Positions 1 to 64,000 of a stretch of DNA of 64,000 bases are shown in pieces. Numbering within the stretch: the first letter of the stretch is position 1; the number at the start of each line of letters is the position of its first letter. Below the pieces are notes generated by a model that was given only the letters and a program-made list of their open reading frames with translations, ran no database searches and had not been told where the DNA came from. The stretch lies in the sequence record PX104378.1. One strand, 5' to 3'. The stretch comes from a phage. The position numbers were made by a program, and so were the translations under genes.

Positions 1-2235
1 GATGATGTTATCGTTACGCCTAAAAAGTTAAATGATTGTGTTGCTACCGAAGCCCGTCGTGGTGTGATGGAAATTGCAACTCAACATGAAACCAACGAAG
101 GTTTAGACGATACTCGCGCAATAACTCCTAAGAAGTTAGAAGAACGTCGCGCGTCCGAGGATCTTGCTGGTATTGCTGAAATTGTTCAGGTAGGCGGTAA
201 TGCTGCCGCTCGAAGGGGTGAAGCTGGCACGGGGATCTATAACATAAACGACCACGCTAAAATCGTTACTCCGCAAAACATCAACGAAGTCAAGGCGACA
301 GAAACTTCCCGTGGTGTTGGCTATCTGGCAACTGACGCGGAAGTGCAAGGGGCTACAGAATCAACCCCGCAAGATGCTTTACTAATCACGACTCGCACGC
401 TAACGAAACGTACTGCTACAGAATCGCGTACTGGTATCGCTGAAATTGCAACTCAGGAAGAAACAAACTTAGGTCAGAGTGATAACCATATCATCACGCC
501 TAAAAAGCTGCATACTCGCCGCGCAACGGAAACTTTACATGGTTTAGCAGAAATTGCAACTCAGCCGGAATTTGACGCAGGTCGTGACGATGCTCGCATT
601 TCTACCCCATTGAAGATTAAAACCTTCTTTGAGAATGCACAGCGTTTGAAAGTAGATCCGACTCAGGGGCTTAACCTTACTGGTGATTTGTGGCAAGGTA
701 TCATGATCAGCGGTCTGGATGCAACCGAAGACACAAAAGGTGTCGCTAAAGTTGCTACTACTCAGCTTACGGATGCTGGTCAAGATGATACTACAATCAT
801 TACTCCTAAAAAGCTGCAAGGCAAAAAGGCCACCGAAGGTAAAGAAGGTATTATCCGAGTTGGTACTCAAGCCGAAACCGTGGCTGGTGTACTGGCTAAT
901 GTAGCAATTTCTCCGAAGAACTTCAAATATGTTGTTCAGACAGAGGATACATGGAAAGCAACCGAAGCGCGTCGTGGTTTCTTGAAAGTTGCTACTCAGG
1001 AAAACTGTTTTGTTGGTGATAATCTGCAAGGTTCTACTCAAGAACTAGGAAACTACCAGCATGACGGAATTGCTGTTACCCCGAAAGGATTAAACTACGC
1101 ACTTGCTAATTTCTTACCTAAGATGGCAACCGCTCAGAATAGTTTGAAATTGGGTAACGTAGAGGCCGCTAAATGGGCGCGTAGAGACATTGACCAGACC
1201 ATTGAGAGCAATTACACGTTTAATAAAAACGTTAACGTGAAGGGCGATTTAGAGTGCTTAAAATCTGGTTCCTTTGAAACTCTGTTTGTGACTAAGAACT
1301 CGACTGATGATCCGAGTAATGGTCATCTGGTGTTGGGTGAGCGTGGAGTTGACGGTCACACCGGAATTACTCTGCACGGCACAACCGCATCGGAAGGTAT
1401 GGAAAACTCATGGTCTATTATCGTTGGTGGTACTGGAACAGCGCAAGTTGTTGATAGTGACGCTATCGCTTTCGGTAAAATCAATGATGGTGGATTCGTC
1501 GAGCATTACGCCTTTGCTATGGAACACAATGGCGACGCGGCAGCATATAGAGACTTTATTGCAGGTCGTAACCTGTATGCGAAACAAGGCGGTTTATACA
1601 TTGTTGACCAGTCTAATCCGGCAATGACTCGTTCCCCAGATGGTATGCTGAATATCGGTCACGGTGGAAGTGTTAATATCAAGGCAGGTTATCAAACGTT
1701 AACTACAGAGATCGCCGGACAGAAATATCAGATCGTACACGCAGGAAACGCAGACGAAGTTCTTAACCGTCAGTTTGTTAAGAATGCTGGCGATACAATG
1801 GTCGGTAAGCTGATTATGGATAATGCGCCTATTGTTTCTGTTAAGCATGAAGCTAGCGCGGCAACCGCTCCGGCAATCGGTAACATCGGTTTCTGGAATA
1901 TGCGCGTTACTACCCAGAACATCAAAGAAACTTATCCAGAGAAGAAAAACGGTACTCTGATGCAATGGGGTACTGACGAGGACGGGCTTACCCAGCTTTG
2001 GTCCCCTGATGGTACTCATAAACATTATATCCGTTCCGGTACTGGTGGTCAATGGACCGCATGGGGTGAAATTTACACCAAACAGAATAAGCCTACCGCT
2101 CAGGAAATCGGGGCAGTAGTTGCAGAAGGTGGTTTAATGAACTCTATGACGGTTCGTGATTGGATCAAAGTTGGTAATGTTAAAATCATCGCCAATAATC
2201 TGACTCGTACCGTAGACTTTATCTGGGAAGACTAA
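1..2235 (+). CDS. 34: Proximal long tail fibre subunit gp34 (5'-truncated by window edge)
   Basis: Frame-1 ORF open from nt 1 (>=744 aa, no start in window). Tandem ~45-aa repeats (ITPKKL..ATE..G[IL]AEIATQ), fibre motif YTKQNKPTAQEIGA; lies upstream of 35-36-37-t as in T4. Confidence 0.6.
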   Translation, partial: DDVIVTPKKLNDCVATEARRGVMEIATQHETNEGLDDTRAITPKKLEERRASEDLAGIAEIVQVGGNAAARRGEAGTGIYNINDHAKIVTPQNINEVKATETSRGVGYLATDAEVQGATESTPQDALLITTRTLTKRTATESRTGIAEIATQEETNLGQSDNHIITPKKLHTRRATETLHGLAEIATQPEFDAGRDDARISTPLKIKTFFENAQRLKVDPTQGLNLTGDLWQGIMISGLDATEDTKGVAKVATTQLTDAGQDDTTIITPKKLQGKKATEGKEGIIRVGTQAETVAGVLANVAISPKNFKYVVQTEDTWKATEARRGFLKVATQENCFVGDNLQGSTQELGNYQHDGIAVTPKGLNYALANFLPKMATAQNSLKLGNVEAAKWARRDIDQTIESNYTFNKNVNVKGDLECLKSGSFETLFVTKNSTDDPSNGHLVLGERGVDGHTGITLHGTTASEGMENSWSIIVGGTGTAQVVDSDAIAFGKINDGGFVEHYAFAMEHNGDAAAYRDFIAGRNLYAKQGGLYIVDQSNPAMTRSPDGMLNIGHGGSVNIKAGYQTLTTEIAGQKYQIVHAGNADEVLNRQFVKNAGDTMVGKLIMDNAPIVSVKHEASAATAPAIGNIGFWNMRVTTQNIKETYPEKKNGTLMQWGTDEDGLTQLWSPDGTHKHYIRSGTGGQWTAWGEIYTKQNKPTAQEIGAVVAEGGLMNSMTVRDWIKVGNVKIIANNLTRTVDFIWED

Positions 2236-2240
2236 TTAAA

Positions 2241-2257
2241 GGGGGGCGAAAGCCCCC
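2241..2257 (+). other. GC-rich stem-loop with GAAA tetraloop between 34 and 35
   Basis: GGGGGC-GAAA-GCCCCC directly after the 34 stop; no T-run. Confidence 0.4.
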
Positions 2258-2269
2258 TATGGGGTTATT

Positions 2270-3409
2270 ATGACACAAGAGATAGAATTACGCAATACTG
2301 GAATTAAGTTTGCGCATTTCGACGAAGACTCTGCGACATTTACCAGCATTTCAGAAAATAACTCTGTAATGTATAAACTTGAGGTTAGAGGATCTAATGC
2401 GGATTCTACCAAACCAGCAAGGATTAGATTTAATGGAGTGGAGATCGTTGGCACTGGCTATGAAAATGGCCTAAATTTTAAAGTTCTTACTCCAACTGGA
2501 CAATTACACGAAGAAAAGGTATTCTATGGTCGCGGTGCTGTTTTGGCAATGCGTGATTATCTTTCTTTGCTGAAAGGTGATTATATCATTGCGATGGCAA
2601 CGCATGGAGAATTGTTTGCAGATCCGGTAAGTGATGATGTATTCTCTAAGCTGGGATCTGTATCATTCCCGAATCACATTTTGTTACAGCAAATGCCTCG
2701 TGTATCATATGCAGCAATTTATTCTACGAAAATGGGTAAAATTGTTTGTGAGGGTATGCAAGCGACCCACGGGGAAGGGCAAGATTCATCTATACAAATT
2801 GAGAAAGTCTATGATACTATAGATGATCTTGCTATAACAGGAACACCACAACGATTTTTAGATTATCCGGTTGAGTATGTTAGCGAAGATGCCGAACATT
2901 TCGAGCTAATACAATGGCCTCATGATGAGATCAGCGCACCACTTGAAGATTTTAACATAAAGACAGGTGACAAACTATCAATATCTTTTGAATTGTTCCG
3001 TGATAGTGCCGCAGCCGCAGCCAACGTAACAGCGCGTTTCTATCACAACTACTTCACCGATGGACAATATAAAACTGGTGTTCGATACAATGCCAGCAAA
3101 AAAGATCAATGGGAAAAGTTTGAAGCCGTCTATACCGTACCGGAAGGAGTTGATAGTGTTACCACTGGTTGCGTTAGATATCCAACCAACTCAAATGAAG
3201 GTATTGTTAAAGTTAGAAACATACTAATAACGCCGATCAGTGGAGTTGTCAAAACGACTGGTCCTACTTCCTTTGGTGTTAACGGTGTTAGAACAACTCA
3301 CATTCAGGATAACGGTGATTTTACTAACCCTGTAATGAGTCTTCTTAAACTACCCAGAGACAATAAACATATCACATCCAACAACTTTAAAGAGTTCGAT
3401 GTTGATTAA
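2270..3409 (+). CDS. 35: Long tail fibre hinge protein gp35
   Basis: 379 aa (T4 gp35 372 aa); position between 34 and 36; followed by hairpin+T-run terminator. Confidence 0.55.
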   Translation: MTQEIELRNTGIKFAHFDEDSATFTSISENNSVMYKLEVRGSNADSTKPARIRFNGVEIVGTGYENGLNFKVLTPTGQLHEEKVFYGRGAVLAMRDYLSLLKGDYIIAMATHGELFADPVSDDVFSKLGSVSFPNHILLQQMPRVSYAAIYSTKMGKIVCEGMQATHGEGQDSSIQIEKVYDTIDDLAITGTPQRFLDYPVEYVSEDAEHFELIQWPHDEISAPLEDFNIKTGDKLSISFELFRDSAAAAANVTARFYHNYFTDGQYKTGVRYNASKKDQWEKFEAVYTVPEGVDSVTTGCVRYPTNSNEGIVKVRNILITPISGVVKTTGPTSFGVNGVRTTHIQDNGDFTNPVMSLLKLPRDNKHITSNNFKEFDVD

Positions 3410-3419
3410 CATTTTTAAC

Positions 3420-3450
3420 AAGCCGATCCATGTGGTCGGCTTTATTTTTA
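3420..3450 (+). terminator. Rho-independent terminator after gene 35
   Basis: AAGCCGA-tccatgtgg-TCGGCTT hairpin followed by TATTTTTAT. Confidence 0.65.
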
Positions 3451-3569
3451 TACAGTTGGTTAAAATGTAACCAAAACGAAGAAAGATCTTTAGAATATAG
3501 AAAATTTGTTTCGGTTAAAAATTAGTCAGTGCCTCCGGCACGTCGCGAAGCGATATTTTGTTAACATTC

Positions 3570-3577
3570 TATAAATA
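3570..3577 (+). promoter_or_regulatory. T4-type late promoter (TATAAATA) upstream of gene 36
   Basis: Exact TATAAATA ~35 nt upstream of the gene 36 ATG. Confidence 0.6.
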
Positions 3578-3610
3578 CTCGGAACTATAACTAATTTTTG
3601 AGGTTACTTT

Positions 3611-5101
3611 ATGGCAGATTTGAAACATGGATCTACTGTAGGTGGATCTCCCATTTGGACGCAAGGAAACTTGACGATCCAGCCAGCGGGGGACCAGCTT
3701 TTCTACAAAGGTCATAAAATCTATACCGCTTTTGATAGACCTTCGGCTACCGATTTTGATGCTGTTAGTGCATCCGAAGGTGGCACATTTCAAAAGCAAG
3801 TTCATTTCGAGGAAGGTTTAAGCGTAGGTAGCGCATCGGCTGGAGAAACCAAAAAGAACGGTATCTTTAAAGGCCAGAGCGATGCCGCTAATTTTGACGG
3901 CGTAAGCTGGGGTTTGCATTCATGGAAGTCAATCGGCTTTGTTAATGCCCGTGATGGCGTTATAATGGCGTATATTGACACCACAACGGGCGAATTTAAG
4001 TCTAAAGGGACTATCGAAGGGACAACCATTAAAGACACTGGTCAACGCGTCTATAGCCCTGTTAATAAACCAACGAATAATGATTTGGATTTAGTTTCCC
4101 GTCGCGGTGATACTCTCACAGGAACATATAATTTAAACACTGTCACTGTTAAACTATCGGTTGATTCGAAATTAATTGCAAGGGAACGTGATTTAATTAA
4201 TTTTGATGCGACTAAGATCTATTATGGTAACGTTCTTGACACGTTGGTCTTCCGAAGTAAAGATGAGCCTACCATTTTTGTTAATGGCAAAGAAGGTCGT
4301 TTTTATCACACCAACAATAAACCAACTAAAGCCGATGTTGGACTAGGCAATGTCACCAATGATGCACAGGTTAAACGTGCTGGTGATATTATGGAAGGTA
4401 ACTTGCAAGCGCCTAGAATGTTGGCGACAAACGATCCTGCTGGTCCTAATGAATTGGTTCGTTTGAGCTACTTTGAGAAAAAATCAATGGTAGCAAATCC
4501 AACAATCATTGGAAACGTTGATTGGAACACTCTTATTAATCGCGGTATCTATCGTGTGGAAAATGCTGGATCAGGTACTAATAAACCGTCTGATAGCTAT
4601 TATAACGGCGTTTTGATGGTATATCGCCCAGAAGATGCGGTCGGTACTCGTCGAATTGTTCAGGTTTATTATCCTGAATCTATTGACCATCCGATGTGCT
4701 GGCGTTCGTGTTCTAATGAATCATGGACTGCATGGAACTATGTAGATCACCGTAAATTAGCCGATATTCGCTATGTTAACGTAACTGGCGATACCATGAC
4801 AGGACCGTTAACTGTTCCTGCTGCAAATGGCGTTAGAACAGCTAAAACTAACTATAACGGGGATAACTGTTATGCGGCGTTAAGCGGTGCTGATGGCACT
4901 GCTATGATTCACCGCATTAGTGATATTAAAGGGACCGAAAAGCTGGGGATCACCCACGACTCAAAGGTCGTGTTTTTCCGTTCTAGAAACAATACTCAAA
5001 CCGTGGACCGCTATCAGCTTTATCATGAAGGCAATAAACCTACTCCGGCTGATGTTGGAGCAGTTCCACTTAATGCGGTGATTGATTTTGGTACTTTCTA
5101 A
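3611..5101 (+). CDS. 36: Long tail fibre distal connector gp36
   Basis: N-terminus MADLKHGSTVGGSPIWTQGN matches T4 gp36 N-terminus; TATAAATA late promoter and GAGG RBS upstream; KPTxADVGA fibre motifs. Confidence 0.7.
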   Translation: MADLKHGSTVGGSPIWTQGNLTIQPAGDQLFYKGHKIYTAFDRPSATDFDAVSASEGGTFQKQVHFEEGLSVGSASAGETKKNGIFKGQSDAANFDGVSWGLHSWKSIGFVNARDGVIMAYIDTTTGEFKSKGTIEGTTIKDTGQRVYSPVNKPTNNDLDLVSRRGDTLTGTYNLNTVTVKLSVDSKLIARERDLINFDATKIYYGNVLDTLVFRSKDEPTIFVNGKEGRFYHTNNKPTKADVGLGNVTNDAQVKRAGDIMEGNLQAPRMLATNDPAGPNELVRLSYFEKKSMVANPTIIGNVDWNTLINRGIYRVENAGSGTNKPSDSYYNGVLMVYRPEDAVGTRRIVQVYYPESIDHPMCWRSCSNESWTAWNYVDHRKLADIRYVNVTGDTMTGPLTVPAANGVRTAKTNYNGDNCYAALSGADGTAMIHRISDIKGTEKLGITHDSKVVFFRSRNNTQTVDRYQLYHEGNKPTPADVGAVPLNAVIDFGTF

Positions 5102-5105
5102 TTTT

Positions 5106-5130
5106 AGCGGGGATTATCTCCCCGCTTTTC
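5106..5130 (+). terminator. Rho-independent terminator after gene 36
   Basis: AGCGGGGA-ttatc-TCCCCGCT followed by TTTTC. Confidence 0.6.
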
Positions 5131-5171
5131 TAAATAATATTATTCTAATAACCGTTTAAGGATTTTATAAA

Positions 5172-7940
5172 ATGGCAGATTTAAGCAGAATCCAATTTAA
5201 ACGCACTAGCACTAAAGGTCGTCGACCTGATGCTGGTACGATGAATCCGGGTGAGTTGGCGATCAACTTAGCCGACCAATATTTGCTTACTAAAAACGAC
5301 TCAGGTGCTATTATCAATTTAAGTTGTCCTCCGGTGTATGACCGCGATGTTACAATGGCTGGTAAAGTTAAAGGTAATAATTATATCTTAAGTAAAACCG
5401 CTAACTATCTGGAAGATCAGACAGCGCGAGATCTTAACTACTTTGGTGCTTTCCGTACCAATGGTCTTGATGGTTTTCTAGAACTAACGCTAAACGTTCC
5501 TCATTCTTCTGGTGTTCAGCATGGTCGAGGATTTACTTTCCAGTATGGTCACACTGGATCGCGAGTAGAAACCTATGGCTATAATAGAGAAGGTCAAAAA
5601 GCATTCAGCTATAAAATGTATCACGAAGGTGATAAACCAACTCCAGGAGAATTGAACGTTTATAGCAAACAAGAAGTAGATAGAATGTTTGTTAAGAACG
5701 TTAAACTTGCTACAGTTCCTGGTGATACAGTTGAAGGCTATTTTAAATTAGCAACTGCAATGATTCCACAAAATGGTCGTAGTGTATTTTTCCGTATTCA
5801 TGGTGGTAACGGATATAACGTTACTGCATACGATCAAGTTGATATTGTAGAAATTGTTATTCGCAGTGGAAATAATCGCCCTAAAGGTGTTAACGTTATT
5901 GCATATCGCCGAAATACAAACAAATCATTTGATGTTTTGGCTGTTAATACTTCTGGTGATAACTATGATATCTATGTGAAATATCAGCGTTACACTGATA
6001 ACGTTATTGTTGAATTTGGTAAAAGTGTTGATGTTAATCTGGTAGTTCATGACGTTCCAGATTTTGTTGCTGAACGTCCTGCTGGTGATAATGTTATTGG
6101 CGGTCGCGCGGTAACTCTTTTCAACACCGAAAATAAACGTGGTGTGTTGAGTTTTGACGATAACACACAAAATAGCTATGATATTGTTCACTTGAGTAAT
6201 GATAAAGGTACTGGACGAAAATATATTCGTAAATTCCGTAGCAACTATAATGAAATGATCTGGCATGAGACTGTTCAAGGTTCCAGTTATCGTCTGGCTA
6301 CTGGTAGCACTGATGCTCAGGAAATTATGACTATTGAATCTAGTAGCTCAATTGCTGGAACTCATAAAGGTAATATTATTTCTGGTCGTATGCTGTTAAA
6401 TGGCGGATCTAATGCCATTACACTACGCCGACCTGCTGGTCAATCTAATCATATTGCGTTTCAAGATAATCGTACTGGAGATATTACCCGTCAAGGATGG
6501 ATCGGTTATGCAAACGCCGATACTGACGTTTTTGAATGGTATAGTGATGTAGGTGGCAGTTCTATTCGTCAACATATCGACGGACAGATCGAATTTCAGA
6601 CAGGTAACATGAAGCGAGTTTATACCAACGGTCAATTCATTTCTTTATATGCTGATGGCTTCCGTACTGTATATGGTAACTATGGATCATGGTGGCGAAA
6701 TGACGGTAGTAACGTTTATCTGATGAGCACAAAATCAGGCGACGCTATGGGTCCGTGGAATACCTTTAGGCCGTTCATATACAGTCTCGCCAATGGAAAC
6801 GTTACTCTAGGTGGTAGCGATGCTGGCAATCATTTAATGCGTCTCAATAATGAAAATCGTCAAGTAGAAATAAATGCAACAACACATTTAGGGTCTCGAT
6901 TATATTGGGAACGTAGCGAAGGATCGGCATCTAGATTTTTTATTAAGAATTGGGGTAATGGAACTTCTCGCGCTCAAGTGTGGGAACTTGCTGACGAGAC
7001 AGGTTATCATGTATATTCTCAGCGAAACGACGCGGGTGTTCTTCAATTCCGTACTGCTGGTAATTTTGAGACTGGTGGTGATGCTCAAGTAAACGGGACT
7101 TTACGTGTCACCAATGTTCTTCGAACAGATAACCAAATTCAGATTTATCGCGATAACAACAAAGAACTCTGGTTTAAGGATGCTAATGGTACTAACCGTG
7201 GTGTTATCTGGGGTGATAGCACAGGTCAAATGCGCATTCGAAACTATAACAGCGGAGAATTTGACCATGTTTTCCAGACTGGTATGATTCGCTTAGAACG
7301 TGGGTATGCAAACGGTAGCGACCGTGGTTTGATTCGCGGAGAAGTACAAGGTGGTGCTTGGTCAGAATGGAAAACTCGCGCTGCTGGCTTATTGGTTGAC
7401 TGTCCAGCTGCTCAAACTTCCGCATATAACGTATGGAAAGCGACCAAATGGGGTTTAGACCACATCGCGGCAATGGGCGTTCATGTTCCTAGTGGTGTTA
7501 TTACTAATGCTATGGCACGTCTTCATATTCATACCACAAACTTTGACTTTAACGCATCTGGTGATTTCCAAGCTGGTCGCAATGGTAACTTTAACGATGT
7601 TTACATTCGCTCTGATGCTCGCCTGAAAATCAATAAGGAAGAGTATAAGGAGAATGCCACCGATAAAGTTAATCGCTTGACGGTATACACCTATGACAAG
7701 GTTAAATCTTTAACCGACCGTACTGTCATTGCTCATGAAGTCGGTATTATTGCTCAGGATCTTGAAAAAGAATTGCCGGAAGCAGTAACAACTTCTAAGG
7801 TCGGCGATCCTGATAAGCCAGAAGAGATCTTAACAATTTCTAACTCTGCTGTCAACGCTCTTTTAATTAAGGCGTTTCAGGAAATGAGCGAAGAATTGAA
7901 AGTCGTTAAAGCTGAACTAGCGGAACTTAAAAAGAATTAA
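5172..7940 (+). CDS. 37: Distal long tail fibre gp37 with C-terminal intramolecular chaperone (S74-type) domain
   Basis: N-terminus MADLSRIQFKR..GELAINL matches T4 gp37; C-terminal ~110 aa carry the SDxxxK autoproteolysis motif (YIRSDARLKINKEEY) typical of endosialidase/T5 pb1 chaperone domains. Confidence 0.8.
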   Translation: MADLSRIQFKRTSTKGRRPDAGTMNPGELAINLADQYLLTKNDSGAIINLSCPPVYDRDVTMAGKVKGNNYILSKTANYLEDQTARDLNYFGAFRTNGLDGFLELTLNVPHSSGVQHGRGFTFQYGHTGSRVETYGYNREGQKAFSYKMYHEGDKPTPGELNVYSKQEVDRMFVKNVKLATVPGDTVEGYFKLATAMIPQNGRSVFFRIHGGNGYNVTAYDQVDIVEIVIRSGNNRPKGVNVIAYRRNTNKSFDVLAVNTSGDNYDIYVKYQRYTDNVIVEFGKSVDVNLVVHDVPDFVAERPAGDNVIGGRAVTLFNTENKRGVLSFDDNTQNSYDIVHLSNDKGTGRKYIRKFRSNYNEMIWHETVQGSSYRLATGSTDAQEIMTIESSSSIAGTHKGNIISGRMLLNGGSNAITLRRPAGQSNHIAFQDNRTGDITRQGWIGYANADTDVFEWYSDVGGSSIRQHIDGQIEFQTGNMKRVYTNGQFISLYADGFRTVYGNYGSWWRNDGSNVYLMSTKSGDAMGPWNTFRPFIYSLANGNVTLGGSDAGNHLMRLNNENRQVEINATTHLGSRLYWERSEGSASRFFIKNWGNGTSRAQVWELADETGYHVYSQRNDAGVLQFRTAGNFETGGDAQVNGTLRVTNVLRTDNQIQIYRDNNKELWFKDANGTNRGVIWGDSTGQMRIRNYNSGEFDHVFQTGMIRLERGYANGSDRGLIRGEVQGGAWSEWKTRAAGLLVDCPAAQTSAYNVWKATKWGLDHIAAMGVHVPSGVITNAMARLHIHTTNFDFNASGDFQAGRNGNFNDVYIRSDARLKINKEEYKENATDKVNRLTVYTYDKVKSLTDRTVIAHEVGIIAQDLEKELPEAVTTSKVGDPDKPEEILTISNSAVNALLIKAFQEMSEELKVVKAELAELKKN

Positions 7941-7982
7941 GGAAAACTCCCAGGGAAGGGAAACTACTAAGGAGAAACGGCT

Positions 7983-8222
7983 ATGGTCTATAATATCGTC
8001 ATTGGTGCTTTGTCTAATTTCGGAATGAAACTATTGTCAAAGTTAATTAGTGAAAAGATGCTCACTAAAATTTTCTTCTACTGCGCTCGTCGTCTTGCGG
8101 CTTATACCAATACGCCAATTGATGATCGTTTCGTGGAAGAACTTTATAAGGAGTTTAATAAAGATCAGTCAGAAGATAGTAACGAGCAAGATAAACCTAG
8201 TGATAGTCAAGTACCTAAATAA
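7983..8222 (+). CDS. Hypothetical 79-aa protein between 37 and t
   Basis: Strong RBS AAGGAGAAACGGCT-ATG; hydrophobic N-terminus, acidic C-terminus; no recognisable homolog. Confidence 0.45.
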   Translation: MVYNIVIGALSNFGMKLLSKLISEKMLTKIFFYCARRLAAYTNTPIDDRFVEELYKEFNKDQSEDSNEQDKPSDSQVPK

Positions 8223-8255
8223 GAGTACACTGTCATAGTTATCTTAGGGCATTAT

Positions 8256-8912
8256 ATGCAAGTTTCTGAAAAAGAGAAAGACTTTGCTATCTCAAATGTC
8301 CTGCGCGCTATTTTCACAACTAAAAGCACGGAGTTGCTCGTACTTCGTGTTTTTGCTGCCGTCGTGTTGTCCATATTAGCATTTGTCGTTTATAGTAAAA
8401 ACGAGTTATTTGCGCTTTATAAAGAGACTCGTTATGAGACTTATGCTCACGTTCTCCAGGTAGAGAAAGACCGCAATTTTGATAATGCAGCACAGGAGCA
8501 GTTACAGATAGTTCATGTGTCGGCTGATGCCGATTTTTCTGCTGTTTTTAGTTTTCGTCCGAAAAACCTAAACTATTTTGTTGATTTGGTGGCATATGAA
8601 GGAAAGCTACCGCATACAATTGACGAAAAGAATTTAGGCGGATTCCCTATCAATAAAACGAGTGAAGAATATCGTAGGCATCTTTTAGGTAAATCCTATT
8701 TTACTGATAAAGATTTCCAGTATATTCCATCGAGGGAGAAAAAATTAGAGAATATCGATATAGGGTTTATGTATTCTTGTCCTATATTCAATCTCGATAA
8801 TGTCTATTCTGGTAGTATCGCCATTGCATGGAGGAATAAACCAGATATTGACATTGAGAATTTAGATACTCTTTGCAATCAATCTGCCAGAATCCTCGGA
8901 AGGATCAGATAA
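8256..8912 (+). CDS. t: Holin t
   Basis: 218 aa, identical length to T4 holin; conserved blocks LEQLQIVHVSADADFSAVFSFRPKNLNYFVDLVAYEGKLP and MYSCPIFNLDNVYSGSIAIAWRN; C-terminal RILGRIR. Confidence 0.9.
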   Translation: MQVSEKEKDFAISNVLRAIFTTKSTELLVLRVFAAVVLSILAFVVYSKNELFALYKETRYETYAHVLQVEKDRNFDNAAQEQLQIVHVSADADFSAVFSFRPKNLNYFVDLVAYEGKLPHTIDEKNLGGFPINKTSEEYRRHLLGKSYFTDKDFQYIPSREKKLENIDIGFMYSCPIFNLDNVYSGSIAIAWRNKPDIDIENLDTLCNQSARILGRIR

Positions 8913-8918
8913 CTTAAA

Positions 8919-8949
8919 GGGGAAGCCTTTCGGCCTCCCCTTCTTTTTT
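8919..8949 (+). terminator. Terminator at the convergence of t and the minus-strand block
   Basis: GGGGAAGCC-tttc-GGCCTCCCC followed by TTCTTTTTT. Confidence 0.65.
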
Positions 8950-9196
8950 ATTGGCGCATAGAAGCCCCTGAATCACATTTTGACGCTGTATGATGAAAAC
9001 ATGTAGCGTACCAGTCATCGGCTTGCTTGTCTTCGTCAGAGAACGCGTAATTTCGTTGTATACCGTTTTCTACTTTGACCAGTGCAATAGCTGTTTCTGG
9101 AAGATCAATCAATCGGACAAAATCACCATCTTCCCATTCTACACGAGCAATATCATAACCCATCTCAAAATAAACAATCGCTTGCTCTAATCTCAT
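8948..9196 (-). CDS. Hypothetical protein
   Basis: 82-aa ORF, first of the minus-strand block convergent with t; ATG start. Confidence 0.45.
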   Translation of the reverse strand: MRLEQAIVYFEMGYDIARVEWEDGDFVRLIDLPETAIALVKVENGIQRNYAFSDEDKQADDWYATCFHHTASKCDSGASMRQ

Positions 9197-9504
9197 TCTG
9201 GAAACTTCCCGTAAATGTTCTCTGCCAACATACGCGCATCGCTAATGATATCTTTCATGCTATGACCGTAGTGTTCAGCCATTGAGTTGACACAATCAAC
9301 AAAGAAATTATAACGGCGACGGTTTAAGATTTCTTCTCTGCTATAGTTTTCATATTTGACGGTCGAGTGTGCTTTCTCGATTGCCTTTATCGCTATATTG
9401 ACTTCATTGATAATGGTTTTAGCATTGTATGCACCACGACGGATCAGGATATTTGTCAATTCTCTTGCAATATCTTGCAATTCTTCATATTCATGTTCAA
9501 ACAT
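9193..9504 (-). CDS. Hypothetical protein
   Basis: ORF-track 9193..9525 trimmed to the ATG preceded by GAGAGG RBS (MFEHEYEEL...). Confidence 0.45.
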   Translation of the reverse strand: MFEHEYEELQDIARELTNILIRRGAYNAKTIINEVNIAIKAIEKAHSTVKYENYSREEILNRRRYNFFVDCVNSMAEHYGHSMKDIISDARMLAENIYGKFPE

Positions 9505-9529
9505 AATCAACCTCTCAAAATACAATCCC

Positions 9530-9862
9530 TTACAGATGAAAACCTGTTACGATCACCGCATCGATCGTACCGCTAGGAATAAACGGTTCGCCCTCTTTTA
9601 TTTCAACTTTGAATTGATGCCATTTCGCTAATACTTCTTCCGGTACACCCAGCGATTCGGCGTCTGCTTTAGTTTCATCCATAATCCAACTAGGCTGCAT
9701 GAGAGCATAGTTTACATAGTCCATTTCTGGTGTCATGTCATCAATGTTAATATATTTGCAGTTGACGCGTTTCAGAATTTCAAATTCTTTATTGTCAACC
9801 TGTACCATGTATAATTCAGTAGTTTCTGGAATCAGTTCCCACACAATCAGTACATTTTTCAT
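9530..9862 (-). CDS. Hypothetical protein
   Basis: 110-aa ORF; ATG start preceded by GAGGTGA. Confidence 0.5.
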   Translation of the reverse strand: MKNVLIVWELIPETTELYMVQVDNKEFEILKRVNCKYINIDDMTPEMDYVNYALMQPSWIMDETKADAESLGVPEEVLAKWHQFKVEIKEGEPFIPSGTIDAVIVTGFHL

Positions 9863-9870
9863 AGTTCACC

Positions 9871-10239
9871 TCACTTAACAAAGATTTTCTTTAATGCTTT
9901 CAGGATCGTTGCTTCCGGCGCTTCTTCCGGTGGAGGAAGCAATTCTACCACTTCCTCTTCCAACTCGATATAGTCTACCAGATATTCTACATAGAATGCA
10001 AGTGCTTCCATGAAATTAGATGCTACATCCGATTCACCACAAGCTCCTACATGCATTGTATAAACATCACTGCGATCAAGTTTGTGGATGCTTCCCAGAT
10101 AGTTTCGGTTATACCAGACTTCCCACACTTTCAGCTTTCCGGTTTTGGTTGCTGTTTTATAATCGGTTTCGTAATGATGCAATTGACGTTGCAAATCATT
10201 GATAATAACACATTTTTCGTAATTGCTTTGAATTTCCAT
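9871..10239 (-). CDS. Hypothetical protein
   Basis: 122-aa ORF, acidic C-terminus; RBS GAGGATTA. Confidence 0.5.
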   Translation of the reverse strand: MEIQSNYEKCVIINDLQRQLHHYETDYKTATKTGKLKVWEVWYNRNYLGSIHKLDRSDVYTMHVGACGESDVASNFMEALAFYVEYLVDYIELEEEVVELLPPPEEAPEATILKALKKIFVK

Positions 10240-10249
10240 GATGTAATCC

Positions 10250-10441
10250 TCACTTATCGTTAAGAAGTTCTAAAACTTTCTGTCGTACTTTGTCAATATT
10301 AGTTGATTCAAAAACTGTACGGTATCCCCAGCGTTGACCGTATGAGCGCGAGCAATCCCCATATCCCCATTGTTCAACCTGATAGTATTCAAGGAATGGG
10401 TGTTGCCGAACTATGATACCATCACGGTTAAAAATTACCAT
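10250..10441 (-). CDS. Hypothetical protein
   Basis: 63-aa ORF; GAGGATTATATT-ATG initiation cassette immediately downstream of a TTGTTGACA box. Confidence 0.45.
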   Translation of the reverse strand: MVIFNRDGIIVRQHPFLEYYQVEQWGYGDCSRSYGQRWGYRTVFESTNIDKVRQKVLELLNDK

Positions 10442-10464
10442 AATATAATCCTCATGTCAACAAC

Positions 10465-10764
10465 TTATTTTCGGTTGTGGTCACGATATGTTTTAAAATA
10501 TCCCTCGTACCACGGTAAAACATCTGGATTTTTACCACTATACAGACCTTTAACCATCATGTCAATAAGACCGTCCGGTGTTTGATAATTACCAGCTTTT
10601 ATAAGCTCTCTGATTAAAATTTCCTTGTATATGTCTTTCGGATCTTCGTAATCAACTTGTATTGTGGTTGTTGTCCCGCTTAATTTGGTTTCTGGAGTAT
10701 CTTGCATCGCCTTCCACCAATCTTTTGTAATCTTCATGCTGTTGAATTTCATAATTATCTGCAC
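10465..10764 (-). CDS. Hypothetical protein
   Basis: 99-aa ORF; start uncertain. Confidence 0.4.
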   Translation of the reverse strand: MQIIMKFNSMKITKDWWKAMQDTPETKLSGTTTTIQVDYEDPKDIYKEILIRELIKAGNYQTPDGLIDMMVKGLYSGKNPDVLPWYEGYFKTYRDHNRK

Positions 10765-11522
10765 CCGTACTGGTCAACATAGGTTTTAGAGTGTCCTTGT
10801 TCGCGGACTTCTAAGCGAATGATATCGCTATCCTGTTCACGCCACACATAATACTTTTTATTTTCTTTCCAGCCGCTAAAAACGATCATTCCGTTGTCAT
10901 CAACTACTCGTTTTGTGTTTGCCTTATGAACATCATTATTGTCGATGTATGTAAAATGGATAATCTGACCATCTTTTACTTTCAGAGTCAATTCACCTGG
11001 ATTGTATTCTTTATAAAAAGGCTGTTCTTTCGGCTTAGTGTTTGCTCCGTCGATATTTTTCCATTTAAAGTGAGATTCACATTGCAAGGTAAACTCGCTG
11101 GTTTGTGGTTTCTTTTCTTTCTTCGGTTGCTCTACCACTTTTTCTTCCTGTTTCGGTTGTTCTTCTTCAACCTTCGCAGAAGTCTCTGAATCGCTTTCTG
11201 ACGCTGTTTCTTCTTTAGGTAATACATTCATCAAGTTTTGGATTTGAGCGTTATATACAGCCTCCAGTGGCTGAATCTGCCCGATATTGATCATTGTATC
11301 ACGAACGGTTTTATTCCAGTTGCGTTGCTCTTGTTTCAGAGACGGATCAATCTTAACAGCCTTAACATATACTTCATGGAGTTTAGAATCCAGTGCGGAG
11401 ATTGACTCATTAGCACAAATAAACTTCTCTGATTTGGTAGTGGCTTTAGCGCAATCGAAGGACGCAGCATTAGCACCGAATGCAGTAGCAGAAAGAACGA
11501 TAGCAGCGATAATGTTTTTCAT
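10755..11522 (-). CDS. Secreted protein with DUF1311 (LprI-like lysozyme-inhibitor) N-terminal domain
   Basis: Signal peptide MKNIIAAIVLSATAFGANA; motif C..A..T..E..IC...LD..L..Y...QRNW...RD typical of DUF1311; K/E-rich linker; GAGGAATATATT-ATG; promoter cassette upstream. Confidence 0.6.
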   Translation of the reverse strand: MKNIIAAIVLSATAFGANAASFDCAKATTKSEKFICANESISALDSKLHEVYVKAVKIDPSLKQEQRNWNKTVRDTMINIGQIQPLEAVYNAQIQNLMNVLPKEETASESDSETSAKVEEEQPKQEEKVVEQPKKEKKPQTSEFTLQCESHFKWKNIDGANTKPKEQPFYKEYNPGELTLKVKDGQIIHFTYIDNNDVHKANTKRVVDDNGMIVFSGWKENKKYYVWREQDSDIIRLEVREQGHSKTYVDQYGCR

Positions 11523-11556
11523 AATATATTCCTCAGTGTTTTGTCTTGATGTGAGT

Positions 11557-11585
11557 ATCTTACTACTCCCTTAATCCGGTGTCAA
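11557..11585 (-). promoter_or_regulatory. Early promoter cassette with spacer stem-loop (PeSL-like)
   Basis: Minus-strand TTGACA-17nt-TAAGAT; GGGAGTA..TACTCCC inverted repeat; upstream of ORF 10755..11522. Confidence 0.5.
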
Positions 11586-11592
11586 CTACTTT

Positions 11593-11748
11593 TTAAATTT
11601 CTTCTACAGTAAAGTCTTCAATGTTGTTGTGCTCGGCGAACGTTGCCAGACCAGCATTCCATGCATCATCCTCAGAGAAGAATACACCGTAACGTTCATA
11701 TCCCTTAGCGCCTTCAAATTTAACCAGTAATTTGTGAGTATGTTTCAT
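11593..11748 (-). CDS. Hypothetical small protein
   Basis: Track ORF 11593..11811 trimmed to the ATG preceded by AGGAGAATCAAA RBS; promoter cassette at ~11780-11808. Confidence 0.5.
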   Translation of the reverse strand: MKHTHKLLVKFEGAKGYERYGVFFSEDDAWNAGLATFAEHNNIEDFTVEEI

Positions 11749-11779
11749 TTTGATTCTCCTTCGTTGTCTTGATGAGTTC

Positions 11780-11808
11780 ATTGTAGGGGATCGCCGATCC
11801 CCTGTCAA
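11780..11808 (-). promoter_or_regulatory. Early promoter cassette with spacer stem-loop (PeSL-like)
   Basis: TTGACA-GGGGATCGGCGATCCCC-TACAAT; the 17-nt spacer is a near-perfect palindrome. Confidence 0.55.
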
Positions 11809-11818
11809 CAACTATTTT

Positions 11819-12031
11819 TTAATTTTTACCCGCTCGTGCATTAATACGCATTTTCTGAATAGCCATGATCTGGCTTACTGCTTCTTCTTTACGTTCTTGC
11901 GTGATAACGTGACCAGATTCCGCAAACTCTCCCGCAACTTCTTCTACGATCTCGCGAACTTGAGAACATCCAAAGATGCGGTTTCCTTCGTAGCTCATAA
12001 ATTCAGTCACTACTTGCTCAATAGATTTCAT
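11819..12031 (-). CDS. Hypothetical protein
   Basis: 70-aa ORF; RBS AGGAGAATCACATG; promoter cassette upstream. Confidence 0.5.
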   Translation of the reverse strand: MKSIEQVVTEFMSYEGNRIFGCSQVREIVEEVAGEFAESGHVITQERKEEAVSQIMAIQKMRINARAGKN

Positions 12032-12064
12032 GTGATTCTCCTTCTTTCGTTTCGGTATGGGAGT

Positions 12065-12093
12065 ATATTACTACTCCCGTTTCTTTACGTCAA
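12065..12093 (-). promoter_or_regulatory. Early promoter cassette with stem-loop (PeSL-like)
   Basis: TTGACG-17nt-TAATAT; GGGAGTA/TACTCCC inverted repeat flanking the -10. Confidence 0.5.
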
Positions 12094-12100
12094 CTGGTTT

Positions 12101-12343
12101 TTAGAAATTTTTCGCTTCTTCTTCGGTCATCATAACCGCGCATTCGTGCATAACTTTGAAAACCGGATCAATCATGTCAAATGCTTCACGGGACAGTTTA
12201 CGAGAAGCGATTTTGATTGCTTCTACGTCTTCTACTACAGGAACAAAAACAGTTTTCAGTTCGTCGAGGACGGCAGCTTCTTTTTCATTCAGGAAGATCC
12301 CAGCGTCGTACAGTGCAACTTCGATAACATTAACTTTAACCAT
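12101..12343 (-). CDS. Hypothetical protein
   Basis: Track ORF trimmed to the ATG preceded by GGAGGAAATAAAA; 80 aa. Confidence 0.5.
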   Translation of the reverse strand: MVKVNVIEVALYDAGIFLNEKEAAVLDELKTVFVPVVEDVEAIKIASRKLSREAFDMIDPVFKVMHECAVMMTEEEAKNF

Positions 12344-12377
12344 TTTTATTTCCTCCAGTTCGTTTCGGTATGGGAGT

Positions 12378-12406
12378 ATAATACTACCGATGACCTTTGG
12401 CGTCAA
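12378..12406 (-). promoter_or_regulatory. Early promoter cassette (PeSL-like)
   Basis: TTGACG-17nt-TATTAT; imperfect inverted repeat TCGGTA..TACCGA. Confidence 0.45.
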
Positions 12407-12608
12407 CTGCTTTTTTATTATTTTCGTGAAAATTTTTCGTCGCCTCATGTGCTTTTCGCTGGGCTTCTTGTTGTGCTTGCTGGCGTGCTGCCTCTTGCGA
12501 TGCCATAACGGAAGCATTTGCGGCAGTTACAGCCGCTACCATCGCTGCGGTATTGGCATTTACAGTACATGCGCTCGCCAACAAAGCAATTGCAATCATT
12601 TTCTTCAT
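12384..12608 (-). CDS. Small secreted protein / putative lipoprotein
   Basis: Signal peptide MKKMIAIALLASAC (lipobox-like ASAC), then Ala/Gln-rich helical region. Confidence 0.5.
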   Translation of the reverse strand: MKKMIAIALLASACTVNANTAAMVAAVTAANASVMASQEAARQQAQQEAQRKAHEATKNFHENNKKAVDAKGHR

Positions 12609-12775
12609 AATTTCCCCTTTAGGTTATCTTCGACCTTCATCCATTCCGCATATTCTTGCGCGGCTACTTTCGGAATTAGGCCGTCTTCGTACATTGCCTC
12701 AAGTAATTCTTCGTCGGTGGGCTTATACCCCAGATAAGCCGCAACCTGATTTTTCCAAATCTTATACCAGTTCAT
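12605..12775 (-). CDS. Hypothetical small protein
   Basis: Track ORF 12605..12844 trimmed to the ATG (MNWYKIW) preceded by GGTGA. Confidence 0.4.
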   Translation of the reverse strand: MNWYKIWKNQVAAYLGYKPTDEELLEAMYEDGLIPKVAAQEYAEWMKVEDNLKGKL

Positions 12776-12779
12776 ATTA

Positions 12780-13052
12780 TCACCAATCAAGAGCGCGTGT
12801 CTCTGCGTCTTCCCATGCTTGATCCATAACAGCCTTGAAAACATATTCTAAGGTATCATCTTTCGAGAATCCGAAGATCTTAGACGGAATATCTTCAATT
12901 GCTACTCCAGCAACTTCCGCATTACGTGCCTGGCAATAATGCAACTCTAAGTTATCGAGATAACGACCGCCTAATTTCTCCATATCGTCCCAGCATTTCC
13001 AGTAACCTACTTTATCGGCAATTGCTAACACTTTGCTGTTTTTGTTGCTCAT
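12780..13052 (-). CDS. Hypothetical protein
   Basis: Track ORF trimmed to the ATG preceded by AAGGAGAATCAAAG; conserved 5'UTR cassette upstream. Confidence 0.5.
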   Translation of the reverse strand: MSNKNSKVLAIADKVGYWKCWDDMEKLGGRYLDNLELHYCQARNAEVAGVAIEDIPSKIFGFSKDDTLEYVFKAVMDQAWEDAETRALDW

Positions 13053-13081
13053 CTTTGATTCTCCTTTTGTTTGGTATGTGT

Positions 13082-13112
13082 GTATTATGCAATGTTTGAT
13101 TATGGAAGTCAA
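13082..13112 (-). promoter_or_regulatory. Early promoter with conserved 5'UTR cassette
   Basis: TTGACT-~19nt-TAATAC followed by ACACACATACCAA..AGGAGAATCAAAG-ATG. Confidence 0.4.
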
Positions 13113-13120
13113 CAACTTTT

Positions 13121-13152
13121 CAAATAAAAAAGCCGACCACAAGGATCGGCTT
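13121..13152 (-). terminator. Rho-independent terminator after ORF 13162..13554
   Basis: Minus-strand AAGCCGATCC-ttgtgg-TCGGCTT followed by TTTTTATTT. Confidence 0.65.
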
Positions 13153-13161
13153 AATAATCAG

Positions 13162-13554
13162 TTACTTACTAAATTTCTTTTTGGCTTCGTCTACTGCATG
13201 AGATGCCAGTACCGCCGCCGCATGTGCGCTTTTATCTGTGTTACAGAGAACACCCAAATAAACATCACGCCAAAGTTTAATCATCTCATAGATCATATCA
13301 ATATCATTTTCTTGTTTGTTGGCGATGCTACTTGTCGTTATCTGGTAAGGCAACGGTTTAATCTGTACTGGATCTGCCATTGGGCTAATCGGTTTCGGTT
13401 CGGTCATAATAGGTGCTGTTGGTGATGTTTTCCATACGCTATCATGCCACGGTTTAATCGTTGTATCGTACAGTTTGTAAGGATTTTTATCTGGATTAAC
13501 CATCCATGCATGATGATTACCCAAACCATTTGAAGTGATGCGTCGTTCAGTCAT
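13162..13554 (-). CDS. Hypothetical protein
   Basis: 130-aa ORF downstream of gene 52; followed by hairpin terminator. Confidence 0.5.
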   Translation of the reverse strand: MTERRITSNGLGNHHAWMVNPDKNPYKLYDTTIKPWHDSVWKTSPTAPIMTEPKPISPMADPVQIKPLPYQITTSSIANKQENDIDMIYEMIKLWRDVYLGVLCNTDKSAHAAAVLASHAVDEAKKKFSK

Positions 13555-13557
13555 AAT

Positions 13558-13761
13558 TTATTTCCTCTCTGAAAACTCTTTCATCAAGTTGTCGATCTTT
13601 GCTCTGTGATCTGGCGTGTTTGTCATCTCTGCTAATTTGCTCAGAGATTCACTGGTGATCCGGTTGGATTCTTCCAGTGTTTCAACGACCATTGGCACAA
13701 TCTTTTTATTTTTGTACACAAATGCAATATAACCGCCTTCTGGATATTCTTTCATAATCAA
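13558..13761 (-). CDS. Hypothetical protein
   Basis: 67-aa ORF, ATGA-type coupling to gene 52 stop. Confidence 0.45.
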   Translation of the reverse strand: MIMKEYPEGGYIAFVYKNKKIVPMVVETLEESNRITSESLSKLAEMTNTPDHRAKIDNLMKEFSERK

Positions 13762-15104
13762 CCCTTCTTAAGTTCTTTAAGATCTTTCTTATATTCTTTC
13801 ATTGCGGTCGTCTTTGTCCAATACTCATATTCACTATGATGTTTATCGGCATCTTTGACCAGTCGATCATACTCTTCTTGAGTAACGCTATACAATGGCA
13901 TAGAAACGAGCTTATCGGCGTATGGACGCAGTTTTTCATGTCCATTGATGGATTGCATTACCTCGGCCTTTTTCTTGCCCTGTATCGCGATTTCGCCCTT
14001 AATTACGCGGTCGATAAATTCGGCTTTAGCCATTGCATAATTGTATGCTTCCAGTGTTTCCGCTTGCATCAATTCAATGCGTTTATCAACATACCCTAAG
14101 CGGATTTCGACGAATCGGCGAATCAGGTCGCTAGCTTTCTCGAATACTTCTACTAAACCACGTTCGTTAACTACTACGATATTCTGGGCTACTAACTGCG
14201 TTAGTTTAAAATCCTTCATGATTTGCTCATGTCGAGCGGATTCATCTTCGCTTTTGAAATAATCACGTTTCAGTGTTACCTCAAATCTGAATCCGTCCTT
14301 AGAGCAACGGTCATTATACGATACAATCAGATCTTTTTCTTCCAGTGCATCCAGTACCGCTACATATTCTTCACGGTCGAACTTATAAGGAACTTCTGAT
14401 ATTGTCAGTTTAGTCTTGCCGTTTAGTTCATATGTACCCTCAAGAATCACACCATCGCGATCATCTCGCGGGATAACTTTACCCGTGAATTTCGGGAATT
14501 GAACACTAGGTTCTTTATCCAGTTTTCCGGCAAGTGCTAGCTCTGTGCATTCAATAAGGCTTTCCAGTGAATGCGGTAAAATGTCAGTTTTATACCCTGT
14601 AGCAATACCACTAATACCATTAGCCAATACCATTGGCACAACTGGCAAGTAGAACGCTGGCGGGATGTGTTCCAGATCTTCGTGCTTAGGTGCGCAATTC
14701 ATATCTTTATAGATTTTAAAGAAGTTTTCATGCACACGAGCAAAGATATAACGTGCCGCACCTGCTTTCTGGACTAAACGCGATCCGAAGTTACCTTGAC
14801 CGTCAAGCAGTGGAGTATTATTGCTCCATGTATTTGCCATGAGTGATCCGGCTTCTACGGCATTAGTTTCCCCGTGGTGATACCCCAACTCAGCGACACC
14901 AGATCCAATATCTGCCATCTTACGGAATTTCTTACGGTCGCCTTTACTCTTTTGCAAAGCACATTCCATAACAAAGCGTTGCACTGGTTTAAGACCATCC
15001 ACTAATTGAGGAATCCCGCGTTCCTCGGCAGAATAGATCGCATATTCCTTAGCTTCATTATGTACAATGCTTTCAAGGCTACGGTAAGTAACTGATTTAT
15101 TCAT
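13758..15104 (-). CDS. 52: DNA topoisomerase II medium subunit gp52 (GyrA-like)
   Basis: Strong match to T4 gp52 (PVQRFV, GYHHGE, LDGQGNFGS, IPPAFYLP, TISEVPYK); start set to the ATG after GAGGTGA (MNKSVTY...), 448 aa vs T4 442 aa. Confidence 0.9.
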   Translation of the reverse strand: MNKSVTYRSLESIVHNEAKEYAIYSAEERGIPQLVDGLKPVQRFVMECALQKSKGDRKKFRKMADIGSGVAELGYHHGETNAVEAGSLMANTWSNNTPLLDGQGNFGSRLVQKAGAARYIFARVHENFFKIYKDMNCAPKHEDLEHIPPAFYLPVVPMVLANGISGIATGYKTDILPHSLESLIECTELALAGKLDKEPSVQFPKFTGKVIPRDDRDGVILEGTYELNGKTKLTISEVPYKFDREEYVAVLDALEEKDLIVSYNDRCSKDGFRFEVTLKRDYFKSEDESARHEQIMKDFKLTQLVAQNIVVVNERGLVEVFEKASDLIRRFVEIRLGYVDKRIELMQAETLEAYNYAMAKAEFIDRVIKGEIAIQGKKKAEVMQSINGHEKLRPYADKLVSMPLYSVTQEEYDRLVKDADKHHSEYEYWTKTTAMKEYKKDLKELKKG

Positions 15105-15111
15105 CTTCACC

Positions 15112-15474
15112 TCATACACGCTTACAAATCACATTCTTTACTTTATCAGATTTATCAGCCCAATCCAATAGCCATTTTAACGGAAGGATTGAAACAATAA
15201 ACGGGGCAGCAATCAAAGCAAACATGATACACCTGATAATCAGGAAAACGCAAGTGACAAAACTAGCGATAGTGATCCCGACAAAACAAAATACCATAGA
15301 AAACAGAGTAATGATATAGAAAGGCCAGAATACCCACTCCCGCATCTTAACGCCTTTGTATTCTCTGAATTGCTTAAAATCTACAAACAACTCTCGGATA
15401 GACGCGTACAGGACTGAAAAATCATCTTTCATTGCTCTGAATGAGCAATCTTCTATTTTAGAATGACCTAGCAT
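15112..15474 (-). CDS. Hypothetical membrane protein
   Basis: 120 aa with two or three hydrophobic helices (WVFWPFYIITLFSMVFCFVGITIASFVTCVFLII...). Confidence 0.5.
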   Translation of the reverse strand: MLGHSKIEDCSFRAMKDDFSVLYASIRELFVDFKQFREYKGVKMREWVFWPFYIITLFSMVFCFVGITIASFVTCVFLIIRCIMFALIAAPFIVSILPLKWLLDWADKSDKVKNVICKRV

Positions 15475-15476
15475 TA

Positions 15477-15770
15477 TTAACCGCCTTTAACCATTGATAC
15501 CGGAATTGTTTTCTGATTTGTGTATAACTGGCCTACTTCAATTTTTTCTTGAATCACCACGACGTTACAATATCCACTGTCTTTAAGTTTTCTGATAATG
15601 ACTCGCTTTTGTTCGTCGGTGATAGGATTGACTGTTCTCACCAATTCACCACAAATAATAGCACCATCTTTACAATTACCAGTAACTTTCATGCTACGAC
15701 CGTGAACAACAACCACGTCACCGTAAATCACATTTTCGTCGTCGTATTTGGTAATAATCGTGACCGTCAT
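15477..15770 (-). CDS. Hypothetical protein
   Basis: 97-aa ORF; RBS AGAGGGAATAACATT-ATG just downstream of a hairpin. Confidence 0.5.
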   Translation of the reverse strand: MTVTIITKYDDENVIYGDVVVVHGRSMKVTGNCKDGAIICGELVRTVNPITDEQKRVIIRKLKDSGYCNVVVIQEKIEVGQLYTNQKTIPVSMVKGG

Positions 15771-15780
15771 AATGTTATTC

Positions 15781-15809
15781 CCTCTAAGAAAGGCCGCGCA
15801 AAGCGGCCT
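15781..15809 (-). terminator. Hairpin (possible terminator/attenuator) upstream of ORF 15477..15770 RBS
   Basis: Minus-strand AGGCCGC-tttgc-GCGGCCT followed by TTCTT; weak U-run. Confidence 0.4.
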
Positions 15810-15816
15810 ATGTTTA

Positions 15817-16143
15817 TTATTGTTCTACAGTATAGCCGTTGTTTTCAAGCCATGCAATAACAATCTTTTCGCCAATTTCATCGAGCATTTCATCAGCGCC
15901 ATATTCTTTAATGAAAGTCGATGGATCATTATTGCTTACTACGTGCTGGATCACAACATGTTCAGGAATTGCGTCTAGCAGTTCACTATGATCATACTCA
16001 TTAACGATATCTTCAACACTAACATTATTAACCAAATCAACATCATCCATAGTCACAGTAACGCGACCGGACGGACGCAATGAATATTGGCTACTTTCAA
16101 CTTCAACATGTGCACTTTCGCAAGTAACTTTAATATCAATCAT
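15817..16143 (-). CDS. Hypothetical acidic protein
   Basis: 108-aa ORF directly downstream of rIIB; RBS GAGGAATTAATT-ATG. Confidence 0.5.
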   Translation of the reverse strand: MIDIKVTCESAHVEVESSQYSLRPSGRVTVTMDDVDLVNNVSVEDIVNEYDHSELLDAIPEHVVIQHVVSNNDPSTFIKEYGADEMLDEIGEKIVIAWLENNGYTVEQ

Positions 16144-16157
16144 AATTAATTCCTCTA

Positions 16158-17150
16158 TTAGTAATGGCTAAAACCTTCGGTTACATCTTCAACCACATAG
16201 TAACGATGACAGCGCATTTTGGCATTCGCATAATCTTTCGGGATACTTACAACGTGACGCGGATCAACTTTGCATTTAATGATTCGGCCTCGCCCACCGC
16301 CATAGTGCGGAATATAGTGTTTCGCTGCAACGTGGAGGCCATTAGAGCAAGTGCGATCATCATCTGGGTCCACGTCTTTACGTTTCATTTTAACCGTGCG
16401 CCCTGGGCTATTATCAAACGTATGCGTAAAGAAATCTTTATAATCAACATCAACACGTTTCCATGCATAGAAACAACCATCTTCCCCGATCTCAATGTCG
16501 TTGTGCTCTAAGAAGTCAAACAGACGATCTACCGCCTTACGGCTAGGATTCTTCTTGCACTTCTCAAAGAAGTTCAGATAGTGCGTATATGGCTTATTCT
16601 CTTTAATCGACTCCACAACTCGACGAGTCAGATTATTATCAAGAACAATATTATGATAATACACAATGCCATTTTCGATACGGAAAGCGCCGTGATAATA
16701 TACTTCAACCGCTTTCTTAATGTCAATCAGCGTAATAGCTTTGATGAAATCATTCTGTTTAATCGCTTCCAGTGCTTCATTAAAGTTAACATGTGATGGA
16801 TCAGCAGTATAAACAATGTCACCACATGTAATAGTAATGAATTTAGATGAGGCTATTGCTACGATTTTTGAGGAAGTAGTTACGGGCTTTTTTGCGCGTT
16901 CACCGCCTTTTCCTTTACTGGTTTTACGGCGTGCTTTACGTTTTTCTAGTGCCTTGCGACCTTCCGCTACTGCGTCTTTCTGAATCAGTAATACACGGGA
17001 GGCAGTGCGACGAGATACACCAAATGCTGCCGCAAGTGCTTCGCGGGTAGTAAACTTACCTTCACCCCACTGTTTAGCCAGTTTGATTTGTTTTGCAGAG
17101 TCCAGACATTGAACGTTACGGTCAGAGACGGTGATTTTTGCTTTAGTCAT
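16158..17150 (-). CDS. rIIB: rIIB protein
   Basis: C-terminal half closely matches T4 rIIB (AVDRLFDFL..DIEI.EDG.FYAWK; TFDNSPG; CSNGLHV; VVSIP.DY.NAKMR; YVVEDVTE); start taken at second ATG (MTKAK) with better RBS spacing. Confidence 0.9.
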   Translation of the reverse strand: MTKAKITVSDRNVQCLDSAKQIKLAKQWGEGKFTTREALAAAFGVSRRTASRVLLIQKDAVAEGRKALEKRKARRKTSKGKGGERAKKPVTTSSKIVAIASSKFITITCGDIVYTADPSHVNFNEALEAIKQNDFIKAITLIDIKKAVEVYYHGAFRIENGIVYYHNIVLDNNLTRRVVESIKENKPYTHYLNFFEKCKKNPSRKAVDRLFDFLEHNDIEIGEDGCFYAWKRVDVDYKDFFTHTFDNSPGRTVKMKRKDVDPDDDRTCSNGLHVAAKHYIPHYGGGRGRIIKCKVDPRHVVSIPKDYANAKMRCHRYYVVEDVTEGFSHY

Positions 17151-17212
17151 ATTATTCATTCCTCTATTAGTTGGGCGACTCTCGCCGCCCGATTCACATC
17201 ATTATACCAGAA

Positions 17213-17344
17213 TTATTTTGCTTCTACAACCTTGCGGATTGTGCGGTCTGATACATTATAGATTCGTGCCAGTTCGCCTTTAGTCAAGCCGCGAGCGTAT
17301 TGTTTACGGATGGTTTCTTTCTGGATAGCGGTCAGTTTAGTCAT
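17213..17344 (-). CDS. 43-aa stand-alone HTH protein resembling the rIIB N-terminus
   Basis: Not in ORF track (<60 aa). ATG preceded by GAGGTGA; MTKLTAIQKETIRKQYARGLTKGELARIYNVSDRTIRKVVEAK; similar to the rIIB N-terminal HTH segment. Confidence 0.5.
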   Translation of the reverse strand: MTKLTAIQKETIRKQYARGLTKGELARIYNVSDRTIRKVVEAK

Positions 17345-17355
17345 AATATCACCTC

Positions 17356-19464
17356 TTAAAATTTAACATTCTTAACCAGTTTCATAAAGTCTTGTGCGCG
17401 TTTGTCGTTATGCAGAATACGATACCAGTTATCTACAATATCATACAGTAACGGGCTATTCTCTTTAAACTTCGCACAAACTGCTTTAATTCGTTCGTTT
17501 GCTGCCGTGAATTTTTCATCACAAATCTTTTTAGTTTCTTCGTCCATAATCCAACGAGTACGAAGGAGTAACTTGGAAACCTCTTTATTATAATGACGAC
17601 CGTACAGTCTGTCAATAAATTCTGGAATACAGCGTTCTAATTCATCGTCATGAAACAACATAGTGATCACACCCAGATATTCGCCATACCCCAGATGATT
17701 GGTCTTAACCTTCTTAGCCAGACCAGCCAGCTTACCGCGAACAAATTCTAGCGCACATTCCAATTGTTCGTCAACGAGATATTTTTGTGTCTCATTACGG
17801 GTAATAATATACTTTGTTACCCCGAAGTAGTCAAGCGCTGTGTGTAATGTATTTTCACTATAGATCGATTGACGGCTACGGCTTTCGAATGCATCACCCA
17901 CGCGGAACATGTGCAAGCCTGATAACTCGCGAATCTCTGCCGCTTTCATGTGATGGCTGGTTTTATGCCAACTGTCACCAATCTTTTCCATGATATACAC
18001 GTTAGGCAGCTTAGGAGTAGCTTCACGCTGTACACGTTCGGCCTTCTCCGGCTTAACTGCTTTAGCACGCAGATCATCGGCCTCGGACACTTTAATCACG
18101 GTCATTTCCGATTCATCATAATACTGTTTGATGTACTCGAAAGTCTCCATATGTTTTTCGTTTCTCTGACGGAACACCAGTACCTTTTTATTGATGCCGT
18201 ATTCTTGGACCATGCCGTTAAGAGTCAGTGCACGTAGTTTCGGTTTATCGGTATCATCAATTACACACAGAATATCTTCTTTATGCATCCATACAAAATG
18301 CGTAATGTTGTATTGACTGCTAACGAAAGCAGGGCGCAATTTACTGATTGTGTGACGAGTACGATACAGAGTATACACCTGTCCTTCTACGTCATTTGGC
18401 GAATCTTTACCCGCATTCACAAACTTATTATAGATTGCTACCGGATCATCCCACTGTCCGATCTTACCCATTTTGCTAATAATATTGCGTTGAGTCGATG
18501 AATACTCGCTCATAAATTGCGCAAGTTTACGCTCTGTTTCAATGCTGGCGATCTTTTCTTTAACCTTTTCCAACATCATTTCATTGATTTCTGCAATGCG
18601 TTTTTCGATGTTCGCTTTAGTCTCAATTGACAAGTGAACTTCTTCACGCGATGGCATCAGGTCCAGATCACCTAACTCGAAATTGATGTAAATGGTCTGG
18701 TGCTGGCGGTTTACAGCTTCTAACCATGTTCCGCGAACATATTCATACGGGATCGGATACTGGATCTTACCCATGATTGCATATACCACATAGGAATCGT
18801 TATCACGTCCATTACACACATAATAATTATCAAAGCTAGGGAAATAATTAATTTCGATGGCATTGATATTAGGTTTGTGTTCCCCAAAATGACGCAGTAC
18901 AAATTGTGCTTCTCGATGCCATGTCTGAATATCTTTTTCCTTCACCGGAATAGTGATTTTCAGACCGTTGTCTTCATAGGTCGGTTCGTCGAAAATCTGC
19001 ACCATTTTCGGCATAGAGTTTTGCACGAATGCAGTAAAGCCATAAGCGCGACCATTGTAGTAGTTTACGATTGTAAAGGTGTCGGTGTAGCTATAAGCAG
19101 ATTTCGCACCTAAACCAAAAGATCCGATATAATCATTAGTCTGGTCTTTGGTTGATTCAAAGTAAACAGTAAACAGTTGTTCTAATTCTTTCTTAGACGG
19201 AATACCCGTACCATAATCACGCACAGAGAAATACGGTTCGATTGCAGTCGGTAAATGAATATCAAACGGACGATCTAAGGTTCCGGCTTCTTTGTGAGTG
19301 TCGGTAGCATTACATGAATACTCACGGACGCAAGCACGCTCACAATATTGATAAGTGTTCTTAGAAAGCACCATAAAAGCCTTGCTACTTGCTTTCAGAG
19401 AAAAATCAACCGCACCGCTCAGGTCACTACCAAATACTTCTTCATTATCAATATGCATTTTCAT
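17356..19464 (-). CDS. rIIA: rIIA protein
   Basis: 702 aa (T4 725 aa); GHKL-ATPase-like N-terminal blocks (YIGSFGLGAKSAYSYTDTFTIVNYY), ..DYFP.FD.YY.., PSREE; GAGGATTATATT-ATG. Confidence 0.9.
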   Translation of the reverse strand: MKMHIDNEEVFGSDLSGAVDFSLKASSKAFMVLSKNTYQYCERACVREYSCNATDTHKEAGTLDRPFDIHLPTAIEPYFSVRDYGTGIPSKKELEQLFTVYFESTKDQTNDYIGSFGLGAKSAYSYTDTFTIVNYYNGRAYGFTAFVQNSMPKMVQIFDEPTYEDNGLKITIPVKEKDIQTWHREAQFVLRHFGEHKPNINAIEINYFPSFDNYYVCNGRDNDSYVVYAIMGKIQYPIPYEYVRGTWLEAVNRQHQTIYINFELGDLDLMPSREEVHLSIETKANIEKRIAEINEMMLEKVKEKIASIETERKLAQFMSEYSSTQRNIISKMGKIGQWDDPVAIYNKFVNAGKDSPNDVEGQVYTLYRTRHTISKLRPAFVSSQYNITHFVWMHKEDILCVIDDTDKPKLRALTLNGMVQEYGINKKVLVFRQRNEKHMETFEYIKQYYDESEMTVIKVSEADDLRAKAVKPEKAERVQREATPKLPNVYIMEKIGDSWHKTSHHMKAAEIRELSGLHMFRVGDAFESRSRQSIYSENTLHTALDYFGVTKYIITRNETQKYLVDEQLECALEFVRGKLAGLAKKVKTNHLGYGEYLGVITMLFHDDELERCIPEFIDRLYGRHYNKEVSKLLLRTRWIMDEETKKICDEKFTAANERIKAVCAKFKENSPLLYDIVDNWYRILHNDKRAQDFMKLVKNVKF

Positions 19465-19478
19465 AATATAATCCTCAC

Positions 19479-19736
19479 TTAATTAAAATCTTCTTTGTCC
19501 ATCTCTGCGTAGATTACATCCCACGCCCATAAATCAATAAACGCATTATATGTCACGGTGCAATCGTTGTCAATCACTTCTTTCGCATATTTCTTGATGT
19601 TTTCGTAGGAAACTTGCGGATCAATTTTGTTCTTCCGAAGGTGCGCATATTCATACCTCAAACATTTCATAAACAGGTCCATCGATTTCTTTTCTCGATG
19701 ACACTTGGCGAACATAAAATCAAAACTTCGACTCAT
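19479..19736 (-). CDS. Hypothetical protein
   Basis: 85-aa ORF; RBS AAGGAGTAGAAA-ATG. Confidence 0.5.
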   Translation of the reverse strand: MSRSFDFMFAKCHREKKSMDLFMKCLRYEYAHLRKNKIDPQVSYENIKKYAKEVIDNDCTVTYNAFIDLWAWDVIYAEMDKEDFN

Positions 19737-19746
19737 TTTCTACTCC

Positions 19747-19941
19747 TTACACATTTTCAATCACCCATTGCAGATGGGCTTCTGCGTCAACCAGTTCAGC
19801 GCGGCTTTTCTCTAAGCACTTGCTGTATTCTTTACGTTCCCAATCAGCAATTTCGTTTTTCAGGACTTCTTCATAGTAAGCAATTACGCCTTTCAGATCG
19901 GAAACTCTACGGCTTGCCAGTTCGATGTAATGGTTACGCAT
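19747..19941 (-). CDS. Hypothetical protein
   Basis: 64-aa ORF; RBS AGGAGAATCAAA-ATG. Confidence 0.5.
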   Translation of the reverse strand: MRNHYIELASRRVSDLKGVIAYYEEVLKNEIADWERKEYSKCLEKSRAELVDAEAHLQWVIENV

Positions 19942-20128
19942 TTTGATTCTCCTTTGTTACTAGATAACGAATTTGGTCTTGCATTGCGATCAGTTCCCAG
20001 CGTGCTACTTTCATCATGGAAACTGACTCTTTGAACATAATATTAGCTTTTTCCTTTTCCCCTGTCAAGTAGATTTCTGAAATTTTTTCACAAAATTTTT
20101 GAGTTTCTTCATTCTTAAACGGTTTCAT
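19934..20128 (-). CDS. Hypothetical protein
   Basis: Track ORF 19934..20182 trimmed to the ATG (MKPFKNE...); promoter cassette at ~20159-20187. Confidence 0.45.
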   Translation of the reverse strand: MKPFKNEETQKFCEKISEIYLTGEKEKANIMFKESVSMMKVARWELIAMQDQIRYLVTKENQNA

Positions 20129-20158
20129 ATAAGTCAACCTTTTGTTTTCGATGGGGAT

Positions 20159-20187
20159 ATTATGATATATCCCCGATCTCATGTCAA
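20159..20187 (-). promoter_or_regulatory. Early promoter cassette with stem-loop (PeSL-like)
   Basis: TTGACA-17nt-CATAAT; GGGGATAT..ATATCCCC inverted repeat with -10 in loop. Confidence 0.45.
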
Positions 20188-20194
20188 CAACTTT

Positions 20195-20494
20195 TTAATC
20201 TTTTTTCAGTGCATCCATTACTCGCGCTGCGATCAGTTCTCGTAAGCACTGATAACCATGATATTTGATGGCAATGTCACGCAGATCATTAACCAGTTCC
20301 CGTACTTCATGGTCTTTCAAATCGTCTCTGTATTTCGATTTAACCGTGTCTTTAGGTGGATTGCGGATAACCTGAAAACCTTGTTCTGCAATCACTGCGG
20401 CTTCGCGCTGGCGTTCATGTTGTACTGTATTTTTGATCAGGTCTGCTTCCATGAACTTTGCCATACTCATCATCATGTTATTCTTTTTGCTCAT
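20195..20494 (-). CDS. Hypothetical protein
   Basis: Track ORF trimmed to the ATG after GAGGATTTAACG (MSKKNNMMM...); promoter cassette overlapping the topo II stop. Confidence 0.5.
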   Translation of the reverse strand: MSKKNNMMMSMAKFMEADLIKNTVQHERQREAAVIAEQGFQVIRNPPKDTVKSKYRDDLKDHEVRELVNDLRDIAIKYHGYQCLRELIAARVMDALKKD

Positions 20495-20528
20495 CGTTAA
20501 ATCCTCATAAAAGAAAAGGGAGACTCCC

Positions 20529-20556
20529 ATTATAGAGAATCTCCCTTGTATGTCAA
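20529..20556 (-). promoter_or_regulatory. Early promoter cassette (PeSL-like) overlapping the topo II stop
   Basis: TTGACA-16nt-TATAAT then GGGAG-T-CTCCC hairpin. Confidence 0.5.
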
Positions 20557-20559
20557 GTG

Positions 20560-22383
20560 TTATGATTGCATCCAAATTTTGCGTTGATCTGCATCTTCAC
20601 TATAGAGCAAATCGAATAGCTCTTTATAGTTTTCCGGCAACGTGATGATCTCCATTACAGGATCGTTGATCACGCGATGATAGTCTGATTCTGTGAGCGA
20701 TGCTAAACCTTTGATATATCGAATGTTGTAACCTTTGATATTATCGCGATCGTTCTCAAAATCTTCTAGGTCATAATACCATCGAACATCATCACCTTTC
20801 TTTGGTTCCGCAATGATAATAGGTGTTTTGATAAACCGGATTCGACCATCTTCGAACAATTCAGGCCAACGTGCAAAGAAAGAGATCAGACTAGGCTTAA
20901 TAGACCCGATCCCGTCAGTATCAGCGTCTGTCATAATCGCAATATTTTTGTATTGCATAACTTCCAATGCATCAACACCAAATTGCAGACCAGTGATCGC
21001 CATGATGTTAAAAATTTCGGCGTTCTTAACGATCTTTGCCTCCGGTTGTTCCCACGTTGTAAGAGTTTTGCCTCGCAACGGGAAACCGCCATGTAAATCT
21101 TGATCACGTACAGAGATCAGATAGTTGATCGCGGAATCACCTTCCGTCAAAAACAGGGTAGTTTCTGCGTCAGTTCCAATAAGGTTAGCTTTAACGTGTT
21201 TTGCTACCTTAGCCCGTTTCGCTGCCTTTGCTGCCTTAGTCGCTGCCGCTTTATCTGCTGCCTCTTTGCGTGCCAGGACTACAGCAATAATAGGCATGAT
21301 AATGTTTTCTTTCTTCGCAATGACTTTAGCCAGTTTTTTAAAATCCAGATCAATGTGTCGCTTGATATCACCAGTTGGATTAGTCAAGCGTTCTTTTGTC
21401 TGTGAATCAAAACGAAGATTAGGCAATTCACGAACAATAAGAATACAGGTCAATCCAGACTTAACCGCAGCTTTAGTAACATCAACCTTATATTCTTTCT
21501 TGATTCGTTTTACAATCTCTTCACAAAGATCATCTGTCACGTAGTCTACGTGCGTTCCCCCGTTTTTGGTAAACAGACCATTAGCAAAGGATACTGATTT
21601 AAAACCTTCTCCCTCGACCGCAGGAACTAGGGCAAGTGAAAAGTTTTTATCTTCAATGACAAACGGATCATCATTGTATAGTTTAGCATAATCCTTGAAC
21701 TTACTAACAATACGTTTACCATTAAACTTAAACGTGATCTTAGGAAAGATTACGCTCAATGATTGCAGACGATCATGAACAATATCTAAAACAGAGTTGT
21801 CCATCATATAACCTTCGAAGTGGTCGAAGTCTGGGCAAAATGTAACCTTCGTTCCCTTCAATTTTGATGGTTTCGACGACCATGTGATATTTTCAGCACC
21901 GTTTGTGCATTGAACGGTCATTTCTGTTTCACCGTCACAGGTCACACCAGTAAACCAATCGCTAAAGAAGTTTGACAACGACGATCCTACGCCGTTCATC
22001 CCTTGCGTTAGTCGATTTGTATCATCAAAGTTAGACCCTGCTTTTGTTCGTGTCCATGCGGCTACAGGTTGCGGAATCTGCGTACCCTCTGGGGTAGTAA
22101 CCATATGTTGAGGAATACCGCGACCATTGTCTGTTACCGTAACAATATTGTTTTGGATATCGACGCTAATCACATTGGCAAATTCAAAGTTAGTGCGGAT
22201 CGCCTCGTCTACAGAGTTGTCGATGATCTCATCAATGATTTTAACCAGTCCAGGAACGTATGAAATTTTTGTCCATTTACCGAACAGGAAACGTTGATGT
22301 TCTTCGTAAGTTGTTGATCCTATATACATTCCTGCACGCTTAAGGACATGTTCACGATCAGATAAAATGCGGAACTCACTCAT
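20560..22383 (-). CDS. 39: DNA topoisomerase II large subunit (GyrB-like; T4 gp39 and gp60 equivalents as one ORF)
   Basis: 607-aa uninterrupted ORF with GyrB ATPase and TOPRIM features (VDNSVDEA, GKGIP, LTEGDSA, IMTDADTDG). Confidence 0.9.
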   Translation of the reverse strand: MSEFRILSDREHVLKRAGMYIGSTTYEEHQRFLFGKWTKISYVPGLVKIIDEIIDNSVDEAIRTNFEFANVISVDIQNNIVTVTDNGRGIPQHMVTTPEGTQIPQPVAAWTRTKAGSNFDDTNRLTQGMNGVGSSLSNFFSDWFTGVTCDGETEMTVQCTNGAENITWSSKPSKLKGTKVTFCPDFDHFEGYMMDNSVLDIVHDRLQSLSVIFPKITFKFNGKRIVSKFKDYAKLYNDDPFVIEDKNFSLALVPAVEGEGFKSVSFANGLFTKNGGTHVDYVTDDLCEEIVKRIKKEYKVDVTKAAVKSGLTCILIVRELPNLRFDSQTKERLTNPTGDIKRHIDLDFKKLAKVIAKKENIIMPIIAVVLARKEAADKAAATKAAKAAKRAKVAKHVKANLIGTDAETTLFLTEGDSAINYLISVRDQDLHGGFPLRGKTLTTWEQPEAKIVKNAEIFNIMAITGLQFGVDALEVMQYKNIAIMTDADTDGIGSIKPSLISFFARWPELFEDGRIRFIKTPIIIAEPKKGDDVRWYYDLEDFENDRDNIKGYNIRYIKGLASLTESDYHRVINDPVMEIITLPENYKELFDLLYSEDADQRKIWMQS

Positions 22384-22486
22384 TATTAAACCTCTTCATA
22401 ACATAACCATAACTTACTGCAACCGCCACAAAGACGGCTGCAACAATCATATTAAAAATTGAGTGATTGTCAAGTATATGACTCAT
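22376..22486 (-). CDS. Putative 36-aa hydrophobic peptide
   Basis: Not in track. ATG overlaps the Zn-ribbon gene stop (TCATGA); its stop overlaps the topo II start; MSHILDNHSIFNMIVAAVFVAVAVSYGYVMKRFNNE. No clear SD. Confidence 0.3.
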   Translation of the reverse strand: MSHILDNHSIFNMIVAAVFVAVAVSYGYVMKRFNNE

Positions 22487-22656
22487 GACACGCGCACATT
22501 TTTATCGTAATACCCGCCATTAATCCCGCGCGGGGCAGTCAATCCCTGTTTGCATTCTTTACCACATTCAGGGCATTCTGCCTTTTCACGCTCGGAAATT
22601 TTGCGGATTTTCTGAAATTGACCGTGTTCTTCACAAGAATAATCATATAATGGCAT
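22483..22656 (-). CDS. FmdB-like zinc-ribbon protein
   Basis: Track ORF trimmed to MPLYDYSCEEHG..CPECG (CxxC...CPxCG zinc ribbon); ATG directly follows the dexA stop. Confidence 0.55.
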   Translation of the reverse strand: MPLYDYSCEEHGQFQKIRKISEREKAECPECGKECKQGLTAPRGINGGYYDKNVRVS

Positions 22657-22657
22657 A

Positions 22658-23326
22658 TTATCCCCTTTGTTTCTTAACTGAATTTGGATCTGGATTTTCT
22701 GGTAGGTCTTCCAGACCCATAGCATAACGTTGTGCATAGATTAGCATAAGAATATCGCGAGCGCAATCATGAATTGCATCATGCGCGATAAATCCGTCTA
22801 GCGTACCCATTGGTAACGGACACTCACACATCCCGCGATGCATCAATGTACGCTCAATGGCGGTGCGAACATCTCGGATGTTCCAGAATCGCACAGGTTC
22901 AAGGCTGAACGTCTCTCGTGTATTGTGTGCACGGCGGATCATATCAACTAGTAACGGAATATCAAACGCATTACCGCGTGACCACATTACTGATTTAACC
23001 GGATCTACTCCTACAGATTCACAGAATGCGTTAAAACGCGCTAAACCTTCTTTAGTTGATACTTCCGTACCATTTGTAATTAATTGCTTTCTCATGCCTT
23101 CTGAGGCGGTATTCTTCCACCATTCAACCACACCATGATCAAAGATCCTTACACCTTTCTGGGAAGGAATATCAAATTTTACCAGAAAGGAATTGTCAAC
23201 CAGTTCTTTAAAAGTCGGTGGATTATGTGGGTCTTCTTTAAATCCGATTGCCGCCATATTGATCACCGCCCCATCAGGCGGATAACCTAAACTTTCAAAG
23301 TCAATCATTAAATCCATTGGAAGCAT
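22658..23326 (-). CDS. dexA: Exonuclease A (DEDD 3'-5' exonuclease)
   Basis: DnaQ-like motifs (MIDFESLG; WSRGNAFDIPLL; HDAIHDCARD); 222 aa vs T4 DexA 227 aa; syntenic between dda and topo II. Confidence 0.8.
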   Translation of the reverse strand: MLPMDLMIDFESLGYPPDGAVINMAAIGFKEDPHNPPTFKELVDNSFLVKFDIPSQKGVRIFDHGVVEWWKNTASEGMRKQLITNGTEVSTKEGLARFNAFCESVGVDPVKSVMWSRGNAFDIPLLVDMIRRAHNTRETFSLEPVRFWNIRDVRTAIERTLMHRGMCECPLPMGTLDGFIAHDAIHDCARDILMLIYAQRYAMGLEDLPENPDPNSVKKQRG

Positions 23327-23327
23327 T

Positions 23328-23570
23328 TTAAATATCCTCCGCGATGTGTCGGAATAACTCCAGATCGTTTTTATCCAGAATGAAACCGCTACAATCAATA
23401 ATTCCTTTACCGTAATTATCGGTTAATAGTCGGTCCGTTGCCATGTATGCGCGTACCTTGTGGTTAAAATTCATTACATGTTGTGTATAGTCACAATGAA
23501 TCTTTTGACGGTTCCACGCGACAATTGATTCAAGATGAATTACCTTAGAGATATCGTTAATAACAACCAT
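23328..23570 (-). CDS. Hypothetical protein
   Basis: 80-aa ORF between dda and dexA. Confidence 0.5.
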   Translation of the reverse strand: MVVINDISKVIHLESIVAWNRQKIHCDYTQHVMNFNHKVRAYMATDRLLTDNYGKGIIDCSGFILDKNDLELFRHIAEDI

Positions 23571-23571
23571 A

Positions 23572-23739
23572 TCAAAAACCTCGCTTAGTGAAATGTTCGA
23601 TCATTTTATTGATACATGCAGCTTCACTATCGCCGGACACGTTCCAGCCGTACAGACCCCATCTAAAGCACATGGTAACAGTTCCATTGTGACGGCTTAC
23701 CGTCACATCATTAAATTCTGGGATACTTCGCATAATCAT
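23572..23739 (-). CDS. Hypothetical small protein
   Basis: Not in track (<60 aa); ATG preceded by GAGGAAATTATT; 55 aa; stop 1 nt before next ATG. Confidence 0.4.
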   Translation of the reverse strand: MIMRSIPEFNDVTVSRHNGTVTMCFRWGLYGWNVSGDSEAACINKMIEHFTKRGF

Positions 23740-23749
23740 AATAATTTCC

Positions 23750-25141
23750 TCAAATATAGTCTACTCGATACCGCGCACGGGTAACACCCACATATAATAA
23801 CTGCATTGCCAATTCAAAGTCAACATTGTCTGTACACATGCAAGGAGTATACAGGAACACGCGGTCTACGCTGATCCCTTGTGACTTATGAATGGTGCAA
23901 GCTGGTAATGCTTTTACATTCAAGAACATACGTTTCATCGTCCAGAAGGAATCCCAATCTGGTTTAAATTTTGGATTCTCTTTCTTCATTTCGCGATATT
24001 GTCCGGCGACCGTATTCAGATAGATAGAGAAAATGTTCTTCTGACGTTGTTCTGTCAGAATGTTGATTTCTACTAAATCCGGTTTATCTGTAGTGATTCC
24101 GACTGCATCTAAACCGACTTTCTGATTTAGGATTTCTTTGTCTTCGTCATCATCGACGCTTTCCACTTTCAGAGTATAGCCTAAAACTGGTTGCGGATCT
24201 ACCCCCGTGCAACGTAATGTAAATTCACGCGGGATGACCTCTTTAACTCGGATCATCTCACCATTGTTAAAAATAACATTGGGAATCTTCTTCCCGCGTT
24301 CATCTCGCATATATTCGATCAACGGTTCCTGAGTAACCAGAATTTCATCTACAATCACTGGTTCATCGGTGTTATAAACGCGCTTACGTACAATTTCATT
24401 TAGTTTTTCGACGCTCTTGTTAGTGTAAGCCAGAATACGGTTTTCTAGAAGGTCTTCCGGCGTTTTAACGGTTTCGAAATAATGCTTCATAAACTCCGGC
24501 AGAGTTGAGCTATGGAATACACCCTCGTTACCGCACTGCTTTTCGAATACCCATTTACCGTTACGGACAGCGGTCGCCACATCAATTATTGGCGCATTAG
24601 ATCGTTTAATCTCTGTAAGTTCTACATTCTGGAATCTTTCATCTGTGAAGAAAGGAGAGATCGACGTTGCACCGCTCGGATCAACTGGTCGTAACTGGTA
24701 CAGATCACCCACGGCAATAATAACAATTCGACCGTTGATACTCTTCATGAGAATATCAAATAGTTTCTTATCGACCATACTCGCTTCATCAACAATGATG
24801 ATCTGAACATCATCTAGTTTAGGAGTATCCTTTTGCTCAAATACTTGAGTATCTTCATAGTTGGTCGGGTTTAGTCGCAGTAGTGCATGTAAAGTAAATG
24901 CTTGACGACCTACCGCCTTACTCAAAACTTTTTTAGCCTGGTGGGTAGGCGTTGCCAAAACCACACCAGTTACACCACGGCGGACCATTTCCTGGACAAT
25001 GAATTTCATCATTGCGGTTTTACCAGTACCCGCCGCACCACGGACAGTTGTATGCTTCTTTTGTTCAATGCGTTTCATTAGAACATCAAAAGCATGTTTT
25101 TGTCCGTCTGTCAACATATCGAAAGTTAATACTCTGCTCAT
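23750..25141 (-). CDS. dda: Dda DNA helicase (SF1)
   Basis: Walker A GAAGTGKT, TPTHQAKK, IIVDEASM, EIKRSNAPIIDVATAVRNGKW, C-terminal LLYVGVTRARYRVDYI, all matching T4 Dda. Confidence 0.9.
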   Translation of the reverse strand: MSRVLTFDMLTDGQKHAFDVLMKRIEQKKHTTVRGAAGTGKTAMMKFIVQEMVRRGVTGVVLATPTHQAKKVLSKAVGRQAFTLHALLRLNPTNYEDTQVFEQKDTPKLDDVQIIIVDEASMVDKKLFDILMKSINGRIVIIAVGDLYQLRPVDPSGATSISPFFTDERFQNVELTEIKRSNAPIIDVATAVRNGKWVFEKQCGNEGVFHSSTLPEFMKHYFETVKTPEDLLENRILAYTNKSVEKLNEIVRKRVYNTDEPVIVDEILVTQEPLIEYMRDERGKKIPNVIFNNGEMIRVKEVIPREFTLRCTGVDPQPVLGYTLKVESVDDDEDKEILNQKVGLDAVGITTDKPDLVEINILTEQRQKNIFSIYLNTVAGQYREMKKENPKFKPDWDSFWTMKRMFLNVKALPACTIHKSQGISVDRVFLYTPCMCTDNVDFELAMQLLYVGVTRARYRVDYI

Positions 25142-25455
25142 TATCCTAAAATCCTCACCTTGCGAACACAGATAGTATTGAGTTCTCGCCGTACCCGTTC
25201 TTTTTCATATTCAGGAATTTTGTATTCTATACCATCCCGAACAATTTCAGAAGACCGGATTATACCAAATTTTCGTTTAGGCACAACCTTGTATTTCGGT
25301 TCACCTGCCAATAGACTCTCACAATAATCTATCTGATCACACATTGACGCTAACGCAGCATCATGAGTTTCGCAAGTTAGGACGCGACCTTTCGCGTCCA
25401 CTGAGTATTGAAAGAATCCGTCTTTATCACGATAACATACAGCAAATACATGCAT
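25141..25455 (-). CDS. Hypothetical protein (position of T4 dda.1)
   Basis: 104-aa ORF, Cys-rich N-terminal half. Confidence 0.5.
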   Translation of the reverse strand: MHVFAVCYRDKDGFFQYSVDAKGRVLTCETHDAALASMCDQIDYCESLLAGEPKYKVVPKRKFGIIRSSEIVRDGIEYKIPEYEKERVRRELNTICVRKVRILG

Positions 25456-26210
25456 TATAAACCTACCTTCGCTTTCATCAATTCAATCCACGACGCATCA
25501 ATCGGAAGCCCGTATTTCACGCGTTCTTTTTGTGCTGGCGTTAAGTTCTCATACTTAGAAAGAGATTCAATCAAAACGCTGGTATATTTTAGCACGATTT
25601 CGGTATTGTTTGCAATAGCCTTGAGTTTTTCCTCTTTCTTGTTGATTTCGCTAAGGGCTTGCTTGAGATCTGCAATTTTCTGATAACGTTCTTCCATACG
25701 GAAGAGAGTATTTTTAATCGCTCGCTCGGCTGCCTCTGCTTTCTCCGGTTCGTTGTGCTTTTTGTGGCGCTCGATTGCTAATTTCTTTTCTTCGATTGCC
25801 ATTTCCTGATTTTTGATGCGATTCTCGTTAAGTTCGATCCACTCGATGTACTTTGCACGTAGGGCGATCTCATCATCAGAAAGTTTACCGTTAGTTCCTA
25901 GTTCCTGGATCTCTTTAAGAGATTCGATAGTGTGATTGCCACGGAAAGAATTGTATTTCAGTTTAACCGGAATTACATTGCCATCAACATATCCCAGATT
26001 GCAATCAATGCGCTCTAAGGAGAGTCCGTCATCACCTTCACCGAAAGCCTCACCTGAATATGCGCAATGAGTCTGACGGTAAATGTTACGCACAGTGACT
26101 AAGCTCATAGAGAAGTCTTTGTTGCGACGTGAAGCGCCAGCCATGATAGAGTTCAGACGGAAAACAACCAGCGCCAATTCTTCGTTAGATTTAAAAGCAA
26201 ACAGTTTCAT
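25455..26210 (-). CDS. Hypothetical protein with C-terminal coiled coil (position of T4 srd)
   Basis: 251 aa; AGGAGAATCAATT-ATG with conserved 5'UTR cassette and promoter upstream. Assignment by position only. Confidence 0.5.
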   Translation of the reverse strand: MKLFAFKSNEELALVVFRLNSIMAGASRRNKDFSMSLVTVRNIYRQTHCAYSGEAFGEGDDGLSLERIDCNLGYVDGNVIPVKLKYNSFRGNHTIESLKEIQELGTNGKLSDDEIALRAKYIEWIELNENRIKNQEMAIEEKKLAIERHKKHNEPEKAEAAERAIKNTLFRMEERYQKIADLKQALSEINKKEEKLKAIANNTEIVLKYTSVLIESLSKYENLTPAQKERVKYGLPIDASWIELMKAKVGL

Positions 26211-26237
26211 AATTGATTCTCCTTAGTTGGTATGTGT

Positions 26238-26269
26238 GTATTATTGTCTATCTGGTTTGTGCTGTCAAC
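26238..26269 (-). promoter_or_regulatory. Early promoter with conserved 5'UTR cassette
   Basis: TTGACA-~20nt-TAATAC ACACATACCAACTAAGGAGAATCAATT-ATG. Confidence 0.4.
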
Positions 26270-26271
26270 AC

Positions 26272-26775
26272 TTAAATTAAAGAAAATTTGTAAATCTCTA
26301 TCAGGTCGCCGTTACATGCGTAAACTTCCTCGATCTCATCAAGGATCATGGTCGTCCCTGTCTTGTATATGCACTCGCGCTCATCCGCCAACATAGCATA
26401 CAAAGACAGTCGAGTAGTCGGATTGTCATACTCTTTAGACACCACTCGATCAATAGCATGTTCGTAATAATTCATGCAAGGCTTGGTAGGTTTTATTGCA
26501 ATAATCTTTCCTGTTGCATAAACATCGGTTGCAAAGTCCTCTGCTGTTGATTGCAGTGGCGTAAAGCTCATAGGACGCTCTACAACGAAAGAATCGCCTA
26601 CAATTAAGGTATCCAGCTTACGGCCTTCTCTTTTGCTCACACCGCGATACAAGGCTTCATGATGCACTAACCGTTCAGTCTTTTCAATCAATCCATTAAG
26701 GATCGACATATCGATATTTTCTTTAGAGTTCATCACTTCATCAATGATGTTAAGTTCTTCTGGTGTAAATTGCAT
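26272..26775 (-). CDS. Putative mono-ADP-ribosyltransferase (ModA/ModB-like)
   Basis: Candidate R-S-ExE triad (LYRGV ... SFTP ... ADERE); position matches T4 modA/modB; start at ATG (MQFTPEEL) after GGAGG. Confidence 0.5.
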   Translation of the reverse strand: MQFTPEELNIIDEVMNSKENIDMSILNGLIEKTERLVHHEALYRGVSKREGRKLDTLIVGDSFVVERPMSFTPLQSTAEDFATDVYATGKIIAIKPTKPCMNYYEHAIDRVVSKEYDNPTTRLSLYAMLADERECIYKTGTTMILDEIEEVYACNGDLIEIYKFSLI

Positions 26776-26807
26776 AATAAAAAGCCTCCAATCTTTCGAC
26801 GGGAGGC
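26776..26807 (-). terminator. Hairpin after gene 56 whose 3' arm contains the SD of the ART-like gene
   Basis: Minus-strand GCCTCC-cgtcgaaagatt-GGAGGC then TTTTTATT-ATG. Confidence 0.45.
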
Positions 26808-26843
26808 ATAATAAAACCATTATAGAGTAGTGTCAACTAATTT

Positions 26844-27368
26844 TTAGTAGCCGCGTTCTTGACGGGCGAAGTTTTCAGCATTTTTCAGATAGTACAGCTT
26901 GAAGATATCCTTAGCGGTTAAACCTAAGCCCAGCATTTTAATCAGCACAAAATGCCAGATATCGATCAATTCCATCGCAATTTCGGTTTTATCGTCATCT
27001 GACAGATCAGCAAATTTACGCGCTCGTGCTTCGCCGTGGTTCTTCTTCCACACTTTAGTAATTGCGCTTGCATCTTTGCCATTTGACATGCCACCCAGGG
27101 CAACATAAAGTTCTCGTGTCTCGTCGTCGATTGCGTCATCCCATAGCTTCATCCAATCAAGGATCTCCCCGCAAGTTTCCAGCTTATCAGGATGCGGCAC
27201 CCACTCAAATTTATCAGCTAGTGCGACCTGTAAGCCTTTTTGCATATCTAACATTACTTGCAGCGGATCTTTGCCGCTAGTGATTGCCTCGGAATACGCA
27301 ATACCAGCTTTAGACATAGTTTCGTCGCTAACCAGACCAGCACAAGAATTAAATTCTGACATATTCAC
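26844..27368 (-). CDS. 56: dCTP pyrophosphatase gp56 (MazG-like)
   Basis: 174 aa; KDPLQVMLDMQ, HPDKLET, ELIDIWHFVL, IFKLYYLKNAENFARQERGY closely match T4 gp56. Confidence 0.9.
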   Translation of the reverse strand: MNMSEFNSCAGLVSDETMSKAGIAYSEAITSGKDPLQVMLDMQKGLQVALADKFEWVPHPDKLETCGEILDWMKLWDDAIDDETRELYVALGGMSNGKDASAITKVWKKNHGEARARKFADLSDDDKTEIAMELIDIWHFVLIKMLGLGLTAKDIFKLYYLKNAENFARQERGY

Positions 27369-27376
27369 CTCATTAA

Positions 27377-28405
27377 TTAAAATTTACAATATTTCATAAA
27401 CCGCATTTTAGCCATCAGACCTTGTACGGTGTTCTCTTTGATATATTCCATGATCTGGTCGCGTGTAGCGCCCTCGTCCTGAATCATGGCGTTAACGTCT
27501 TTAGAATGCCACGGACAACGATCCCACAAAACAATCTTTTCCCCTGCATTGATAAACTTTTCCAGTCGGTGCATTGTATCGGCTGACCGTGGTTCCGCAT
27601 CAAGTACAAACACTCGCTGGTCTGGGAAAGGGATTTCATCTAATCCCAAAGTACCGCCAGTAATTGCACACCCGTTATCAATAAACAATGAATCGATCGG
27701 ACCTTCTAAGAAATACACTGGCTTGCTCGGATCGGCGCGTTCAAGACCATAGACCTTACTCGCTAACTCGTGAGTTTTAATCGTCATATATTTGGTCTTT
27801 CCGTAATCCTTTCTCAATGCTCGCCCCTGAATGGATTCTATCTTGTTCTCACGGTTAAAGATAGGAATCACTAAACGCGGTTCAGGTTGCGGATTCTTAA
27901 AAGTATCAGCCTTAATGTGATTTGCTACCTTTTGCCATTCTCTCGTGAAATACAGAAGATCCCATTTATCGTGGGGAATGCAACGATCACTGACATACTT
28001 TATTATAGGATGATTAGCCGGAAGAGTATCTAATCTCTCGCAGAAAGGCAATGTTTGCACTTTCTTAATCTCCGGCTTTTCTACCTTTTTCAGTGGCTTG
28101 ACCGTGGTGTTCTTGTGGTCGCCTTGTTCCTTCCGTCTCTCCATAAGCCATTCCCTGAATAGGTCCGGCTTATACTGTTTGAGAAATTCACCTAACGGCT
28201 GATTGTAGTTACAGTTGAAACATCCGGCTCGCAAACTATCTTTATAGGTATAGATACGGAATCGCGCTTGAGTATGATTTTTCTTTGAGTCACCGCAGAT
28301 CGGACAACTACAGACCAGCGTAAATGAGCTAGTATGCAACCGTTTAAAATTTCGTTCGCCGTATATGGCTTTTTCCGCTATTTCATAATCTGCGTAGTAA
28401 ATCAT
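27377..28405 (-). CDS. 61: DNA primase gp61
   Basis: 342 aa (same as T4 gp61); zinc motif CPICGDSKKN...CFNCNY; TOPRIM block EGPIDSLF; C-terminal QGLMAKMRFMKY. Confidence 0.9.
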   Translation of the reverse strand: MIYYADYEIAEKAIYGERNFKRLHTSSFTLVCSCPICGDSKKNHTQARFRIYTYKDSLRAGCFNCNYNQPLGEFLKQYKPDLFREWLMERRKEQGDHKNTTVKPLKKVEKPEIKKVQTLPFCERLDTLPANHPIIKYVSDRCIPHDKWDLLYFTREWQKVANHIKADTFKNPQPEPRLVIPIFNRENKIESIQGRALRKDYGKTKYMTIKTHELASKVYGLERADPSKPVYFLEGPIDSLFIDNGCAITGGTLGLDEIPFPDQRVFVLDAEPRSADTMHRLEKFINAGEKIVLWDRCPWHSKDVNAMIQDEGATRDQIMEYIKENTVQGLMAKMRFMKYCKF

Positions 28406-28414
28406 ATTAACCTC

Positions 28415-28618
28415 TTATAGCTCAAATTTCATGAAAGTTCCCACACTTTCATTTTCATTCTCTCCGTTTTCATCTAAGCCAAATTTATAGACACTACCAT
28501 CTGGCGATGTGTAAGAGAATACACGAAAACGGCCTACCGGATCAAGTTCTGTAAATTCATATTCTTTTCCGGCTTCAAAAAGTGCATATGTGCTTTTAAG
28601 ACATTTCATCGTAATCAT
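28415..28618 (-). CDS. Hypothetical protein
   Basis: 67-aa ORF. Confidence 0.45.
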   Translation of the reverse strand: MITMKCLKSTYALFEAGKEYEFTELDPVGRFRVFSYTSPDGSVYKFGLDENGENENESVGTFMKFEL

Positions 28619-28806
28619 TTAAGCGCCACCGACAACAGAATGAGAACTACACCAACATACATTGTGATCTCGGATAACTTTTCTGTTTTTGTTTTGTGTC
28701 CAGATAATCCGAAAACAACAACACCGATAATAGCGGACAGCAAGCCAACGATAAACATGATGATACTAAGCACCGTCTTTCTCCTTCTTGCGTTTTTCTT
28801 TACCAA
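28615..28806 (-). CDS. Hypothetical small membrane protein
   Basis: 63 aa with two hydrophobic helices. Confidence 0.45.
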   Translation of the reverse strand: MVKKNARRRKTVLSIIMFIVGLLSAIIGVVVFGLSGHKTKTEKLSEITMYVGVVLILLSVALK

Positions 28807-28938
28807 CTATACTAGGTCCACGATTGGTAATAGATCCGCTCGTTTCCCCTGCTGCGATCTTCTCAGGATTGCCGCCAGCATCGCCAGCGGTCATATCTTC
28901 TTTGAGTTTATTTTCTTCAACAAACTGTTTAAAGCCAA

Positions 28939-29313
28939 TCATAGAATAATCTCTTTTAGTAAGTCAACAATCTGGTCTTTCGTCAGTTTATCCTGATTCT
29001 CTACAATCTTGATAACACAAGCGTTAACATCTTTGCGAGTCACGCGGGAGATCGTTTTAATACGATGAAACGGTTCGTAGAAATATACTGCTTCATTATA
29101 GAGCGCAGCAATTTTTCGACGCATTTGATCTTTATCAGCCAGAAAAACAATTGCAGTTTTCGGATCTACACCAGCCACATCATAAAGTTCGGCGACTCCC
29201 CAGCGTCCTTCCGGTTCAACCATACCAGCATGTTTACCGTTAATAAAGATAAGAATGTCTCCGTTATTTGCGGTTTTAAATGCTACATCTTCCGGTGTAA
29301 TCATATTTTTCAT
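28939..29313 (-). CDS. Hypothetical protein
   Basis: 124-aa ORF; RBS AAGGAGACTATATT-ATG. Confidence 0.5.
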   Translation of the reverse strand: MKNMITPEDVAFKTANNGDILIFINGKHAGMVEPEGRWGVAELYDVAGVDPKTAIVFLADKDQMRRKIAALYNEAVYFYEPFHRIKTISRVTRKDVNACVIKIVENQDKLTKDQIVDLLKEIIL

Positions 29314-29332
29314 AATATAGTCTCCTTATAGG

Positions 29333-29968
29333 TCAAGCGAACGTAGAAAGCAAATGTTTTGTTTCTTTCAGTTGTCGTTCAAGATCTTTGCGTTTCTCTT
29401 TAAGTTGCATTTTAGCATTGTTTCGCTGTTTTTCAACATCTTTATCGATGTGCTTAGTCCAATTATCAATATCAGAATAAGTTGGCATACCCAATTCTAA
29501 ACCTAATGCGGTTGGATACAGGGTAACAGTCCATAAACCGCTAATCTTCTTAAATAGGTCATGGTGTAGTGTACTACCTACATCTTCCGGTGTCAACTCT
29601 TTTTCTTCTTTCAGTGGTGGGATCTCGTCATATGGTTCCAGTGCATTTACTTTAATATCAGATACCTCATCAAAGAATCCGCGTACATCCGCAGGAAATA
29701 CACAAGCAATTTCCCAACCGTGATCACGCAGAGAAGTAATATTTTTCACTCCCCCACCATGTGTGATGATTGATGTGACATTGCCATCAAGGTCCACCGA
29801 ATTTACGAGAAATGGCTTATCGTCTGTCAGATCATTATAAAACTGTGCTTCGGCTGTAGTCATCTCCAGAAACAGATCTCGGATCGGACGACCATCAGGT
29901 GCGTTACCTTCCTTGAGAGTATAAAAGCGACTTACGATCCATTTTGGCGGTAAAGCATTAGCGATCAT
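29333..29968 (-). CDS. Hypothetical protein
   Basis: 211-aa ORF between 41 and 61; C-terminal K/E-rich coiled coil. Confidence 0.5.
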   Translation of the reverse strand: MIANALPPKWIVSRFYTLKEGNAPDGRPIRDLFLEMTTAEAQFYNDLTDDKPFLVNSVDLDGNVTSIITHGGGVKNITSLRDHGWEIACVFPADVRGFFDEVSDIKVNALEPYDEIPPLKEEKELTPEDVGSTLHHDLFKKISGLWTVTLYPTALGLELGMPTYSDIDNWTKHIDKDVEKQRNNAKMQLKEKRKDLERQLKETKHLLSTFA

Positions 29969-30018
29969 GTTATATCTCCTATCAAATCATTCACCAGCGC
30001 CCCGTAGGGCGCATTTTA

Positions 30019-31431
30019 TTAGAAAGTCATGTTATTTGCTAGCTCGTCGAGTTTTTCGCGTTTCTCGGCTTGCTGTGCGCTTTGTGGTTTAACTTGTGCA
30101 TTCTCCTGATCGGCGATCTGGTTTGGAACTTCATACCAACGCTGATTTCCTTTTTTCACACCAACATTAAACCGTGAATAGTAGTTCTTATCACCGTAAC
30201 GAGATTTAATCTGCTTGAGTAGTTGAACACCCATTTTTGCAAGGTCTTCGGTTTCAATTACACCCAACATAAAATCGGCTGTAGCCGGAAGACCTGCTGA
30301 TTCAGCGGTATCACTCATGTTAAGGTCGGAAGCATCCCAACCAGCACGGGTAGTCTGTGCCGCAGTCCAACCAACAACATCCCACTTAACAAAAAATCCT
30401 CGCAGTTCTTCCGCAATCGCCTTAACTAGTGTGTAACTATTTTCAGAGTATACACGCAAGCGAGACGATGCGCAAATCCCCAGATAGTCAACAATCACAA
30501 CATCAGGTTTAAACTGTTTCTTGAGTCGCAATTCATTCATTAACGCCTCAAAGTGATTGGAGTTCGCGCCACCAGTCGGATACTGCTTGATCATCAATTT
30601 TCCAACCGGACGATCTCCGATCTTCTTATTCTTAACACGCTTCATACGTGCGGAATATTCCGCAAAAGAAACATTACCATTATCCAATTCATCTAATGTA
30701 AGGTCAAGCAAGTTTGCGTCAATACGTTTGGCTACGACATGCTCTGCCATCTCCATTGAGATATACAATACATCATAACCACATTCCATATAATCCGCAG
30801 CAAGAGAACACAATCCAAGCGATTTACCAACGTTTACACCAGCAAGCAACACATTTAGCGTTTTTCTTTCCGCCCCTCCTTTCGTGATTTTGTTCAACAT
30901 CGGCAGTTTAAACGGGATCTTATTCGCTTTAGTCTGATATAGCAAGAATCGTTTTTCGAAGTCATTAAACCAGTCATGACCTACATCAGAATCAAACGTA
31001 ATGGATAGTGCTTCCTGCATGATCTCAGGAATAGCTCCCTCGCCAGGCAATTTCTTATTCTGTTTCTCTTTTGGTAGTTGTGCGTTCGCTTGAATCTCTA
31101 GCGCCCGTGACATTGCATTATACATGGCACGGTCACGAATAAATTTTTCGGTTTCCTTCATTAACCAATCAAGGTCTTCCGGTGTATTCTCAAGCGAATC
31201 AAGAAGAGTTTTAGCCCCTTCATATGTTGTCTGATTGCCTCTCTCCTTGTCTAAAGCAATCTGTAATGCAGTTGGCGTAGGAATATTGGAATATTCGTCT
31301 ACGTGCTTTTTAATCAGCTTATAAATCAGTTTTTCTTCGTCTTCGGTGAAGTAGTCCGCTTTAAGGTGAGGCCATACATTCGTAAAGAATGCGCCATTGT
31401 AAATCAACTGTGAAAAGATAGTTTTAATCAT
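30019..31431 (-). CDS. 41: Replicative DNA helicase gp41 (DnaB-like)
   Basis: 470 aa (T4 475 aa); Walker A LLAGVNVGKSLGL; RecA-like helicase core. Confidence 0.9.
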   Translation of the reverse strand: MIKTIFSQLIYNGAFFTNVWPHLKADYFTEDEEKLIYKLIKKHVDEYSNIPTPTALQIALDKERGNQTTYEGAKTLLDSLENTPEDLDWLMKETEKFIRDRAMYNAMSRALEIQANAQLPKEKQNKKLPGEGAIPEIMQEALSITFDSDVGHDWFNDFEKRFLLYQTKANKIPFKLPMLNKITKGGAERKTLNVLLAGVNVGKSLGLCSLAADYMECGYDVLYISMEMAEHVVAKRIDANLLDLTLDELDNGNVSFAEYSARMKRVKNKKIGDRPVGKLMIKQYPTGGANSNHFEALMNELRLKKQFKPDVVIVDYLGICASSRLRVYSENSYTLVKAIAEELRGFFVKWDVVGWTAAQTTRAGWDASDLNMSDTAESAGLPATADFMLGVIETEDLAKMGVQLLKQIKSRYGDKNYYSRFNVGVKKGNQRWYEVPNQIADQENAQVKPQSAQQAEKREKLDELANNMTF

Positions 31432-31745
31432 ACATAGCCCCCAACTACACGCATAACAAAGGTCTTGAGTTTATACCAGAAAGTTTCTTTTTTCAACTTT
31501 TCTTCTGCTTCTTTGATCTGCGCTGTTAACGCCTTAATGACGTGAGGATATACCACATCACGATCTGACGGCGTGGAGTAGTCGACCACAATACCTTTAG
31601 TGTCTGGATCGTATTCAACATTATGAATATAGACAATATGATGCTCTCCCTCTTCATCAACAATTATCAGTTCCTGAATAACTGTCTTCATTGCTTCTTG
31701 AATCAAGCCGTGTGCTTCTTCTAAACTTGTTGGTTTCTTATCCAT
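31428..31745 (-). CDS. 40: Hypothetical protein (position of T4 gene 40)
   Basis: 105 aa, hydrophobic C-terminus, between uvsX and 41 as T4 gene 40; positional assignment only. Confidence 0.4.
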   Translation of the reverse strand: MDKKPTSLEEAHGLIQEAMKTVIQELIIVDEEGEHHIVYIHNVEYDPDTKGIVVDYSTPSDRDVVYPHVIKALTAQIKEAEEKLKKETFWYKLKTFVMRVVGGYV

Positions 31746-31800
31746 AATATAATCCTCTCTAGATATGAAAAAGGGGCACGTAGCCCCTTTACTACCATTG

Positions 31801-32871
31801 TTATGCTAACATATCTTCGATTTCTTTGTCAACTGCTTCGTCGCTGATCACTTGCCCCAGCTTATAATGATCGTTGATTGCTTCGTTAAACTTATCGTTT
31901 GTCAGAAGTGGTTTCCAGAACTCAATGCTATTGGTTTCTTTAGCACGGAACTTGCGTTCTTCGGTTTCCATCTCTCCGGTCTCAGTATTCAGGATTGAAC
32001 GAGAATACCAGCCGTTTGACGGTTTCACTACCCAGCCTAACTCTACAGCCAACTCCAGCAAACCGGAATAAGGATCGATGCCACCGCTAAATGTTACGCT
32101 AATCGGGAACTTAGATTTTTCTTTAACGGTTCGTGATTTTTCCGCATTCAGGATAAAATCATAACCAGTAATTTCGGTTCCTTCTTTCTGCTGACGACGA
32201 CCAATAATGAAAACTTCATTGGCTGAATACATCGCGCCCGTACCGCCGGACATAACGGTCTTACTAAACATTTCTTGCGTTTCGTAAGTGTGGTTAATAG
32301 CGATGCACGGGATATCATTCATAGTCAGATATGGCGTCACCATACGGAACAAGCCTTTAAGTGCTTTAGCTCGCGTCATATCCTGTGCGGATTTCTCATT
32401 AATCGCGTCTTCAACTTCTTTTTTACTTGCTAAGTTACCGATTGAGTCAATAAAGATGATCACTTTATCTTCACGGGTAATTTGCTCAAGCTGGTTCATG
32501 ATTTCAAATTTAAGTTCTTCGATGTTCTTGATTGGAACATGCACCACGCGATCAGGATCTACACCCATAGATTCCAGATATGCGGAAGTAATACCGAACT
32601 CAGAATCAAAGAACAAACAAGCCGCATCGGGATTCTGTTTCATGTATGCACTAACACAAGTTAATCCCATGTTTGATTTAAAGTGCTTAGACGGACCAGC
32701 AAAGAAAATCAGACCAGATTGAAAGCCTTTTTTAAGATCACCGGAAAACGCAATATTCAGCATCGGGATCTTAGTGCGAGTATTTGTTTTTTCGTTAAAG
32801 AAGCTGGATTTAGACAGTACCGCAGTAGTTTTCAGGGTAGAGTTCTTTTTCAGTTTTTCCAATACAGACAT
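31801..32871 (-). CDS. uvsX: UvsX recombinase (RecA-like)
   Basis: Blocks TKIPMLNIAFSGDL, GPSKHFKSN, IPCIAINHTYETQEMFSKTVM, KSRTVKEKSKF match T4 UvsX. Confidence 0.9.
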   Translation of the reverse strand: MSVLEKLKKNSTLKTTAVLSKSSFFNEKTNTRTKIPMLNIAFSGDLKKGFQSGLIFFAGPSKHFKSNMGLTCVSAYMKQNPDAACLFFDSEFGITSAYLESMGVDPDRVVHVPIKNIEELKFEIMNQLEQITREDKVIIFIDSIGNLASKKEVEDAINEKSAQDMTRAKALKGLFRMVTPYLTMNDIPCIAINHTYETQEMFSKTVMSGGTGAMYSANEVFIIGRRQQKEGTEITGYDFILNAEKSRTVKEKSKFPISVTFSGGIDPYSGLLELAVELGWVVKPSNGWYSRSILNTETGEMETEERKFRAKETNSIEFWKPLLTNDKFNEAINDHYKLGQVISDEAVDKEIEDMLA

Positions 32872-32882
32872 TATTAATACCT

Positions 32883-33110
32883 CTATTCAGTTAATCCGTA
32901 ATACTTTAATTGCTTCATTGTTATTCGATCTTTGTAGTGCTCTTGAATTAACTTTTTCATCGCACCAACATCGATCGTCACAAATACTTCGTTGCTGTGA
33001 TTTCCGTGAACTTTCTTGAAATGCTCTATGCCTTCCTCACGTTCACGTTTAATCTTTTCAATGTCTCTCATAGTATATTTCTCACGTTGGCGGGTATCGT
33101 CACCCAACAC
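32883..33110 (-). CDS. Hypothetical protein
   Basis: 75-aa ORF, the only gene between uvsX and 43. Confidence 0.45.
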   Translation of the reverse strand: MLGDDTRQREKYTMRDIEKIKREREEGIEHFKKVHGNHSNEVFVTIDVGAMKKLIQEHYKDRITMKQLKYYGLTE

Positions 33111-33132
33111 CCGCCATTATACACACTTTATC

Positions 33133-35811
33133 TTAAATGTCAAACAGGTCTGTAAGAGATGCCACTTTTTCATATTGCAGCTTTGCAGCCGTGGTAATGT
33201 TCTCCAGTGGTTTGACGAAAGTCTTATTAAACAACAAAGGCCAGTCTAACCACTTTAACACCTCTGATTCAATTTCCGGCGGAATGCGAGTACCAGACAA
33301 CCAACCAAAACAGATTTCTCCAAACGGATTTCGATCTTTAAGCGGTACGATCATAACCTTCTCGCCTTCACGAATCGGATCTAGTCCGAATTTTCGAGCA
33401 TTACGATTATAACACAATACACTCTTAACCGCATATGGACAACCTTTGATCGGATACCCGTTTGAATCGCTGTATTTCTGTAGGTTGTTTGCAGATGATA
33501 CCGCAGCAACCTCAAGATAGTCAAGTTTTCTAAATTCTTGCTCAAAAATACCGTAGTATTCCTGCAATGACTCTTCACCTTCCTGCAACATACGGCGAAT
33601 ACATTCTTTCAGTGATTTCTGACATGCTTTAGGGGTAGAGCTACGTTGCGTTTCCAAGCCCATGATTTTTAGCTTAGGTTCAGCAAATCGCGTTCCTTCC
33701 ATATCCCAAACATTAAGAGCATAACGCTTTTTACCAGTCCAGAATCCACCGATACCCGCAGATTTCAACGGAGGACCAGCAATTGCCTCACGGTCCATAA
33801 ACATCAAGTGCTCATAGTTGTTCATGTACTCGCATAACTCGCGATATCCCTTGTCGATAATAGGTTCCATTCTATGCTTACCGAAATTATCAAGGAAGTC
33901 AACAAGTTTTTCGGTATCGTCGAAACGGTCTTCCCCGCCAACCTTATCAACAACATTGTTAACCAGCACATAAACGGAGTCAGTATCACAATAACGAACA
34001 TATGCAAAATCAGTTGTTCCGCAAAGCTCGTTTAAGTATTCGTTAATCTTACGCTCAATCCACTGAATTGCAAGCTGACCGAACAGTGTGATCGCACTAG
34101 CGTTACGGAGATCATAAAAACGGAATTTAGGATTCCCCAACGCACCATAAAGGGAGTTGATCAAAACTTTTCGAGAAAGCTGGTTTGTATTGCACAAGAT
34201 CGACTCGTCTTTACATTCTTCCAGCAATTTCTCTAAGGCATCTTTGCTCAATTCAGAAAGCATCGATTTAAACGCTTCATCGAAGTCGTGACGCACTTCA
34301 ACGCTATAGCTAATGGTTCCCCCATAAACATGATTTTCATCGTGTAGAATCGCTTTACATAGTTCAGCATTGCGATCACATGCCAACATCATGTTTTTGT
34401 ACTGCTTACGCTGATCGAATACCTTTTTAATCTCAATCGGTACGATACCATGAATATCTTTTCGATACATCCATCCGTTAGGCGAGCAAGAATACTCATC
34501 ACTAGGACGCGGGGCAGTTTTATTGATGTACTCGTGCATTGGTGCAGCATCAAAAGATCCAGCGATTGTTTCCGGCGAAATGTTAACCTGTCGAATAATA
34601 GATGGATACAGACTTGTTAAGTCAAAGCTCATCATCCAGCGATAAGCATTAGGTACTGGCTCTTTTACAAATGCGCCCGGATATGTCTGCTTAGGCTGTA
34701 TCTTATTTTCCGGTACTACTTTACCCTCAGCTTTCAGAGATCCGAAGATAATAGCATCCCATACTTTCATCGGGTTATAAACATGGTTAAATTTAATCTT
34801 TGCATAGAAACATAGACTATACACAAGATCGATAAATCCACGCTTTTTATCAATCGCCAGTACACGATCAACGTCGCCGATGTTATAATCGATGTAAAGT
34901 TGATGGTTGTCATCACGCAATTTCTTTAACGGACCATCATAATCAACCTTACCGATTCCTGTCTCGTATTCAGCAACATAATCTAATGCATATGTTGGTT
35001 GAGTCGTAAAGCTAAATTTCTTGTATAAGTCAATGTAGTCAAGGCTTTCGATCCCCATGATCGTAAATGCTTCACGCTCGTTGCCAAAATCATCCTGTGA
35101 GATTCGGGATTTAATCTTACCGCACGGGCTTAGACGGTTAGCGGTTCTACTTCCGAACTTATTACTGATACGTTTAATGATATATGGAATATCGAATGTT
35201 TCTGTGTTCCAGCCAGTGAAACCAACGGGTCGGTTTTCCTCAAAGAATCGGATGTATTCTAACAGCAATTCATCTTCTGTATCATAGACGTTATAAACAA
35301 CACGTTCTACAATATCTGGGCGAAGAATAGACTTGCTTGCTTCCCAAGATTCACCGTTTTTTCCTTTCAAATCAAATACAAAGAAACGATCATGTACGGA
35401 ATCATAATGCGTAATTGCATCGATAGGATATTTCGCTTCTTCTGGTTTAGGAAATTCTGGGGCAGTGACCTCAATATCAACCCATGCTACACGGATTTTA
35501 TTTCGGTCATATCGAATCTCTCCTTTATACGTATCGGACAGATAGGAGATGATAAAATCATCCATCCCTAGTGCCTCTTGCCCCATTTCCCCCATCTTTT
35601 TACGCCATTTGTTGGCCTCGTTCATAGATGGGAATTTTTTAGCAATGCAAGGCTTGCCATAGATATCTTTATAATTTGTAATCATGCCAGGCGCGGCATG
35701 ATGAAATAAAGTTGGCGTATATTCAACGTAACGCTCTTGTTCTTGTCCAGCATCATCAATATAACGCTCGTAGATCTTATCACCTACTCGCTCACATGAC
35801 AGAAAATACAT
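33133..35811 (-). CDS. 43: DNA polymerase gp43 (family B)
   Basis: Strong match to T4 gp43 (YGKPCIAKKFPSM, exo motifs, SLYPSIIRQVNISPETI, DTDSVYV, KKRYALNV); start set to ATG after AAGGAG (MYFLS...), 892 aa. Confidence 0.95.
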   Translation of the reverse strand: MYFLSCERVGDKIYERYIDDAGQEQERYVEYTPTLFHHAAPGMITNYKDIYGKPCIAKKFPSMNEANKWRKKMGEMGQEALGMDDFIISYLSDTYKGEIRYDRNKIRVAWVDIEVTAPEFPKPEEAKYPIDAITHYDSVHDRFFVFDLKGKNGESWEASKSILRPDIVERVVYNVYDTEDELLLEYIRFFEENRPVGFTGWNTETFDIPYIIKRISNKFGSRTANRLSPCGKIKSRISQDDFGNEREAFTIMGIESLDYIDLYKKFSFTTQPTYALDYVAEYETGIGKVDYDGPLKKLRDDNHQLYIDYNIGDVDRVLAIDKKRGFIDLVYSLCFYAKIKFNHVYNPMKVWDAIIFGSLKAEGKVVPENKIQPKQTYPGAFVKEPVPNAYRWMMSFDLTSLYPSIIRQVNISPETIAGSFDAAPMHEYINKTAPRPSDEYSCSPNGWMYRKDIHGIVPIEIKKVFDQRKQYKNMMLACDRNAELCKAILHDENHVYGGTISYSVEVRHDFDEAFKSMLSELSKDALEKLLEECKDESILCNTNQLSRKVLINSLYGALGNPKFRFYDLRNASAITLFGQLAIQWIERKINEYLNELCGTTDFAYVRYCDTDSVYVLVNNVVDKVGGEDRFDDTEKLVDFLDNFGKHRMEPIIDKGYRELCEYMNNYEHLMFMDREAIAGPPLKSAGIGGFWTGKKRYALNVWDMEGTRFAEPKLKIMGLETQRSSTPKACQKSLKECIRRMLQEGEESLQEYYGIFEQEFRKLDYLEVAAVSSANNLQKYSDSNGYPIKGCPYAVKSVLCYNRNARKFGLDPIREGEKVMIVPLKDRNPFGEICFGWLSGTRIPPEIESEVLKWLDWPLLFNKTFVKPLENITTAAKLQYEKVASLTDLFDI

Positions 35812-35843
35812 AATATAAACTCCTTCACTTACGAAAGACACTC

Positions 35844-35872
35844 ATTATAGGGGAATCGACTTAGTTTGTCAA
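35844..35872 (-). promoter_or_regulatory. Early promoter cassette upstream of gene 43
   Basis: TTGACA-17nt-TATAAT; flanking inverted repeat ATAGGGG..CCCCTAT. Confidence 0.55.
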
Positions 35873-35893
35873 TACCCCTATCCCATCAGTATC

Positions 35894-36256
35894 TTATCGC
35901 CCGATCTGATATTTCTCGATCAGCGTCCACTCTTCTTTCTGTTTAAAAGACAGTACACGGAAATTATTAACTTCTGTAGTTTCAAAATCACTATCAATCA
36001 GGGTGCATAGATTCCACTGCGCAAGAAGTTTTGCAATATTATTACGGCGCAATTCATCTTCCCACGTCATCTTAACACTACGACCATCTAATTTCAACAA
36101 CTCCTTGAAATGAACGATGTAATAGCGCCCCTTCTTCTGGAGAATATGACAAGACTGATACAGTGTCTTGTCTCGATTGTTGGCAATGCCGCAGCGGGTT
36201 AAAGTCTCCTTAATTTTAAGGAAGTTTTCAGGATTAATCAAATTAATTTCAATCAT
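35894..36256 (-). CDS. regA: Translational repressor RegA
   Basis: 120 aa; KETLTRCGIANNRDKTLYQSCHILQKKGRYYIVHFKE near-identical to T4 RegA. Confidence 0.95.
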   Translation of the reverse strand: MIEINLINPENFLKIKETLTRCGIANNRDKTLYQSCHILQKKGRYYIVHFKELLKLDGRSVKMTWEDELRRNNIAKLLAQWNLCTLIDSDFETTEVNNFRVLSFKQKEEWTLIEKYQIGR

Positions 36257-36257
36257 T

Positions 36258-36836
36258 TTACCACCTTTCTATAATCTTTTTAAGTCGTTTCCTTTCTGTC
36301 TGATTCTTAGTAACACCCGCCAAAAGTTCATCGGTCGCATACGGTTTAATGTGCTTCAATAACTTGTCCATATATCCCTTTTCATTAGCCAAATCGAGAT
36401 AAAATCGGGCGTCATCCATATTTACACAATATGCTTTCGCCGCTGCCATTAAAACCAATTTTTGGTCTAATTCTTCTGTTAGTTTAGCCCATTTACCGTA
36501 TCGTTTCCCCTTAGAAATACTCTGTAAGAGATAATCAAAATGCATTTGATCTGGGAGGCCATGACCGATTAAATTCATCACATACGCGCTATATAGGCAA
36601 TCTGCGTGCTGGGAAAGAGCGGTATTAATCCATCTCTGATTGTATGCAGAATTGTTCCCAACATTAACGCGCTGTTTATCTAAGGTGATATGATCCATCA
36701 GAGCAAATAATGCATTATCGGTTTTCTCGGTGAATGTGTCAGCTAATTCAGACACTTTTTCCCAATCACGAGAGCGCCATGCAATTTCATGCTCGTTTAA
36801 TTGTGTATCATCTTCACCGAAAAATTGACCTAACAT
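36258..36836 (-). CDS. 62: Clamp loader small subunit gp62
   Basis: 192 aa; LNEHEIAW, KGKRYGKWAKL match T4 gp62. Confidence 0.85.
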   Translation of the reverse strand: MLGQFFGEDDTQLNEHEIAWRSRDWEKVSELADTFTEKTDNALFALMDHITLDKQRVNVGNNSAYNQRWINTALSQHADCLYSAYVMNLIGHGLPDQMHFDYLLQSISKGKRYGKWAKLTEELDQKLVLMAAAKAYCVNMDDARFYLDLANEKGYMDKLLKHIKPYATDELLAGVTKNQTERKRLKKIIERW

Positions 36837-37810
36837 TATACGAACTCCAATTCAACCATTAATTGCATTAACAAAAAGACAATGTGAATCTCTTTATCAG
36901 CCGCGTGTGCAAACATCTGATTATTTTCACCGATAATCTCGGTCAGACGAATAATCGACGCTGGCTTAACTTGAGTATACAACTCATTATAAAGTTTCTT
37001 GACAAATTGAGCGTATGTATTGGTATATCGCGGTGCAAGTTTACGCACATTAGCAAACTGTTTAGTTTTAAGTGCTTCCACCACATCAGTTACTTCGGTA
37101 TTGCTACTTTCGATAACCATGCTCAATACGCCAGCATCAATTTTACCATGTTTAGCGTAGCGGTCCAAAAGTTTCATTACGCGTCGGAAGTCTGGGAAGT
37201 TCTGCTTAACCAGTTCCGCTAATACGCGCATTTCTTCTACTGGCACACCTTCTTTATCAAGAATTGCTTTACACCGGACGATCATTTCTTTCATCATGCG
37301 AAGCTGATCATCTTTAGTCGGAGATCCAAACGTGATGGGGTCAAATCGAGATCGTAACGCCGGGATAATACCTTCTAGATCGTTTGCTGTGATGATGAAT
37401 GTCACGTTGTTTGAGTATGCCTCAGAGAAACTACGCAAGTGTCTTTGAGCATCAGCCAGCCCCGCTCGGTCATACTCATCGATAATAACAACTTTGCCTT
37501 TTTCTCGTTTTTCTTCATCAAGTGATACACTCTGCGCAAAGCGTGTAATCTCATCGCGGATAAAATCAATCTTACAATCTGCGCCGTTAACGAACAGATA
37601 ATCAACACCCACATCTTCGCAAAGCGCCTTAGCAACGGTTGTTTTACCAGTACCAGGCGATGGGCTATGCAGAATCATTGAAGGGATTCGGCCTTGCTTA
37701 ACAATCTGCGCGAAGATCTTTTTATCTGCTTCCGGCAGAATACATTCAGAAATTGATTTCGGACGGTATTTCTGTTCCCACTGAAACTCATTTTCATTAA
37801 CACTCAGCAT
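36836..37810 (-). CDS. 44: Clamp loader large subunit gp44 (AAA+)
   Basis: LHSPSPGTGKTTVAKALC Walker A, IIDEYDR, SRF; start set to ATG after GAGAGGTGA (MLSVNENEF...). Confidence 0.9.
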   Translation of the reverse strand: MLSVNENEFQWEQKYRPKSISECILPEADKKIFAQIVKQGRIPSMILHSPSPGTGKTTVAKALCEDVGVDYLFVNGADCKIDFIRDEITRFAQSVSLDEEKREKGKVVIIDEYDRAGLADAQRHLRSFSEAYSNNVTFIITANDLEGIIPALRSRFDPITFGSPTKDDQLRMMKEMIVRCKAILDKEGVPVEEMRVLAELVKQNFPDFRRVMKLLDRYAKHGKIDAGVLSMVIESSNTEVTDVVEALKTKQFANVRKLAPRYTNTYAQFVKKLYNELYTQVKPASIIRLTEIIGENNQMFAHAADKEIHIVFLLMQLMVELEFV

Positions 37811-37837
37811 ATAATCACCTCTCACAAATTACATCAT

Positions 37838-37863
37838 TAAAATGGGGAGTATTTACACTCCCC
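37838..37863 (-). other. Stem-loop in the 45-44 intergenic region
   Basis: Minus-strand GGGGAGT-gtaaat-ACTCCCC followed by ATTTTAAT. Confidence 0.4.
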
Positions 37864-37875
37864 GCAAATATTATA

Positions 37876-38562
37876 TTAGTCGGTGTAGCTGGAGTCAAGG
37901 TCACACGCGATCATATAAGATACGGTTTCACTTGCCAGCCATACAGCCTTACGGCGAGTGAAGCTCAGTTTGTAATCGCCGAAGTCGGTAGCAACCAGTT
38001 TCATGTTATCTTTACGAATAAAGAAATGGAAGTCTGCGGTTCCGGCATATTCGCCCATATCAAGACAAAACATCTCATTAGGATTATTTTTGTCAATCTC
38101 TTCCCAACCTTTGATCATCAGACGACCATCAATCGGAAGAAATTCAAGGCGGTCCACTTTAAGCTGATTGCTCATTTTCATAAGCTGTTTCAGATCGTCG
38201 TTGCTCAGTTCGTAATCTACATCGCTTGCAGGTGGAGTAACTCGGCCTTTCGGTGATACGATAGCGGCAGCACTAGCACCAGGATAATTAATTTTCAGAC
38301 GATCGTTAGACACACGAATGTTTCCGGTGCGGTCATCAACCGTAATATCTGCTTCATCACCTACCAGATTCAGAATACCCAGGAAAGAGTTAAGATCATA
38401 GATCCCGATTTCGTGTTCCAGTTCTTGATTCAGAGTCGCTTCACCATATACAACGTTTGTCATGTTTTTGGTGATCAGGACGTTTCCTTTTTTCAGGATG
38501 ATACCTGGGTTAATAGCGGAAAAATTTTTCAGAGTTGCAATAGTTTCTTTAGTCAGTTTCAT
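37876..38562 (-). CDS. 45: Sliding clamp gp45
   Basis: MKLTKETIATLKNFSAINPGI matches T4 gp45 N-terminus; track's first codon is TTG, so start set to the following ATG. Confidence 0.9.
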   Translation of the reverse strand: MKLTKETIATLKNFSAINPGIILKKGNVLITKNMTNVVYGEATLNQELEHEIGIYDLNSFLGILNLVGDEADITVDDRTGNIRVSNDRLKINYPGASAAAIVSPKGRVTPPASDVDYELSNDDLKQLMKMSNQLKVDRLEFLPIDGRLMIKGWEEIDKNNPNEMFCLDMGEYAGTADFHFFIRKDNMKLVATDFGDYKLSFTRRKAVWLASETVSYMIACDLDSSYTD

Positions 38563-38592
38563 CAAATCACCTTTATCATGTTAATCAATTAA

Positions 38593-38991
38593 TTACGGGT
38601 TTACTTCGTGTTCGTTACGAATCTTGAGCATTTTGTTTTGGAAGTTTTCCGCAGCTTTCTCATCAATAGTATGAGTATATCTGAATCCAATGTATGCTGT
38701 CAAGTATTGTTGCAGAGCATAGACAGTAACAGGATTCTTTGCGGTCTTCTTGCCTTCGAGATATACCAGATCACCGCAAGGTTCAAAAGCAAGTTTACGA
38801 CGAATCACATTATCAACAAACTCATCAACAACAAAATGCCAAATGTTGCTATCGGTTCCAATATCAAAATTAACCACACTGCCACGTTTGACATAATCAA
38901 ACGGTATCGGGAATAGTTTATAGTCAAGTTCGATAAACATTAATTGTTCTTTTAAGCTCATACGTTTCATTCTATCACTTCCCACCAGCAA
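38593..38991 (-). CDS. Hypothetical protein (position of T4 rpbA)
   Basis: 132-aa ORF immediately upstream of 45; start uncertain. Confidence 0.45.
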   Translation of the reverse strand: MLVGSDRMKRMSLKEQLMFIELDYKLFPIPFDYVKRGSVVNFDIGTDSNIWHFVVDEFVDNVIRRKLAFEPCGDLVYLEGKKTAKNPVTVYALQQYLTAYIGFRYTHTIDEKAAENFQNKMLKIRNEHEVNP

Positions 38992-39367
38992 TTGCGATCA
39001 GACGAGTTACTACTACGCTAGCGGCTTCAATCAGCAGTTCATCAGTGTCAATCTGATAACCCTTTTCGAGAATATCTTTACCTCGAATAGTTTTAGCGCC
39101 TTTAGCAATTGAATCATCGTAATACTTGCGCATTGCCGCGATCCATTCTTTTTGCACCATATCATCAATATGTGCGTACAGTTCAAAGCGTGCTTGCTGC
39201 GGGATAACCTTCATTTTAGCTTTCTCACTTTCCGGCATTTGTAGTACCCACGCTTTACGGATCTTGTTCATTGCTCGGTCAAATTCGAGGCTGGTTTTCT
39301 TGTTCTGAATGTCTGCTACAGTAATTTTAGCCAGGTTTGCGGAATTAGTCATAATATTAATCTCCAA
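38975..39367 (-). CDS. Hypothetical protein
   Basis: 130-aa ORF between 46 and 45. Confidence 0.5.
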   Translation of the reverse strand: MEINIMTNSANLAKITVADIQNKKTSLEFDRAMNKIRKAWVLQMPESEKAKMKVIPQQARFELYAHIDDMVQKEWIAAMRKYYDDSIAKGAKTIRGKDILEKGYQIDTDELLIEAASVVVTRLIAIAGGK

Positions 39368-39382
39368 AATAAAATCAGTATA

Positions 39383-39613
39383 TCACGTTCTAAAGTTTGT
39401 TGCAACCCCAGCATCAGGGTAATCAAGTTTATCAAAGTTGGGGACCAGCATGAACTCATGATGGCGACAAGACAACATTTTTGTTATGTCTTCATCGCTG
39501 TATATGCTGTTTTTCATATCCCCCATACTAACTACATATTCTTCACCGGAATATAGATTGATTAATGTATACAATTCTAACTCCGGCTGCGTTACTCTGT
39601 CAAATGTTAACAT
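39383..39613 (-). CDS. Hypothetical protein
   Basis: 76-aa ORF adjacent to 46. Confidence 0.45.
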   Translation of the reverse strand: MLTFDRVTQPELELYTLINLYSGEEYVVSMGDMKNSIYSDEDITKMLSCRHHEFMLVPNFDKLDYPDAGVATNFRT

Positions 39614-41282
39614 TCATTTCAGTGAATCGCCCACGTTTAACCATCTTGAGATGACGGCTAAAATCATCAGGGTTATGGTCACGATGGCTGATAATATACA
39701 CGTTATCATCTAACTTGTCAATGATGGAATCTAGTGCTTTTACGCCTTGAACGTCGGTCGCGCCATCATAGATTTCATCGAGTACCAACAAAGAAATATT
39801 AGTACCAGATACTTTACCAGCAACATCACGCCATGTAAAGAGCATCGCAAGATCAATACGTGCTTTTTCGCCTTGACTGAATGATGTATACGAAAACGAT
39901 TCACGCCCCCGTGATTTTATTGTTTCGTTAAACTCTTCATCTAGCGTAAAGATATAATCCGCTTCCATGATATCAAGATAATACGCAATCCGATCATTGA
40001 AATATGGAATATATTTCTTGACGATAGACGCCTTAACACCGGAATCTTTCAACATTTCTGTTACAAATCCGCGATGATATTTTTCAAGAACTAGCTTTGA
40101 TTTTTCATTGGTAATCTCTACCAGTTCGTGTTCCAGTTTAGCAAGTTCTTCGGAATTGTCAACCCTTTCTTTTTGTAATTCCTGAATTGCTTTCTGGATC
40201 TGTTTGGCACGACCTACAGATGCCGTTAAATTCGCTCTCTGTGACTCTATAGCGCGTTTAATTTCCAAGACCTTAGTTTGTGCTGTCTGGAAAGAATTGG
40301 CTTTCTCTGCGTATTCTACGCGTTTCTCGTCAATAAGAGACAGTTTATGTTCCGCTTGTGCTTTTTGTTCGCGTACAGCCTGATCATTACCCTGAATGAT
40401 CGGTTGTGTGCACGTCGGGCAGACCCCGCCTTTCTCGTGCATATGGATAACACGGTCAAAGTTCTGGATCTGCGCACCAATCTGTGCGATAGCCGTATTA
40501 ATTTTAGCCAATGCCGCGCTAGGATCTTCCGGCATAACAACAGCCAATAGCTCATCGGTCAAGCGCGTCTCTTCGGCTTTAAATGCTTTAGCCGATTCTA
40601 CCTCTTTATCATACATATTCTGTAAACGCTGGAGATTCTCGGCACTCGCCTTGCTAGCGTCTTCTATGTACTTTTTATGAGTGTTGATTTGTTGCTGAAC
40701 GTGATTAGCTTTCATTTCCTGCATTTGGATATTCTGGGTTATCTCGCGCACATACGCTTTATTCAGTTTATCCATTTCGCCTAGCGTAGCAATATCAAGC
40801 AAATCCTCGACCAGTTTACGGCGACCCGCTGCCGGAAGACTCATAAACGGAACATAACCAGCAGTGCCTAAAACAACGATCTGTTTAAAGCTGGCTAGGT
40901 TCATGCCTATGATACCTTCAAAATATTCCTGAAAGTCTTTGGTGCTTGCGCTCTCGTCGATCTTTTGACCGTCGCGATGCACTTCGAATACTTCCGGTTT
41001 TTGACCACGTTTGATATAAAACTCTTTCCCGTCCAGTTCAAACCAGACTTCGACTAACAGTTTCTTTTTGTTGACGCTGTTAATCAATTGGCCTTTCTTG
41101 ATACTACGAAACGGTTTACCGAACAACACAAAGCAAAGCGCCTCGATCATGGTCGATTTACCAGCACCGTTAACACCAGTGATTAGTGTCTTTTTGAATC
41201 CGTCTAGCTGAATCTCAACAGGTTCAGCACCTACGCTCATTATATTTTGATAGCGCAAGGTTTTAAAATTTAACTTTGCCAT
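39600..41282 (-). CDS. 46: Recombination nuclease subunit gp46 (Rad50/SbcC-like)
   Basis: Walker A GVNGAGKST, coiled-coil middle, CPTC zinc hook, signature/Walker B LLVLDEI; start at ATG after GGAGTGGA gives 560 aa, as T4 gp46. Confidence 0.9.
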   Translation of the reverse strand: MAKLNFKTLRYQNIMSVGAEPVEIQLDGFKKTLITGVNGAGKSTMIEALCFVLFGKPFRSIKKGQLINSVNKKKLLVEVWFELDGKEFYIKRGQKPEVFEVHRDGQKIDESASTKDFQEYFEGIIGMNLASFKQIVVLGTAGYVPFMSLPAAGRRKLVEDLLDIATLGEMDKLNKAYVREITQNIQMQEMKANHVQQQINTHKKYIEDASKASAENLQRLQNMYDKEVESAKAFKAEETRLTDELLAVVMPEDPSAALAKINTAIAQIGAQIQNFDRVIHMHEKGGVCPTCTQPIIQGNDQAVREQKAQAEHKLSLIDEKRVEYAEKANSFQTAQTKVLEIKRAIESQRANLTASVGRAKQIQKAIQELQKERVDNSEELAKLEHELVEITNEKSKLVLEKYHRGFVTEMLKDSGVKASIVKKYIPYFNDRIAYYLDIMEADYIFTLDEEFNETIKSRGRESFSYTSFSQGEKARIDLAMLFTWRDVAGKVSGTNISLLVLDEIYDGATDVQGVKALDSIIDKLDDNVYIISHRDHNPDDFSRHLKMVKRGRFTEMNVNI

Positions 41283-41526
41283 TAATCCACTCCGCAATCA
41301 CACATTCCATAATATTAAATGCTAACACATCTTCATCAATGTTGTAAACACTTGCCGCCTTCACTTTAACTAATGTGTCTCTGCGATCTGGCAACATGAT
41401 AACATAATCCAGTGTCGCCGGATCATATGTCATAAAGGGATCAATGTAAATCCCTTTATTCAATGCCAGATATTCGCGAAGACCTTCTATAACCCTGTGT
41501 CTAAGGTAGGTCATCGATAGAATCAT
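41263..41526 (-). CDS. Hypothetical protein
   Basis: 87-aa ORF upstream of 46. Confidence 0.45.
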   Translation of the reverse strand: MILSMTYLRHRVIEGLREYLALNKGIYIDPFMTYDPATLDYVIMLPDRRDTLVKVKAASVYNIDEDVLAFNIMECVIAEWINGKVKF

Positions 41527-42119
41527 TTTAGTTTATGTTCCTCTAAAAATTCTTCAATTTCACCTTGCAGGTCTTCCGCTTGCTGTTCCAGAATATCGCG
41601 AAATTCACCTACAGTCAAGCGGTAATCACATTTCACCAGTCGATGCGGGAGAATATACCCTTTATACATTGTCTCTGACGCTTCCAGGAATACCCCGCTA
41701 TGCATGACAGAGACCCAACCTGTTAGCGTCAATGGGGTATTCGGAAAATAATACTTGCTGGATTGTTTCCACTGGACGAAAGCACCATATACAATCGGAT
41801 TATATTCACCAACCACACTCTTAATAATGGATTCTACTTTGTCTTTTACAAAGTCGCCAATGCCCATAGTCACCATCAACTCTTGTGGGTGAATCACTTT
41901 AAGGTAACGACGGTAGCCGTCATCATACCACAGCTTAACCACTGGCTGACCCCACATTTTAGCAATGCGCGCTTTCAGATAACCATAGATCGGATTCTTG
42001 TAATATGATTGTTTTAGTGTGTATGCGTGCACCAATTCAATAAAATATTCCACTGCTATCGAATCAGGATCAGCCGCGACCATAGTCGTATTCATAATAT
42101 GTTCCTCGTTCAATTTCAT
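41523..42119 (-). CDS. Hypothetical protein
   Basis: 198-aa ORF between 47 and 46. Confidence 0.5.
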   Translation of the reverse strand: MKLNEEHIMNTTMVAADPDSIAVEYFIELVHAYTLKQSYYKNPIYGYLKARIAKMWGQPVVKLWYDDGYRRYLKVIHPQELMVTMGIGDFVKDKVESIIKSVVGEYNPIVYGAFVQWKQSSKYYFPNTPLTLTGWVSVMHSGVFLEASETMYKGYILPHRLVKCDYRLTVGEFRDILEQQAEDLQGEIEEFLEEHKLK

Positions 42120-42387
42120 ATTGTTTCAGGTCTTCTAAAAGTTCATCCACTGCTTGTTTCAGCACATGACGTAGCGTAAAATAATAGCTTTCATCAAATT
42201 CTATTTCCGCGCGAGGAATAGAGCGAAACTTACACTTAACGGTAGTATCAGTGAGTCGCTTTTCGACCATCATCCGAACTTCTTCATGCTCTTTAGAATA
42301 CCATACATCAACGGAGATCCCCTTGCGTCGAGCAAACATAGGCAATGCCGCATTAAATTCCATTACCTTTTGTGCAAGTGTTTTCAT
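42070..42387 (-). CDS. Hypothetical protein
   Basis: 105-aa ORF; start uncertain. Confidence 0.4.
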   Translation of the reverse strand: MKTLAQKVMEFNAALPMFARRKGISVDVWYSKEHEEVRMMVEKRLTDTTVKCKFRSIPRAEIEFDESYYFTLRHVLKQAVDELLEDLKQYEIERGTYYEYDYGRG

Positions 42388-42635
42388 CGTACAGACTCCA
42401 TAGATCCACGGGCAATTACATTCTGGGTAATATCAGCAACCTTACGGGATATGATGTTTGTTAGCCCCTCTTTGGTGATATTTTCACGATCAAATGGGAT
42501 TTCGTCATGAGTCCATAAACCATAGTTAGACCGAAATGATAGCATATACTGACCATCTCGCACAACCTCAAATACATGGATCTTAGTGAATTTCGATAAA
42601 CCTTCGTTGATTTCTTTCAGTGCATTAGTAATCAT
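42384..42635 (-). CDS. Hypothetical protein
   Basis: Track ORF trimmed to ATG after GGAGG (MITNALKEI...); promoter cassette at ~42662-42689. Confidence 0.5.
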   Translation of the reverse strand: MITNALKEINEGLSKFTKIHVFEVVRDGQYMLSFRSNYGLWTHDEIPFDRENITKEGLTNIISRKVADITQNVIARGSMESVR

Positions 42636-42661
42636 AACAACCTCCAATCAATTTTTAGAGA

Positions 42662-42689
42662 GTATAACGGGGATTTCTCCCCGCGTCAA
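42662..42689 (-). promoter_or_regulatory. Early promoter cassette with spacer stem-loop (PeSL-like)
   Basis: TTGACG-c-GGGGAGAAATCCCC-g-TTATAC; just downstream of the gene 47 stop. Confidence 0.5.
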
Positions 42690-43724
42690 CTAACTTTTTG
42701 CGCTATTTACTTCGGCTAAAAGTTCATCAGAAATACGCTTGACCGCCGCAAGTTCATCCGGTTCTAGGTTTTGTTCTTCCAGATATTCGTAAACCATTTG
42801 AATAGTGCTTTTAACCTCAATAACACCAGTTTCCTGTGATGCGCTACTCTCCAGCTTATGGACCACTTTTAGCTTGTGTACAACGGCCTCTAACGCGCTT
42901 TCTAACTTAGTTAACCCATTATCAGCGACCGTTGCGATAAGACGCACACTAAGCCCCTTATAGCGTTCTACATCGATTTTATCATCTGACGGGTAAGTGA
43001 TACGCACATGATAAGTTTTGTCATTCTGGATAAACTCTTTTTTGTGTGTATCGGTATCGAATACCCAAAAACCACGCGGATCGTTTTCGTCACCAGCCGT
43101 TAGTGTGTATGGTGTACCGATATACGTTACGTTACCGCCATCGCTGATAGTATGAAAGTGACCAGAAAACACTTCACGATATTTCTTGAGGAAGTCCGCG
43201 CTATAACCTTCGGATTTTAGCCCTTTATAGAAATAGTAACCAGACAATTCCCAATGGCCTACACAATATTCGCTGAATGAGTTTTGAATAAACTCTAAAA
43301 TCTCTGATTTATTGTCATCACAAAACCACGGGAACAGATCAAATGATACACCATCAAAGGTGACTGTTTCCGGTTTATCAATAACCTTAATGCAATCATA
43401 CTGGCTTAACACTTCACGCGGTGCGTTAGGCTGGATCTTGTTTCGTTTAAACATATCATGATTCCCGACCGTGGTATAACAAGTAATACCAGCCTCTTCC
43501 AGTAGCGGGATAATTTTCGTTCTATTAAAACGCATAGTTGCATGTGTGATTGCTTTTCGGCAATCAAACCAGTCCCCTGTCTGAATCCATGCCTTAATAT
43601 TATGTTTTTTTGAATAATCGACTGCCTTTTTAATAGTATCAAGAATATACTCATGTATCCACGGATCATCGTTGCCGATACCAGTATGCAGATCACCTAA
43701 AAGCAAAATTTTCATATTATACAT
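42690..43724 (-). CDS. 47: Recombination nuclease subunit gp47 (Mre11/SbcD-like)
   Basis: Phosphoesterase motifs (LLLGDLHTG, GDWFD, GNHD, GHFH) and long blocks matching T4 gp47. Confidence 0.9.
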   Translation of the reverse strand: MYNMKILLLGDLHTGIGNDDPWIHEYILDTIKKAVDYSKKHNIKAWIQTGDWFDCRKAITHATMRFNRTKIIPLLEEAGITCYTTVGNHDMFKRNKIQPNAPREVLSQYDCIKVIDKPETVTFDGVSFDLFPWFCDDNKSEILEFIQNSFSEYCVGHWELSGYYFYKGLKSEGYSADFLKKYREVFSGHFHTISDGGNVTYIGTPYTLTAGDENDPRGFWVFDTDTHKKEFIQNDKTYHVRITYPSDDKIDVERYKGLSVRLIATVADNGLTKLESALEAVVHKLKVVHKLESSASQETGVIEVKSTIQMVYEYLEEQNLEPDELAAVKRISDELLAEVNSAKS

Positions 43725-43730
43725 AATCTC

Positions 43731-44285
43731 CTAAAAATTTTTAACACCATATTCACCAAAATAAAGATCAACCGCTTTGTCATAAGCTCTAGCCGCATCT
43801 TCTTCGTTGACATAATACCCAAGAGATATTAGTTTATCATTATTTCGTATTCTTGCAACCCATTTCTTCGTATGTTTATGCCAGCTAACTCCTTTATACT
43901 TGCTTGCTTTATTCTTGTACTTTCCAACGTTACAAGCATTTTTCTTTGCGTCGGACTCTCTAAGATTGCGCGGTGCGTTGTTTAAAGGATTTCGGTCTAT
44001 ATGATCTATAATTTCTGGTTGTGTTCCATGCTCAAGAAACCATACAACACGATGTACATATGGCTTTAAAACCCTCCCATTATCCATAACGATTGCAATT
44101 TGGAGATGATCCTGACTTTTAAAAGTTTTTACTTTATCTCCTGCCTTATAAAACTTTCCTTCGTAATTCTTTCCTCCGGCTCGGCTATTCTTTAAATGAT
44201 AAAGAATACCCTCATCGTCATGTCTATATCTTTCTCTTATAATTCGTTGCGTTTCTTCATCCCACAATTTGGAACGTCTACTCAT
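43731..44285 (-). CDS. HNH homing endonuclease with AP2 DNA-binding domain
   Basis: HNH core HRVVWFLEHG..IDHIDRNPLNNAPRNLR followed by AP2-like YKGVSWHKHTKKWVARI...LGYY..EEDAARAYD. Confidence 0.8.
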   Translation of the reverse strand: MSRRSKLWDEETQRIIRERYRHDDEGILYHLKNSRAGGKNYEGKFYKAGDKVKTFKSQDHLQIAIVMDNGRVLKPYVHRVVWFLEHGTQPEIIDHIDRNPLNNAPRNLRESDAKKNACNVGKYKNKASKYKGVSWHKHTKKWVARIRNNDKLISLGYYVNEEDAARAYDKAVDLYFGEYGVKNF

Positions 44286-44376
44286 AGTCTCTTCCTCTCT
44301 TCGTTTTCGATGCTCTCACTATATCACAGAAAAATAAAAAGGGAAACCCCTTTCAGAGTCTCCCTTATAAAAGCCA

Positions 44377-44664
44377 TTACAGCATACTTAATACCGTTTG
44401 CCGTGTACTAACCCACATAGCAGAAAGCAGTTCTGGCGTGTGTGGCTGTTTGTAGATATCACGCAATTTTCCGATAGCGTAGATATACGCATCACGGTTA
44501 TCATCGATGATAGCTTGTTCAGCCCACCGCTTAAGGCGTGCAATCTCTCGCGAGTTCTTACGCAAGATCTTTTCCGCTTTCTTAGCGGCTTTCGCCTCTA
44601 GTTCTGCTTGTACTTTGTCTACTTCATTCACTACAATCTTGTCATGTTGTTCATCGTAAGTCAT
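44377..44664 (-). CDS. Hypothetical protein
   Basis: 95-aa ORF between 55 and the HNH gene. Confidence 0.5.
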   Translation of the reverse strand: MTYDEQHDKIVVNEVDKVQAELEAKAAKKAEKILRKNSREIARLKRWAEQAIIDDNRDAYIYAIGKLRDIYKQPHTPELLSAMWVSTRQTVLSML

Positions 44665-44665
44665 A

Positions 44666-44899
44666 TTATTTTCCTTCTGGGATATAGTCGATGATTAAAG
44701 AAAACTCATCTTCTGATACATTATAGCTATGTGAGATTGTACCCGTCAAGACCTCAAGATCCGGTGATTTGATATTGCACGGATCGATAATCACCGGAAC
44801 GCCGCAATCTCTCAAAAATAATTTGGCGAAATACGGCACAAGGTCAGTTTCAAACTCTGCTTCTTCCAGCAAACGGGAAATGTTAATTTTCAATCTCAT
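44666..44899 (-). CDS. Hypothetical protein
   Basis: 77-aa ORF immediately downstream of 55. Confidence 0.5.
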
Positions 44900-45416
44900 A
44901 AAATTGGTCCAGGCTAGGCAATTCCTCGGTCAATACATCTTCAACCTTTGGCGCTTTCGGTTTATTGACCGATTCCTCGTAGTTGTTGATCTTATCGTAA
45001 ATGTCCTGTATGAATGCCTCATCAGCAATCTGGCACATATCAGCGTCGCGTTCGTCATATACATGATGCACAAAATATTTGTATTTTGCGGCTGTCGCTG
45101 TTCTCTCTTTTTTAATGCGCTGTACAAAAGCATTAAAGCACGCTTGCGTGATGTAAGCATGAGGATTTTTATACTTTGTCTCGTCAAAATTAATCAAACC
45201 CTTGACCGCCGCTTCGATTCCATCGTCGATCATTTCTTCGCGCCATGTTTGACTATAGCCAGAAAAGTTAAAACGCCGTGATAGATTTTTAGAGATTTGC
45301 ATAATTGCTAGGCCGATTTGGTTGCTCATAGGCACTTGTCGACCTTCGGCTGCAATTCGTTGTTTCCAACGACAAATTTCTTCGTAAAGCTCTTTATTGT
45401 TTACATAATCAGACAC
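44883..45416 (-). CDS. 55: Late sigma factor gp55
   Basis: YVNNKEL; [61 protein letters not shown] near-identical to T4 gp55. Confidence 0.95.
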
Positions 45417-45456
45417 TTCGCACCCTCGCTATTATTTAGGAAATAACCCTTTCGGG

Positions 45457-46926
45457 CTATTCCCCATTGCCATTATACTTTCTTTGCTTAGTTATCCACA
45501 CTCTAACCATCTCTACTGATTCACCGTCAGACGGATCAAGAGTTTTTCCTTTTTTCTTCATGCGGTACTTAAATCCGTTAAATCTTGCATTCTCTTGCTC
45601 GTTAAAGTCGAACATCTTTTTAAATGATTTTCGCCCTTTACGCTCACCACATTCTAGCGGAATCATTCGGTCTGTTATTACATTGGCATTAGGTAGAAAC
45701 GTTTTTAGATAATCTACCAACGCCCAATCAGGAACATATAGATTAACATTCTCCTTGCTCTCGTTGTCTCTCAGGTTACAACGCAAACATAATTGAAATG
45801 CTGGTTCCAGATAATCAGACACATGACGCGCTTTCAAAAACTCATTTGTCGGGAGATCACAACTATTAGCAAGACCTTTTAAAATATCAATCTCCCATCG
45901 TTGAGGGTTAAAGCTGAACATCACCGCAACATTTTTATGATGAATGTAAGAGTTAAGACCATAAGACCCGTAAGGTATCCGCTCACCAATACCATTTGTA
46001 CACGCTTCACGGTCCCGATTCACGGTATAAATGAAGTCATCACCACATTCATTTTTAACCATATCAACAAGACGTTCAAAGGTATTGTTTGTTTCTGACT
46101 GGTGACGCGACCAGCGTTCGGAGTCCGTCATAAGGATGATATTAACTCTATCTGTATTTTTATACTCTTTGAAATATAGTCTGGATTCTAGCGCACTCGG
46201 AACAAAATCGCAATTTGCATAGTATCGTAGATACTTCCCGCTATATGTATCAAAGAGATTTGCACATGCTATCGTAACCTTTTTAAAGTCTCCCCACGTA
46301 CCGTGTTTGTTATCGTTCAAGAAAACAATTTTCGACCCATTCTTCCGGTGTCCTTCGTTATGTTTTACCATAACGTTGATTTTCTTCTCTAATAACGCCT
46401 CATAAAGCCCTCTAAGAGAAGAATCGATCATATCAGTACCATCCTTTGCACTTTCTATCTTTTCTTTGATAGCGGCCTTCTCAGAGTCTTTTAGAACTAG
46501 GTTCTGTAGGCATTCCGATTCGTCGGCGATTGGTTCGCAATGCTTCGTGATAAGTTCAAGATTAGACTTAAACGGATACTCATTAAATTCAACCAGTTGA
46601 GGAACTTCATCAATGTAAAGAGCATATTCACTAAACATTTTTGAACGCTCCATATTAGATAACGCTGTATGTGTGATGAATATCACATCAGCACCATCTT
46701 TAACTGATTGCATTATCGACGCTTGCACTGTCTTAAGGCTTCTTAGTCTGGTGCTATCAATCAAGACAGCACGACCGCCCATTCTTTTAAACTTATTGTA
46801 AGATTGTTCACTTAAAACACGAGATGGCGAAGCAATAACCGCTTTTTCTTTTGTCTCTAGGACGTGGGAAAGTATAGCATCAGTTTTCCCCGCCGCTGGC
46901 AATGCGATTAATGTTTCAATCTTCAT
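45457..46926 (-). CDS. P-loop NTPase of unknown function
   Basis: 489 aa; N-terminal Walker A-like ALPAAGKTD, SF2 motif-Ia-like ASPSRVL, Walker B-like LYIDEV; large C-terminal region without recognised motifs. Confidence 0.6.
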   Translation of the reverse strand: MKIETLIALPAAGKTDAILSHVLETKEKAVIASPSRVLSEQSYNKFKRMGGRAVLIDSTRLRSLKTVQASIMQSVKDGADVIFITHTALSNMERSKMFSEYALYIDEVPQLVEFNEYPFKSNLELITKHCEPIADESECLQNLVLKDSEKAAIKEKIESAKDGTDMIDSSLRGLYEALLEKKINVMVKHNEGHRKNGSKIVFLNDNKHGTWGDFKKVTIACANLFDTYSGKYLRYYANCDFVPSALESRLYFKEYKNTDRVNIILMTDSERWSRHQSETNNTFERLVDMVKNECGDDFIYTVNRDREACTNGIGERIPYGSYGLNSYIHHKNVAVMFSFNPQRWEIDILKGLANSCDLPTNEFLKARHVSDYLEPAFQLCLRCNLRDNESKENVNLYVPDWALVDYLKTFLPNANVITDRMIPLECGERKGRKSFKKMFDFNEQENARFNGFKYRMKKKGKTLDPSDGESVEMVRVWITKQRKYNGNGE

Positions 46927-47213
46927 TAGAAACCCTTACGTCGTGCTTTCTGGCATTTCTTGATCATTTTATCAGAAATTTCGCGCTTAGGTGCAATCTC
47001 TTTCACACCGAAAGCACTAATGCCAAATTCAGAGAGAATATATTCAACCAACAATTCACGCACACGCGCTTTACCGATATTCACGCCGTTATTTTTCAGA
47101 TATGTCTGGCCTTCGACTTGCATCAGATCTAAATCCGCGTCGGTAATATTGATTTCTTCCATGCGCCCAAATCGAGAATAAACCATGTGTGCGATTGCAT
47201 TGTGTACTAACAT
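46926..47213 (-). CDS. Hypothetical protein
   Basis: Track ORF starts at TTG; trimmed to ATG after GAGGAATATATT. Confidence 0.45.
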   Translation of the reverse strand: MLVHNAIAHMVYSRFGRMEEINITDADLDLMQVEGQTYLKNNGVNIGKARVRELLVEYILSEFGISAFGVKEIAPKREISDKMIKKCQKARRKGF

Positions 47214-47234
47214 AATATATTCCTCACTCAAGAA

Positions 47235-47393
47235 TTACTTAATGATACTGACTTTACCAGATCCGTGACAATGAGCGCAACACCCATCACCACGCAATCC
47301 TGTTCCGTTACAGTGTTTACACTTCTTCAACGGTAAAGTCATTATAGCAAATAAAGCAATAATGAACACCGAAACTAAATTCTCAATAATCAT
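47235..47393 (-). CDS. 52-aa membrane-anchored protein with two CxxCxGxG zinc-finger repeats
   Basis: Not in track. ATG preceded by GAGGG; MIIENLVSVFIIALFAIMTLPLKKCKHCNGTGLRGDGCCAHCHGSGKVSIIK. Confidence 0.5.
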   Translation of the reverse strand: MIIENLVSVFIIALFAIMTLPLKKCKHCNGTGLRGDGCCAHCHGSGKVSIIK

Positions 47394-47652
47394 AAATCGC
47401 CCTCAGTTCTTTATAGCCTCCAATGTGCTCGTTGTCAATGAATATCTGGGGGTATACAAACCGGAGGCTCTTTGAGTTTAGCCTCCCCGCCAGTTCTTCA
47501 ATCATATCACGGTCGGGAATAATGTCAACCCCGACCTGCTTGAATACTGGTTTAAGTGTATACGGAATACCCAGATCATCCAGTAGCTTCATTGCACTAA
47601 TACAACCATAACAATGATAAGCCTCTTTCGGTATACCGTATATCTCGATCAT
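47383..47652 (-). CDS. nrdH: Glutaredoxin-like protein (NrdH-like)
   Basis: 89 aa; CxxC active site CYGC near N-terminus; glutaredoxin motif VYPQIFIDNEHIGGYKEL; adjacent to nrd genes. Confidence 0.7.
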   Translation of the reverse strand: MIEIYGIPKEAYHCYGCISAMKLLDDLGIPYTLKPVFKQVGVDIIPDRDMIEELAGRLNSKSLRFVYPQIFIDNEHIGGYKELRAIYDY

Positions 47653-48146
47653 TTCTCAGCCTTTAATCTTTCTAGTTCTTCTTCCAGTTCCTTGATCCGT
47701 TGGTCACGTTCAAAGTCACGCTGTAACTTAGTGGCGAATACTCGTTTAAACTGATTGTAATCATCGATTTTAAACACTTCTTCTTCGCCATAGCGACGCA
47801 CAGAAACTTCGTAGTTGTTGAAAAATTGTTCCAACATTGCATCAGTAGTCAGTTCTGACGACACCACTTTAAAATAACGTTCTTCTGATTGCAAAAACCA
47901 GTTGTGCGCGTATTCCCGTACATCATCAACATCTCGACAGGTGTATGTTTTTCCATCAATTTCAATCGCAGAAACATATTCGATATCTGACGCAATTTTT
48001 TCAAAAGCGATAACTTTAAATGTACGGTCACCGATAAAGTCTGCTATTGCATCATTTGCAACACTGGTTGCAAAGGCTTTCCGCGCTCGCTCGTTTTTCC
48101 ACTGATAGGTCATACCAACAACAAACATATTACCATCAACAAACAT
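47649..48146 (-). CDS. Paralog-family protein (WEVGKTY / DGxTY / ERxYF modules)
   Basis: Shares GMTYQWKNERARKAF, IDGKTYTCRDVDD, EERYFKVV and C-terminal coiled coil with neighbours; start set to ATG adjacent to upstream stop. Confidence 0.5.
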   Translation of the reverse strand: MFVDGNMFVVGMTYQWKNERARKAFATSVANDAIADFIGDRTFKVIAFEKIASDIEYVSAIEIDGKTYTCRDVDDVREYAHNWFLQSEERYFKVVSSELTTDAMLEQFFNNYEVSVRRYGEEEVFKIDDYNQFKRVFATKLQRDFERDQRIKELEEELERLKAEK

Positions 48147-48147
48147 A

Positions 48148-48981
48148 TTACCAACCTCGCTCTTTACCAATCAAAAATTCAACTTCACGACGTTTAATGT
48201 CTTCTTGAAGGTCTTTAATCTTCTGGCGATCTTGCATGATTTCATCCATCTTGTCAAGTGCCGCAATGAAATCATCGAAACGTTCAAAGGTTTTACCTTC
48301 ATTTGCTTCGCCAAATTTAACCATTGTCAGGCCATAACGACTACTAAAAAGACGCTTCAACTGTCCAACGACCTTAGAATCATCGTTCACCTTTTCTTCT
48401 GGTTCTTTCACGGTTTCAACTTCACGAAAATATTTTCGTTCAAGCCCAACAAACCACACAGCATCAACATCATCATCAACACCCGCCGAATGAGGATTAA
48501 ATGTTCCACAAACATTATCATTATTGATGTCGATCATAGTAACGAAACCAACAGAATCAACGGAAGATACCGTAAAAGTCTCATCTCCTATCCAATCAGC
48601 AATTTTACGGTTGATATTAGAACAGTGAGAAAACGTCACTTTTGCGTTTACATCCTTCCAAATATAAGTTTTACCAACTTCCCATTTAGGAGGAACTTCT
48701 TCAACTTCACGAAAGAATTTTATATCAAATGGACTAAACAAATATGTTGACGTCCAAATGTCTTTTCCTGTAGCCGTTTTCGCCGTATGATAAACACCGT
48801 CTAGCTCTATTACATTAATCCAACCATCACCTTCGTTCTCGATGATGGTAAATGGCTTGTCACCAATAGCTGCACTGATATCGCTGTTAAGTGGAGAAAG
48901 AACACCTTCTCCGTTAGTAATAAACTCAGTTTTAGCGTTTTCATCTTTCCAAGTGTAAGTTTTACCAATTTCCCATTTCAT
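48148..48981 (-). CDS. Paralog-family protein (internally duplicated)
   Basis: MKWEIGKTYTWKDENAKTEF and internal repeat WEVGKTYIWKDVNAKVTF; FFREVE / YFREVE motifs. Confidence 0.55.
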   Translation of the reverse strand: MKWEIGKTYTWKDENAKTEFITNGEGVLSPLNSDISAAIGDKPFTIIENEGDGWINVIELDGVYHTAKTATGKDIWTSTYLFSPFDIKFFREVEEVPPKWEVGKTYIWKDVNAKVTFSHCSNINRKIADWIGDETFTVSSVDSVGFVTMIDINNDNVCGTFNPHSAGVDDDVDAVWFVGLERKYFREVETVKEPEEKVNDDSKVVGQLKRLFSSRYGLTMVKFGEANEGKTFERFDDFIAALDKMDEIMQDRQKIKDLQEDIKRREVEFLIGKERGW

Positions 48982-48993
48982 AATATATTCCCC

Positions 48994-49461
48994 TTAACCG
49001 ATTTTATCAAGTTCGTTTAATGCTTTCTCAGCTTCCTGTATAGCTTGCACTCTTTCCGGCATTTTGTCAAGAAAATCTTTCAACTCTTCAAAACTGGAGA
49101 TATGACGCAAGGCGTTAGCACCGATAGCCGCATGTGATTTGCATTCAAAGCGGATTTTATAATTATCCATCGCCAACTTGAGAAGATCAATTAATTTAGA
49201 TTCTTCTGGAATAATAATTTCTTCAAATCTGCTACGGTCATGATCCAGAAACCAACAATATAGACCTACATCGGTTGAACTCATATAAGTTCCATCATGA
49301 AGATAAACAGACCGCACGTATCCTTTTTTCGCATCAACCGACGCAACTTTAAACGGTAATCTCAGATATTTCAAATAATCAACATCATACCATTTTAAAA
49401 AATGGTCTGCATCTTTTACATCTTTCCAGGCATAGGTCTTACCAACTTCCCATTTCAACAT
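48994..49461 (-). CDS. Paralog-family protein
   Basis: MLKWEVGKTYAWKDVKDADHF; helical C-terminal module. Confidence 0.55.
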   Translation of the reverse strand: MLKWEVGKTYAWKDVKDADHFLKWYDVDYLKYLRLPFKVASVDAKKGYVRSVYLHDGTYMSSTDVGLYCWFLDHDRSRFEEIIIPEESKLIDLLKLAMDNYKIRFECKSHAAIGANALRHISSFEELKDFLDKMPERVQAIQEAEKALNELDKIG

Positions 49462-49465
49462 AATA

Positions 49466-50020
49466 TCACCTTTCGTTTTTGATACGTGATTCTAATTGGA
49501 TCATACGGTCGCGCGTTTGTTTGTATTCTCGGATAGCACCGATCCGGCTAGGCATACCATCCAGTACGCTCTTAATACCTTCTAGGGTAGTGATTTTAGC
49601 AATGCTATTATGTAACCCCATCTTATCGATCAACTGAATGTCGTAGGCTTCCATAAGCAGACCCAGACGTTCTAATGTTAAATCCGGTTCTTGTTCTTTA
49701 TCTTCTTCCTTTTCTTCCGGTTCTGGGATTTCTTTGTCAATAGTAGCTTCGGTAAAGAAACGACGCTCACCAGCCCAAAACCACACACCGTAACAGTTAA
49801 TAGGGGATTCTTTTAAAGTCATGGAGTCGAAATCACTACCAATAATAGTAATTTCTCTAACATCACCATCGTCATCAATGTCTTCTACCTTAAACGGGCG
49901 ACCAGCCAACAAGTCCACAATACATCCGTTAATACCCGACGAAAATTTAGTCAGTTCAGCTTTCGACGCTTCGCATTTAATATTGTAGATTTTACCTACT
50001 TCCCATTCCATAATAATCAC
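49466..50020 (-). CDS. Paralog-family protein
   Basis: MEWEVGKIYNIKCEASKAELTKF; ERRFFTEA; helical C-terminal module. Confidence 0.55.
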   Translation of the reverse strand: MIIMEWEVGKIYNIKCEASKAELTKFSSGINGCIVDLLAGRPFKVEDIDDDGDVREITIIGSDFDSMTLKESPINCYGVWFWAGERRFFTEATIDKEIPEPEEKEEDKEQEPDLTLERLGLLMEAYDIQLIDKMGLHNSIAKITTLEGIKSVLDGMPSRIGAIREYKQTRDRMIQLESRIKNER

Positions 50021-50021
50021 C

Positions 50022-50531
50022 TCAAATAATTTTCACTGGAATACTATTAACAATCTTGTATTGTACTTGATTGTCAGACCCCCGCCACGGCTTCTTCGTT
50101 GGCATATCTTTAATATAACGCCCATCGATGAACATGTCAACCGATTCTACAATTTTTCTTTGCTCATCATTCAATTGGTCAAGGGTATAACCAGACCATA
50201 GCCAAATATCTTTATTTGGCATCCATGATTTTACTTCATCGATGATCCGCTGTACACCCTTTAAATTGCGTTTATACAATGGATCGCCACCTAAGAATGT
50301 TAGCCCCTGAATAAAATCAGGTCTAAGCAGATCCAGAATCAACCCCATTGTATCATCGGTGAATGGTTCCCCGTTCTTAGGATTGAGTAGGCTAGCATTA
50401 AAGCAACCATCACATGCGTGTGAACATCCGGTAACGTAAAGGGAGACTCTCACTCCCTCACCGTTAACCATATCACAATCTTTAATATCGGCATAGCGTA
50501 GTTTGCCGTATGTATCAGAACTCATATTCAA
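50022..50531 (-). CDS. nrdG: Anaerobic ribonucleotide reductase activating protein NrdG (radical SAM)
   Basis: 169 aa; cysteine cluster CSHACDGC. Confidence 0.85.
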   Translation of the reverse strand: MNMSSDTYGKLRYADIKDCDMVNGEGVRVSLYVTGCSHACDGCFNASLLNPKNGEPFTDDTMGLILDLLRPDFIQGLTFLGGDPLYKRNLKGVQRIIDEVKSWMPNKDIWLWSGYTLDQLNDEQRKIVESVDMFIDGRYIKDMPTKKPWRGSDNQVQYKIVNSIPVKII

Positions 50532-50667
50532 TTACCCCGAACTCGTTTACAATCTGCGCTTTATAGTAACCACCGCGAGATGCCAATAGATAAGCTGGGC
50601 TTAGGTATTCGTATTCACGGATTTCTACTTGTGCGTTTTCAGTTTCCCAAATCAGTAAAGTCCACAT
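50515..50667 (-). CDS. Hypothetical small protein
   Basis: Track ORF trimmed to ATG after AGGAGAATCAAAT; promoter cassette upstream. Confidence 0.45.
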   Translation of the reverse strand: MWTLLIWETENAQVEIREYEYLSPAYLLASRGGYYKAQIVNEFGVIEYEF

Positions 50668-50709
50668 ATTTGATTCTCCTGTAAAGTTGTATCTCGTCTT
50701 GATGAATAT

Positions 50710-50738
50710 AGTATAGGGGATCTCGCGATCCCCGTCAA
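50710..50738 (-). promoter_or_regulatory. Early promoter cassette with spacer stem-loop (PeSL-like)
   Basis: TTGACG-GGGGATCGCGAGATCCCC-TATACT; spacer palindrome contains GATC. Confidence 0.55.
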
Positions 50739-50742
50739 GCAT

Positions 50743-51291
50743 TTATTTTAAATTTTTTCGAATGTATTCAGACCATTCCTTCCCTGTCAGTTCGGTCCCA
50801 TTCTGGAAACTGAAATATTCATACGGCATCGAGTCAAGATAAAACAGGATCATACATCGCGCCATATAATACCAATCACGATTAAAGTAAACTACGTTAT
50901 CACCAGTACCATCAGCACCTTTATCATAACCATCGCGGGTACGGGCGACCCATTGAATGGTATCATTTTTCTCACGGATAGTAACAGGTTCCCAATATCC
51001 AGCACATCCAGCATGACCACACGAACAAGTAAGGAAATATTGACCTTTTGCTTTGTTGTCATCCCATTCACGATGAATTGGTTTGATTTCGTGAAACATT
51101 GCCAAACAATCATGATTATGCAACACTGGCTTACCATCAATCAATGCATGGAATGTATACAAACGACCCGTAGACAAATAGCTATCCTCACGCTCAACCA
51201 GTTCAATAGCAATCTTTTTAGCTCGTTCTTTGTGTCGTTGTGCTTTACGCTTACGGTTTAATGATTTCATATTCACCTCACACATTATCAA
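50743..51291 (-). CDS. Hypothetical Cys/His-rich protein
   Basis: 182 aa; HNHDC...CSCGHAGCAGYW cluster suggests metal binding. Confidence 0.5.
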   Translation of the reverse strand: MIMCEVNMKSLNRKRKAQRHKERAKKIAIELVEREDSYLSTGRLYTFHALIDGKPVLHNHDCLAMFHEIKPIHREWDDNKAKGQYFLTCSCGHAGCAGYWEPVTIREKNDTIQWVARTRDGYDKGADGTGDNVVYFNRDWYYMARCMILFYLDSMPYEYFSFQNGTELTGKEWSEYIRKNLK

Positions 51292-51827
51292 AGGTCGCGA
51301 TATAGTACATTATGAAAATGAGAACTTGCATTACCAATATTGTAGATAATAAATTCTTCATCCGGCGCTTGCGCTACAAATTGAGTATGAGCAACCGCCA
51401 CAACCTTAAAAATACGATCCGTGATCTTGTGTTTAATTTCTGCCCCTACTTCCATAGGAACATATTCATTTGTTTCTGTTTCAGTCGCAAAACAGCCATC
51501 TTCTTCATAAGCACGAACAAATCGGTCGCACTCAGTACGCTTAACAAATTCAAGAGTATACAATTCTCGTGAATTGTCGGTATAGACCAATACAGAATTA
51601 TTATGATAGCGAATCACATACAGGTTATTATCATCGTCAATTACGCAAAAGCTACGGATTCCTTCGCCTATACTCCAGCAGATATTAACCACGGTTCCTC
51701 TAATAAAAAAACTTTCCTTTAAATTAAAACTAGTCAATGTGCTAGCGTGCATTTTAACAACAACACCATCGCCAATTTCCAGTTTACGAAGTTTAACTTC
51801 TTTGCTCAGTACACAAAACATCATCAT
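51288..51827 (-). CDS. Hypothetical protein
   Basis: 179-aa ORF between nrdD and nrdG. Confidence 0.5.
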   Translation of the reverse strand: MMMFCVLSKEVKLRKLEIGDGVVVKMHASTLTSFNLKESFFIRGTVVNICWSIGEGIRSFCVIDDDNNLYVIRYHNNSVLVYTDNSRELYTLEFVKRTECDRFVRAYEEDGCFATETETNEYVPMEVGAEIKHKITDRIFKVVAVAHTQFVAQAPDEEFIIYNIGNASSHFHNVLYRDL

Positions 51828-51927
51828 GTTGTCCTCTCGTTGTTTTCGATGTGAGCATTATACATTAGCCAATCATGTTGTCAACACCCCAAAACGAAAA
51901 AGCCGACCCTTTCGGATCGGCTGAAAA

Positions 51928-53790
51928 TTACATATGCTTAACGCGGTTTACCATCTCAGAGTGTTTCCCGTGGTTAAATGGACGCAGATCAACAGATCCA
52001 AGATATCCACTAACGCGACGGATAACATTCATTTTTTCCAGATTATCATTACCGCAATCAGGACAAACAAAACCAAACTCGGTCGCTCTCATTTCCTTAG
52101 TAGATCCGCATACATGACACACATCAGAAGGGGTATTAACACCGAAGTAGTGCAATTTATCCATTGCATAGTCTACTACAGTTTCAAGACCTTTCAGGTT
52201 GTTTTTCATGTCTGGGAACTCAACATAAGAGATCATGCCACCGGACGCCAGCCAGTGATAATCTTTCTCAAAGTCGATTTTCTCAAATGGAGTGACTTTC
52301 CGGTCTACGTCAAGGTGGAATGAGTTGGTGTACCAGTCTTTATCGGTAGCACCCTTAACAATACCAAATTGCTCTCGGTCCAGTCGATTAAATCGATAGC
52401 AAAGGCTCTCGGCTGGCGTACCGTAAAGACTAAACCCAAGTCCGGTTTCGTCCTTCCATTTTTCAGTATAATGACGCAAGATCTTAAGAATATGTTTACC
52501 GTATCGCTGCGCATCTTCCGAATCAAACGGATGAACACCAAACAGGACGCTCAATACCTCATGTAAACCAATATATCCAAGAGAGATACTAGCGCGACCA
52601 TCTTTCAACACTTCCAAAATTTCATCGTTTTGATGAATACGGAAAAATGCACCTTCTGTATACAGCACCGGAGCAACATTGGCTTTAGCCCCTTTTAAAG
52701 CGTCTACGCGACTCATGAGCGCATCAAAGCAAATAGGCATACGATTGGCTAGCTCTTGTTCGAATAGCTCAATTCTGCGCATTACAGACGCTTTACCAGC
52801 ACGACGCGCGGCAATAAGGGCAATACGCGGAAGATTCAGAGTCACAACACCTAAGTTATTACGTCCGTCTAATACTTCTTCGCCTTTCTCATTATGCCAA
52901 ACACCCAGGAAGCTACGACAACCCATCGGGCTAACCGGAACACTAGATCCAGTGATACTACGGTTATTCTTCGCAGAGATATAATCAGGGTAAAGACGCT
53001 TACTAGAACATTCCAATGCAAGTTGCTTAATGTCGTAGTTCGGATCTTCCGGTTTAAGGTTTAATCCTTCTTCTAAGAACATCACCAGCTTAGGAAACAC
53101 CGGAGTGATACCATCTTTACCTAAACCTTTAGTTCGAACGTTCAGGATCGCTTTCTGAATCAGTTTTTCTTCCCAGCTAGTACCCATACCAAAGGTTAAA
53201 GTCACAAAAGGCGTTTGACCATTGGTAGAGAACAAAGTGTTGATCTCATATTCCAACGCCTGATATCCGTCTAACGTTTCTTTTTCTGTCTTCTCTTGTG
53301 CATAGAGAGTATCAGCTTTGATTCCGTAGGTTTCGGCATCAGCAAGGTGTTTATGATATGTTTTCTCAACGTATGGCGCTAAAACCTGATCAATGTTTGC
53401 TATGGTAGTTCCGCCATATTGATGACTTGCCACCTGTGCGATAATTTGAGCGGTTACAGCACATGCAACACCGATTGATTTCGGACTTTCGATTTGTGCA
53501 CTACCCAATTTAAAACCATTCTCTAACATGTCTTTGAGATTAACAAGACAGCAGTTAGTAAACGGCATAGCGGGTGCATAATCCATATCATGATAATGAA
53601 TATCACCGTCTACATGCGCTTTATAGATGTGCTCAGGTAACACGGTTTTAGCAATCTGTTTAGACACAGCGCCAGCAATCAGATCTCGACGTGTCGGGAA
53701 TGTTCGCGCGTCTTTGTTCGCGTTCTCTTTGCTTACTTCGTTTTCTTTACCCGTTGCGATCTCTGTAATGTCTTTGATTAGTTTTTCCAT
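51928..53790 (-). CDS. nrdD: Anaerobic ribonucleoside-triphosphate reductase NrdD
   Basis: 620 aa; C-terminal zinc ribbon CHVCG...CPDCG and glycyl-radical region RVSGYLG; uninterrupted ORF. Confidence 0.9.
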   Translation of the reverse strand: MEKLIKDITEIATGKENEVSKENANKDARTFPTRRDLIAGAVSKQIAKTVLPEHIYKAHVDGDIHYHDMDYAPAMPFTNCCLVNLKDMLENGFKLGSAQIESPKSIGVACAVTAQIIAQVASHQYGGTTIANIDQVLAPYVEKTYHKHLADAETYGIKADTLYAQEKTEKETLDGYQALEYEINTLFSTNGQTPFVTLTFGMGTSWEEKLIQKAILNVRTKGLGKDGITPVFPKLVMFLEEGLNLKPEDPNYDIKQLALECSSKRLYPDYISAKNNRSITGSSVPVSPMGCRSFLGVWHNEKGEEVLDGRNNLGVVTLNLPRIALIAARRAGKASVMRRIELFEQELANRMPICFDALMSRVDALKGAKANVAPVLYTEGAFFRIHQNDEILEVLKDGRASISLGYIGLHEVLSVLFGVHPFDSEDAQRYGKHILKILRHYTEKWKDETGLGFSLYGTPAESLCYRFNRLDREQFGIVKGATDKDWYTNSFHLDVDRKVTPFEKIDFEKDYHWLASGGMISYVEFPDMKNNLKGLETVVDYAMDKLHYFGVNTPSDVCHVCGSTKEMRATEFGFVCPDCGNDNLEKMNVIRRVSGYLGSVDLRPFNHGKHSEMVNRVKHM

Positions 53791-53834
53791 TGTATCACCT
53801 ATGAAAAAGCGGGATTTCTCCCGCTCGTTGATAG

Positions 53835-54329
53835 TTATTTTACCAGTTCTGCTAATTCTTTTTCCGCCGCTTCCAGTTCAGCTTTCAGTTGTTTAATCTC
53901 TTGTCGCTTCTTATTAGCGGCTTCCTGCTTACTATTTCGGATAACCTGATCTAGATATGAATCCCACTCATGAATATTTTTGATAATGTAACCGTCAACG
54001 TTCAGAACTTTAATATTAAGAACTTCTTCCAGCTTACTTAAAGAACGTTGTGTTTCGGGGAAGAAATAGTCATATTCACCTCGGTCAAACCAGTAGCGTA
54101 TGCCAGCTTTATCTAAACGACGATGCAATTCATCAAAATCTCTACCATCTTCGACGATGAGTTTGTCTACATCGCCATTACAGTTAACAGAGACTTTGAA
54201 TCTAATATTATCAACCCCACCAAAAACATCAATAAGGATAGTTCCTATCGTGTTATCCGCGCTTCCAGTATCCATAAAAGATTCTAGTTTTTCTTGATTA
54301 GTAACGTACCAAACATCTTGTTTCCACAT
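53835..54329 (-). CDS. Hypothetical protein with C-terminal coiled coil
   Basis: 164 aa; GAGGATTATATT-ATG; promoter cassette at ~54360-54387. Confidence 0.5.
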   Translation of the reverse strand: MWKQDVWYVTNQEKLESFMDTGSADNTIGTILIDVFGGVDNIRFKVSVNCNGDVDKLIVEDGRDFDELHRRLDKAGIRYWFDRGEYDYFFPETQRSLSKLEEVLNIKVLNVDGYIIKNIHEWDSYLDQVIRNSKQEAANKKRQEIKQLKAELEAAEKELAELVK

Positions 54330-54359
54330 AATATAATCCTCTCGTTGTTAAGTGGGAGT

Positions 54360-54387
54360 ATTATAGCATACTCCCTTCGCATGTCAA
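54360..54387 (-). promoter_or_regulatory. Early promoter cassette with stem-loop (PeSL-like)
   Basis: TTGACA-16nt-TATAAT; GGGAGTAT..ATACTCCC inverted repeat encloses the -10. Confidence 0.55.
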
Positions 54388-55562
54388 GCACTAACTTTTT
54401 TCTTTACTGCTTTCACCTTCTGGCGAATTGCTCGAATCTCTTCGATCTCTTTTTCAGTCTCTTTAACAATTTCTTTGCGATTCTGAATATCTGTATCGAG
54501 ATTATCATCAAGTTTAGGCAGCATGTCAATCAAGAACTTTTTAAAGTCTTTCAGGTTTCTGATAACAGCACCTTCACCCATTACCGCCACCCCTACACCA
54601 TCCGGCAGATCGCCAAACAGTTTAACCAGTTCAGACAGATGATCATGATCTTCTAGTGCTTCTTCCGGTTCAGATGGCAGTTCAACAAAGTTATAACGTT
54701 CATCATTGCTGATCAGGTGATACCAGCAAAGCCCGAATGATTTCGGTGTATATTCTACACCATCAATTTCAACCGAGTCAACACTTCCATAATCATCTAC
54801 TTTAGTTACCTTAAATCCTTGTCCCAGCTTTTGAACAATTTCAACAACATGACTTGATACAGTTTCAGCGGTAAACCAATATGGCAAATTATGCTGATTT
54901 GGCTTGTAGCGTTCACCTACTTTAAATCTCTGACCAGCCGCTTGCATAGCATGAAATTGTTGTTTCGTGATTTCCGCGAAGTATTCAAATTCGCCACCAT
55001 CAAACACACAAGCCCATTGTTCACAAAAACGATCTGCCTTAACAGTTTCACCTTTCGCGGTGATCATGGTAGCCGACCCGTGAAATTCTTCTTCAACTAA
55101 AAAGCCATATTCGACAAAATCAACAAGTTTCATGGCTTCTTTGTGCTCTGGATCATGCTCTCCCCAGAATCGCTTAAATTCTTGCAAACCTTCCGGGGTA
55201 AACGAATAGCACTTACCTTTTTCAAAGTAAGTAGGCATTGCATCGTCTTTCTTGTTCATCGCTTCGTATGCCTCTTTTGAGATGCGTTTAAAGTATTTGC
55301 GCTCATTGTGCATAATCATAGTAGCCCAATAATCCACAATATCATTAGCGGAATAAACTACATCTCCAGCTTCAATAGTAATAACATGACCGTGGTCATC
55401 TTTTTCTAATACTTTAAAGCCCTTTTCTACGATTCCAGCAACCCGAATATGACCACGGCGCGAAGCATCGGTCAGAATAATTGAATAGCGAGAAAAGTCT
55501 AGAAACTCATCTTTACCGCCTTCACGGAATGCATAGTAATGCCCTTCAAAGAATTTAGCCAT
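54384..55562 (-). CDS. Paralog-family protein (GFKVL / NERKYFKRI modules)
   Basis: 392 aa; HNERKYFKRISKEAYEAM and IDGVEYTPKSFG shared with 55619..56203 and 56200..56472. Confidence 0.55.
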   Translation of the reverse strand: MAKFFEGHYYAFREGGKDEFLDFSRYSIILTDASRRGHIRVAGIVEKGFKVLEKDDHGHVITIEAGDVVYSANDIVDYWATMIMHNERKYFKRISKEAYEAMNKKDDAMPTYFEKGKCYSFTPEGLQEFKRFWGEHDPEHKEAMKLVDFVEYGFLVEEEFHGSATMITAKGETVKADRFCEQWACVFDGGEFEYFAEITKQQFHAMQAAGQRFKVGERYKPNQHNLPYWFTAETVSSHVVEIVQKLGQGFKVTKVDDYGSVDSVEIDGVEYTPKSFGLCWYHLISNDERYNFVELPSEPEEALEDHDHLSELVKLFGDLPDGVGVAVMGEGAVIRNLKDFKKFLIDMLPKLDDNLDTDIQNRKEIVKETEKEIEEIRAIRQKVKAVKKKVSA

Positions 55563-55593
55563 AATATAATCCTCTCGTTGTTTAGATGGGAGT

Positions 55594-55622
55594 ATCTTAC
55601 TACTCCCGTTTCATCATGTCAA
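55594..55622 (-). promoter_or_regulatory. Early promoter cassette with stem-loop (PeSL-like)
   Basis: TTGACA-17nt-TAAGAT; GGGAGTA..TACTCCC. Confidence 0.55.
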
Positions 55623-56203
55623 GCGTTAAATGACTTTTTAATCTCTTTCAGTTCTTCCACTTTCTCGGCGCTGAATTTAGCGTAGGTATCATGTCGAATA
55701 ATTTCACTTTCAAGAAAGGTTTCCAGTCGAGATCTATTTTCAATAAGGAACTCTTTCAGGTCTTCCGCGTTCTTGACAAAGATTTTATTGTCGGTAATGT
55801 CATCTTCAATCGCAAAGGAGATAGAGCGAACTTTACCAAACAAGTTAATCAGATCTTCCAGAGATTCTTCTTTCTTAACTGGTTTCATTTCTTCAAACTG
55901 CTTTTTAGTGATGCGTTTAAAGTATTTGCGCTCGTTTGCAGCAATCAGAACAGATGCACCTTCATACCCATGAGTTTCTACCAGATACACACGCCCCATC
56001 GCATCAACAGTGAGAACTTTAAAGCCGTTACAAAGCACGTCATACAAGAACTTATTATGTTGCGGACATCGTTTGATAAATTCTGCGGCTGTTTCTGCAC
56101 TACGGAAAGTATAGTAACGACCTCGTTCAAAAACAGCATCATTTGAAGACTTAGCCGGATACAATTTATACGTTTTCTGTACCATAATATAATCCTCTAT
56201 CAT
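55619..56203 (-). CDS. Paralog-family protein
   Basis: 194 aa; NGFKVLTVDAMGRVY, ANERKYFKRITKKQFEEM. Confidence 0.55.
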   Translation of the reverse strand: MIEDYIMVQKTYKLYPAKSSNDAVFERGRYYTFRSAETAAEFIKRCPQHNKFLYDVLCNGFKVLTVDAMGRVYLVETHGYEGASVLIAANERKYFKRITKKQFEEMKPVKKEESLEDLINLFGKVRSISFAIEDDITDNKIFVKNAEDLKEFLIENRSRLETFLESEIIRHDTYAKFSAEKVEELKEIKKSFNA

Positions 56204-56472
56204 TTCACTAATTGAACAGCACGGAACAGAATGCGCTCACACGGAAGCAGCATAAATTCCCAACGCGGATCAAAGTCTTTAGCGGTGTATGTTTTCCCAT
56301 CAACCGAGATTTCACTTACATAACCAACAGGTGACACTTTAAGAACAGTAAACCCATTCTTGATGACTTCGTAGGTATCTTTCACCCCTTCGTATTCATC
56401 ATCTAAGAAGTCTTTATGTGCTTGCTCAGATTTAAAAACATAGGCCACACCGGATTTAAACATCTTACGCAT
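56200..56472 (-). CDS. Paralog-family protein (single module)
   Basis: Track ORF trimmed to ATG after AAGGAGAATCAACA; NGFTVLKVSPVGYV, VDGKTYTAKDFD. Confidence 0.5.
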   Translation of the reverse strand: MRKMFKSGVAYVFKSEQAHKDFLDDEYEGVKDTYEVIKNGFTVLKVSPVGYVSEISVDGKTYTAKDFDPRWEFMLLPCERILFRAVQLVK

Positions 56473-56503
56473 TGTTGATTCTCCTTCTTGATTAGATGGG
56501 AGT

Positions 56504-56532
56504 ATTTTACTACTCCCATTTCTTATTGTCAA
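56504..56532 (-). promoter_or_regulatory. Early promoter cassette with stem-loop (PeSL-like)
   Basis: TTGACA-17nt-TAAAAT; GGGAGTA..TACTCCC. Confidence 0.55.
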
Positions 56533-56535
56533 CTA

Positions 56536-57024
56536 CTATCTTAATCTTTGTATAAATTGTTTCTTATACTTCTTCGTGATCTCTTCTCTTGTATCAGCGT
56601 CGCAGTAATCGAAACATTCCGCGTCCATAATAGCAACCATCTCCGCGCGTGTCAAGCGTGAAAATCGTTTTACTTTATCAACAGCATACTGAGGATGTAA
56701 ATGATTGTTGGTGTAGTCTCCTTTGATGTAATTAACATAGTTTGTAGCCCAAACAACGAAATCAGCACCTAAAGCACCAACACCAAACCGTTTAAAGTCT
56801 CCGGTCAACGATCCTTCTAGGCGGTTGCAACACGAATGAAGCAATCCCCTTACGCGGCCTTGCCCTTTACCATCTAGATCGTGGTCGTGGTCAAGATGGT
56901 TTTTGCTCATATCCTCAAAAAGTGGCAATTGACAAAGGGGGCAAATGCCCCCCTGTTTTTCGAATAGTTCTTGTTTGTACTCTTTAGCACTCTTAGCAGT
57001 CAGTAACATAAATTCACCCTCCAA
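56536..57024 (-). CDS. 49: Endonuclease VII (Holliday junction resolvase) gp49
   Basis: HLDHDHDLDGKGQGRVRGLL, NHLHPQY, FSRLTRAEM match T4 Endo VII; Cys cluster CPLCQ. Confidence 0.9.
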   Translation of the reverse strand: MEGEFMLLTAKSAKEYKQELFEKQGGICPLCQLPLFEDMSKNHLDHDHDLDGKGQGRVRGLLHSCCNRLEGSLTGDFKRFGVGALGADFVVWATNYVNYIKGDYTNNHLHPQYAVDKVKRFSRLTRAEMVAIMDAECFDYCDADTREEITKKYKKQFIQRLR

Positions 57025-57033
57025 AGAAGGTAT

Positions 57034-57327
57034 TTAACCATTAATCTTGTTTTTGACTACAAAGGATCGGAACTCATCAAAGCCACCAATATAATCACCA
57101 TTATAGAAAATCTGCGGCATGGTGGCAATAACTTCTACCCCTGCGCGATCCTGAATGTCGGCAATGATAGAATCAATCTTTACCGGACGACCGTTTTCGT
57201 CTACACCATCATTAACCGGAATGTAGATGTAAGGGATCTTACGCGATTCACAAAGGCGCTTTGCATTCTGGCAATACTTACAGTTGTAACCTTCAAAACC
57301 AAAAATTTCTACCATGTTATACCTCAA
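57034..57327 (-). CDS. nrdC: Thioredoxin/glutaredoxin NrdC
   Basis: 97 aa; active site CKYCQNAKRL (T4 CVYCDNAKRL); MPQIFYNGDYIGGFDEF. Confidence 0.85.
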   Translation of the reverse strand: MRYNMVEIFGFEGYNCKYCQNAKRLCESRKIPYIYIPVNDGVDENGRPVKIDSIIADIQDRAGVEVIATMPQIFYNGDYIGGFDEFRSFVVKNKING

Positions 57328-58136
57328 TCTACGTTAGTTACATAAACTTCTTGCGTATCAGAAGACTTACCACCTGAACGATCTAGGCAATAGGTCTTAT
57401 TCAACAGGACGCAGTTTAAATCATTCCGCTTGATAAAGTCAAGGAGATGATCATTTACCTTTCCCTTATGATGTGTGACATTACTGATACCAAACTGAAA
57501 ACCACGCGCCATAATAGATTCTACCCACTGATAGAATTTAATCTCTTCCTCGTCACTCCAAAACTTATTATATTCCGCAGAAGTGATAAGGTATGGAGGG
57601 TCCAAATAAACGAAATCACCCGGCAAGATCTCGATCTCGTCATATCGTCCAGAAGTAAAATTGATTCGACCGTCTTTGTTTTCTTCCTTAAAATTCAGGA
57701 CACGCTCTACCGCGTTTTCGTTAAAAGTCCGGCGACCAAAATTAGCATTAAATTCGCCCTTCCGGTTATGGCGGTTAATGTTGCTAAAACTATGTTGAAT
57801 CAACACAAACAGAGATAGCGGATCTGGATTCTCGTTATACTTCTTGCGGAATGCCATGTAAGCATCTTTATCATCACGAGACAAACCATTTTCGGCAATA
57901 ATCCGCTTGATCGTAGAAACCGGATCAGGACACTCGTCAATCGCTTTGTACGCTTCAATTAAGCGGTGATCATAGTCATTAGCCAGCACATCCCCTTCGA
58001 CGTACAGAGACACGCTCAAGCCGCCACAAAAGGCATCAACAAAGCGGTTATAGTGCTTAGGGAAATACTTACTAACACCCGGCAATAACTTTTCCTTATT
58101 GCCAGTATAGGGAATTAAACCTAATGCTTTCTTCAT
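57324..58136 (-). CDS. dam: DNA adenine methyltransferase Dam
   Basis: YTGNKEKLLP, FVDAFCGGLSVSL (motif I), LPGDFVYLDPPYLITSAEYNKFWSDEEE (motif IV DPPY) match T4 Dam. Confidence 0.9.
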   Translation of the reverse strand: MKKALGLIPYTGNKEKLLPGVSKYFPKHYNRFVDAFCGGLSVSLYVEGDVLANDYDHRLIEAYKAIDECPDPVSTIKRIIAENGLSRDDKDAYMAFRKKYNENPDPLSLFVLIQHSFSNINRHNRKGEFNANFGRRTFNENAVERVLNFKEENKDGRINFTSGRYDEIEILPGDFVYLDPPYLITSAEYNKFWSDEEEIKFYQWVESIMARGFQFGISNVTHHKGKVNDHLLDFIKRNDLNCVLLNKTYCLDRSGGKSSDTQEVYVTNVD

Positions 58137-58567
58137 TATCCCTTCCTCAAATAAGTTCGCTCAATCTCTACCAGTTCGAAAAATTCTTGCCAGTCGCAAG
58201 GAAAATTGCAGTTTCCAAAATGATCCTCTTTGTAAAGTTCTTTACCGGATGACAGCTTAATATCTGTTACGCTGTAGTATCCGCAACAATCGCAATCACC
58301 CTCTGTATATTCTGTTTTGGTAGGAATATCCATCATTGCCAGATACAAAGGTACATCGTCTTGCTCAAAGTTCATGTAACCTTCATGGTCGAATGAAACA
58401 AAGTTATCATCGCCACCGAAAGGGATATAATGGTCATAATCGGTTACAGGTTGACCGTGTAATTCCCATTCTACAATTTTAACATTACCGCTAAACTTGA
58501 TACCCATAATTTCAACAAGAAAATGAGTATCGTCAATGTAAATCTTACTAGGAGTTGGATAAACCAT
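58136..58567 (-). CDS. Hypothetical Cys-rich protein
   Basis: 143-aa ORF; ATGA-overlap with dam. Confidence 0.5.
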   Translation of the reverse strand: MVYPTPSKIYIDDTHFLVEIMGIKFSGNVKIVEWELHGQPVTDYDHYIPFGGDDNFVSFDHEGYMNFEQDDVPLYLAMMDIPTKTEYTEGDCDCCGYYSVTDIKLSSGKELYKEDHFGNCNFPCDWQEFFELVEIERTYLRKG

Positions 58568-58577
58568 TATATAATCC

Positions 58578-58874
58578 TCATATCTCAGAGAATAGAATCT
58601 CTGTTAGCTTCACTGACTGCTCTCTGAATGTTAGCGTATACTCGAAAGGAAAGTCAACACCTAATTTCAGAAGAGAATAGCCTACCGCCTCTTTATGCTT
58701 ATCGGTTAGGGCGATCCTAACCAATTCCCGTTGAATCTCTTTAGGCGGTGAATGGATAGTAACACGGGTATCGTGTAATGTCCAGTCACCATTACGAATC
58801 AAGATTAACGGTTTATCGTCATTAAAGATCACCGACCCCTTTCCGGTCGGTGAGTGTTTTATACTAATCATCAA
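58578..58874 (-). CDS. Hypothetical protein
   Basis: 98-aa ORF. Confidence 0.45.
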   Translation of the reverse strand: MMISIKHSPTGKGSVIFNDDKPLILIRNGDWTLHDTRVTIHSPPKEIQRELVRIALTDKHKEAVGYSLLKLGVDFPFEYTLTFREQSVKLTEILFSEI

Positions 58875-59085
58875 ATTCTAAGAAATATTCTGGAACGATA
58901 TAACCGTTAAAGTCATTGCACTTATAAAAATGTGGTGCATTTAATGCTGGATGAGCATTAGTAAAGAGTTTACCCTCTAGAAACAGAATGTAATTAATAG
59001 GTCTAATACCGACAGAATCAGGATCTAAACCTTTTTCTTTCAGTTCAGCCAGCGTTAAAACTCGTCCAGATCGTAACTTAGCCAT
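58864..59085 (-). CDS. Hypothetical protein
   Basis: 73-aa ORF. Confidence 0.45.
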   Translation of the reverse strand: MAKLRSGRVLTLAELKEKGLDPDSVGIRPINYILFLEGKLFTNAHPALNAPHFYKCNDFNGYIVPEYFLEFDD

Positions 59086-59371
59086 GATTTACCCCCAATT
59101 CATCAAGATTATGTCGCAGCATTTCAGAGTATTTTTCTACTTCCTTGATCTTAGTGTGGATCTCCACGATCTCATCTTCACTATCAGAAAGTTTAATGGC
59201 AATTGCTAGCGTGCTTTTACCAGCTTTCATAGTCTCTTTCCGTTCAACCAATAGATCCGCGTGTTTCAGTAGCAGTTCTTCACGTCGAACATAAGCGACG
59301 GTCAAAGCCTCATCAGCGATTTCTAAAGCATTTTCAGCAACACCAACAACCATTTTACGAGTAGACAGCAT
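59078..59371 (-). CDS. Hypothetical protein
   Basis: 97-aa ORF. Confidence 0.45.
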   Translation of the reverse strand: MLSTRKMVVGVAENALEIADEALTVAYVRREELLLKHADLLVERKETMKAGKSTLAIAIKLSDSEDEIVEIHTKIKEVEKYSEMLRHNLDELGVNHG

Positions 59372-59385
59372 AAATTCACCTCACA

Positions 59386-59694
59386 TTATTTCACGTTAAC
59401 GCCGTCATCAATCCAGCCGACGCTATTTTGTTTAACAGTTTTACCATAGGATGCATACTTAATCAAGCATGGTTTAACATCATTATCAAATCTTCCTAAA
59501 CGTACTCCCAAATCAGGAATATCCATGTATGCGGCTTTATATCCCCATGTGCCGTATTCAGAATCAATCTCAACCGGACGGCCTTTAAAAGCATACACTA
59601 CACCGTGACGGTCAACGATAACATAGCGATAGCCAGCCGGAAGATACACAGTTTCGCCGTAAACTTTAACTGGAGTAGCAGAAGAGATAAACAT
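59386..59694 (-). CDS. Hypothetical protein
   Basis: Track ORF trimmed to ATG after GAGGATTATATT; promoter cassette at ~59729-59757. Confidence 0.5.
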   Translation of the reverse strand: MFISSATPVKVYGETVYLPAGYRYVIVDRHGVVYAFKGRPVEIDSEYGTWGYKAAYMDIPDLGVRLGRFDNDVKPCLIKYASYGKTVKQNSVGWIDDGVNVK

Positions 59695-59728
59695 AATATA
59701 ATCCTCACATCGTTCATTTGATGCGGTC

Positions 59729-59757
59729 ATTATATGATAACCGCATTTTCATGTCAA
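59729..59757 (-). promoter_or_regulatory. Early promoter cassette (PeSL-like)
   Basis: TTGACA-17nt-TATAAT; imperfect inverted repeat GCGGT..ACCGC around the -10. Confidence 0.5.
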
Positions 59758-59763
59758 CAGTTT

Positions 59764-60138
59764 TTAAAAATCTTCTTCCGGTTTATATCGACCGTCATCG
59801 ACTGGTTTTGGACTGAATCCGGTATGTTTGCGCGGCTTCGCTTCCGGTTTCCCCGCGATCGATAGTCCAAGCCATTTAAGAAGTTTGTATGAGTAAGCGA
59901 TGGTCACAACTACCCACGTTAAAGGCCATACAATAGAACAAATGGCATATGCTCCGGTATCGACCTCTTTGGTGTCCTTATCGAATCTGGCATACAAGCA
60001 AATTATAAGATAGGTGATCATTGCACCAGTAGGCCAGATATAAAGAACATTAACAATATCTTGTGTTGTCACGTTATCCTCCTTACATGTCTTGCAGTGC
60101 ATAAAAGCATTTTTCTTCGTAGTCATAGAAAATGTCAA
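59764..60138 (-). CDS. Hypothetical membrane protein
   Basis: 124 aa with two predicted TM helices and basic C-terminal tail. Confidence 0.5.
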   Translation of the reverse strand: MTFSMTTKKNAFMHCKTCKEDNVTTQDIVNVLYIWPTGAMITYLIICLYARFDKDTKEVDTGAYAICSIVWPLTWVVVTIAYSYKLLKWLGLSIAGKPEAKPRKHTGFSPKPVDDGRYKPEEDF

Positions 60139-60361
60139 AGTATGCTTTTTCTACATACTCGCCATTGATCCAAGCGGCAGTAACAATCAGAGTGGTCCAG
60201 TTAGATCCGCTCTCAACCGTAAAGGTTTTAATACCCAGCTTCGCTGCTAAGTCGAACGCAAACCGGACGCAACCACGGCAGGAAGTGATATTGGAAGTTT
60301 TGATTTTGATGCCACCGCGAGTTTTAGAAATTTCTACTTTAGCGAAAGACAGGTTGCTCAT
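60083..60361 (-). CDS. Hypothetical protein
   Basis: 92 aa; AGGAGAATCAAA-ATG; promoter cassette at ~60404-60432. Confidence 0.5.
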   Translation of the reverse strand: MSNLSFAKVEISKTRGGIKIKTSNITSCRGCVRFAFDLAAKLGIKTFTVESGSNWTTLIVTAAWINGEYVEKAYFDIFYDYEEKCFYALQDM

Positions 60362-60403
60362 TTTGATTCTCCTTAAGAAAGTGTGTTTCGTTTTGATGTG
60401 TGT

Positions 60404-60432
60404 AGTATAGGGGATACGTGATCCCCTGTCAA
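60404..60432 (-). promoter_or_regulatory. Early promoter cassette with spacer stem-loop (PeSL-like)
   Basis: TTGACA-GGGGATCACGTATCCCC-TATACT; conserved 5'UTR to AGGAGAATCAAA-ATG. Confidence 0.55.
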
Positions 60433-60440
60433 CAACTTTT

Positions 60441-60770
60441 TTATGATTTTAGTGAATTAACTACTACATCAAAATGATGTACAGAGCACACCTTACGAAA
60501 CACGTATTCATCATGTTTAGGAATCTCCCCTAACCTCTCTATTTCGCTCGCTAACACGATAAACCGTTTATCCGGTACATTTACCTTATATGCTTCAACA
60601 ACGCACGGAAAACGCGTTTTAGCGAGTTCGGGATAGTTTTCTGACTCCATCAGGACAATGAATACTCTGTTACATTGATTGTAGAATCCTGTTTTTGATT
60701 TCATTAAGTTTTCTTCTCTGTGCAATTCGTGCAATCTTCCTTTCATGATTTCGTTGGTTCTTGTCTTCAC
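60441..60770 (-). CDS. Hypothetical protein (start uncertain)
   Basis: Track ORF begins at GTG and overlaps the upstream ORF by ~100 nt; true start probably an internal ATG. Confidence 0.35.
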   Translation of the reverse strand: MKTRTNEIMKGRLHELHREENLMKSKTGFYNQCNRVFIVLMESENYPELAKTRFPCVVEAYKVNVPDKRFIVLASEIERLGEIPKHDEYVFRKVCSVHHFDVVVNSLKS

Positions 60771-61011
60771 AGTTTACCCATTCAACAAGATCTTTACCTA
60801 ACTCGAAAGCCCATTCTCGGTCTTGCTTTACGTTTTGTAGGTATGGACTTTCCGACACTCTACGAAGTGATGTTGTCGTAACAAGAATGATCCCAGGAAT
60901 GGTCGGATGTTCCTTTCCATATACAATAGGACGCGAGTCACTATCAATACCCTGTAAGAAAGTGTATCCTGAATCACTTAGAATCATATACATTTTCATT
61001 TCACACATCAC
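60670..61011 (-). CDS. Hypothetical protein
   Basis: 113-aa ORF. Confidence 0.4.
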   Translation of the reverse strand: MMCEMKMYMILSDSGYTFLQGIDSDSRPIVYGKEHPTIPGIILVTTTSLRRVSESPYLQNVKQDREWAFELGKDLVEWVNCEDKNQRNHERKIARIAQRRKLNEIKNRILQSM

Positions 61012-61265
61012 AGCTTCCTCAACCAGTTATTAAAGCGAGCAAACCATGATGCTTTTCGTGCTTCTTTTACTTTATGTGCACGAAAACCACTGAAACACCA
61101 TTCATAATCATCACCGAAACATGATTCAACAGGAACACCCGCATTTCGTAGTTCTCTGGTCTTTATCATGAATCCTTGACATAAGGGGCGACCTTCAACA
61201 ATGATAGGAAGTTTAACTTTTTCCATGAAAGTATACCCAGCACGGTCAATAATTTCAATCTTCAT
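61008..61265 (-). CDS. Paralog-family protein (KIEIID...FM..VKLPIIVEG)
   Basis: 85 aa; N-terminus shared with 61284..61481 and 63607..63828. Confidence 0.5.
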   Translation of the reverse strand: MKIEIIDRAGYTFMEKVKLPIIVEGRPLCQGFMIKTRELRNAGVPVESCFGDDYEWCFSGFRAHKVKEARKASWFARFNNWLRKL

Positions 61266-61283
61266 AATATAATCCTCAATTAG

Positions 61284-61481
61284 TTATACTGCCCATGCTT
61301 CATTTGCACGAAAACACCATTCATACTCAGGAAAATAACCTTTAATTGGTACGCCAGCTTTTTGTAGTTCCTGCGTTTCTACAAGATAATCAAGCCCATA
61401 TCGACGACCTTCCACAATAATAGGAAGTTTAACGCCATTCATGAAAGAAAATCCACCATCATCAATAATTTCAATTTTCAT
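61284..61481 (-). CDS. Paralog-family protein (KIEIID...FM..VKLPIIVEG)
   Basis: 65 aa; MKIEIIDDGGFSFMNGVKLPIIVEGR. Confidence 0.5.
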   Translation of the reverse strand: MKIEIIDDGGFSFMNGVKLPIIVEGRRYGLDYLVETQELQKAGVPIKGYFPEYEWCFRANEAWAV

Positions 61482-61725
61482 TTACATTATCTCCATAGAT
61501 CTTTCCATCAATATCAATTTCACCAGCGCGAACATCTAGGATAAGATGTGGTAGGTGAATGCAGTTTTCCCAACCTACTCGCTTCATTTCTGCTACAGTA
61601 ACGTAAGCCCATCCGTTCGCTGTAATAAAGTCTACTTCAACCTTGAGAGGAAAGCAAGACTTTTCTATGTCTTCGAATCCGACAATGTGTTTTGTTGTTG
61701 AATATGGAATATATCCGGTGATCAT
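61471..61725 (-). CDS. Hypothetical protein
   Basis: 84-aa ORF. Confidence 0.45.
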   Translation of the reverse strand: MITGYIPYSTTKHIVGFEDIEKSCFPLKVEVDFITANGWAYVTVAEMKRVGWENCIHLPHLILDVRAGEIDIDGKIYGDNVNEN

Positions 61726-62183
61726 TTTGTGATCTCCTTATACTCAACACGCCATAAACGGGTCGCCCATGATAAACGCTCATAACGCTGGCAGAAATCA
61801 GACCATAGATATTGTGTACCGTCTTGCATAGTTGAAATATGCGTTTTCTCTCCTACTTTCACGAATGAAGTATTCGATTTTGTGATCTCGACCGGAGTAT
61901 ATCCGAAAGCTGGTTCCAAGTCAACATCTGAACTAAATGCCAATTTAACAGAATTTGTTTTTTTGACCGCTGTCCGGTTTCCTTCTGGGTATAGCACAGC
62001 AGGTTTAGCGCCTAAGCGGATAAACTCAGTGTTTTTAATGAACAGAATATCATGATAACCGTCATATTCCGACACTTCCATAGTAACAGGAAAATCGACA
62101 TGTTCTAAACCTGGTAGATCTCGCATATCATGAAATGTAGCCATCAACTTTTTCATCTTGTATTCCTCACTCTTCTGTTTCAT
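61722..62183 (-). CDS. Hypothetical protein
   Basis: 153-aa ORF. Confidence 0.5.
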   Translation of the reverse strand: MKQKSEEYKMKKLMATFHDMRDLPGLEHVDFPVTMEVSEYDGYHDILFIKNTEFIRLGAKPAVLYPEGNRTAVKKTNSVKLAFSSDVDLEPAFGYTPVEITKSNTSFVKVGEKTHISTMQDGTQYLWSDFCQRYERLSWATRLWRVEYKEITK

Positions 62184-62403
62184 TTCTTTTATATGGTACT
62201 ATAACAGGATTAATACAGCAAGCACCAATTACGTTATGAGCACCACAATTTAAGCATTTATAGTCATGGAACTTATTAAGGAATCGACCAAACTCATAAC
62301 CGACTAGCGCCGCATGTACTTGAGTCTCGATCTCATCCATATCAGCCAATGTTTTAACCTTCATAGTATAATCCTCAAATGGTAGTTTTGCGAAGATGGT
62401 CAT
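62167..62403 (-). CDS. Hypothetical Cys-containing protein
   Basis: 78 aa; CLNCGAHNVIGACC cluster. Confidence 0.45.
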   Translation of the reverse strand: MTIFAKLPFEDYTMKVKTLADMDEIETQVHAALVGYEFGRFLNKFHDYKCLNCGAHNVIGACCINPVIVPYKRNETEE

Positions 62404-62665
62404 TACATGCTTTTAATGCATCAGTCGCGGTGTCATAGCGAGTATTATCATAGCACCAGTAACCATCTGTCAACTGATAAATCAATCCATCCCTTTTAGC
62501 TTCGATGAAAGATAACTCTTTGAAAGTTTCTACTTTCTTTGCTGATACTCCACGGTCACGGCGCTTATAGAGTTTAGCTAAAATGCGTTCAGCTTGTTCC
62601 TCTTTATCACCAGACAGATCCCAAATAATGTTGCGGATATGTTTGATTAATTGTTCAGTGGTCAT
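62375..62665 (-). CDS. Hypothetical protein
   Basis: 96 aa; AAGGAGAATCAAAG-ATG with conserved 5'UTR cassette and promoter. Confidence 0.5.
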   Translation of the reverse strand: MTTEQLIKHIRNIIWDLSGDKEEQAERILAKLYKRRDRGVSAKKVETFKELSFIEAKRDGLIYQLTDGYWCYDNTRYDTATDALKACNDHLRKTTI

Positions 62666-62694
62666 CTTTGATTCTCCTTAGTTGGTATGTGTGC

Positions 62695-62722
62695 ATTATA
62701 GCACTATGATTTTCATTGTCAA
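62695..62722 (-). promoter_or_regulatory. Early promoter with conserved 5'UTR cassette
   Basis: TTGACA-16nt-TATAAT GCACACATACCAACTAAGGAGAATCAAAG-ATG. Confidence 0.5.
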
Positions 62723-62726
62723 CAAC

Positions 62727-62760
62727 TAAAAACAAAAAAGGCTATCCAGAAGGATAGCCC
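62727..62760 (-). terminator. Rho-independent terminator after the glycine-rich gene
   Basis: Minus-strand GGCTATCC-ttct-GGATAGCC followed by TTTTTTGTTTTT. Confidence 0.65.
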
Positions 62761-62766
62761 ATAAAA

Positions 62767-63552
62767 TTACACGCGAGCACCGTAGATCGTGCCTACTTTA
62801 TCCCAGCGTGGAGCATTACCAGTAACAGCCTTACCAGCCGCACCACCAGAGTGAACAGTTCCTCCAGTACCACCTTGAATATATGAAGATTTGCCAGCAG
62901 ATCCCAAATCTCCACCATTTCCTCCATAGTGAACCCCAGAAACAGTGCCTTTACCTGGGGCAGAAATTGTACCAGCAGATGCTGCCGCTGCGCCGCCTCC
63001 TGCCTTACCAGCCGCACCAAATGGACGGCCTCCGCCGCCGCCAAATATCATATCCATTTGAGGGAAAGGATGGTATCTAGCACCAGCACCGCCACCACCA
63101 CCACCACCAATAATACCATTATTGTTTATTCTTAAACGAGTTCCAATTCCGTTATTTATTGCATTTCCTCCTGCTCCGCCAGCAGAGTTACTTCCGCCAT
63201 TTCCTCCCCGACCTAATACATGAACACCAGAGTTAATAATGAGTGTTACATATTCGTTTGTTAGTGAGCTAGGGAAATCAAGACAAGGAACGCCAGTAGA
63301 ATGGGAAACAATATTACCGGTGATAGTAATTACTACCGGAGTAGATCCTTGTGCTTTCATCCAGTTAATAAGAGTGTCTTTATTGTAAGAGTTACTAGCG
63401 CCAATGCTATAATGAATCTCTTTAGAACGTCCGACCATCGCTGACATATACGCCGGACGACCTAAGCGTACAGCTTGCATTGCGGCGCTCATCCACCGTT
63501 GACCAGTCTCAGCAACAGCCGATGATCCGACCCAACCTGCTTTAATTGCCAT
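62767..63552 (-). CDS. Glycine-rich repeat protein
   Basis: 261 aa; C-terminal ~150 aa dominated by GGxGG/GGNGG runs; followed by hairpin terminator. Confidence 0.55.
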   Translation of the reverse strand: MAIKAGWVGSSAVAETGQRWMSAAMQAVRLGRPAYMSAMVGRSKEIHYSIGASNSYNKDTLINWMKAQGSTPVVITITGNIVSHSTGVPCLDFPSSLTNEYVTLIINSGVHVLGRGGNGGSNSAGGAGGNAINNGIGTRLRINNNGIIGGGGGGGAGARYHPFPQMDMIFGGGGGRPFGAAGKAGGGAAAASAGTISAPGKGTVSGVHYGGNGGDLGSAGKSSYIQGGTGGTVHSGGAAGKAVTGNAPRWDKVGTIYGARV

Positions 63553-63606
63553 AAAGTTTCCTCACAAGAAAAGCCCCATTTAAGGGGCATTGATTAATAA
63601 TATTAC

Positions 63607-63828
63607 TTAGATGACCTCTGCTTCACCATTCAGGAAGAAAGACCATGTTTTGTTAGGACAGCGAAGCGCCCATGATTCAGCAGTTTTAACACCAGCTTCG
63701 AACAATTGACGGCTGGTTACTTTAGCCATACCATCTTCGATGGCAACGTTTTCAATAATCATCGGGTACTTAGCGCCACGCATGAAACCGAAGCCAGCGG
63801 AAGATTTGATAATTTTAACAGTTGCCAT
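63607..63828 (-). CDS. Paralog-family protein (KIEIID-type)
   Basis: 73 aa; MATVKIIKSSAGFGFMRGAKYPMIIENV resembles 61008..61265 and 61284..61481. Confidence 0.5.
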   Translation of the reverse strand: MATVKIIKSSAGFGFMRGAKYPMIIENVAIEDGMAKVTSRQLFEAGVKTAESWALRCPNKTWSFFLNGEAEVI

Positions 63829-63867
63829 TTTTGATTCTCCTAGAAAGTGTATCTCGTTTCGATGTGT

Positions 63868-63899
63868 GTATTATGCAATAACACCGGATCACTGTCAAC
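63868..63899 (-). promoter_or_regulatory. Early promoter with conserved 5'UTR cassette
   Basis: TTGACA-~20nt-TAATAC ACACATCGAAACGAGATACACTTTCTAGGAGAATCAAAA-ATG. Confidence 0.4.
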
Positions 63900-64000
63900 A
63901 CTTTCTAAGAAAAATTTTAAATTAATCGAATATAGCCCAGAATTTCAGCACCTTTAGCCAGTCCTAAAACTTCCCATTCAAGGTCGCCGTAGTCATAATT

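Follow-up and report, generated by a model that had tools for sequence, protein, structure and literature searches.

Promoter and stem-loop cassettes at gene boundaries in a Krischvirus genome

The stretch of phage DNA analysed here (64,000 nucleotides, hereafter the window) belongs to an RB49-type Krischvirus and is 94-97% identical to RB49, phi1, JSE and ELT4 (about 96-97% for RB49 itself). It carries 23 minus-strand cassettes which, judged from their sequence, are very probably promoter-early stem-loops (PeSLs), the elements known from RB49 and phi1 and seen here in a further Krischvirus. PeSLs have already been described; the finding is real, and the kind of element is not new. A documented mechanism of phage genome plasticity was in this case recognised from raw sequence. 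We observed the anatomy of the cassettes, their enrichment, their orthology with RB49 PeSLs, the rearrangement junctions lying within them and a strand bias of their variants; promoter activity, terminator activity and mini-circles are taken from the literature, where they were established on a few RB49 cassettes. For the specialist, the analysis adds 10 more genomes whose junctions cluster not in the hairpins but in conserved patches of the cassettes, a sense-strand G·U bias pointing to an RNA-level role of the hairpins, and near-identical cassettes in jumbo phages.

Promoter cassettes of the minus strand

Sites were defined by a -35 hexamer with at least 5 of 6 matches, a spacer of 16-18 nt and a total of at least 10, 11 or 12 matches out of 12, and were counted in the window and in 100 dinucleotide-preserving shuffles. 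At these three stringencies, the minus strand contained 59, 31 and 9 TTGACA-N16-18-TATAAT-like sites, against shuffle means of 9.9, 1.2 and 0.06 and plus-strand counts of 9, 0 and 0. The comparison with shuffled sequence, named in the earlier note on this DNA as a possible refutation, placed the minus-strand sites far above the shuffle means (6- to 150-fold), and at high stringency sites were found on the minus strand only.

The earlier note had reported at least 18 minus-strand sites, each located by the last base of its -10 hexamer. All 18 are present, four of them in the local region 11557-12406 and 14 elsewhere. The four local copies are real, with -35 hexamers starting at 12406, 12093, 11808 and 11585 on the minus strand. 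Five further cassettes were found, at 51884, 37898, 33143, 26836 and, in a weaker form, 22473, which brings the total to 23 (Table 1). Every cassette has a -35 hexamer with at least 5 of 6 matches, and seven are perfect 12/12 promoters. The spacer, previously given as 16-20 nt, measured 16 nt at 7 sites and 17 nt at the other 16. The A-rich tract described before was confirmed, as the 20 nt 5' of the -35 hexamer have an A+T content of 72% and an A content of 41%, whereas the whole strand has 59% and 31%. In most cassettes the stop codon of the upstream gene lies 0-10 nt 5' of the -35 hexamer, and at 54387 and 55622 it lies inside TTGACA itself (at 54387 as the TGA of the hexamer). The sites are intergenic, with 25-44 nt between the -10 hexamer and the ATG and a Shine-Dalgarno sequence (SD) reading AAGGAGAATCA or GAGGATTATATT. 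Each of the four local sites has a 17-nt spacer and 31-34 nt from the -10 hexamer to the SD, which is followed by the ATG.

Table 1. Cassettes of the window and the variable module, with their parts and RB49 counterparts.
Feature	Position	Strand	Promoter and hairpin	Other parts and context	RB49 counterpart
c11585	11523..11592	-	-35 TTGACA 11585-11580; -10 TAAGAT 11562-11557; GGGAGTA-gtaaga-TACTCaC 11570-11551, weakened by C-to-A, intact in RB49, JSE, ELT4	SD GAGGAA; ATG 11522; 255-aa secreted protein with LprI domain	Pe:158760
c11808	11749..11818	-	-35 TTGACA 11808-11803; -10 TACAAT 11785-11780; GGGGATC-ggc-GATCCCC fills spacer 11802-11786	SD; ATG 11748; 51-aa ORFan	Pe:158983
c12093	12032..12100	-	-35 TTGACG 12093-12088; -10 TAATAT 12070-12065; intact 7-bp GGGAGTA-gtaata-TACTCCC 12078-12059, -10 in loop	SD AAGGAGAATCA; ATG 12031; 70-aa ORFan	Pe:159267
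c12406	12344..12426	-	-35 TTGACG 12406-12401; 17-nt spacer; -10 TATTAT 12383-12378; degenerate GGtAGTA..TACTCCC	A-tract; SD GGAGGA; ATG 12343	
Variable module, 523 bp	12095..12617	-		74-aa gene, c12406, 80-aa gene	
c13112	13053..13161	-	-35 TTGACT 13112-13107; -10 CATAAT 13089-13084	SD; ATG 13052; upstream intrinsic-terminator hairpin and T-run 13152-13130	Pe:159769; TransTerm terminator 159775-159793
c20187	20129..20194	-	-35 TTGACA; GGGGATAT-atcata-ATATCCCC, -10 CATAAT in loop		Pe:2846
c20556	20495..20559	-	perfect TTGACA-16-TATAAT within 13-bp hairpin, then TTTTCTTTT		TransTerm terminator 3163-3190
Weaker cassette	22473	-	weaker cassette		
c26268	26211..26271	-	promoter; no convincing hairpin	leader, SD; 5' of srd	Pe:8927
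c26836	26776..26843	-	GCCTCC..GGAGGC and T-run after -10	hairpin sequesters SD; 5' of modB	Pe:9496; TransTerm terminator 9430-9453
c33143	33072..33143	-	perfect promoter; 12-bp leader hairpin	after gene 43, before ORF025/uvsX	
c35872	35812..35893	-	perfect promoter; ATAGGGG..CCCCTAT encloses -35	5' of gene 43	
c37898	37811..37898	-	GGGGAGT..ACTCCCC then TTTT, just past -10	5' of gene 44	
c42689	42636..42689	-	spacer hairpin GCGGGGA-gaaa-TCCCCGT		
c50738	50668..50760	-	spacer hairpin GGGGATC-gcga-GATCCCC		Pe:33349
c51884	51828..51927	-	perfect promoter	terminator hairpin and T-run precede promoter	Pe:34495; terminator 34499-34518
c54387	54330..54387	-	GGGAGTAT..ATACTCCC, -10 in loop		Pe:36999
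c55622	55563..55622	-	GGGAGTA-gtaaga-TACTCCC around -10		Pe:38234
c56532	56473..56535	-	ATGGGAGTA-gtaaaa-TACTCCCAT around -10		Pe:39144
c59757	59695..59763	-	perfect promoter; 10-bp ATGCGGTTAT..ATGACCGCAT, -10 in loop		Pe:42369
c60432	60362..60455	-	spacer GGGGAT-cacgt-ATCCCC		Pe:43045
c62722	62666..62766	-	perfect promoter	upstream terminator hairpin and T-run precede promoter	Pe:45336
c63898	63829..63920	-	promoter; no strong hairpin	leader, SD	Pe:46502

The cassettes had been said to drive small early genes. They do precede small genes, but large ones as well, including gene 43 (DNA polymerase), gene 44, srd, modB and frd.2. Published PeSLs flank gene 43 and lie mostly 5' of ORFans in hyperplastic regions (Arbiol 2010, PMC2839356); here too gene 43 has a cassette on either side (33143 and 35872), and the local genes have no assigned function. 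The 523-bp variable module is absent from RB49, phi1, JSE, JEP8 and L010, and its downstream junction falls exactly at the -35 hexamer of c12093. Neither its 74-aa nor its 80-aa gene matches a PHROG or Pfam family. The cassette which it contains, c12406, is present in ELT4, Skers, Makalu_002 and PHB13 and absent in RB49, phi1, JSE and JEP8. For annotation, 23 early transcription units can be placed in this way, and modules such as 12095-12617 can be treated as accessory genes bounded by cassettes.

The comparison with RB49, phi1 and JSE, also proposed earlier, revealed gene insertions and deletions at cassettes, and syntenic orthologues in RB49/phi1/JSE/ELT4 for 22 of the 23 cassettes. Sixteen coincide with early promoters among the 51 predicted for RB49 by Nolan 2006 (PMC1524935), the source of the published coordinates used here; these sixteen include Pe:158760, Pe:158983 and Pe:159267, the three orthologues that the local copies have in RB49. 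Three more (c33143, c35872 and c37898) carry the label 'hypothetical early promoter' in the GenBank entry of RB49. Furthermore, c60432 is identical to RB49 PeSL211/210 over 70 bases, hairpin included, and c11808 has its promoter core in common with PeSL206/205 (20-nt exact match), whose promoter yielded about 13,000 Miller units (PMC2839356). The 22 orthologues, the 16 published promoters and the 70-base identity argue that the sites are true PeSLs and not just PeSL-like. The match to PeSLs made in the earlier note was borne out, since all the sequence-level features that define these elements (Arbiol 2010, PMC2839356; Comeau 2014, PMC4122927) were found.

The RB49/phi1 PeSLs (PMC2839356) have the same strand, TTGACA-N17-TATAAT promoter, A/T tract, five hairpin positions, and SD and ATG, and gene-indel junctions inside the cassettes have been reported for that phage pair. 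We found no difference in kind; the present phage has the additional c12406 in its two-gene module, as do ELT4, Skers and others, and weakened stems at 11585 and 12406. In the RB49 early-promoter studies (Nolan 2006, and Desplats 2002 as far as it is represented in PMC1524935), promoters and terminators were treated separately, and the embedded hairpins were not taken as part of one unit.

Position, stability and variation of the hairpins

A hairpin of the form Gn-loop-Cn was found in 20 of the 23 cassettes, the remaining three having no convincing one. It lies in the spacer in four cassettes, around the -10 hexamer in seven (plus two with degenerate stems), around the -35 hexamer in one, upstream in three and downstream in three, and these five positional classes are those of PMC2839356. 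The palindrome had been placed inside the spacer. This is correct for GGGGATC..GATCCCC, but GGGAGTA..TACTCCC straddles the -10 hexamer, which forms its loop, and its 3' arm reaches to about +1. GGGAGTA-N6-TACTCCC, counted with at most one mismatch, occurs four times, and GGGGAT-N3-7-ATCCCC occurs three times, against none in 100 shuffles in either case. The mean folding energy of the cassette cores is -11.0 kcal/mol, compared with -7.5 in 31 intragenic promoter-like controls (p=0.003), and z-scores computed from shuffles of each cassette were -2.8 or below in 12 of the 23. Among the local hairpins, those at 11808 and 12093 are intact, and those at 11585 and 12406 are degenerate. The mismatching T at 12406 belongs to a stop codon, TAG (12386-12384); it ends the 74-aa gene upstream, and this gene overlaps the promoter. 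At c12093 the stem is invariant in 10 genomes and the loop is variable.

The two main classes of hairpin, those of the spacer and those whose loop contains the -10 hexamer, end at or before the predicted +1. They are therefore not leader structures at the 5' end of the mRNA that the cassette itself produces, and this idea was rejected for both classes. A U-run (5-8 T in 9 nt) follows the upstream hairpins of c13112, c51884 and c62722 and the hairpins of c20556, c26836 and, weakly, c37898. At c20556, the promoter sits inside a hairpin of 13 bp with TTTTCTTTT after it, so that it coincides with an intrinsic terminator. Only 0-4 T in 9 nt follow the hairpins of the spacer and -10-loop classes, the local ones among them, and most of these received no TransTerm call in RB49, so that they are not canonical intrinsic terminators. 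An Rfam scan of the whole window gave zero matches at the gathering threshold. Two further candidates, a small GTGC..GCAC stem at c62722 and a weak stem at c63898, were rejected as unconserved among the relatives.

We then considered the variants that the hairpins carry in orthologous cassettes. RNAalifold applied to whole alignments predicted many spurious long-range helices; the local hairpins were kept, and the spurious ones served as internal control. In the curated hairpins, transition variants kept a sense-strand G·U pair in 11 cases and produced A·C in one, a count that comprises 12 variants in hairpins curated after the folds had been seen. The corresponding ratio in the other predicted helices was 9:8 (binomial p=0.006, Fisher p=0.04). 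Variants of c59757 among the relatives also preserve G·U pairing. In the upstream terminator of c62722, three pairs switch from one Watson-Crick pair to another, two of them by double compensatory changes and the third between G-C and A-U. The G·U bias suggests an RNA-level role of the hairpins.

These data bear on the operator suggested in the earlier note. In this reading, a dimeric phage or host protein would bind the inverted repeat over the spacer or the -10 hexamer and tune or shut early promoters, with no RNA role. The same arms do occur at a fixed distance from the -10 hexamer in non-orthologous cassettes (GGGAGTA/TACTCCC at 11585, 12093, 55622 and 56532; GGGGAT/ATCCCC at 11808, 50738 and 60432), most stems are invariant in 10 genomes, the spacer and the -10 hexamer are where a repressor would act, and Arbiol 2010 speculated on a protein recognising GGGG..CCCC (PMC2839356). 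However, there are at least eight stem sequences in five positions relative to the promoter, including 5' of the -35 hexamer and 3' of +1, which fits selection for pairing and not for one binding site. Loop sequence and length vary freely, and an 11:1 asymmetry between the strands is unexpected for a site in double-stranded DNA. Moreover, in a reporter that contained no phage proteins, the isolated hairpin alone lowered read-through (PMC2839356). The pattern of variation among the relatives does not favour operators, which we regard as highly improbable.

It could also be that the cassettes are promoters only, the palindromes being functionless passengers of an ancestral duplication and any repeat being able to recombine. 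Since the cassettes form sequence subfamilies with long exact stretches, common descent explains much of their similarity, and 5 of the 23 work with a degenerate hairpin or none. Against this, unrelated stem sequences all pair, the z-scores against shuffles are low, and neither the compensatory changes at c62722 nor the G·U bias would be expected of passengers. The hairpin of PeSL211/210, identical to that of c60432, was roughly equal to rrnB T1 in reducing lacZ read-through (PMC2839356). A role of the hairpins in RNA is the reading we prefer, and promoters with idle palindromes appear very unlikely.

Control by Dam methylation was considered and rejected. The phage encodes Dam, and the GGGGATC..GATCCCC spacers carry two GATC each; however, GATC is not clearly enriched in the 23 promoters (7 versus 4.5 expected) and is common genome-wide (359 versus 229 expected), so that there is no case for such control.

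Cassettes at rearrangement junctions

The relatives were compared using GenBank phage records; an IMG/VR protein search yielded two Krischvirus loci. Among 10 relatives, 10 of 40 junction points fell within cassettes, against 4.4% expected (p=7e-6). Counted as events, the unique structural differences number 25. Cassettes hold a junction of 8 of them, in several cases at one end only, and the other 17 (homing endonucleases and replacements within genes) are unrelated to cassettes. The role in modular gene shuffling proposed in the earlier note is borne out by such junctions in the local 11557-12406 region itself.

Two of the differences are clean cassette-by-cassette deletions. In PHB13 the segment 11601-11808 is missing, the crossover being in the common A-tract; in ECD7 the segment 12044-13055 is missing, and AAGGAGAATCA holds the crossover. 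At c13112, Makalu_002 and L010 possess one more gene, together with a cassette for it. In JSE, the leader of c20187 is swapped at CATCGAAA, a 589-bp insertion abuts the -35 hexamer of c20556, and a homing-endonuclease insertion has its junction at the -35 hexamer of c26836.

Stems and loops contain none of the resolved junctions, which map to the A-tract, the edge of the -35 hexamer, the CATC-leader or the SD. Non-orthologous cassettes of the window share exact matches of up to 26 nt, compared with a maximum of 10 in random controls. The junctions are found in the stretches most alike between cassettes, as expected of simple homology-driven exchange. Alternatively, the hairpins might be DNA targets of structure-specific recombination, being cut or bound as cruciforms or single-strand hairpins, for example by endonuclease VII, and so drive the shuffling, with transcription insulation being secondary. 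The enrichment of cassettes at junctions fits this proposal, endonuclease VII (gene 49) is encoded within the window, and one crossover of an RB49 mini-circle has been placed in a hairpin loop (PMC2839356). Nevertheless, the position of the resolved junctions outside every stem and loop, together with the junctions carried by c13112 and c26836, which have no core hairpin, makes cutting or binding at the hairpins a highly unlikely cause, and homologous exchange is preferred.

The mini-circles of RB49 arise by exchange between neighbouring cassettes (PMC2839356). The deletions of PHB13 and ECD7 have the topology that mini-circle excision would leave.

Proposed mechanism and related systems

In the following scheme we infer the timing, the exact action of the hairpins that have no U-tract and the recombination proteins involved. 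The cassette is a unit of about 70-100 bp with a fixed order of parts. An A-rich, UP-like tract, usually holding the stop codon of the upstream gene, precedes a near-consensus sigma-70 promoter, probably read by the unmodified host RNA polymerase right after infection. There follow a conserved start region with C-A-T-C about 7 nt past the -10 hexamer, a leader of about 25 nt, a strong SD and the ATG. The G-rich/C-rich hairpin is placed within or beside the promoter, and most commonly it either occupies the spacer or has a loop that contains the -10 hexamer. As a hairpin that ends at or before +1 is absent from the cassette's own transcript, it would form only in RNA reading through from upstream, which it may attenuate or terminate, or whose 3' end it may fix. 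Insulated by the hairpin and equipped with its own promoter, each gene would be an insulated unit. The repeats, all in the same orientation, would provide the phage recombination system with short homologies at gene boundaries, the conserved patches concerned being the A-tract, the -35 hexamer, the CATC-leader and the SD. Through these homologies whole genes could be deleted, inserted or swapped with expression intact.

Similar composites of terminator and promoter at ORFan boundaries, in hyperplastic regions and associated with indels, are the PeSLs/PmSLs of T4/PST and KVP40/nt-1 (PMC4122927). Their consensuses differ (TTTACW.., TTGYVH..), and their stems are richer in A/T and located just 5' of the promoter, whereas the stems of the present phage are rich in G/C and lie for the most part within the promoter. 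Lambdoid morons are likewise autonomous single-gene expression units inserted between genes, but no conserved repeat bounds them and their regulatory parts are not regarded as agents of their movement. Integron cassettes (attC) are also small promoter-dependent modules with imperfect palindromic repeats and circular intermediates. They depend on a dedicated integrase acting on folded attC, whereas the junctions described here fit homologous exchange, and no integrase of that kind is known here.

The cassette design is shared with Rak2-like jumbo phages, in which near-identical cassettes occur, and with an unclassified 174-kb phage contig. From this one would infer that regulatory cassettes were exchanged between very distant phage lineages or inherited from a common ancestor. 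That the hairpins without a U-run, the spacer and -10-loop classes which form the majority, are not classical terminators and instead sense-strand RNA elements of read-through transcripts only, and that the jumbo-phage sharing reflects such cross-lineage exchange or common ancestry, is a tentative reading which we consider possible yet rather unlikely as a whole; candidate roles for the read-through RNA element are a 3'-end protector, a processing site or a pause site that may prevent promoter occlusion. The design shared with the jumbo phages reaches to the TTGACA-GGGGAT-N5-ATCCCC-TATAAT core and the CATC start.

Distribution and identity of the promoter cassettes

Four near-identical intergenic units lie on the minus strand within 11400-12600, and all of them show the shared promoter layout claimed by the earlier note. 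An A-rich tract, here with a stop codon in it, leads into a -35 of TTGACA or TTGACG, which a 17-nt spacer separates from the -10; a strong Shine-Dalgarno (SD) sequence and ATG follow after about 31-34 nt. A window-wide scan recovered all 14 non-local sites named in that note (the sites are real, the positions given there being the last base of each -10) and brought the total to 23 cassettes. Promoter matches were defined by a -35 of at least 5/6, a spacer of 16-18 nt, a -10 with A2 and T6, and minimum totals of 10, 11 or 12 of 12. At these cut-offs, 59/31/9 matches lay on the minus strand, as compared to means of 9.9/1.2/0.06 in 100 dinucleotide-preserving shuffles, and 9/0/0 on the plus strand. 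In this comparison, proposed in the earlier note, the cassette promoter sites exceed chance. GGGAGTA-N6-TACTCCC (at most one mismatch) occurred four times and GGGGAT-N3-7-ATCCCC three times, against 0 in 100 shuffles for each. In the 20 nt upstream of the -35, A+T makes up 72% and A alone 41%; over the whole strand these shares are 59% and 31%. The consensus of the 23 cassettes, aaaAgttG-TTGACA-N16/17-TATAAT-ac.C.CATc.aaA, indicates that the start region is conserved too.

Sigma-70-like matches within coding sequence (8948-64000, minus strand; e.g. 17615, 19573, 29596, 39721) were also enriched, at 31/13/2 versus 9.7/1.7/0.1 with synonymous codons shuffled (totals of at least 10/11/12), and have neither hairpins nor SD sequences. 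One of them, a perfect promoter at 19573 in ORF002, about 80 nt upstream of rIIA, coincides with the RB49 early promoter Pe:2232. At 54382-54387 and 55617-55622 (cassettes c54387 and c55622), the upstream gene has its stop codon in the TGA of the -35 TTGACA, which makes the overlap of gene end and promoter complete. A different promoter layout was seen at 17151-17212, before a small ORF upstream of rIIB, where an intergenic extended -10-like element, TGGTATAAT, has no -35 and is followed 3' by a GGGCG..CGCCC hairpin.

The window shares 94-97% identity with phages of the genus Krischvirus (RB49, phi1, JSE, ELT4 and about 55 others), RB49 position 1, at rIIA, corresponding to window position 17356. 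RB49 and phi1 carry about 51-52 promoter-early stem-loops (PeSLs) per genome, mainly upstream of ORFans in hyperplastic regions and flanking gene 43 on either side; each combines a promoter of sigma-70 consensus with an A/T-rich tract upstream of it, a poly-G/poly-C hairpin in one of five alternative positions, and SD plus ATG (Arbiol et al. 2010, PMC2839356). Comeau et al. 2014 (PMC4122927) give the RB49 type as TTGACA-N17-TATAAT plus a Gn-loop-Cn stem. The window cassettes show all of these published sequence features. Syntenic orthologues in RB49, phi1, JSE and ELT4 were found for 22 of the 23, and 16 correspond to early promoters of RB49 in the list of Nolan et al. 2006, the local copies having Pe:158760, Pe:158983 and Pe:159267 as counterparts; the GenBank record of RB49 labels another three "hypothetical early promoter". 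PeSL211/210 of RB49, whose hairpin was tested as a terminator, is TTGACAGGGGATcacgtATCCCCTATACT and matches c60432 exactly over 70 nt. The core of PeSL206/205 of RB49, tested as a promoter, is TTGACAGGGGATCGGTGATCCCCTATAAT; c11808 differs from it by one loop base and one -10 base. Given these features and direct links, the cassettes are PeSLs, and not just PeSL-like as first described. The observation is thus confirmed with corrections and its interpretation supported, for elements that are already known and mostly orthologous to described ones. What is new, and only mildly so, is limited to the junction counts obtained with additional genomes, the bias of hairpin variants towards sense-strand G·U, the lack of a U-run behind most embedded hairpins, and the occurrence of near-identical cassettes in Rak2-like jumbo phages.

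Outside Krischvirus, Rak2-like jumbo phages and a 174-kb contig that is unclassified also carry the core TTGACA-GGGGAT-N5-ATCCCC-TATAAT in exact form, together with the CATC start and SD/ATG. Several same-strand promoter-hairpin cassettes lie upstream of small ORFs at each of these loci. No description of PeSLs in these jumbo phages or this contig was found in the literature searched.

Cassettes, hairpin classes, junctions and related loci. Cassettes (c) are designated by the first base of the -35 hexamer, minus strand.
Feature	Position	Remarks
Local -35 hexamers	12406, 12093, 11808, 11585	minus strand
Cassettes additional to the earlier list	51884, 37898, 33143, 26836, 22473	22473 weaker
Hairpin wholly within spacer	11808, 42689, 50738, 60432
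-10 hexamer in hairpin loop	12093, 20187, 20556, 54387, 55622, 56532, 59757
-10 in loop, degenerate copies	11585, 12406
Hairpin around -35	35872
Hairpin upstream of promoter	13112, 51884, 62722	with T-run
Hairpin downstream of -10	26836, 33143, 37898
No convincing hairpin	26268, 63898, 22473
PHB13 deletion	11601-11808	51-aa gene and one cassette; crossover in common TTAAAAA A-tract
ECD7 deletion	12044-13055	crossover in common SD AAGGAGAATCA
ORF263.1 insertion	A-tract of c11808	in phi1, Skers and compared locus L010
523-bp two-gene module	12095-12617	absent from RB49, phi1, JSE, JEP8, L010; downstream junction at c12093 -35
Extra 68-aa gene with own cassette	c13112	in Makalu_002, L010
JSE leader swap	c20187	at CATCGAAA
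JSE insertions	c20556, c26836	adjoin the -35 of each
Non-Krischvirus core, L020		IMGVR_UViG_3300007747_000008, 174 kb, unclassified contig
Non-Krischvirus core, L022 and L025		contigs of about 360 kb
Non-Krischvirus core, L031	337593-348206	Salmonella phage 7t3

Hairpin anatomy and proposed working

The mean folding energy of the cassette cores was -11.0 kcal/mol, that of 31 promoter-like controls from within genes -7.5 (Mann-Whitney p=0.003), and 12 cassettes reached z <= -2.8, each against its own shuffles. Relative to the promoter, the hairpins fall into five positional classes. The earlier description of the spacer as a palindrome holds for the GGGGATC type only, since the arms of GGGAGTA..TACTCCC lie on either side of the -10 and the palindrome reaches to about +1. 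All four local copies have the promoter but only two have an intact hairpin. In c12406, the mismatched T of the stem is part of the TAG stop of the upstream 74-aa gene.

Of the 9 nt that follow the stem in spacer and -10-loop hairpins, only 0-4 are T. T-runs of 7-8 accompany only the upstream hairpins and those of c20556 and c26836, and TransTerm calls in RB49 fall mainly on these, indicating that most embedded hairpins are not canonical intrinsic terminators, although an identical one blocked read-through in a published reporter. In c20556 (20495-20559), a perfect TTGACA-16-TATAAT lies within a 13-bp hairpin followed by TTTTCTTTT; because its own transcript starts inside the 3' arm, the full terminator would exist only in gene 39 read-through RNA.

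The near-consensus promoter and UP-like A-tract would allow immediate use by unmodified host polymerase, as the cited experiments support. Spacer and -10-loop hairpins end at or before the predicted +1; they should therefore be absent from the cassette's own RNA, and would form only in RNA arriving from upstream. This position fits the published insulator/attenuator model, which the scarcity of T after these hairpins and the pairing bias of hairpin variants (below) refine.

The earlier note had proposed either an operator or an RNA structure for the palindrome. Among transition variants of curated hairpins in orthologues from up to 10 relatives, sense-strand G·U was kept 11 times versus once for A·C, as compared to 9:8 in other predicted helices of the same alignments (binomial p=0.006, Fisher p=0.04). 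Such an asymmetry is predicted by selection on sense-strand RNA structure and not by a double-stranded operator, but is only suggestive given the small sample and the curation of hairpins after folding. DNA operator sites would agree with the finding that two arm sequences recur at fixed positions; this reading loses weight because stems and positions are diverse, loops vary freely, variants show the G·U bias, and the isolated hairpin was active in a reporter without phage proteins. In the upstream terminator within c62722, two pairs show double compensatory changes and a third alternates between G-C and A-U. These compensatory changes, and the fact that unrelated stems all pair, also weaken the "passenger palindrome" model.

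Upstream of modB (26776-26843, c26836), a GCCTCC..GGAGGC hairpin sequesters the SD and is followed by TTTTT directly before the ATG. Located downstream of the cassette's own promoter and called as a terminator by TransTerm in RB49, it may serve attenuation or translational control of modB.

Recombination junctions and variable genes

We aligned the full window with RB49, phi1, JSE, ELT4, JEP8, PHB13 and Skers, and parts of it with Makalu_002, ECD7 and one IMG/VR contig. The early-gene region showed 25 unique structural differences, eight of them with a junction inside a cassette span; 10/40 junction points fell in these spans, which cover 4.4% of the region (p=7e-6). The 1.7 kb that holds the local cassettes was a hot spot for rearrangement. 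All resolved junctions lay in the patches best conserved between cassettes and none of them in a stem or loop, which favours ordinary short-homology exchange over structure-specific cleavage and weakens a model in which the hairpins are cruciform targets of recombination. The other 17 differences were unrelated to cassettes: they involve homing endonucleases (within gene 43, within nrdD and close to gene 56), the 43717-44281 HNH gene and within-gene replacements. The gene shuffling proposed earlier is thus borne out for part of the genome plasticity, the same conclusion as that of Arbiol et al. 2010 (PMC2839356).

The gene at 10755-11522 encodes a 255-aa homologue of RB49 ORF260, for which a signal peptide was predicted (Nolan 2006); the product has a Pfam match to LprI, a lysozyme-inhibitor domain (E=1.2e-5). 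In most of the compared relatives, unrelated sequence of about equal length takes the place of the 3' third of this gene (10757-11120), with a clean same-length swap in 7/10. The 74-aa ORF of the variable module (12384-12608) starts with MKKMIAIALLASAC, resembling a lipoprotein signal, and had no PHROG or Pfam match. A 169-bp deletion in PHB13 (12447-12615) takes out most of this ORF and appears, from a by-eye reading of the junction, to keep the reading frame, 169 not being a multiple of three and the alignments overlapping by 4 nt. The HNH/AP2 homing-endonuclease gene (43717-44281, RB49 ORF040), present in the window and RB49, is precisely absent from phi1, JSE, ELT4, JEP8, PHB13 and Skers. 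In Skers (L016, 7640-8419), the gene 38 adhesin lies on the late strand, immediately behind gene 37, and does not occupy the early-region position that it has in the window (62767-63552) and RB49, indicating that the gene was relocated between genomes.

Follow-up and report, generated by a model that had tools for sequence, protein, structure and literature searches.

Repeated early promoter-leader cassettes in an RB49-like coliphage: very probable PeSLs that appear to serve as crossover linkers

INTRODUCTION

Promoter-early stem-loops (PeSLs) were defined in phages RB49 and Phi1 (Arbiol et al., 2010, PMC2839356). As published, a PeSL combines an AT-rich tract with sigma70 -35 and -10 elements and a stem-loop, which can take any of five positions, and its 3' end carries a ribosome-binding site and ATG. 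Its conservation spans about 100 bp, and each genome has 51-52 cassettes, most of them preceding orphan genes in variable regions, with PeSLs on both sides of gene 43 (PMC2839356). Crossovers were mapped to two intervals, one from the -10 to the ATG and one from the ribosome-binding site to the -10, and mini-circles with crossovers inside PeSLs were published; promoter and terminator activity in vivo and the mini-circles are experimental in RB49 and phi1 only (PMC2839356). The point of this paper and of the PeSL paper that followed in 2014 (Comeau et al., 2014, PMC4122927) is that such cassettes explain the gain and loss of small early genes in T4-type phages without wrecking transcription units.

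RESULTS

Cassettes in the window

The window, that is, the whole 64-kb stretch of phage DNA that was analysed, belongs to an RB49-like coliphage (Krischvirus), with about 96% identity to RB49, GEC-3S and kaaroe and 94-97% identity to Krischvirus genomes, RB49 and Phi1 among them. It contains 21 cassettes with a common layout (Table 1): an AT-rich tract, TTGACA, a 16-17 bp spacer, a -10 hexamer, an aCnCnCAT start region, an A/C-rich leader, a ribosome-binding site and ATG, in that order. The promoter is near-consensus sigma70 (gTTGACA, 16-17 bp spacer, TAtAAT), with at most 3 mismatches of 12 in all 21, and the leader, typically A-rich and G-poor, gives a -10-to-ATG distance of 25-44 nt in every cassette. 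The AT-rich tract is UP-like (consensus AaaaA..tGTTGACa), and over positions -50 to -31, counted from the end of the -10, its pairwise identity was 0.33-0.40 in both 10-nt bins compared to a background of 0.26. Mean pairwise identity, again counted from the -10, exceeded background from about -50 onwards and was back at background by +12 of the coding sequence. The original prediction had held that identity extends beyond the Shine-Dalgarno core, and it does, taking in the AT-rich tract about 50 nt upstream of the -10, the start region and the leader up to the ATG.

In an unbiased repeat search, the cassettes made up most of the top direct-repeat families and were the dominant dispersed repeats of the window. 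A generic promoter scan found no excess (16 matches vs 13.5 in shuffles) because its threshold was lax; only the top matches coincided with cassettes. The leaders do not belong to any described RNA element, as no Rfam family passed its gathering threshold when the whole window was scanned. Among seven proteins linked to motif A cassettes (motif A is described below), a Pfam scan placed one in DUF7170, gave one a sub-threshold match only and assigned the other five to no family.

A cassette usually has a G+C-rich stem-loop; a stable one was found at a published PeSL position in 16 of 21 cassettes (three upstream of the -35, four in the spacer, seven over the -10 and two after it), and with the simple stem finder used, the stem-loop did not beat shuffles in the other five. 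Fifteen of the 21 lie within 9-13.2 kb and 50.6-64 kb, the regions of mosaic coverage in relatives, and RB49 and Phi1 carry the same cassettes at orthologous places. We therefore hold it very probable that the repeated leaders are PeSL cassettes of an RB49-like T4-type phage, recombination role included. The repetition of leaders is real, but it is already known, as PeSLs have been published.

Table 1. Cassettes, start motifs and related features of the window. PeSL denotes the very probable assignment given in the text.
Feature	Position	Strand	Remarks
Focal intrinsic-terminator hairpin	13130-13152	minus	AAGCCGATCCTTGTGGTCGGCTT, then T-run; 9-bp stem; PeSL class 'upstream of -35'; GEC-3S annotates a terminator at the orthologous place
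Focal sigma70-type early promoter	13084-13112	minus	TTGACT (13112-13107), 17-bp spacer, CATAAT (13089-13084); orthologous promoter annotated in GEC-3S
Focal start region, leader and start site	13050-13083	minus	ACACACATACCAAACAAAAGGAGAATCAAAG-ATG; motif A; before 90-aa orphan gene
PeSL	63826-63935	minus	-35 at 63898, ATG 63828; long leader, motif A
PeSL and upstream terminator	62663-62770	minus	-35 at 62722, ATG 62665; short leader, motif A; junction of gp38-like gene, present or absent among relatives
PeSL	60359-60467	minus	-35 at 60432, ATG 60361; spacer stem-loop GGGGATC..GATCCCC; long leader, motif A
PeSL	59692-59792	minus	-35 at 59757, ATG 59694; stem-loop over -10; motif B
PeSL	56470-56567	minus	-35 at 56532, ATG 56472; stem-loop GGGAGTAG..CTCCC over -10; motif A; recombined with 55622 cassette in KFS-EC
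PeSL	55560-55657	minus	-35 at 55622, ATG 55562; stem-loop class as 56472 cassette; motif B
PeSL	54327-54422	minus	-35 at 54387, ATG 54329; stem-loop over -10; motif B
PeSL and upstream terminator	51825-51935	minus	-35 at 51884, ATG 51827
PeSL	50665-50773	minus	-35 at 50738, ATG 50667; spacer stem-loop; long-leader variant, motif A; before 50-aa DUF7170 gene
PeSL	42633-42724	minus	-35 at 42689, ATG 42635; spacer stem-loop CGGGGAGAAATCCCCG
Promoter cassette upstream of DNA polymerase gene 43	35809-35907	minus	-35 at 35872, ATG 35811
PeSL downstream of gene 43	33069-33178	minus	-35 at 33143, ATG 33071; 12-bp stem-loop after -10
PeSL	26773-26871	minus	-35 at 26836, ATG 26775; stem-loop after -10
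Promoter-leader cassette	26208-26303	minus	-35 at 26268, ATG 26210; short leader, motif A; without convincing stem-loop
PeSL	20492-20591	minus	-35 at 20556, ATG 20494; 13-bp stem-loop over -10
PeSL	20126-20222	minus	-35 at 20187, ATG 20128; stem-loop over -10
Stand-alone motif A	19939-19954	minus	AAGGAGAATCAAAATG; without promoter, inside 3' end of preceding gene
Stand-alone motif B	19462-19476	minus	At rIIA start
Promoter-leader cassette	12341-12441	minus	-35 at 12406, ATG 12343; degenerate stem-loop; within two-gene segment missing in RB49, Phi1, JSE, AV108 and pEJ01
PeSL	12029-12128	minus	-35 at 12093, ATG 12031; stem-loop over -10; motif A
PeSL	11746-11843	minus	-35 at 11808, ATG 11748; spacer stem-loop; motif A; gene missing in GEC-3S, kaaroe, KMB43, AV108 and pEJ01
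PeSL	11520-11620	minus	-35 at 11585, ATG 11522; decayed stem-loop over -10; motif B variant GAGGAATATATT
Truncated cassette	10439-10475	minus	AT-rich tract and GTTGTTGACA joined directly to tGAGGATTATATTATG; without -10 and leader; conserved in relatives
Further stand-alone motif B	31743-31757, 56183-56197, 58565-58579, 61263-61277, 62362-62376, 47211-47225, 10237-10251		

Start motifs and leader subfamilies

Two stereotyped start regions recur, motif A (AAGGAGAATCAAA-ATG) and motif B (GAGGATTATATT-ATG). The motif A sequence GGAGAATCA occurs in 10 copies (0.42 in shuffles), all on the minus strand and each just upstream of a start codon (63828, 62665, 60361, 56472, 50667, 26210, 19941, 13052, 12031 and 11748), and nine of the ten stand behind a promoter of the form TTGAC(A/T/G)-N16-17-TAnnnT. 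The positions that the original prediction gave for this context are start codons of minus-strand genes. Its near-identical leaders before unrelated small genes resolved into two subfamilies: a short-leader group (13052, 26210 and 62665) with CATACCAA(C/A).AAGGAGAATCAA in common, and a long-leader group (63828, 60361 and 50667), about 12 nt longer, with CATC.A.ACGA.A.ACA.CTTT..AGGAGAATCAAA. The second recurring context that had been proposed was also recovered, as motif B: GAGGATTATATTATG gives 15 matches when up to 2 mismatches are allowed, where 0.24 would be expected, and its 12-mer is exact at 8 gene starts compared to 0.05 expected from independent columns. The positions 53835, 54384, 55619, 59386 and 61008, listed earlier for this context, are the low-coordinate ends of motif B genes.

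Leader identity was 0.74-0.94 in 10 of 11 within-subfamily pairs and 0.59 for the pair 11748/11522, against a background of 0.51 with a 99th percentile of 0.67. The predicted check was whether identity decays at the ATG, and there it drops to background, with coding positions +4 to +63 at 0.48-0.62 within subfamilies. The downstream genes were confirmed as unrelated by all-against-all blastp, barring the weak paralogues 55562, 56185 and 56472. That the shared leaders are remnants of gene-plus-leader duplications is thus barely credible: those three paralogues are neighbours of about 30% identity, as duplication would leave, but the other cassette-linked proteins gave no blastp matches and nucleotide identity is at background from the ATG on. 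For the motif A groups, paralogy was rejected on the missing blastp matches and the end of identity at the ATG.

Functional convergence alone is a further explanation, in which UP element, -35, -10, start region, unstructured leader, and ribosome-binding site with spacer were each selected for strong expression, with neither recombination nor shared descent. It would fit the slow evolution of the start region, as in orthologues pooled over all cassettes, the 15 nt before the ATG (-15 to -1) carried 0.007 substitutions per site compared to 0.063 at third codon positions, a 9-fold difference, and it would fit both the recurrence of motif B at promoter-less genes and an unrelated T1-like phage in which the -10-to-ATG stretch is 36/42 identical. 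Convergence does not account for exact common runs of up to 26 nt (26210 vs 62665) or for a subfamily structure far above that of independent columns, with 33 identical 12-mer pairs against 0.08 expected; the published mini-circle crossovers inside PeSLs oppose it as well (PMC2839356), and chimeric cassettes exactly at indel junctions in relatives, described below, already contradict it. We consider it very improbable. The same constraint on the 15 nt before the ATG means that identity beyond what a Shine-Dalgarno sequence needs does not by itself imply mobility. When the ACACACAT/ACACCCAT polymorphism was compared across genomes by eye in two cassettes, no consistent pattern was seen, and gene conversion and purifying selection both fit this comparison as the source of the low substitution rate.

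Motif B without promoters

Operon-internal copies of motif B consist of the 15-nt start region alone, with no promoter and no similarity further upstream, and are not PeSLs. A rather likely reading, held somewhat above even, is that motif B ([T]GAGGATTATATT-ATG) is a preferred compact gene junction, in which an upstream TGA or TAA overlaps or abuts the ribosome-binding site, and which is kept by selection on translation and is not mobile. The eight exact copies, the lack of similarity upstream of the 15-mer at operon-internal sites and the near invariance of motif B in orthologues all agree with this, and at 62376 and 58579 the T preceding motif B completes the TGA stop of the upstream gene. 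One junction cluster, at 61265, coincides with a motif B site and would speak for mobility, but tandem paralogues explain that cluster better. The motif might also be an operator of the RegA translational repressor: its spacer, ATTATATT, is an AU-rich 8-mer, and by synteny, a 120-aa ORF at 35894-36256 between putative gene 62 and gene 43 occupies the position of regA in T4. Against this part of the reading, the only feature of motif B itself that would suggest RegA is AU-richness beside the AUG.

Hybrid cassettes at sites of gene gain and loss

Twenty loci were compared in 15 relatives. At least five independent gene indel or replacement events with hybrid cassettes were found among them. The cassettes are mosaic, in that one leader occurs with different promoter cores and one promoter and stem-loop class occurs with motif A or motif B. 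In relatives, the leader and ribosome-binding site next to the gene were retained and the promoter half was swapped, for gene 62665 in FL15, MIZ4 and KMB43 and for gene 13052 in FL04, KMB43 and pEJ01.

The focal cassette (13050-13152), whose minus strand reads CATAAT-ACACACATACCAAACAAAAGGAGAATCAAAG-ATG at 13050-13089, is a chimera of two cassettes present in FL04, KMB43 and pEJ01. In those phages, the two cassettes flank an extra 68-aa gene, and the window has the single chimeric cassette there. ECD7 lacks the segment corresponding to 12044-13055; the crossover fell within the shared AAGGAGAATCA, and the partner of the focal cassette was the 12031 cassette. Likewise, KFS-EC lacks 55623-56487, where the 56532 and 55622 cassettes have been fused into one hybrid. 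For the gp38-like gene (62767-63552), the junction maps to the start region of the 62722 cassette, and gene 11748 was lost when sequence was exchanged within the AT-rich tract and the -35. Crossovers reach into the ribosome-binding motif itself.

Six of 11 breakpoints in one variable region fell in cassettes (10.5% coverage, P = 4e-4), as did 3 of 13 in the other (6.5% coverage, P = 0.05), an enrichment weaker than the P value implies because indel breakpoints must be intergenic and the longer intergenic stretches consist largely of cassettes. Stronger evidence comes from the hybrid cassettes. Since the leader stays with the gene and the promoter half is exchanged, the cassette is a crossover site, or linker, and not cargo; judged from these alignments, the cassettes act as crossover linkers and not as intact mobile units. 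The comparison with related phages that the original prediction had called for therefore placed hybrid cassettes at junctions of gene gain and loss, the flagged site included. Its proposal that the regulatory region moves as a unit stood as to the tie with gene mobility, shown by the hybrids at indel junctions, but failed as to intact movement, as the cassettes are mosaic.

Cassettes play no part in several other differences in gene content. Homing endonucleases were inserted at 52920 and 57330, tandem paralogues underwent unequal exchange at 61265-61481, and an allele was replaced at 10757-11108.

Motif A as a candidate RegB/S1 site

Motif A may carry two signals at once, with GGAGAAUCAAA serving both as Shine-Dalgarno sequence and as the 11-nt target of the phage RegB endoribonuclease with ribosomal protein S1. 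This is compatible with the PeSL reading; motif A genes would be silenced within minutes and motif B genes, which have GAGG and no GGAG, would be spared. Such a dual signal would account for the conservation of the spacer besides the core. The T4 site is GGAGRAYARAA, in rare cases with GGAU for GGAG, and T4 itself has GGAGAAUAAAA (Durand et al., 2006, PMC1702504). Motif A, with GGAG as the ribosome-binding site, then an A-rich stretch and a pyrimidine at position 7, matches 10 of the 11 positions. In RB49, regB is annotated at 51556-51978, beyond the stretch that is homologous to the window, its own start region is GGAUAAUAAAA, and motif A again stands behind early promoters in the RB49 early region that was examined; according to a review, the Shine-Dalgarno sequences of tested regB genes in T4-related phages are cleaved in vivo. 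GGAG ribosome-binding sites were present in 13/21 promoter-proximal genes compared to 17/79 others (P = 8e-4), and GGAGAATCA is invariant in 10/10 copies and unchanged in the aligned cassettes of relatives. The PeSL paper makes no mention of RegB (PMC2839356).

The mismatch falls at an important place, as AAUCAAA has C at position 8, and A at positions 6, 8 and 11 is most conserved in the A-rich context of T4; motif A thus departs from the RegB 3' context RAYARAA (A favoured at 6, 8, 10 and 11). The strict GGAGRAYARAA had 0 matches in the 64-kb window, and GGAKRAYARAA (GGAG/U at position 4) with one mismatch was not enriched, with 19 matches, seven of them motif A, against 22. The predicted unpaired probability from -14 to +3 was 0.42-0.78 and did not differ from shuffles. 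The T1-like phage Tls has GGAGAATCAA at two early gene starts. RegB is not known from Tls or from T1-like phages as a group, so motif A may be no more than a strong start region. Altogether, a RegB/S1 role for motif A is a tentative and rather doubtful proposal. If true, it would divide early genes into a short-lived and a persistent class, a lead absent from the PeSL papers.

DISCUSSION

On the PeSL reading, and by analogy with the RB49/phi1 work, host RNA polymerase would start transcription at the cassette promoters immediately upon infection, giving expression of early genes that are small and for the most part orphans, and the stem-loops would insulate adjoining units. As the cassettes are the only sizeable dispersed repeats of the variable regions, phage homologous recombination crosses over within them; the junctions in relatives place these crossovers in the AT-rich tract with the -35, at the start of transcription and inside the ribosome-binding motif. 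The genes between cassettes are thereby deleted, inserted or reshuffled, leaving chimeric cassettes such as that at 13050-13152. Start motifs A and B would also be the family's preferred ribosome-binding contexts under strong constraint, which would explain why motif B, and once motif A, occurs without a promoter.

We also considered a portable early-expression module common to Krischvirus myoviruses and T1-like Drexlerviridae. The -10-to-ATG half (CAT start region, A/C-rich leader and GGAGAATCAA start site) would form this module and act as a linker for the exchange of small early genes across families, and motif A might in addition be a RegB/S1 site separating quickly silenced (A) from persistent (B) genes. 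TLS and other T1-like phages have 21-nt intergenic repeats, aaATAGCACnnnTTGnTAAAA, about 76 nt upstream of start codons, with a function stated as unknown (PMC11447400). These repeats resemble the Krischvirus cassettes in being dispersed, co-oriented and upstream of early genes, and in Tls they are followed by a Krischvirus-like CATAAT-ACA..CATC.AAC...GGAGAAT. The T1-like upstream element differs, as it has no TTGACA at 17 bp and no common stem-loop class and belongs to another virus family. The cassette-linked DUF7170 gene has a homologue in Tls (62% identical) that lacks the upstream sequence of the cassette, and there is therefore no direct evidence of gene and cassette moving together between families. 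We judge the shared module unlikely. If it is true, it would offer a starting point for explaining the 21-nt repeats of TLS and T1, and the near-identical -10-to-ATG stretch in T1-like phages is itself a lead absent from the PeSL papers.

Among described systems, morons (Hendrix et al., 2000) are similar in that the inserted gene carries its own promoter and terminator, but they are not thought to move via regulatory sequences, whereas here the regulatory sequence is the homology used. The linker sequences of Botstein and Campbell are likewise short conserved sequences between genes that guide module exchange. The T-even internal-protein locus elements cited by Arbiol et al. have a like function as linkers at variable genes; with T4-type early promoters and weaker AT-rich stems, they are analogues and not homologues (PMC2839356). 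The PeSL-like promoter-terminator motifs of T4/PST and KVP40/nt-1 (Comeau et al., 2014, PMC4122927) also combine early promoter and stem-loop in linkers on either side of variable genes and mediate modular exchange. In relation to the T4 RegB/S1 sites (Durand et al., 2006, PMC1702504), motif A would be a predicted site with C and not A at position 8. The closest match is with the PeSLs of RB49/phi1 (Arbiol et al., 2010, Genome Biol Evol 2:140, PMC2839356), which share the genus, orthologous positions, anatomy, the link to orphan-gene indels and the -10/ATG crossover zones, and from which the cassettes of the window show no essential difference. Beyond that paper, the window adds the leader subfamilies, two start motifs that also occur without promoters, orthologue substitution rates, and independent junction examples from 15 newer relatives sequenced later.

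Repeated start regions and the cassette catalogue

Krischvirus genomes (RB49, Phi1, JSE, GEC-3S, kaaroe and about 55 others) showed 94-97% identity to the window, in which nearly all genes from about 8.9 kb on are carried on the minus strand. The coordinates in the original prediction were minus-strand start codons and, for its second motif, low-coordinate gene ends. The focal site before gene 13052 (13050-13152, minus strand) contained, in order, a terminator hairpin, an AT-rich tract, GTTGACT, 17 bp, CATAAT, ACACACATACCAAACAAAAGGAGAATCAAAG and ATG; at the orthologous place, GEC-3S is annotated with a promoter and a terminator.

Near-identical leaders were reused across genes, as had been predicted. 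The GGAG-type start region (motif A, GGAGAATCA) occurred 10 times in the window (0.42 times in shuffles), with every copy on the minus strand and ahead of a start codon, and a sigma70-type promoter preceded nine of the 10 copies. The predicted second initiation context, the GAGG-type motif B (GAGGATTATATTATG), was also recovered, with 15 copies at ≤2 mismatches in the window against 0.24 expected. Among 100 gene starts, 33 pairs shared an identical 12-mer at -12 to -1 (0.08 expected with columns shuffled), and the 12-mer GAGGATTATATT was found eight times (0.05 expected by the same shuffling). In a gene-blind repeat search of the window, most of the top-ranking families of direct repeats were these cassettes.

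Scanning the window for TTGACA-N16-18-TATAAT with a gene start no more than 65 nt beyond it yielded 21 clear cassettes and one truncated cassette, which was kept in relatives. At the truncated-cassette spot, Phi1 (about 2290-2400 of the fetched locus) carried a 27-bp tandem triplication, AAGTACAACCGAAAATAAGTTGTTGAC. The extra promoter-like sites in the table, outside the 21 counted, may be more promoter-early stem-loop units (PeSLs), in the class whose stem-loop lies downstream of the -10. Three of them (31745, 37810 and 15770) had a G+C-rich hairpin after the -10 and lay before genes that include the putative genes 44 and 39.

Coordinates of additional cassettes, promoter-like sites and features compared with phage Tls
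Feature	Coordinates	Strand	Description
Truncated cassette	10439-10475	-	GTTGTTGACA joined directly to tGAGGATTATATTATG; no -10, no leader
Extra promoter-like sites	31745-31832, 37810-37898, 22383-22473	-	-10 to ATG 48-62 nt
Extra promoter-like sites	23739-23823, 44664-44749, 15770-15848	-	-10 to ATG 48-62 nt
DUF7170 protein, 50 aa	50515-50667	-	Tls gp86, 62% identity, E = 3e-19
59694 protein	59386-59694	-	Weak likeness to Tls gp85, E = 4e-5
HNH endonuclease	43731-44285	-	Resembles Tls EndZ, E = 1e-14
Tls early cassettes	NC_009540, 40000-49902	-	Gene starts at locus 8846, 8121, 7169, 5755, 5083

When all 21 cassettes were anchored at the -10, mean pairwise identity was at background (0.24-0.28) beyond -50, 0.33-0.58 from the AT-rich tract through the promoter, save for the variable spacer bin (0.31), and 0.45 over the first 10 transcribed-side positions (consensus ac.C.CATc.aaA). 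Anchored at the ATG, the last two 6-nt bins before it gave 0.50 and 0.43, falling to 0.28 by +12. Within leader subfamilies, gapped leader identity was 0.74-0.94 in 10 of 11 pairs (background 0.51, 99th percentile 0.67), and the coding sequence of the same pairs from +4 to +63 was at background (0.48-0.62). The downstream proteins were unrelated, bar three weak paralogues, and most of those scanned against Pfam had no family. The predicted identity beyond the Shine-Dalgarno core was thereby confirmed for promoter-linked cassettes, running from the AT-rich tract to the ATG and decaying there; for motif B at operon-internal genes, likeness was confined to the 15-mer, spacer included.

The cassette interval from -15 to -1 showed 0.007 differences per site in 100 orthologue comparisons, compared to 0.063 at third codon positions of the same genes and 0.024 in start regions of non-cassette genes; the start-region spacer is therefore constrained, or else homogenised by gene conversion.

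Exchange at cassettes in related phages

Homology breaks were mapped against relatives in the holin-to-gene-52 region (n = 11) and the nrdG-to-ORF081 region (n = 9). Phages FL04, KMB43 and pEJ01 carried an extra 68-aa gene between two cassettes where the window has one, the focal cassette, whose promoter half resembled their upstream cassette and whose leader (CATACCAAACAAAAGGAGAATCAAAGATG) resembled the downstream one; the junction fell exactly within the flagged interval. ECD7 lacked window 12044-13055, with the crossover within AAGGAGAATCA, common to the cassettes with -35 at 13112 and 12093, and KFS-EC lacked 55623-56487 and had the 56532 and 55622 cassettes fused into one hybrid. FL15, MIZ4, G5211 and KMB43 had no gp38-like gene (62767-63552), and the junction fell where the 62722 cassette has its start region; in these four phages, gene 62665 stood under another promoter core joined to the same leader from CATACCAAC on. 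Five relatives had lost gene 11748 through an exchange that fell in the -35 and the AT-rich tract. Cassettes held six of 11 breakpoints in one region (10.5% coverage, P = 4e-4) and three of 13 in the other (6.5% coverage, P = 0.05), both counts being confounded because gene indels must end between genes.

The gp38 tail-fibre adhesin gene (minus strand; Pfam GP38, 2.8e-70) lies in the early variable region with a terminator on one side and a PeSL on the other, a long way from the tail-fibre genes, which stand at the window start.

The remaining differences from relatives had other causes: homing endonucleases, allelic replacement, and tandem paralogues that exchanged unequally. Homing-endonuclease insertions were present in relatives at window points 52920 and 57330 (JSE, within nrdD; GEC-3S and KMB43, between nrdC and dam), and the window phage had neither. 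The tandem paralogues at 61265-61008 and 61481-61284 (minus strand) shared 53% protein and about 71% DNA identity, and JSE, FL15 and G5211 had a single gene in place of the pair, which points to unequal exchange or recent duplication with cassettes uninvolved.

The cassettes had been predicted to move as a unit. The hybrids at gene gain and loss junctions agreed with movement, but the cassettes were mosaic and the promoter half was exchanged. The long leader was paired with a plain spacer (63828) or a GGGGATC spacer stem-loop (60361, 50667), and the GGGAGTAG stem-loop over the -10 occurred with motif A (56472, 12031) or motif B (55562, 54329, 11522). Across relatives, the gene-proximal half stayed with its gene and the promoter half differed. 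Homologous exchange inside a linker leaves patterns of this kind, and transposition of a unit would not. In the 60361 cassette of G5211, 15 nt (ATCAAAACGAAACAC) between two ACACAC copies were gone, making the long leader short, which suggests how the two leader subfamilies relate.

Comparison with known systems

Motif A might, with fairly low probability, serve as a RegB/S1 target in early start regions: GGAGAAUCAAA agrees at 10 of 11 positions with the T4 target GGAGRAYARAA (Durand et al., 2006, PMC1702504). RB49 encodes regB, the start of which itself carries a T4-like site (GGAUAAUAAAA), and promoter-proximal genes were enriched in GGAG sites (P = 8e-4). However, position 8 of motif A is C, where T4 sites strongly favour A, the strict pattern had zero matches in the window, and motif A is also used by the T1-like phage Tls. 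The T1-like group is not known to have RegB.

The 42-nt focal leader had 6-11 matches per Krischvirus genome and also matched T1-like siphoviruses; in Tls, the -10-to-ATG stretch CATAATACACACATCAACCAATCAGGAGAATCAACGATG shared 36 of 42 nt with this leader (E = 1e-3). Repeated early cassettes are also a feature of Tls itself, where a 21-nt repeat precedes CATAAT-ACA..CATC.AAC...GGAGAAT..ATG. This repeat, aaATAGCACnnnTTGnTAAAA, was published with its function stated as unknown (PMC11447400), and the arrangement suggests that it belongs to early promoter cassettes. Several small early proteins of the window resembled those of Tls (table), and the upstream regions of the DUF7170 gene showed no likeness between Tls and the window. 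That both groups converged on a strong start region and leader for early genes is no less probable than transfer. The T1-like resemblance and the RegB reading are offered as leads.

PeSLs were defined in RB49 and phi1 as units conserved over ~100 bp, with an AT-rich tract, consensus sigma70 boxes, a stem-loop at one of five positions and a 3' ribosome-binding site with ATG; each genome has 51-52 of them, most standing before orphan genes in variable regions and some on either side of gene 43 (Arbiol et al., 2010, PMC2839356). The window cassettes agree with this anatomy point for point: a stable stem-loop was found at a published position in 16 of 21, gene 43 was bracketed by cassettes 35872 and 33143, and RB49 and Phi1 had the same cassettes at orthologous positions. 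Rfam returned no match in the window. Crossovers within the leader are not new, because those of mini-circles had been mapped between the -10 and ATG, and between the ribosome-binding site and -10 (Arbiol et al., 2010, PMC2839356). The original observation is real and statistically strong, and its interpretation was right in spirit. The window repeats are the PeSL system already on record, found here in the same genus from which it was first described.

Follow-up and report, generated by a model that had tools for sequence, protein, structure and literature searches.

[quoted passage not shown] The N-terminal module of T4-type rIIB proteins (T4 residues ~5 to 45) lies within the classical "B1 segment." The r1589 fusion of Champe and Benzer is said to have shown that growth on K(lambda) does not require this segment, and Crick et al. 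reportedly found it tolerant of frameshift windows. Such tolerance of deletion and frameshift would fit a separable N-terminal module. What is new in the locus described here is the free-standing, cistron form of a known module, in a setting that is historically important and mechanistically obscure.

At the level of biological effect, rIIB counters RexAB and also triggers a bacterial gasdermin/CARD defense (PMC10312443). In RB49 and phi1, the closest described relatives of the regulatory DNA discussed below are the PeSL (promoter-early stem-loop) elements, each comprising a strong sigma-70-like promoter and a stem-loop that attenuates upstream transcription and serving as a recombination hot spot (Arbiol et al. 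2010, PMC2839356). In Aeromonas phages, PeSL-like sequences separate g43A from g43B, the two cistrons of a split gene, and Arbiol et al. speculated that a DNA-binding protein targets the stem-loops (PMC2839356).

The stretch of phage DNA analyzed here (the window, 64 kb in total) belongs to Krischvirus (RB49-like Straboviridae), and the 3.4 kb around the gene of interest share 97 to 98.5% identity with 59 phage records, including those of RB49, Phi1, GEC-3S, and kaaroe. On the minus strand, rIIA (17356..19464; 702 aa; phrog_612 RIIA, E = 3e-188; annotated as rIIA in Krischvirus genomes of 97 to 98% identity) is followed by a 43-aa ORF (17213..17344) and then by rIIB (16158..17150; phrog_609, E = 1e-106). 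The length of rIIB, 330 aa, is counted from the MTKAK start of relatives, as annotated in kaaroe and GEC-3S. The rIIB protein has a divergent N-terminal helix-turn-helix (HTH) of its own at residues 12 to 55, beyond which lie a basic linker and then the C-terminal domain of rIIB. The small ORF encodes MTKLTAIQKETIRKQYARGLTKGELARIYNVSDRTIRKVVEAK, a protein of 5.0 kDa with a pI of 10.4, and falls in phrog_15481 (E = 3e-34), a family to which no function has been assigned. It is labeled merely "hypothetical protein" in the records of relatives, and a literature search yielded no usable description of it.

A reading of this DNA from sequence only had noted an ORF with a good ribosome binding site in the gap between rIIA and rIIB, and the details agree. 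The rIIA stop codon (TAA, 17358-17356, minus strand) is separated from the ATG of the small ORF (17344-17342) by 11 nt (17345-17355), which contain the Shine-Dalgarno sequence GAGGTGA (17349..17355, minus strand); the ORF ends in its own stop codon at 17215-17213. The same 11-nt distance separates the rIIA stop from the rIIB ATG in T4, so that the small ORF shares both the position and the coupling of T4 rIIB. It differs from T4 rIIB in having its own stop and neither the rIIB linker nor the C-terminal domain, and in being followed, in the window phage, by an rIIB that bears a second, divergent HTH. Because rIIB retains that HTH, the earlier suggestion of a domain split, taken in its pure form, is wrong.

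The 43-codon ORF is a real gene, found in Krischvirus and in uncultured relatives. No examined relative has a disrupted copy, in agreement with the earlier reading. All 59 Krischvirus records that match the locus retain it, with a protein at least 99% identical in 54 of them and 95 to 99% identical in the remaining 5. A search of 5.8 billion protein clusters returned 43-aa homologues with 69 to 98% identity. Among the contigs that carry these homologues and those that carry the nearest rIIB homologues, the order rIIA, small ORF (43 to 45 aa), rIIB recurs in four uncultured lineages (L002, L003, L005/L006, and L007), where the spacer between the rIIA stop and the small ORF is 4 to 16 nt. Each lineage has a strong Shine-Dalgarno sequence ahead of the small ORF. 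When IMG/VR was scanned with the small-ORF alignment, two contigs from Krischvirus and an unrelated HTH protein of 100 aa were recovered, but no further lineages. The next-nearest rIIB lineages (P0010, P0011, and P0090) have rIIB directly after rIIA, and the free HTH gene is therefore a trait of the Krischvirus-like clade.

Selection on the encoded protein is evident over the whole ORF. Between lineages, synonymous sites approach saturation (pS, 0.48 to 0.86), in contrast to nonsynonymous sites (pN, 0.07 to 0.24), and dN/dS is 0.03 to 0.33 where computable. The small protein is the most constrained product of the operon, since across the same lineages it is 71 to 86% identical, compared to 39 to 44% for rIIA and 54 to 65% for rIIB. 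Hardly any variation is seen in residues 21 to 41, the stretch that covers helix 2, the turn, and helix 3, and the changes at positions 28 and 38 are conservative.

The DNA on the rIIB side of the gene holds a PeSL-type cassette (17173..17229, minus strand), by the definition of Arbiol et al. (PMC2839356). Its -35 element (TTGTAG, 17229-17224) lies in the last codons of the small ORF, its -10 element is TG extended (TGgTATAAT, 17209-17201), and its stem-loop (GGGCGGC-GAGA-GTCGCCC, 17190-17173) has a 7-bp G/C stem. The GEC-3S record annotates a promoter (-35 and -10) at the same place. All five lineages have a hairpin between the small ORF and rIIB, although the hairpin sequences differ, and in L003 and L007 the hairpin straddles the -10 element. 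We considered whether the hairpin might be a canonical intrinsic terminator and rejected this, as it has no U-tract; it is read instead as the PeSL stem-loop. Translational fusion of the small ORF to rIIB by read-through or frameshifting was likewise rejected, given that the frame offsets are 2, 1, 2, 1, and 0 in the five lineages and that a promoter and a hairpin intervene.

From the small ORF to rIIB, the elements follow one another as in a PeSL (stop codon, sigma-70-like promoter, G(n)-loop-C(n) stem-loop, Shine-Dalgarno sequence, and ATG), and the split g43A/g43B pair provides a precedent for such a sequence between two cistrons. The arrangement departs from that of typical cassettes, which flank variable ORFans on both sides in hyperplastic regions. 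Here, the PeSL element is on the downstream side only and the upstream side consists of just the 11-nt spacer with its Shine-Dalgarno sequence, and the ORF is fixed in Krischvirus and sits beside quasi-core genes. A second predicted promoter lies within the 3' part of rIIA (17587..17615, minus strand), 271 nt upstream of the small-ORF ATG. It is a perfect match to the sigma-70 consensus (TTGACA-17-TATAAT, 12/12 positions), and each of the five lineages has near-consensus promoters 220 to 400 nt upstream of its small ORF. The promoter inside the rIIA 3' end is likely dedicated to the small ORF and rIIB.

The AF2 model of the small protein (pLDDT of 90.7) is a confidently predicted three-helix HTH, with helices at residues 6 to 18, 22 to 28, and 33 to 41. 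The best Foldseek match is the N-terminal HTH of IS21 IstA (TM-score of 0.79, rmsd of 1.0 Å), and the others, including gamma-delta resolvase, CENP-B, and NarL/LuxR-type proteins, are also DNA-binding HTH domains with TM-scores in the range of 0.7 to 0.8; the domain is so small that Foldseek E-values are not significant. In Pfam, the protein matches CENP-B_N (PF04218) at 26.0 bits, above the gathering cutoff of 21.2, with the remaining HTH families under their cutoffs, and we take the CENP-B_N match to indicate no more than a tri-helical DNA-binding HTH. The best PHROG match other than its own family scores 26 bits. The NCBIfam search found nothing specific (best score, 21 bits), and a sequence search of the PDB found no relative. 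The protein contains 11 Lys/Arg and 4 Asp/Glu residues, for a net charge of +7. From the fold class, the pI and charge, and the near invariance of helices 2 and 3, we infer that it binds DNA.

The module that it most resembles by family is the N terminus of rIIB. We built a profile (rIIB N-terminal HMM) from the first 60 residues of 116 rIIB proteins of other lineages, leaving out the Krischvirus-like clade. These proteins were recruited via whole rIIB, so that the set is unselected for likeness to the small ORF. Against this profile, the small ORF scores 48.3 bits (E = 3e-14 among the 1,013 stop-to-stop segments of the window), in a collinear alignment that places residues 2 to 41 on profile positions 4 to 43, and all eight small-ORF sequences score 44 to 54 bits, far above the 26 bits that curated families reach at most. 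For genuine rIIB N termini, the median score on their own profile is 76 bits and the 10th percentile is 52, placing the small ORFs at about the lowest tenth of the genuine ones. Apart from the small ORF and rIIB, nothing in the 64-kb window scores above 7 bits. In pairwise comparison by BLASTP, the small ORF is 41% identical to T4 rIIB residues 7 to 45 (E = 5e-4) and 53% identical to one Klebsiella-phage rIIB (E = 1e-8), and it shares with the T4-type module the pattern L-x2-Q-K-x2-I...Y..G.T..ELA..y.VS.rTIrrV. A tblastn search of 50,697 phage genomes gave, as the best matches after Krischvirus among those listed, the 5' ends of Klebsiella-phage rIIB genes (E = 0.04 to 0.08, 48 to 52% identity), followed by weaker matches to rIIB of Serratia, Enterobacter, and Erwinia phages and CC31; most non-Krischvirus matches came from phages of Klebsiella and related enterobacteria.

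The relationship to the rIIB of the same phage is far less direct. The window's own rIIB N terminus scores just 26.5 bits on the rIIB N-terminal HMM, BLASTP finds no match between the small ORF and that rIIB, the two HTHs have 12 of 43 residues in common (28%), and a profile of the Krischvirus-type rIIB-attached HTH scores the small ORF at ~11 bits. In-phage likeness is visible through profiles only, and by sequence comparison the free copy seems closer to the canonical rIIB N terminus than the copy attached to this phage's rIIB. The claim of the sequence-only reading that the small ORF parallels the rIIB N-terminal HTH both in this phage and in T4 therefore holds well for T4 and for the rIIB family as a whole, where pairwise and profile alignments are both significant, but only weakly for the rIIB next door. 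Its description as a stand-alone HTH of the rIIB N-terminal type agrees with the profile match, the predicted fold, and a position where rIIB begins in T4.

Multiplication of this module has happened elsewhere in the family. Among 120 rIIB homologues, one HTH module is present in 116, two or three are present in 3, and none is present in 1, a truncated sequence; two are carried by a 775-aa rIIB-like protein. Tandem modules are found in the rIIB of the sister lineage L002 (P0009, 459 aa), which has three (53, 46, and 41 bits) besides the free 43-aa gene, in that of Aeromonas phage phiAS5 (P0086; three modules), and in P0097 and P0186 (two each). HTH multiplication at the rIIB 5' end is thus recurrent. 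In these proteins the same module is multiplied at the same locus as in the window phage; the difference is that their extra copies are in frame within rIIB, whereas the window phage and L002 have one copy as a separate cistron.

It is necessary to consider a second class of relatives. We used the small-ORF alignment as a profile to search 1.84 billion representative proteins exhaustively and obtained 304 matches at E ≤ 1e-3. The top of the list consists mainly of proteins with 4 to 8 tandem HTH modules, whose scores are summed, along with single-module proteins, and the rIIB C-terminal domain occurs in only 1 of 149 proteins from that search. When matches are ranked by single module, 16 from outside rIIB exceed the best rIIB N terminus (38.6 bits), one of the 16 being a 32-aa fragment of the small-ORF family. 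The top single modules (49 and 47 bits) are C-terminal HTHs of homing endonucleases with NUMOD4 and HNH_3 domains, and a GIY-YIG enzyme is also present. The best endonuclease, P0144 (49 bits on the profile), matches the small ORF by BLASTP at 55% identity and 80% positives (E = 5e-13); the phage that encodes it is unrelated and has DnaB and a split Pol III alpha. The C-terminal HTHs of these HNH_3/NUMOD4 and GIY-YIG enzymes show the highest pairwise similarity to the small ORF found anywhere, with the shared motif K-L-T...Q..IR..Y..G...ELA..YNVS..TI; the small ORF differs from them in having no nuclease domain, in being fixed rather than mobile, and in residing in the rII operon.

On the evidence of reciprocal profile scores, rIIB N termini and these endonuclease HTHs clearly form one HTH class: the median rIIB N terminus scores 29 bits on the endonuclease-type HMM, and the median endonuclease module scores 28 bits on the rIIB N-terminal HMM. 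The small ORFs reach ~70 bits on the endonuclease-type HMM, which we rejected as a fair comparison, as the modules behind that HMM had been picked for their likeness to the ORF. A neighbor-joining tree of 97 modules (45 columns) groups the small ORFs with endonuclease modules that had been preselected for likeness, and it does not resolve their placement. We did not use the phylogeny to decide the origin of the gene, because of this lack of resolution and the bias from preselected outgroups. Given the single shared HTH class and the state of the tree, sequence alone cannot distinguish descent from an rIIB module and descent from an endonuclease-type module.

The context of the gene does favor one origin. 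Duplication of the rIIB 5' module is probable, in our judgment, because the ORF is located at the ancestral start position of rIIB, contains no remnant of a nuclease, and is fixed rather than patchy; because a sister lineage shows the module duplicating in place; and because rIIB N termini, not endonucleases, are its nearest relatives among cultured phage genomes. A further reason concerns how the matches were obtained. The rIIB set is small and unselected yet reaches 38 bits, with its profile giving 44 to 54, whereas the endonuclease matches are query-selected extremes of an enormous pool. The earlier proposal of a partial duplication consequently stands as the most economical origin, one that fits the tandem HTH multiplication in sister-lineage rIIB. 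It is not proven by sequence, as the free copy is nearer to the rIIB of other genera, some endonuclease HTHs are as close or closer, and the free copy and its neighbor (28% identity) show no sign of recent duplication at either the nucleotide or the protein level.

In the scenario that we favor, an ancestor of the clade would have undergone tandem duplication of the rIIB 5' end, including the Shine-Dalgarno sequence, the start codon, and the HTH; one such event would directly produce the arrangement seen. Copy 1, its coupling to the rIIA stop retained, would have become a short ORF running into a stop codon, and copy 2 the start of the full rIIB, with the PeSL cassette now between the two. The first copy may then have kept the canonical sequence under very strong constraint, while the rIIB-attached copy diverged.

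The most serious alternative, which we nonetheless regard as unlikely, is that the gene is what remains of a domesticated homing endonuclease, or else some other HTH cassette brought in from outside. A free-standing HNH or GIY-YIG gene between rIIA and rIIB would have lost its nuclease and kept its C-terminal HTH, and the likeness to rIIB would reflect the shared HTH class. The nearest single modules in the 1.84 billion proteins are of this kind (P0144, and also P0162, P0220, P0228, and P0195), the small ORF begins with the K-L-T motif typical of endonuclease modules, and there are weak matches to PHROG endonuclease families. Homing endonucleases are often inserted between conserved T4 genes (PMC2988022), and a PeSL recombination hot spot adjoins the small ORF. 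However, there is no room for a nuclease domain, of which no trace was found: the ATG is 11 nt past the rIIA stop, rIIA is of normal length, and Pfam finds only HTH families in the ORF. Mobile endonuclease genes are patchy, whereas this gene is fixed in 59 of 59 Krischvirus records and in four further lineages. The endonuclease matches are extreme values from a vast pool, with the P0144 phage unrelated, while the unselected rIIB N-terminal HMM gives 44 to 54 bits to the small ORFs and a median of 28 to those endonuclease modules. In cultured phages, the best non-Krischvirus matches listed are rIIB, and an HNH endonuclease appears only at E = 7. In addition, no further HTH of this type was found in the 64-kb window.

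With regard to function, we favor a role within the rII system. Transcripts of the small gene would come both from rIIA transcription and from the promoter in the rIIA 3' end, and the protein would be made early, with translation beginning 11 nt after the rIIA stop; rIIB has an additional promoter of its own. The protein is predicted to contact DNA via helix 3 (SDRTIRKVV). In the rIIA/rIIB anti-defense system, it would serve as a DNA-binding module that is split off and dosed separately, and this strongly basic protein probably acts in trans as the canonical HTH module of rII. The rIIB-attached copy, with its recognition helix SRRTASRVL, may have diverged toward another specificity or a relaxed role. 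One speculative driver of the split is selection on the exposure or dosage of rIIB, which would be plausible given its roles with RexAB and gasdermin/CARD. Taken as a whole, the account of a real, early rII-operon gene that originated by duplication of the rIIB 5' end and serves as a separate DNA-binding module of rII seems to us slightly better than an even proposition.

A somewhat more doubtful alternative than descent from an endonuclease is that the protein is a stand-alone transcription regulator, functionally unrelated to rII and merely parked in the operon, which would repress or activate early (PeSL) promoters or stand in for the MotA that Krischvirus lacks. The near invariance of helix 2, the turn, and helix 3 is expected for a protein with a conserved DNA target, the rIIB promoter has its -35 element within the small ORF, and there are weak matches to Sigma70_r4, Mor, and late-activator families. 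RB49 has no identifiable motA ortholog or middle-promoter consensus (PMC1524935). Against this, every regulator-family score is under the curated cutoff, and no family matches the protein better than the rIIB N-terminal module does. The adjoining hairpin, an inverted repeat, was tried as the operator of the small HTH protein and rejected, as its stems vary among lineages and the recognition helix does not. Moreover, the five intergenic spacers, read by eye, have no DNA motif common to all.

A more ambitious version of the rII reading, which we regard as a long shot, is that the detached HTH is a sequence-specific DNA-recognition subunit of rII or PeSL biology, directed to early-promoter or PeSL sites, or a replacement for a missing MotA-type regulator. 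If true, rIIB-type HTHs in general would be DNA-targeting devices that rIIB and homing endonucleases have in common, and this would offer a first molecular handle on what rIIB touches in the cell.

That the ORF is a nonfunctional leftover (a pseudogene fragment, or a chance ORF kept for the rIIB promoter) is highly improbable and we reject it, since, although it is very short, is a "hypothetical protein" in every annotation, and carries a -35 element in its last codons, the selection data contradict it: length and frame are kept in five lineages, purifying selection with near-saturated synonymous sites extends over the whole ORF and not just its promoter end, the protein is more conserved than rIIA and rIIB, and its Shine-Dalgarno sequence is strong throughout.

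Under the favored reading of the gene as a duplicated rIIB module, the Krischvirus-like clade constitutes a natural experiment, in which the rIIB N-terminal HTH occurs on its own as a 5-kDa protein that is more strongly constrained than either rIIA or rIIB. The target of the module, be it a DNA site or a partner, would be open to study in isolation, and what the module contributes could be told apart by genetics from the contribution of the rIIB C-terminal domain. In annotations, the name rIIB-N-type HTH protein could be given to phrog_15481 and to the "hypothetical protein" that Krischvirus genomes have between rIIA and rIIB. The locus also documents a sequence link between rIIB N termini and the DNA-binding domains of homing endonucleases, as well as plasticity in the copy number of the module, with one to three fused copies and one free copy.

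The spacer between the free-standing 43-aa HTH gene and rIIB is filled by a PeSL-type cassette, the promoter-early stem-loop arrangement known from RB49 and phi1, consisting of an early sigma-70-like promoter and a G/C stem-loop. It occupies positions 17173-17229 on the minus strand of the window and recurs in four lineages of uncultured relatives with the same gene order (L002, 4615-4684; L003, 2705-2769; L005, 3949-4000; L007, 1712-1789). In all five the G/C stem is 7-9 bp long, and its sequence is another one in each lineage. Relative to the -10 element, the stem is on the 3' side in the window and L002; in L003 and L007 it straddles the element.

A perfect TTGACA-17-TATAAT promoter sequence is also present on the minus strand inside the 3' end of rIIA (17587-17615), preceding the small ORF by 271 nt. 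Together with near-consensus promoters in the four other lineages, at -223 to -403 from the small ORF, this sequence pattern suggests that the small ORF and rIIB are served by a conserved internal promoter within rIIA. T4 likewise has such a promoter for rIIB.

The HTH of Krischvirus rIIB itself (residues 12-55; 16986-17117) is an outlier, scoring 26.5 bits against the rIIB N-terminal profile, on which other rIIBs have a median of 76. The recognition helix reads RRTASRVL where RTI(G/R)RV is usual, and the domain is extended at its N-terminus by about 10 residues (MTKAKITVSDR). Mechanical ORF calling places the first codon of rIIB at ATG 17159 (MNNMTKAK...), but this ATG directly adjoins the Shine-Dalgarno sequence AGAGGA (17165-17160), and the start is annotated at 17150 (MTKAK) in relatives; 17150 is probably the true start.

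In other rIIBs the HTH can be repeated. The 459-aa rIIB of L002 (P0009; 4685-6064) carries three N-terminal modules in tandem (residues 1-43, 56-112, and 144-196), and the free 43-aa gene is present upstream as well. Three modules also occur in the rIIB of Aeromonas phage phiAS5 (P0086), and two each in P0097 and the 775-aa rIIB-like protein P0186.

The same HTH type extends beyond rIIB. An exhaustive search with the small-ORF profile recovered many uncharacterized proteins (P0126-P0143 and others) that consist of 4-8 tandem copies and are without the rIIB C-terminal domain; one cluster of these carries the source name "YlxM (UPF0122) family." The search also returned P0159, a 32-aa fragment that starts identically to the small ORF (MTKLTAIQKETIR) and diverges thereafter (FHFSRGLTKCDVSRMYNFS); truncation or a frameshift at the end of a contig may have produced this variant. 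The closest endonuclease HTH is found on a contig of an unrelated phage (L017) with two NUMOD4+HNH_3 genes (6001-6543 and 9568-10104), one after the primase gene and the other with a Pif1-type helicase gene on one side and, on the opposite side, the second of two fragments of DNA polymerase III alpha.
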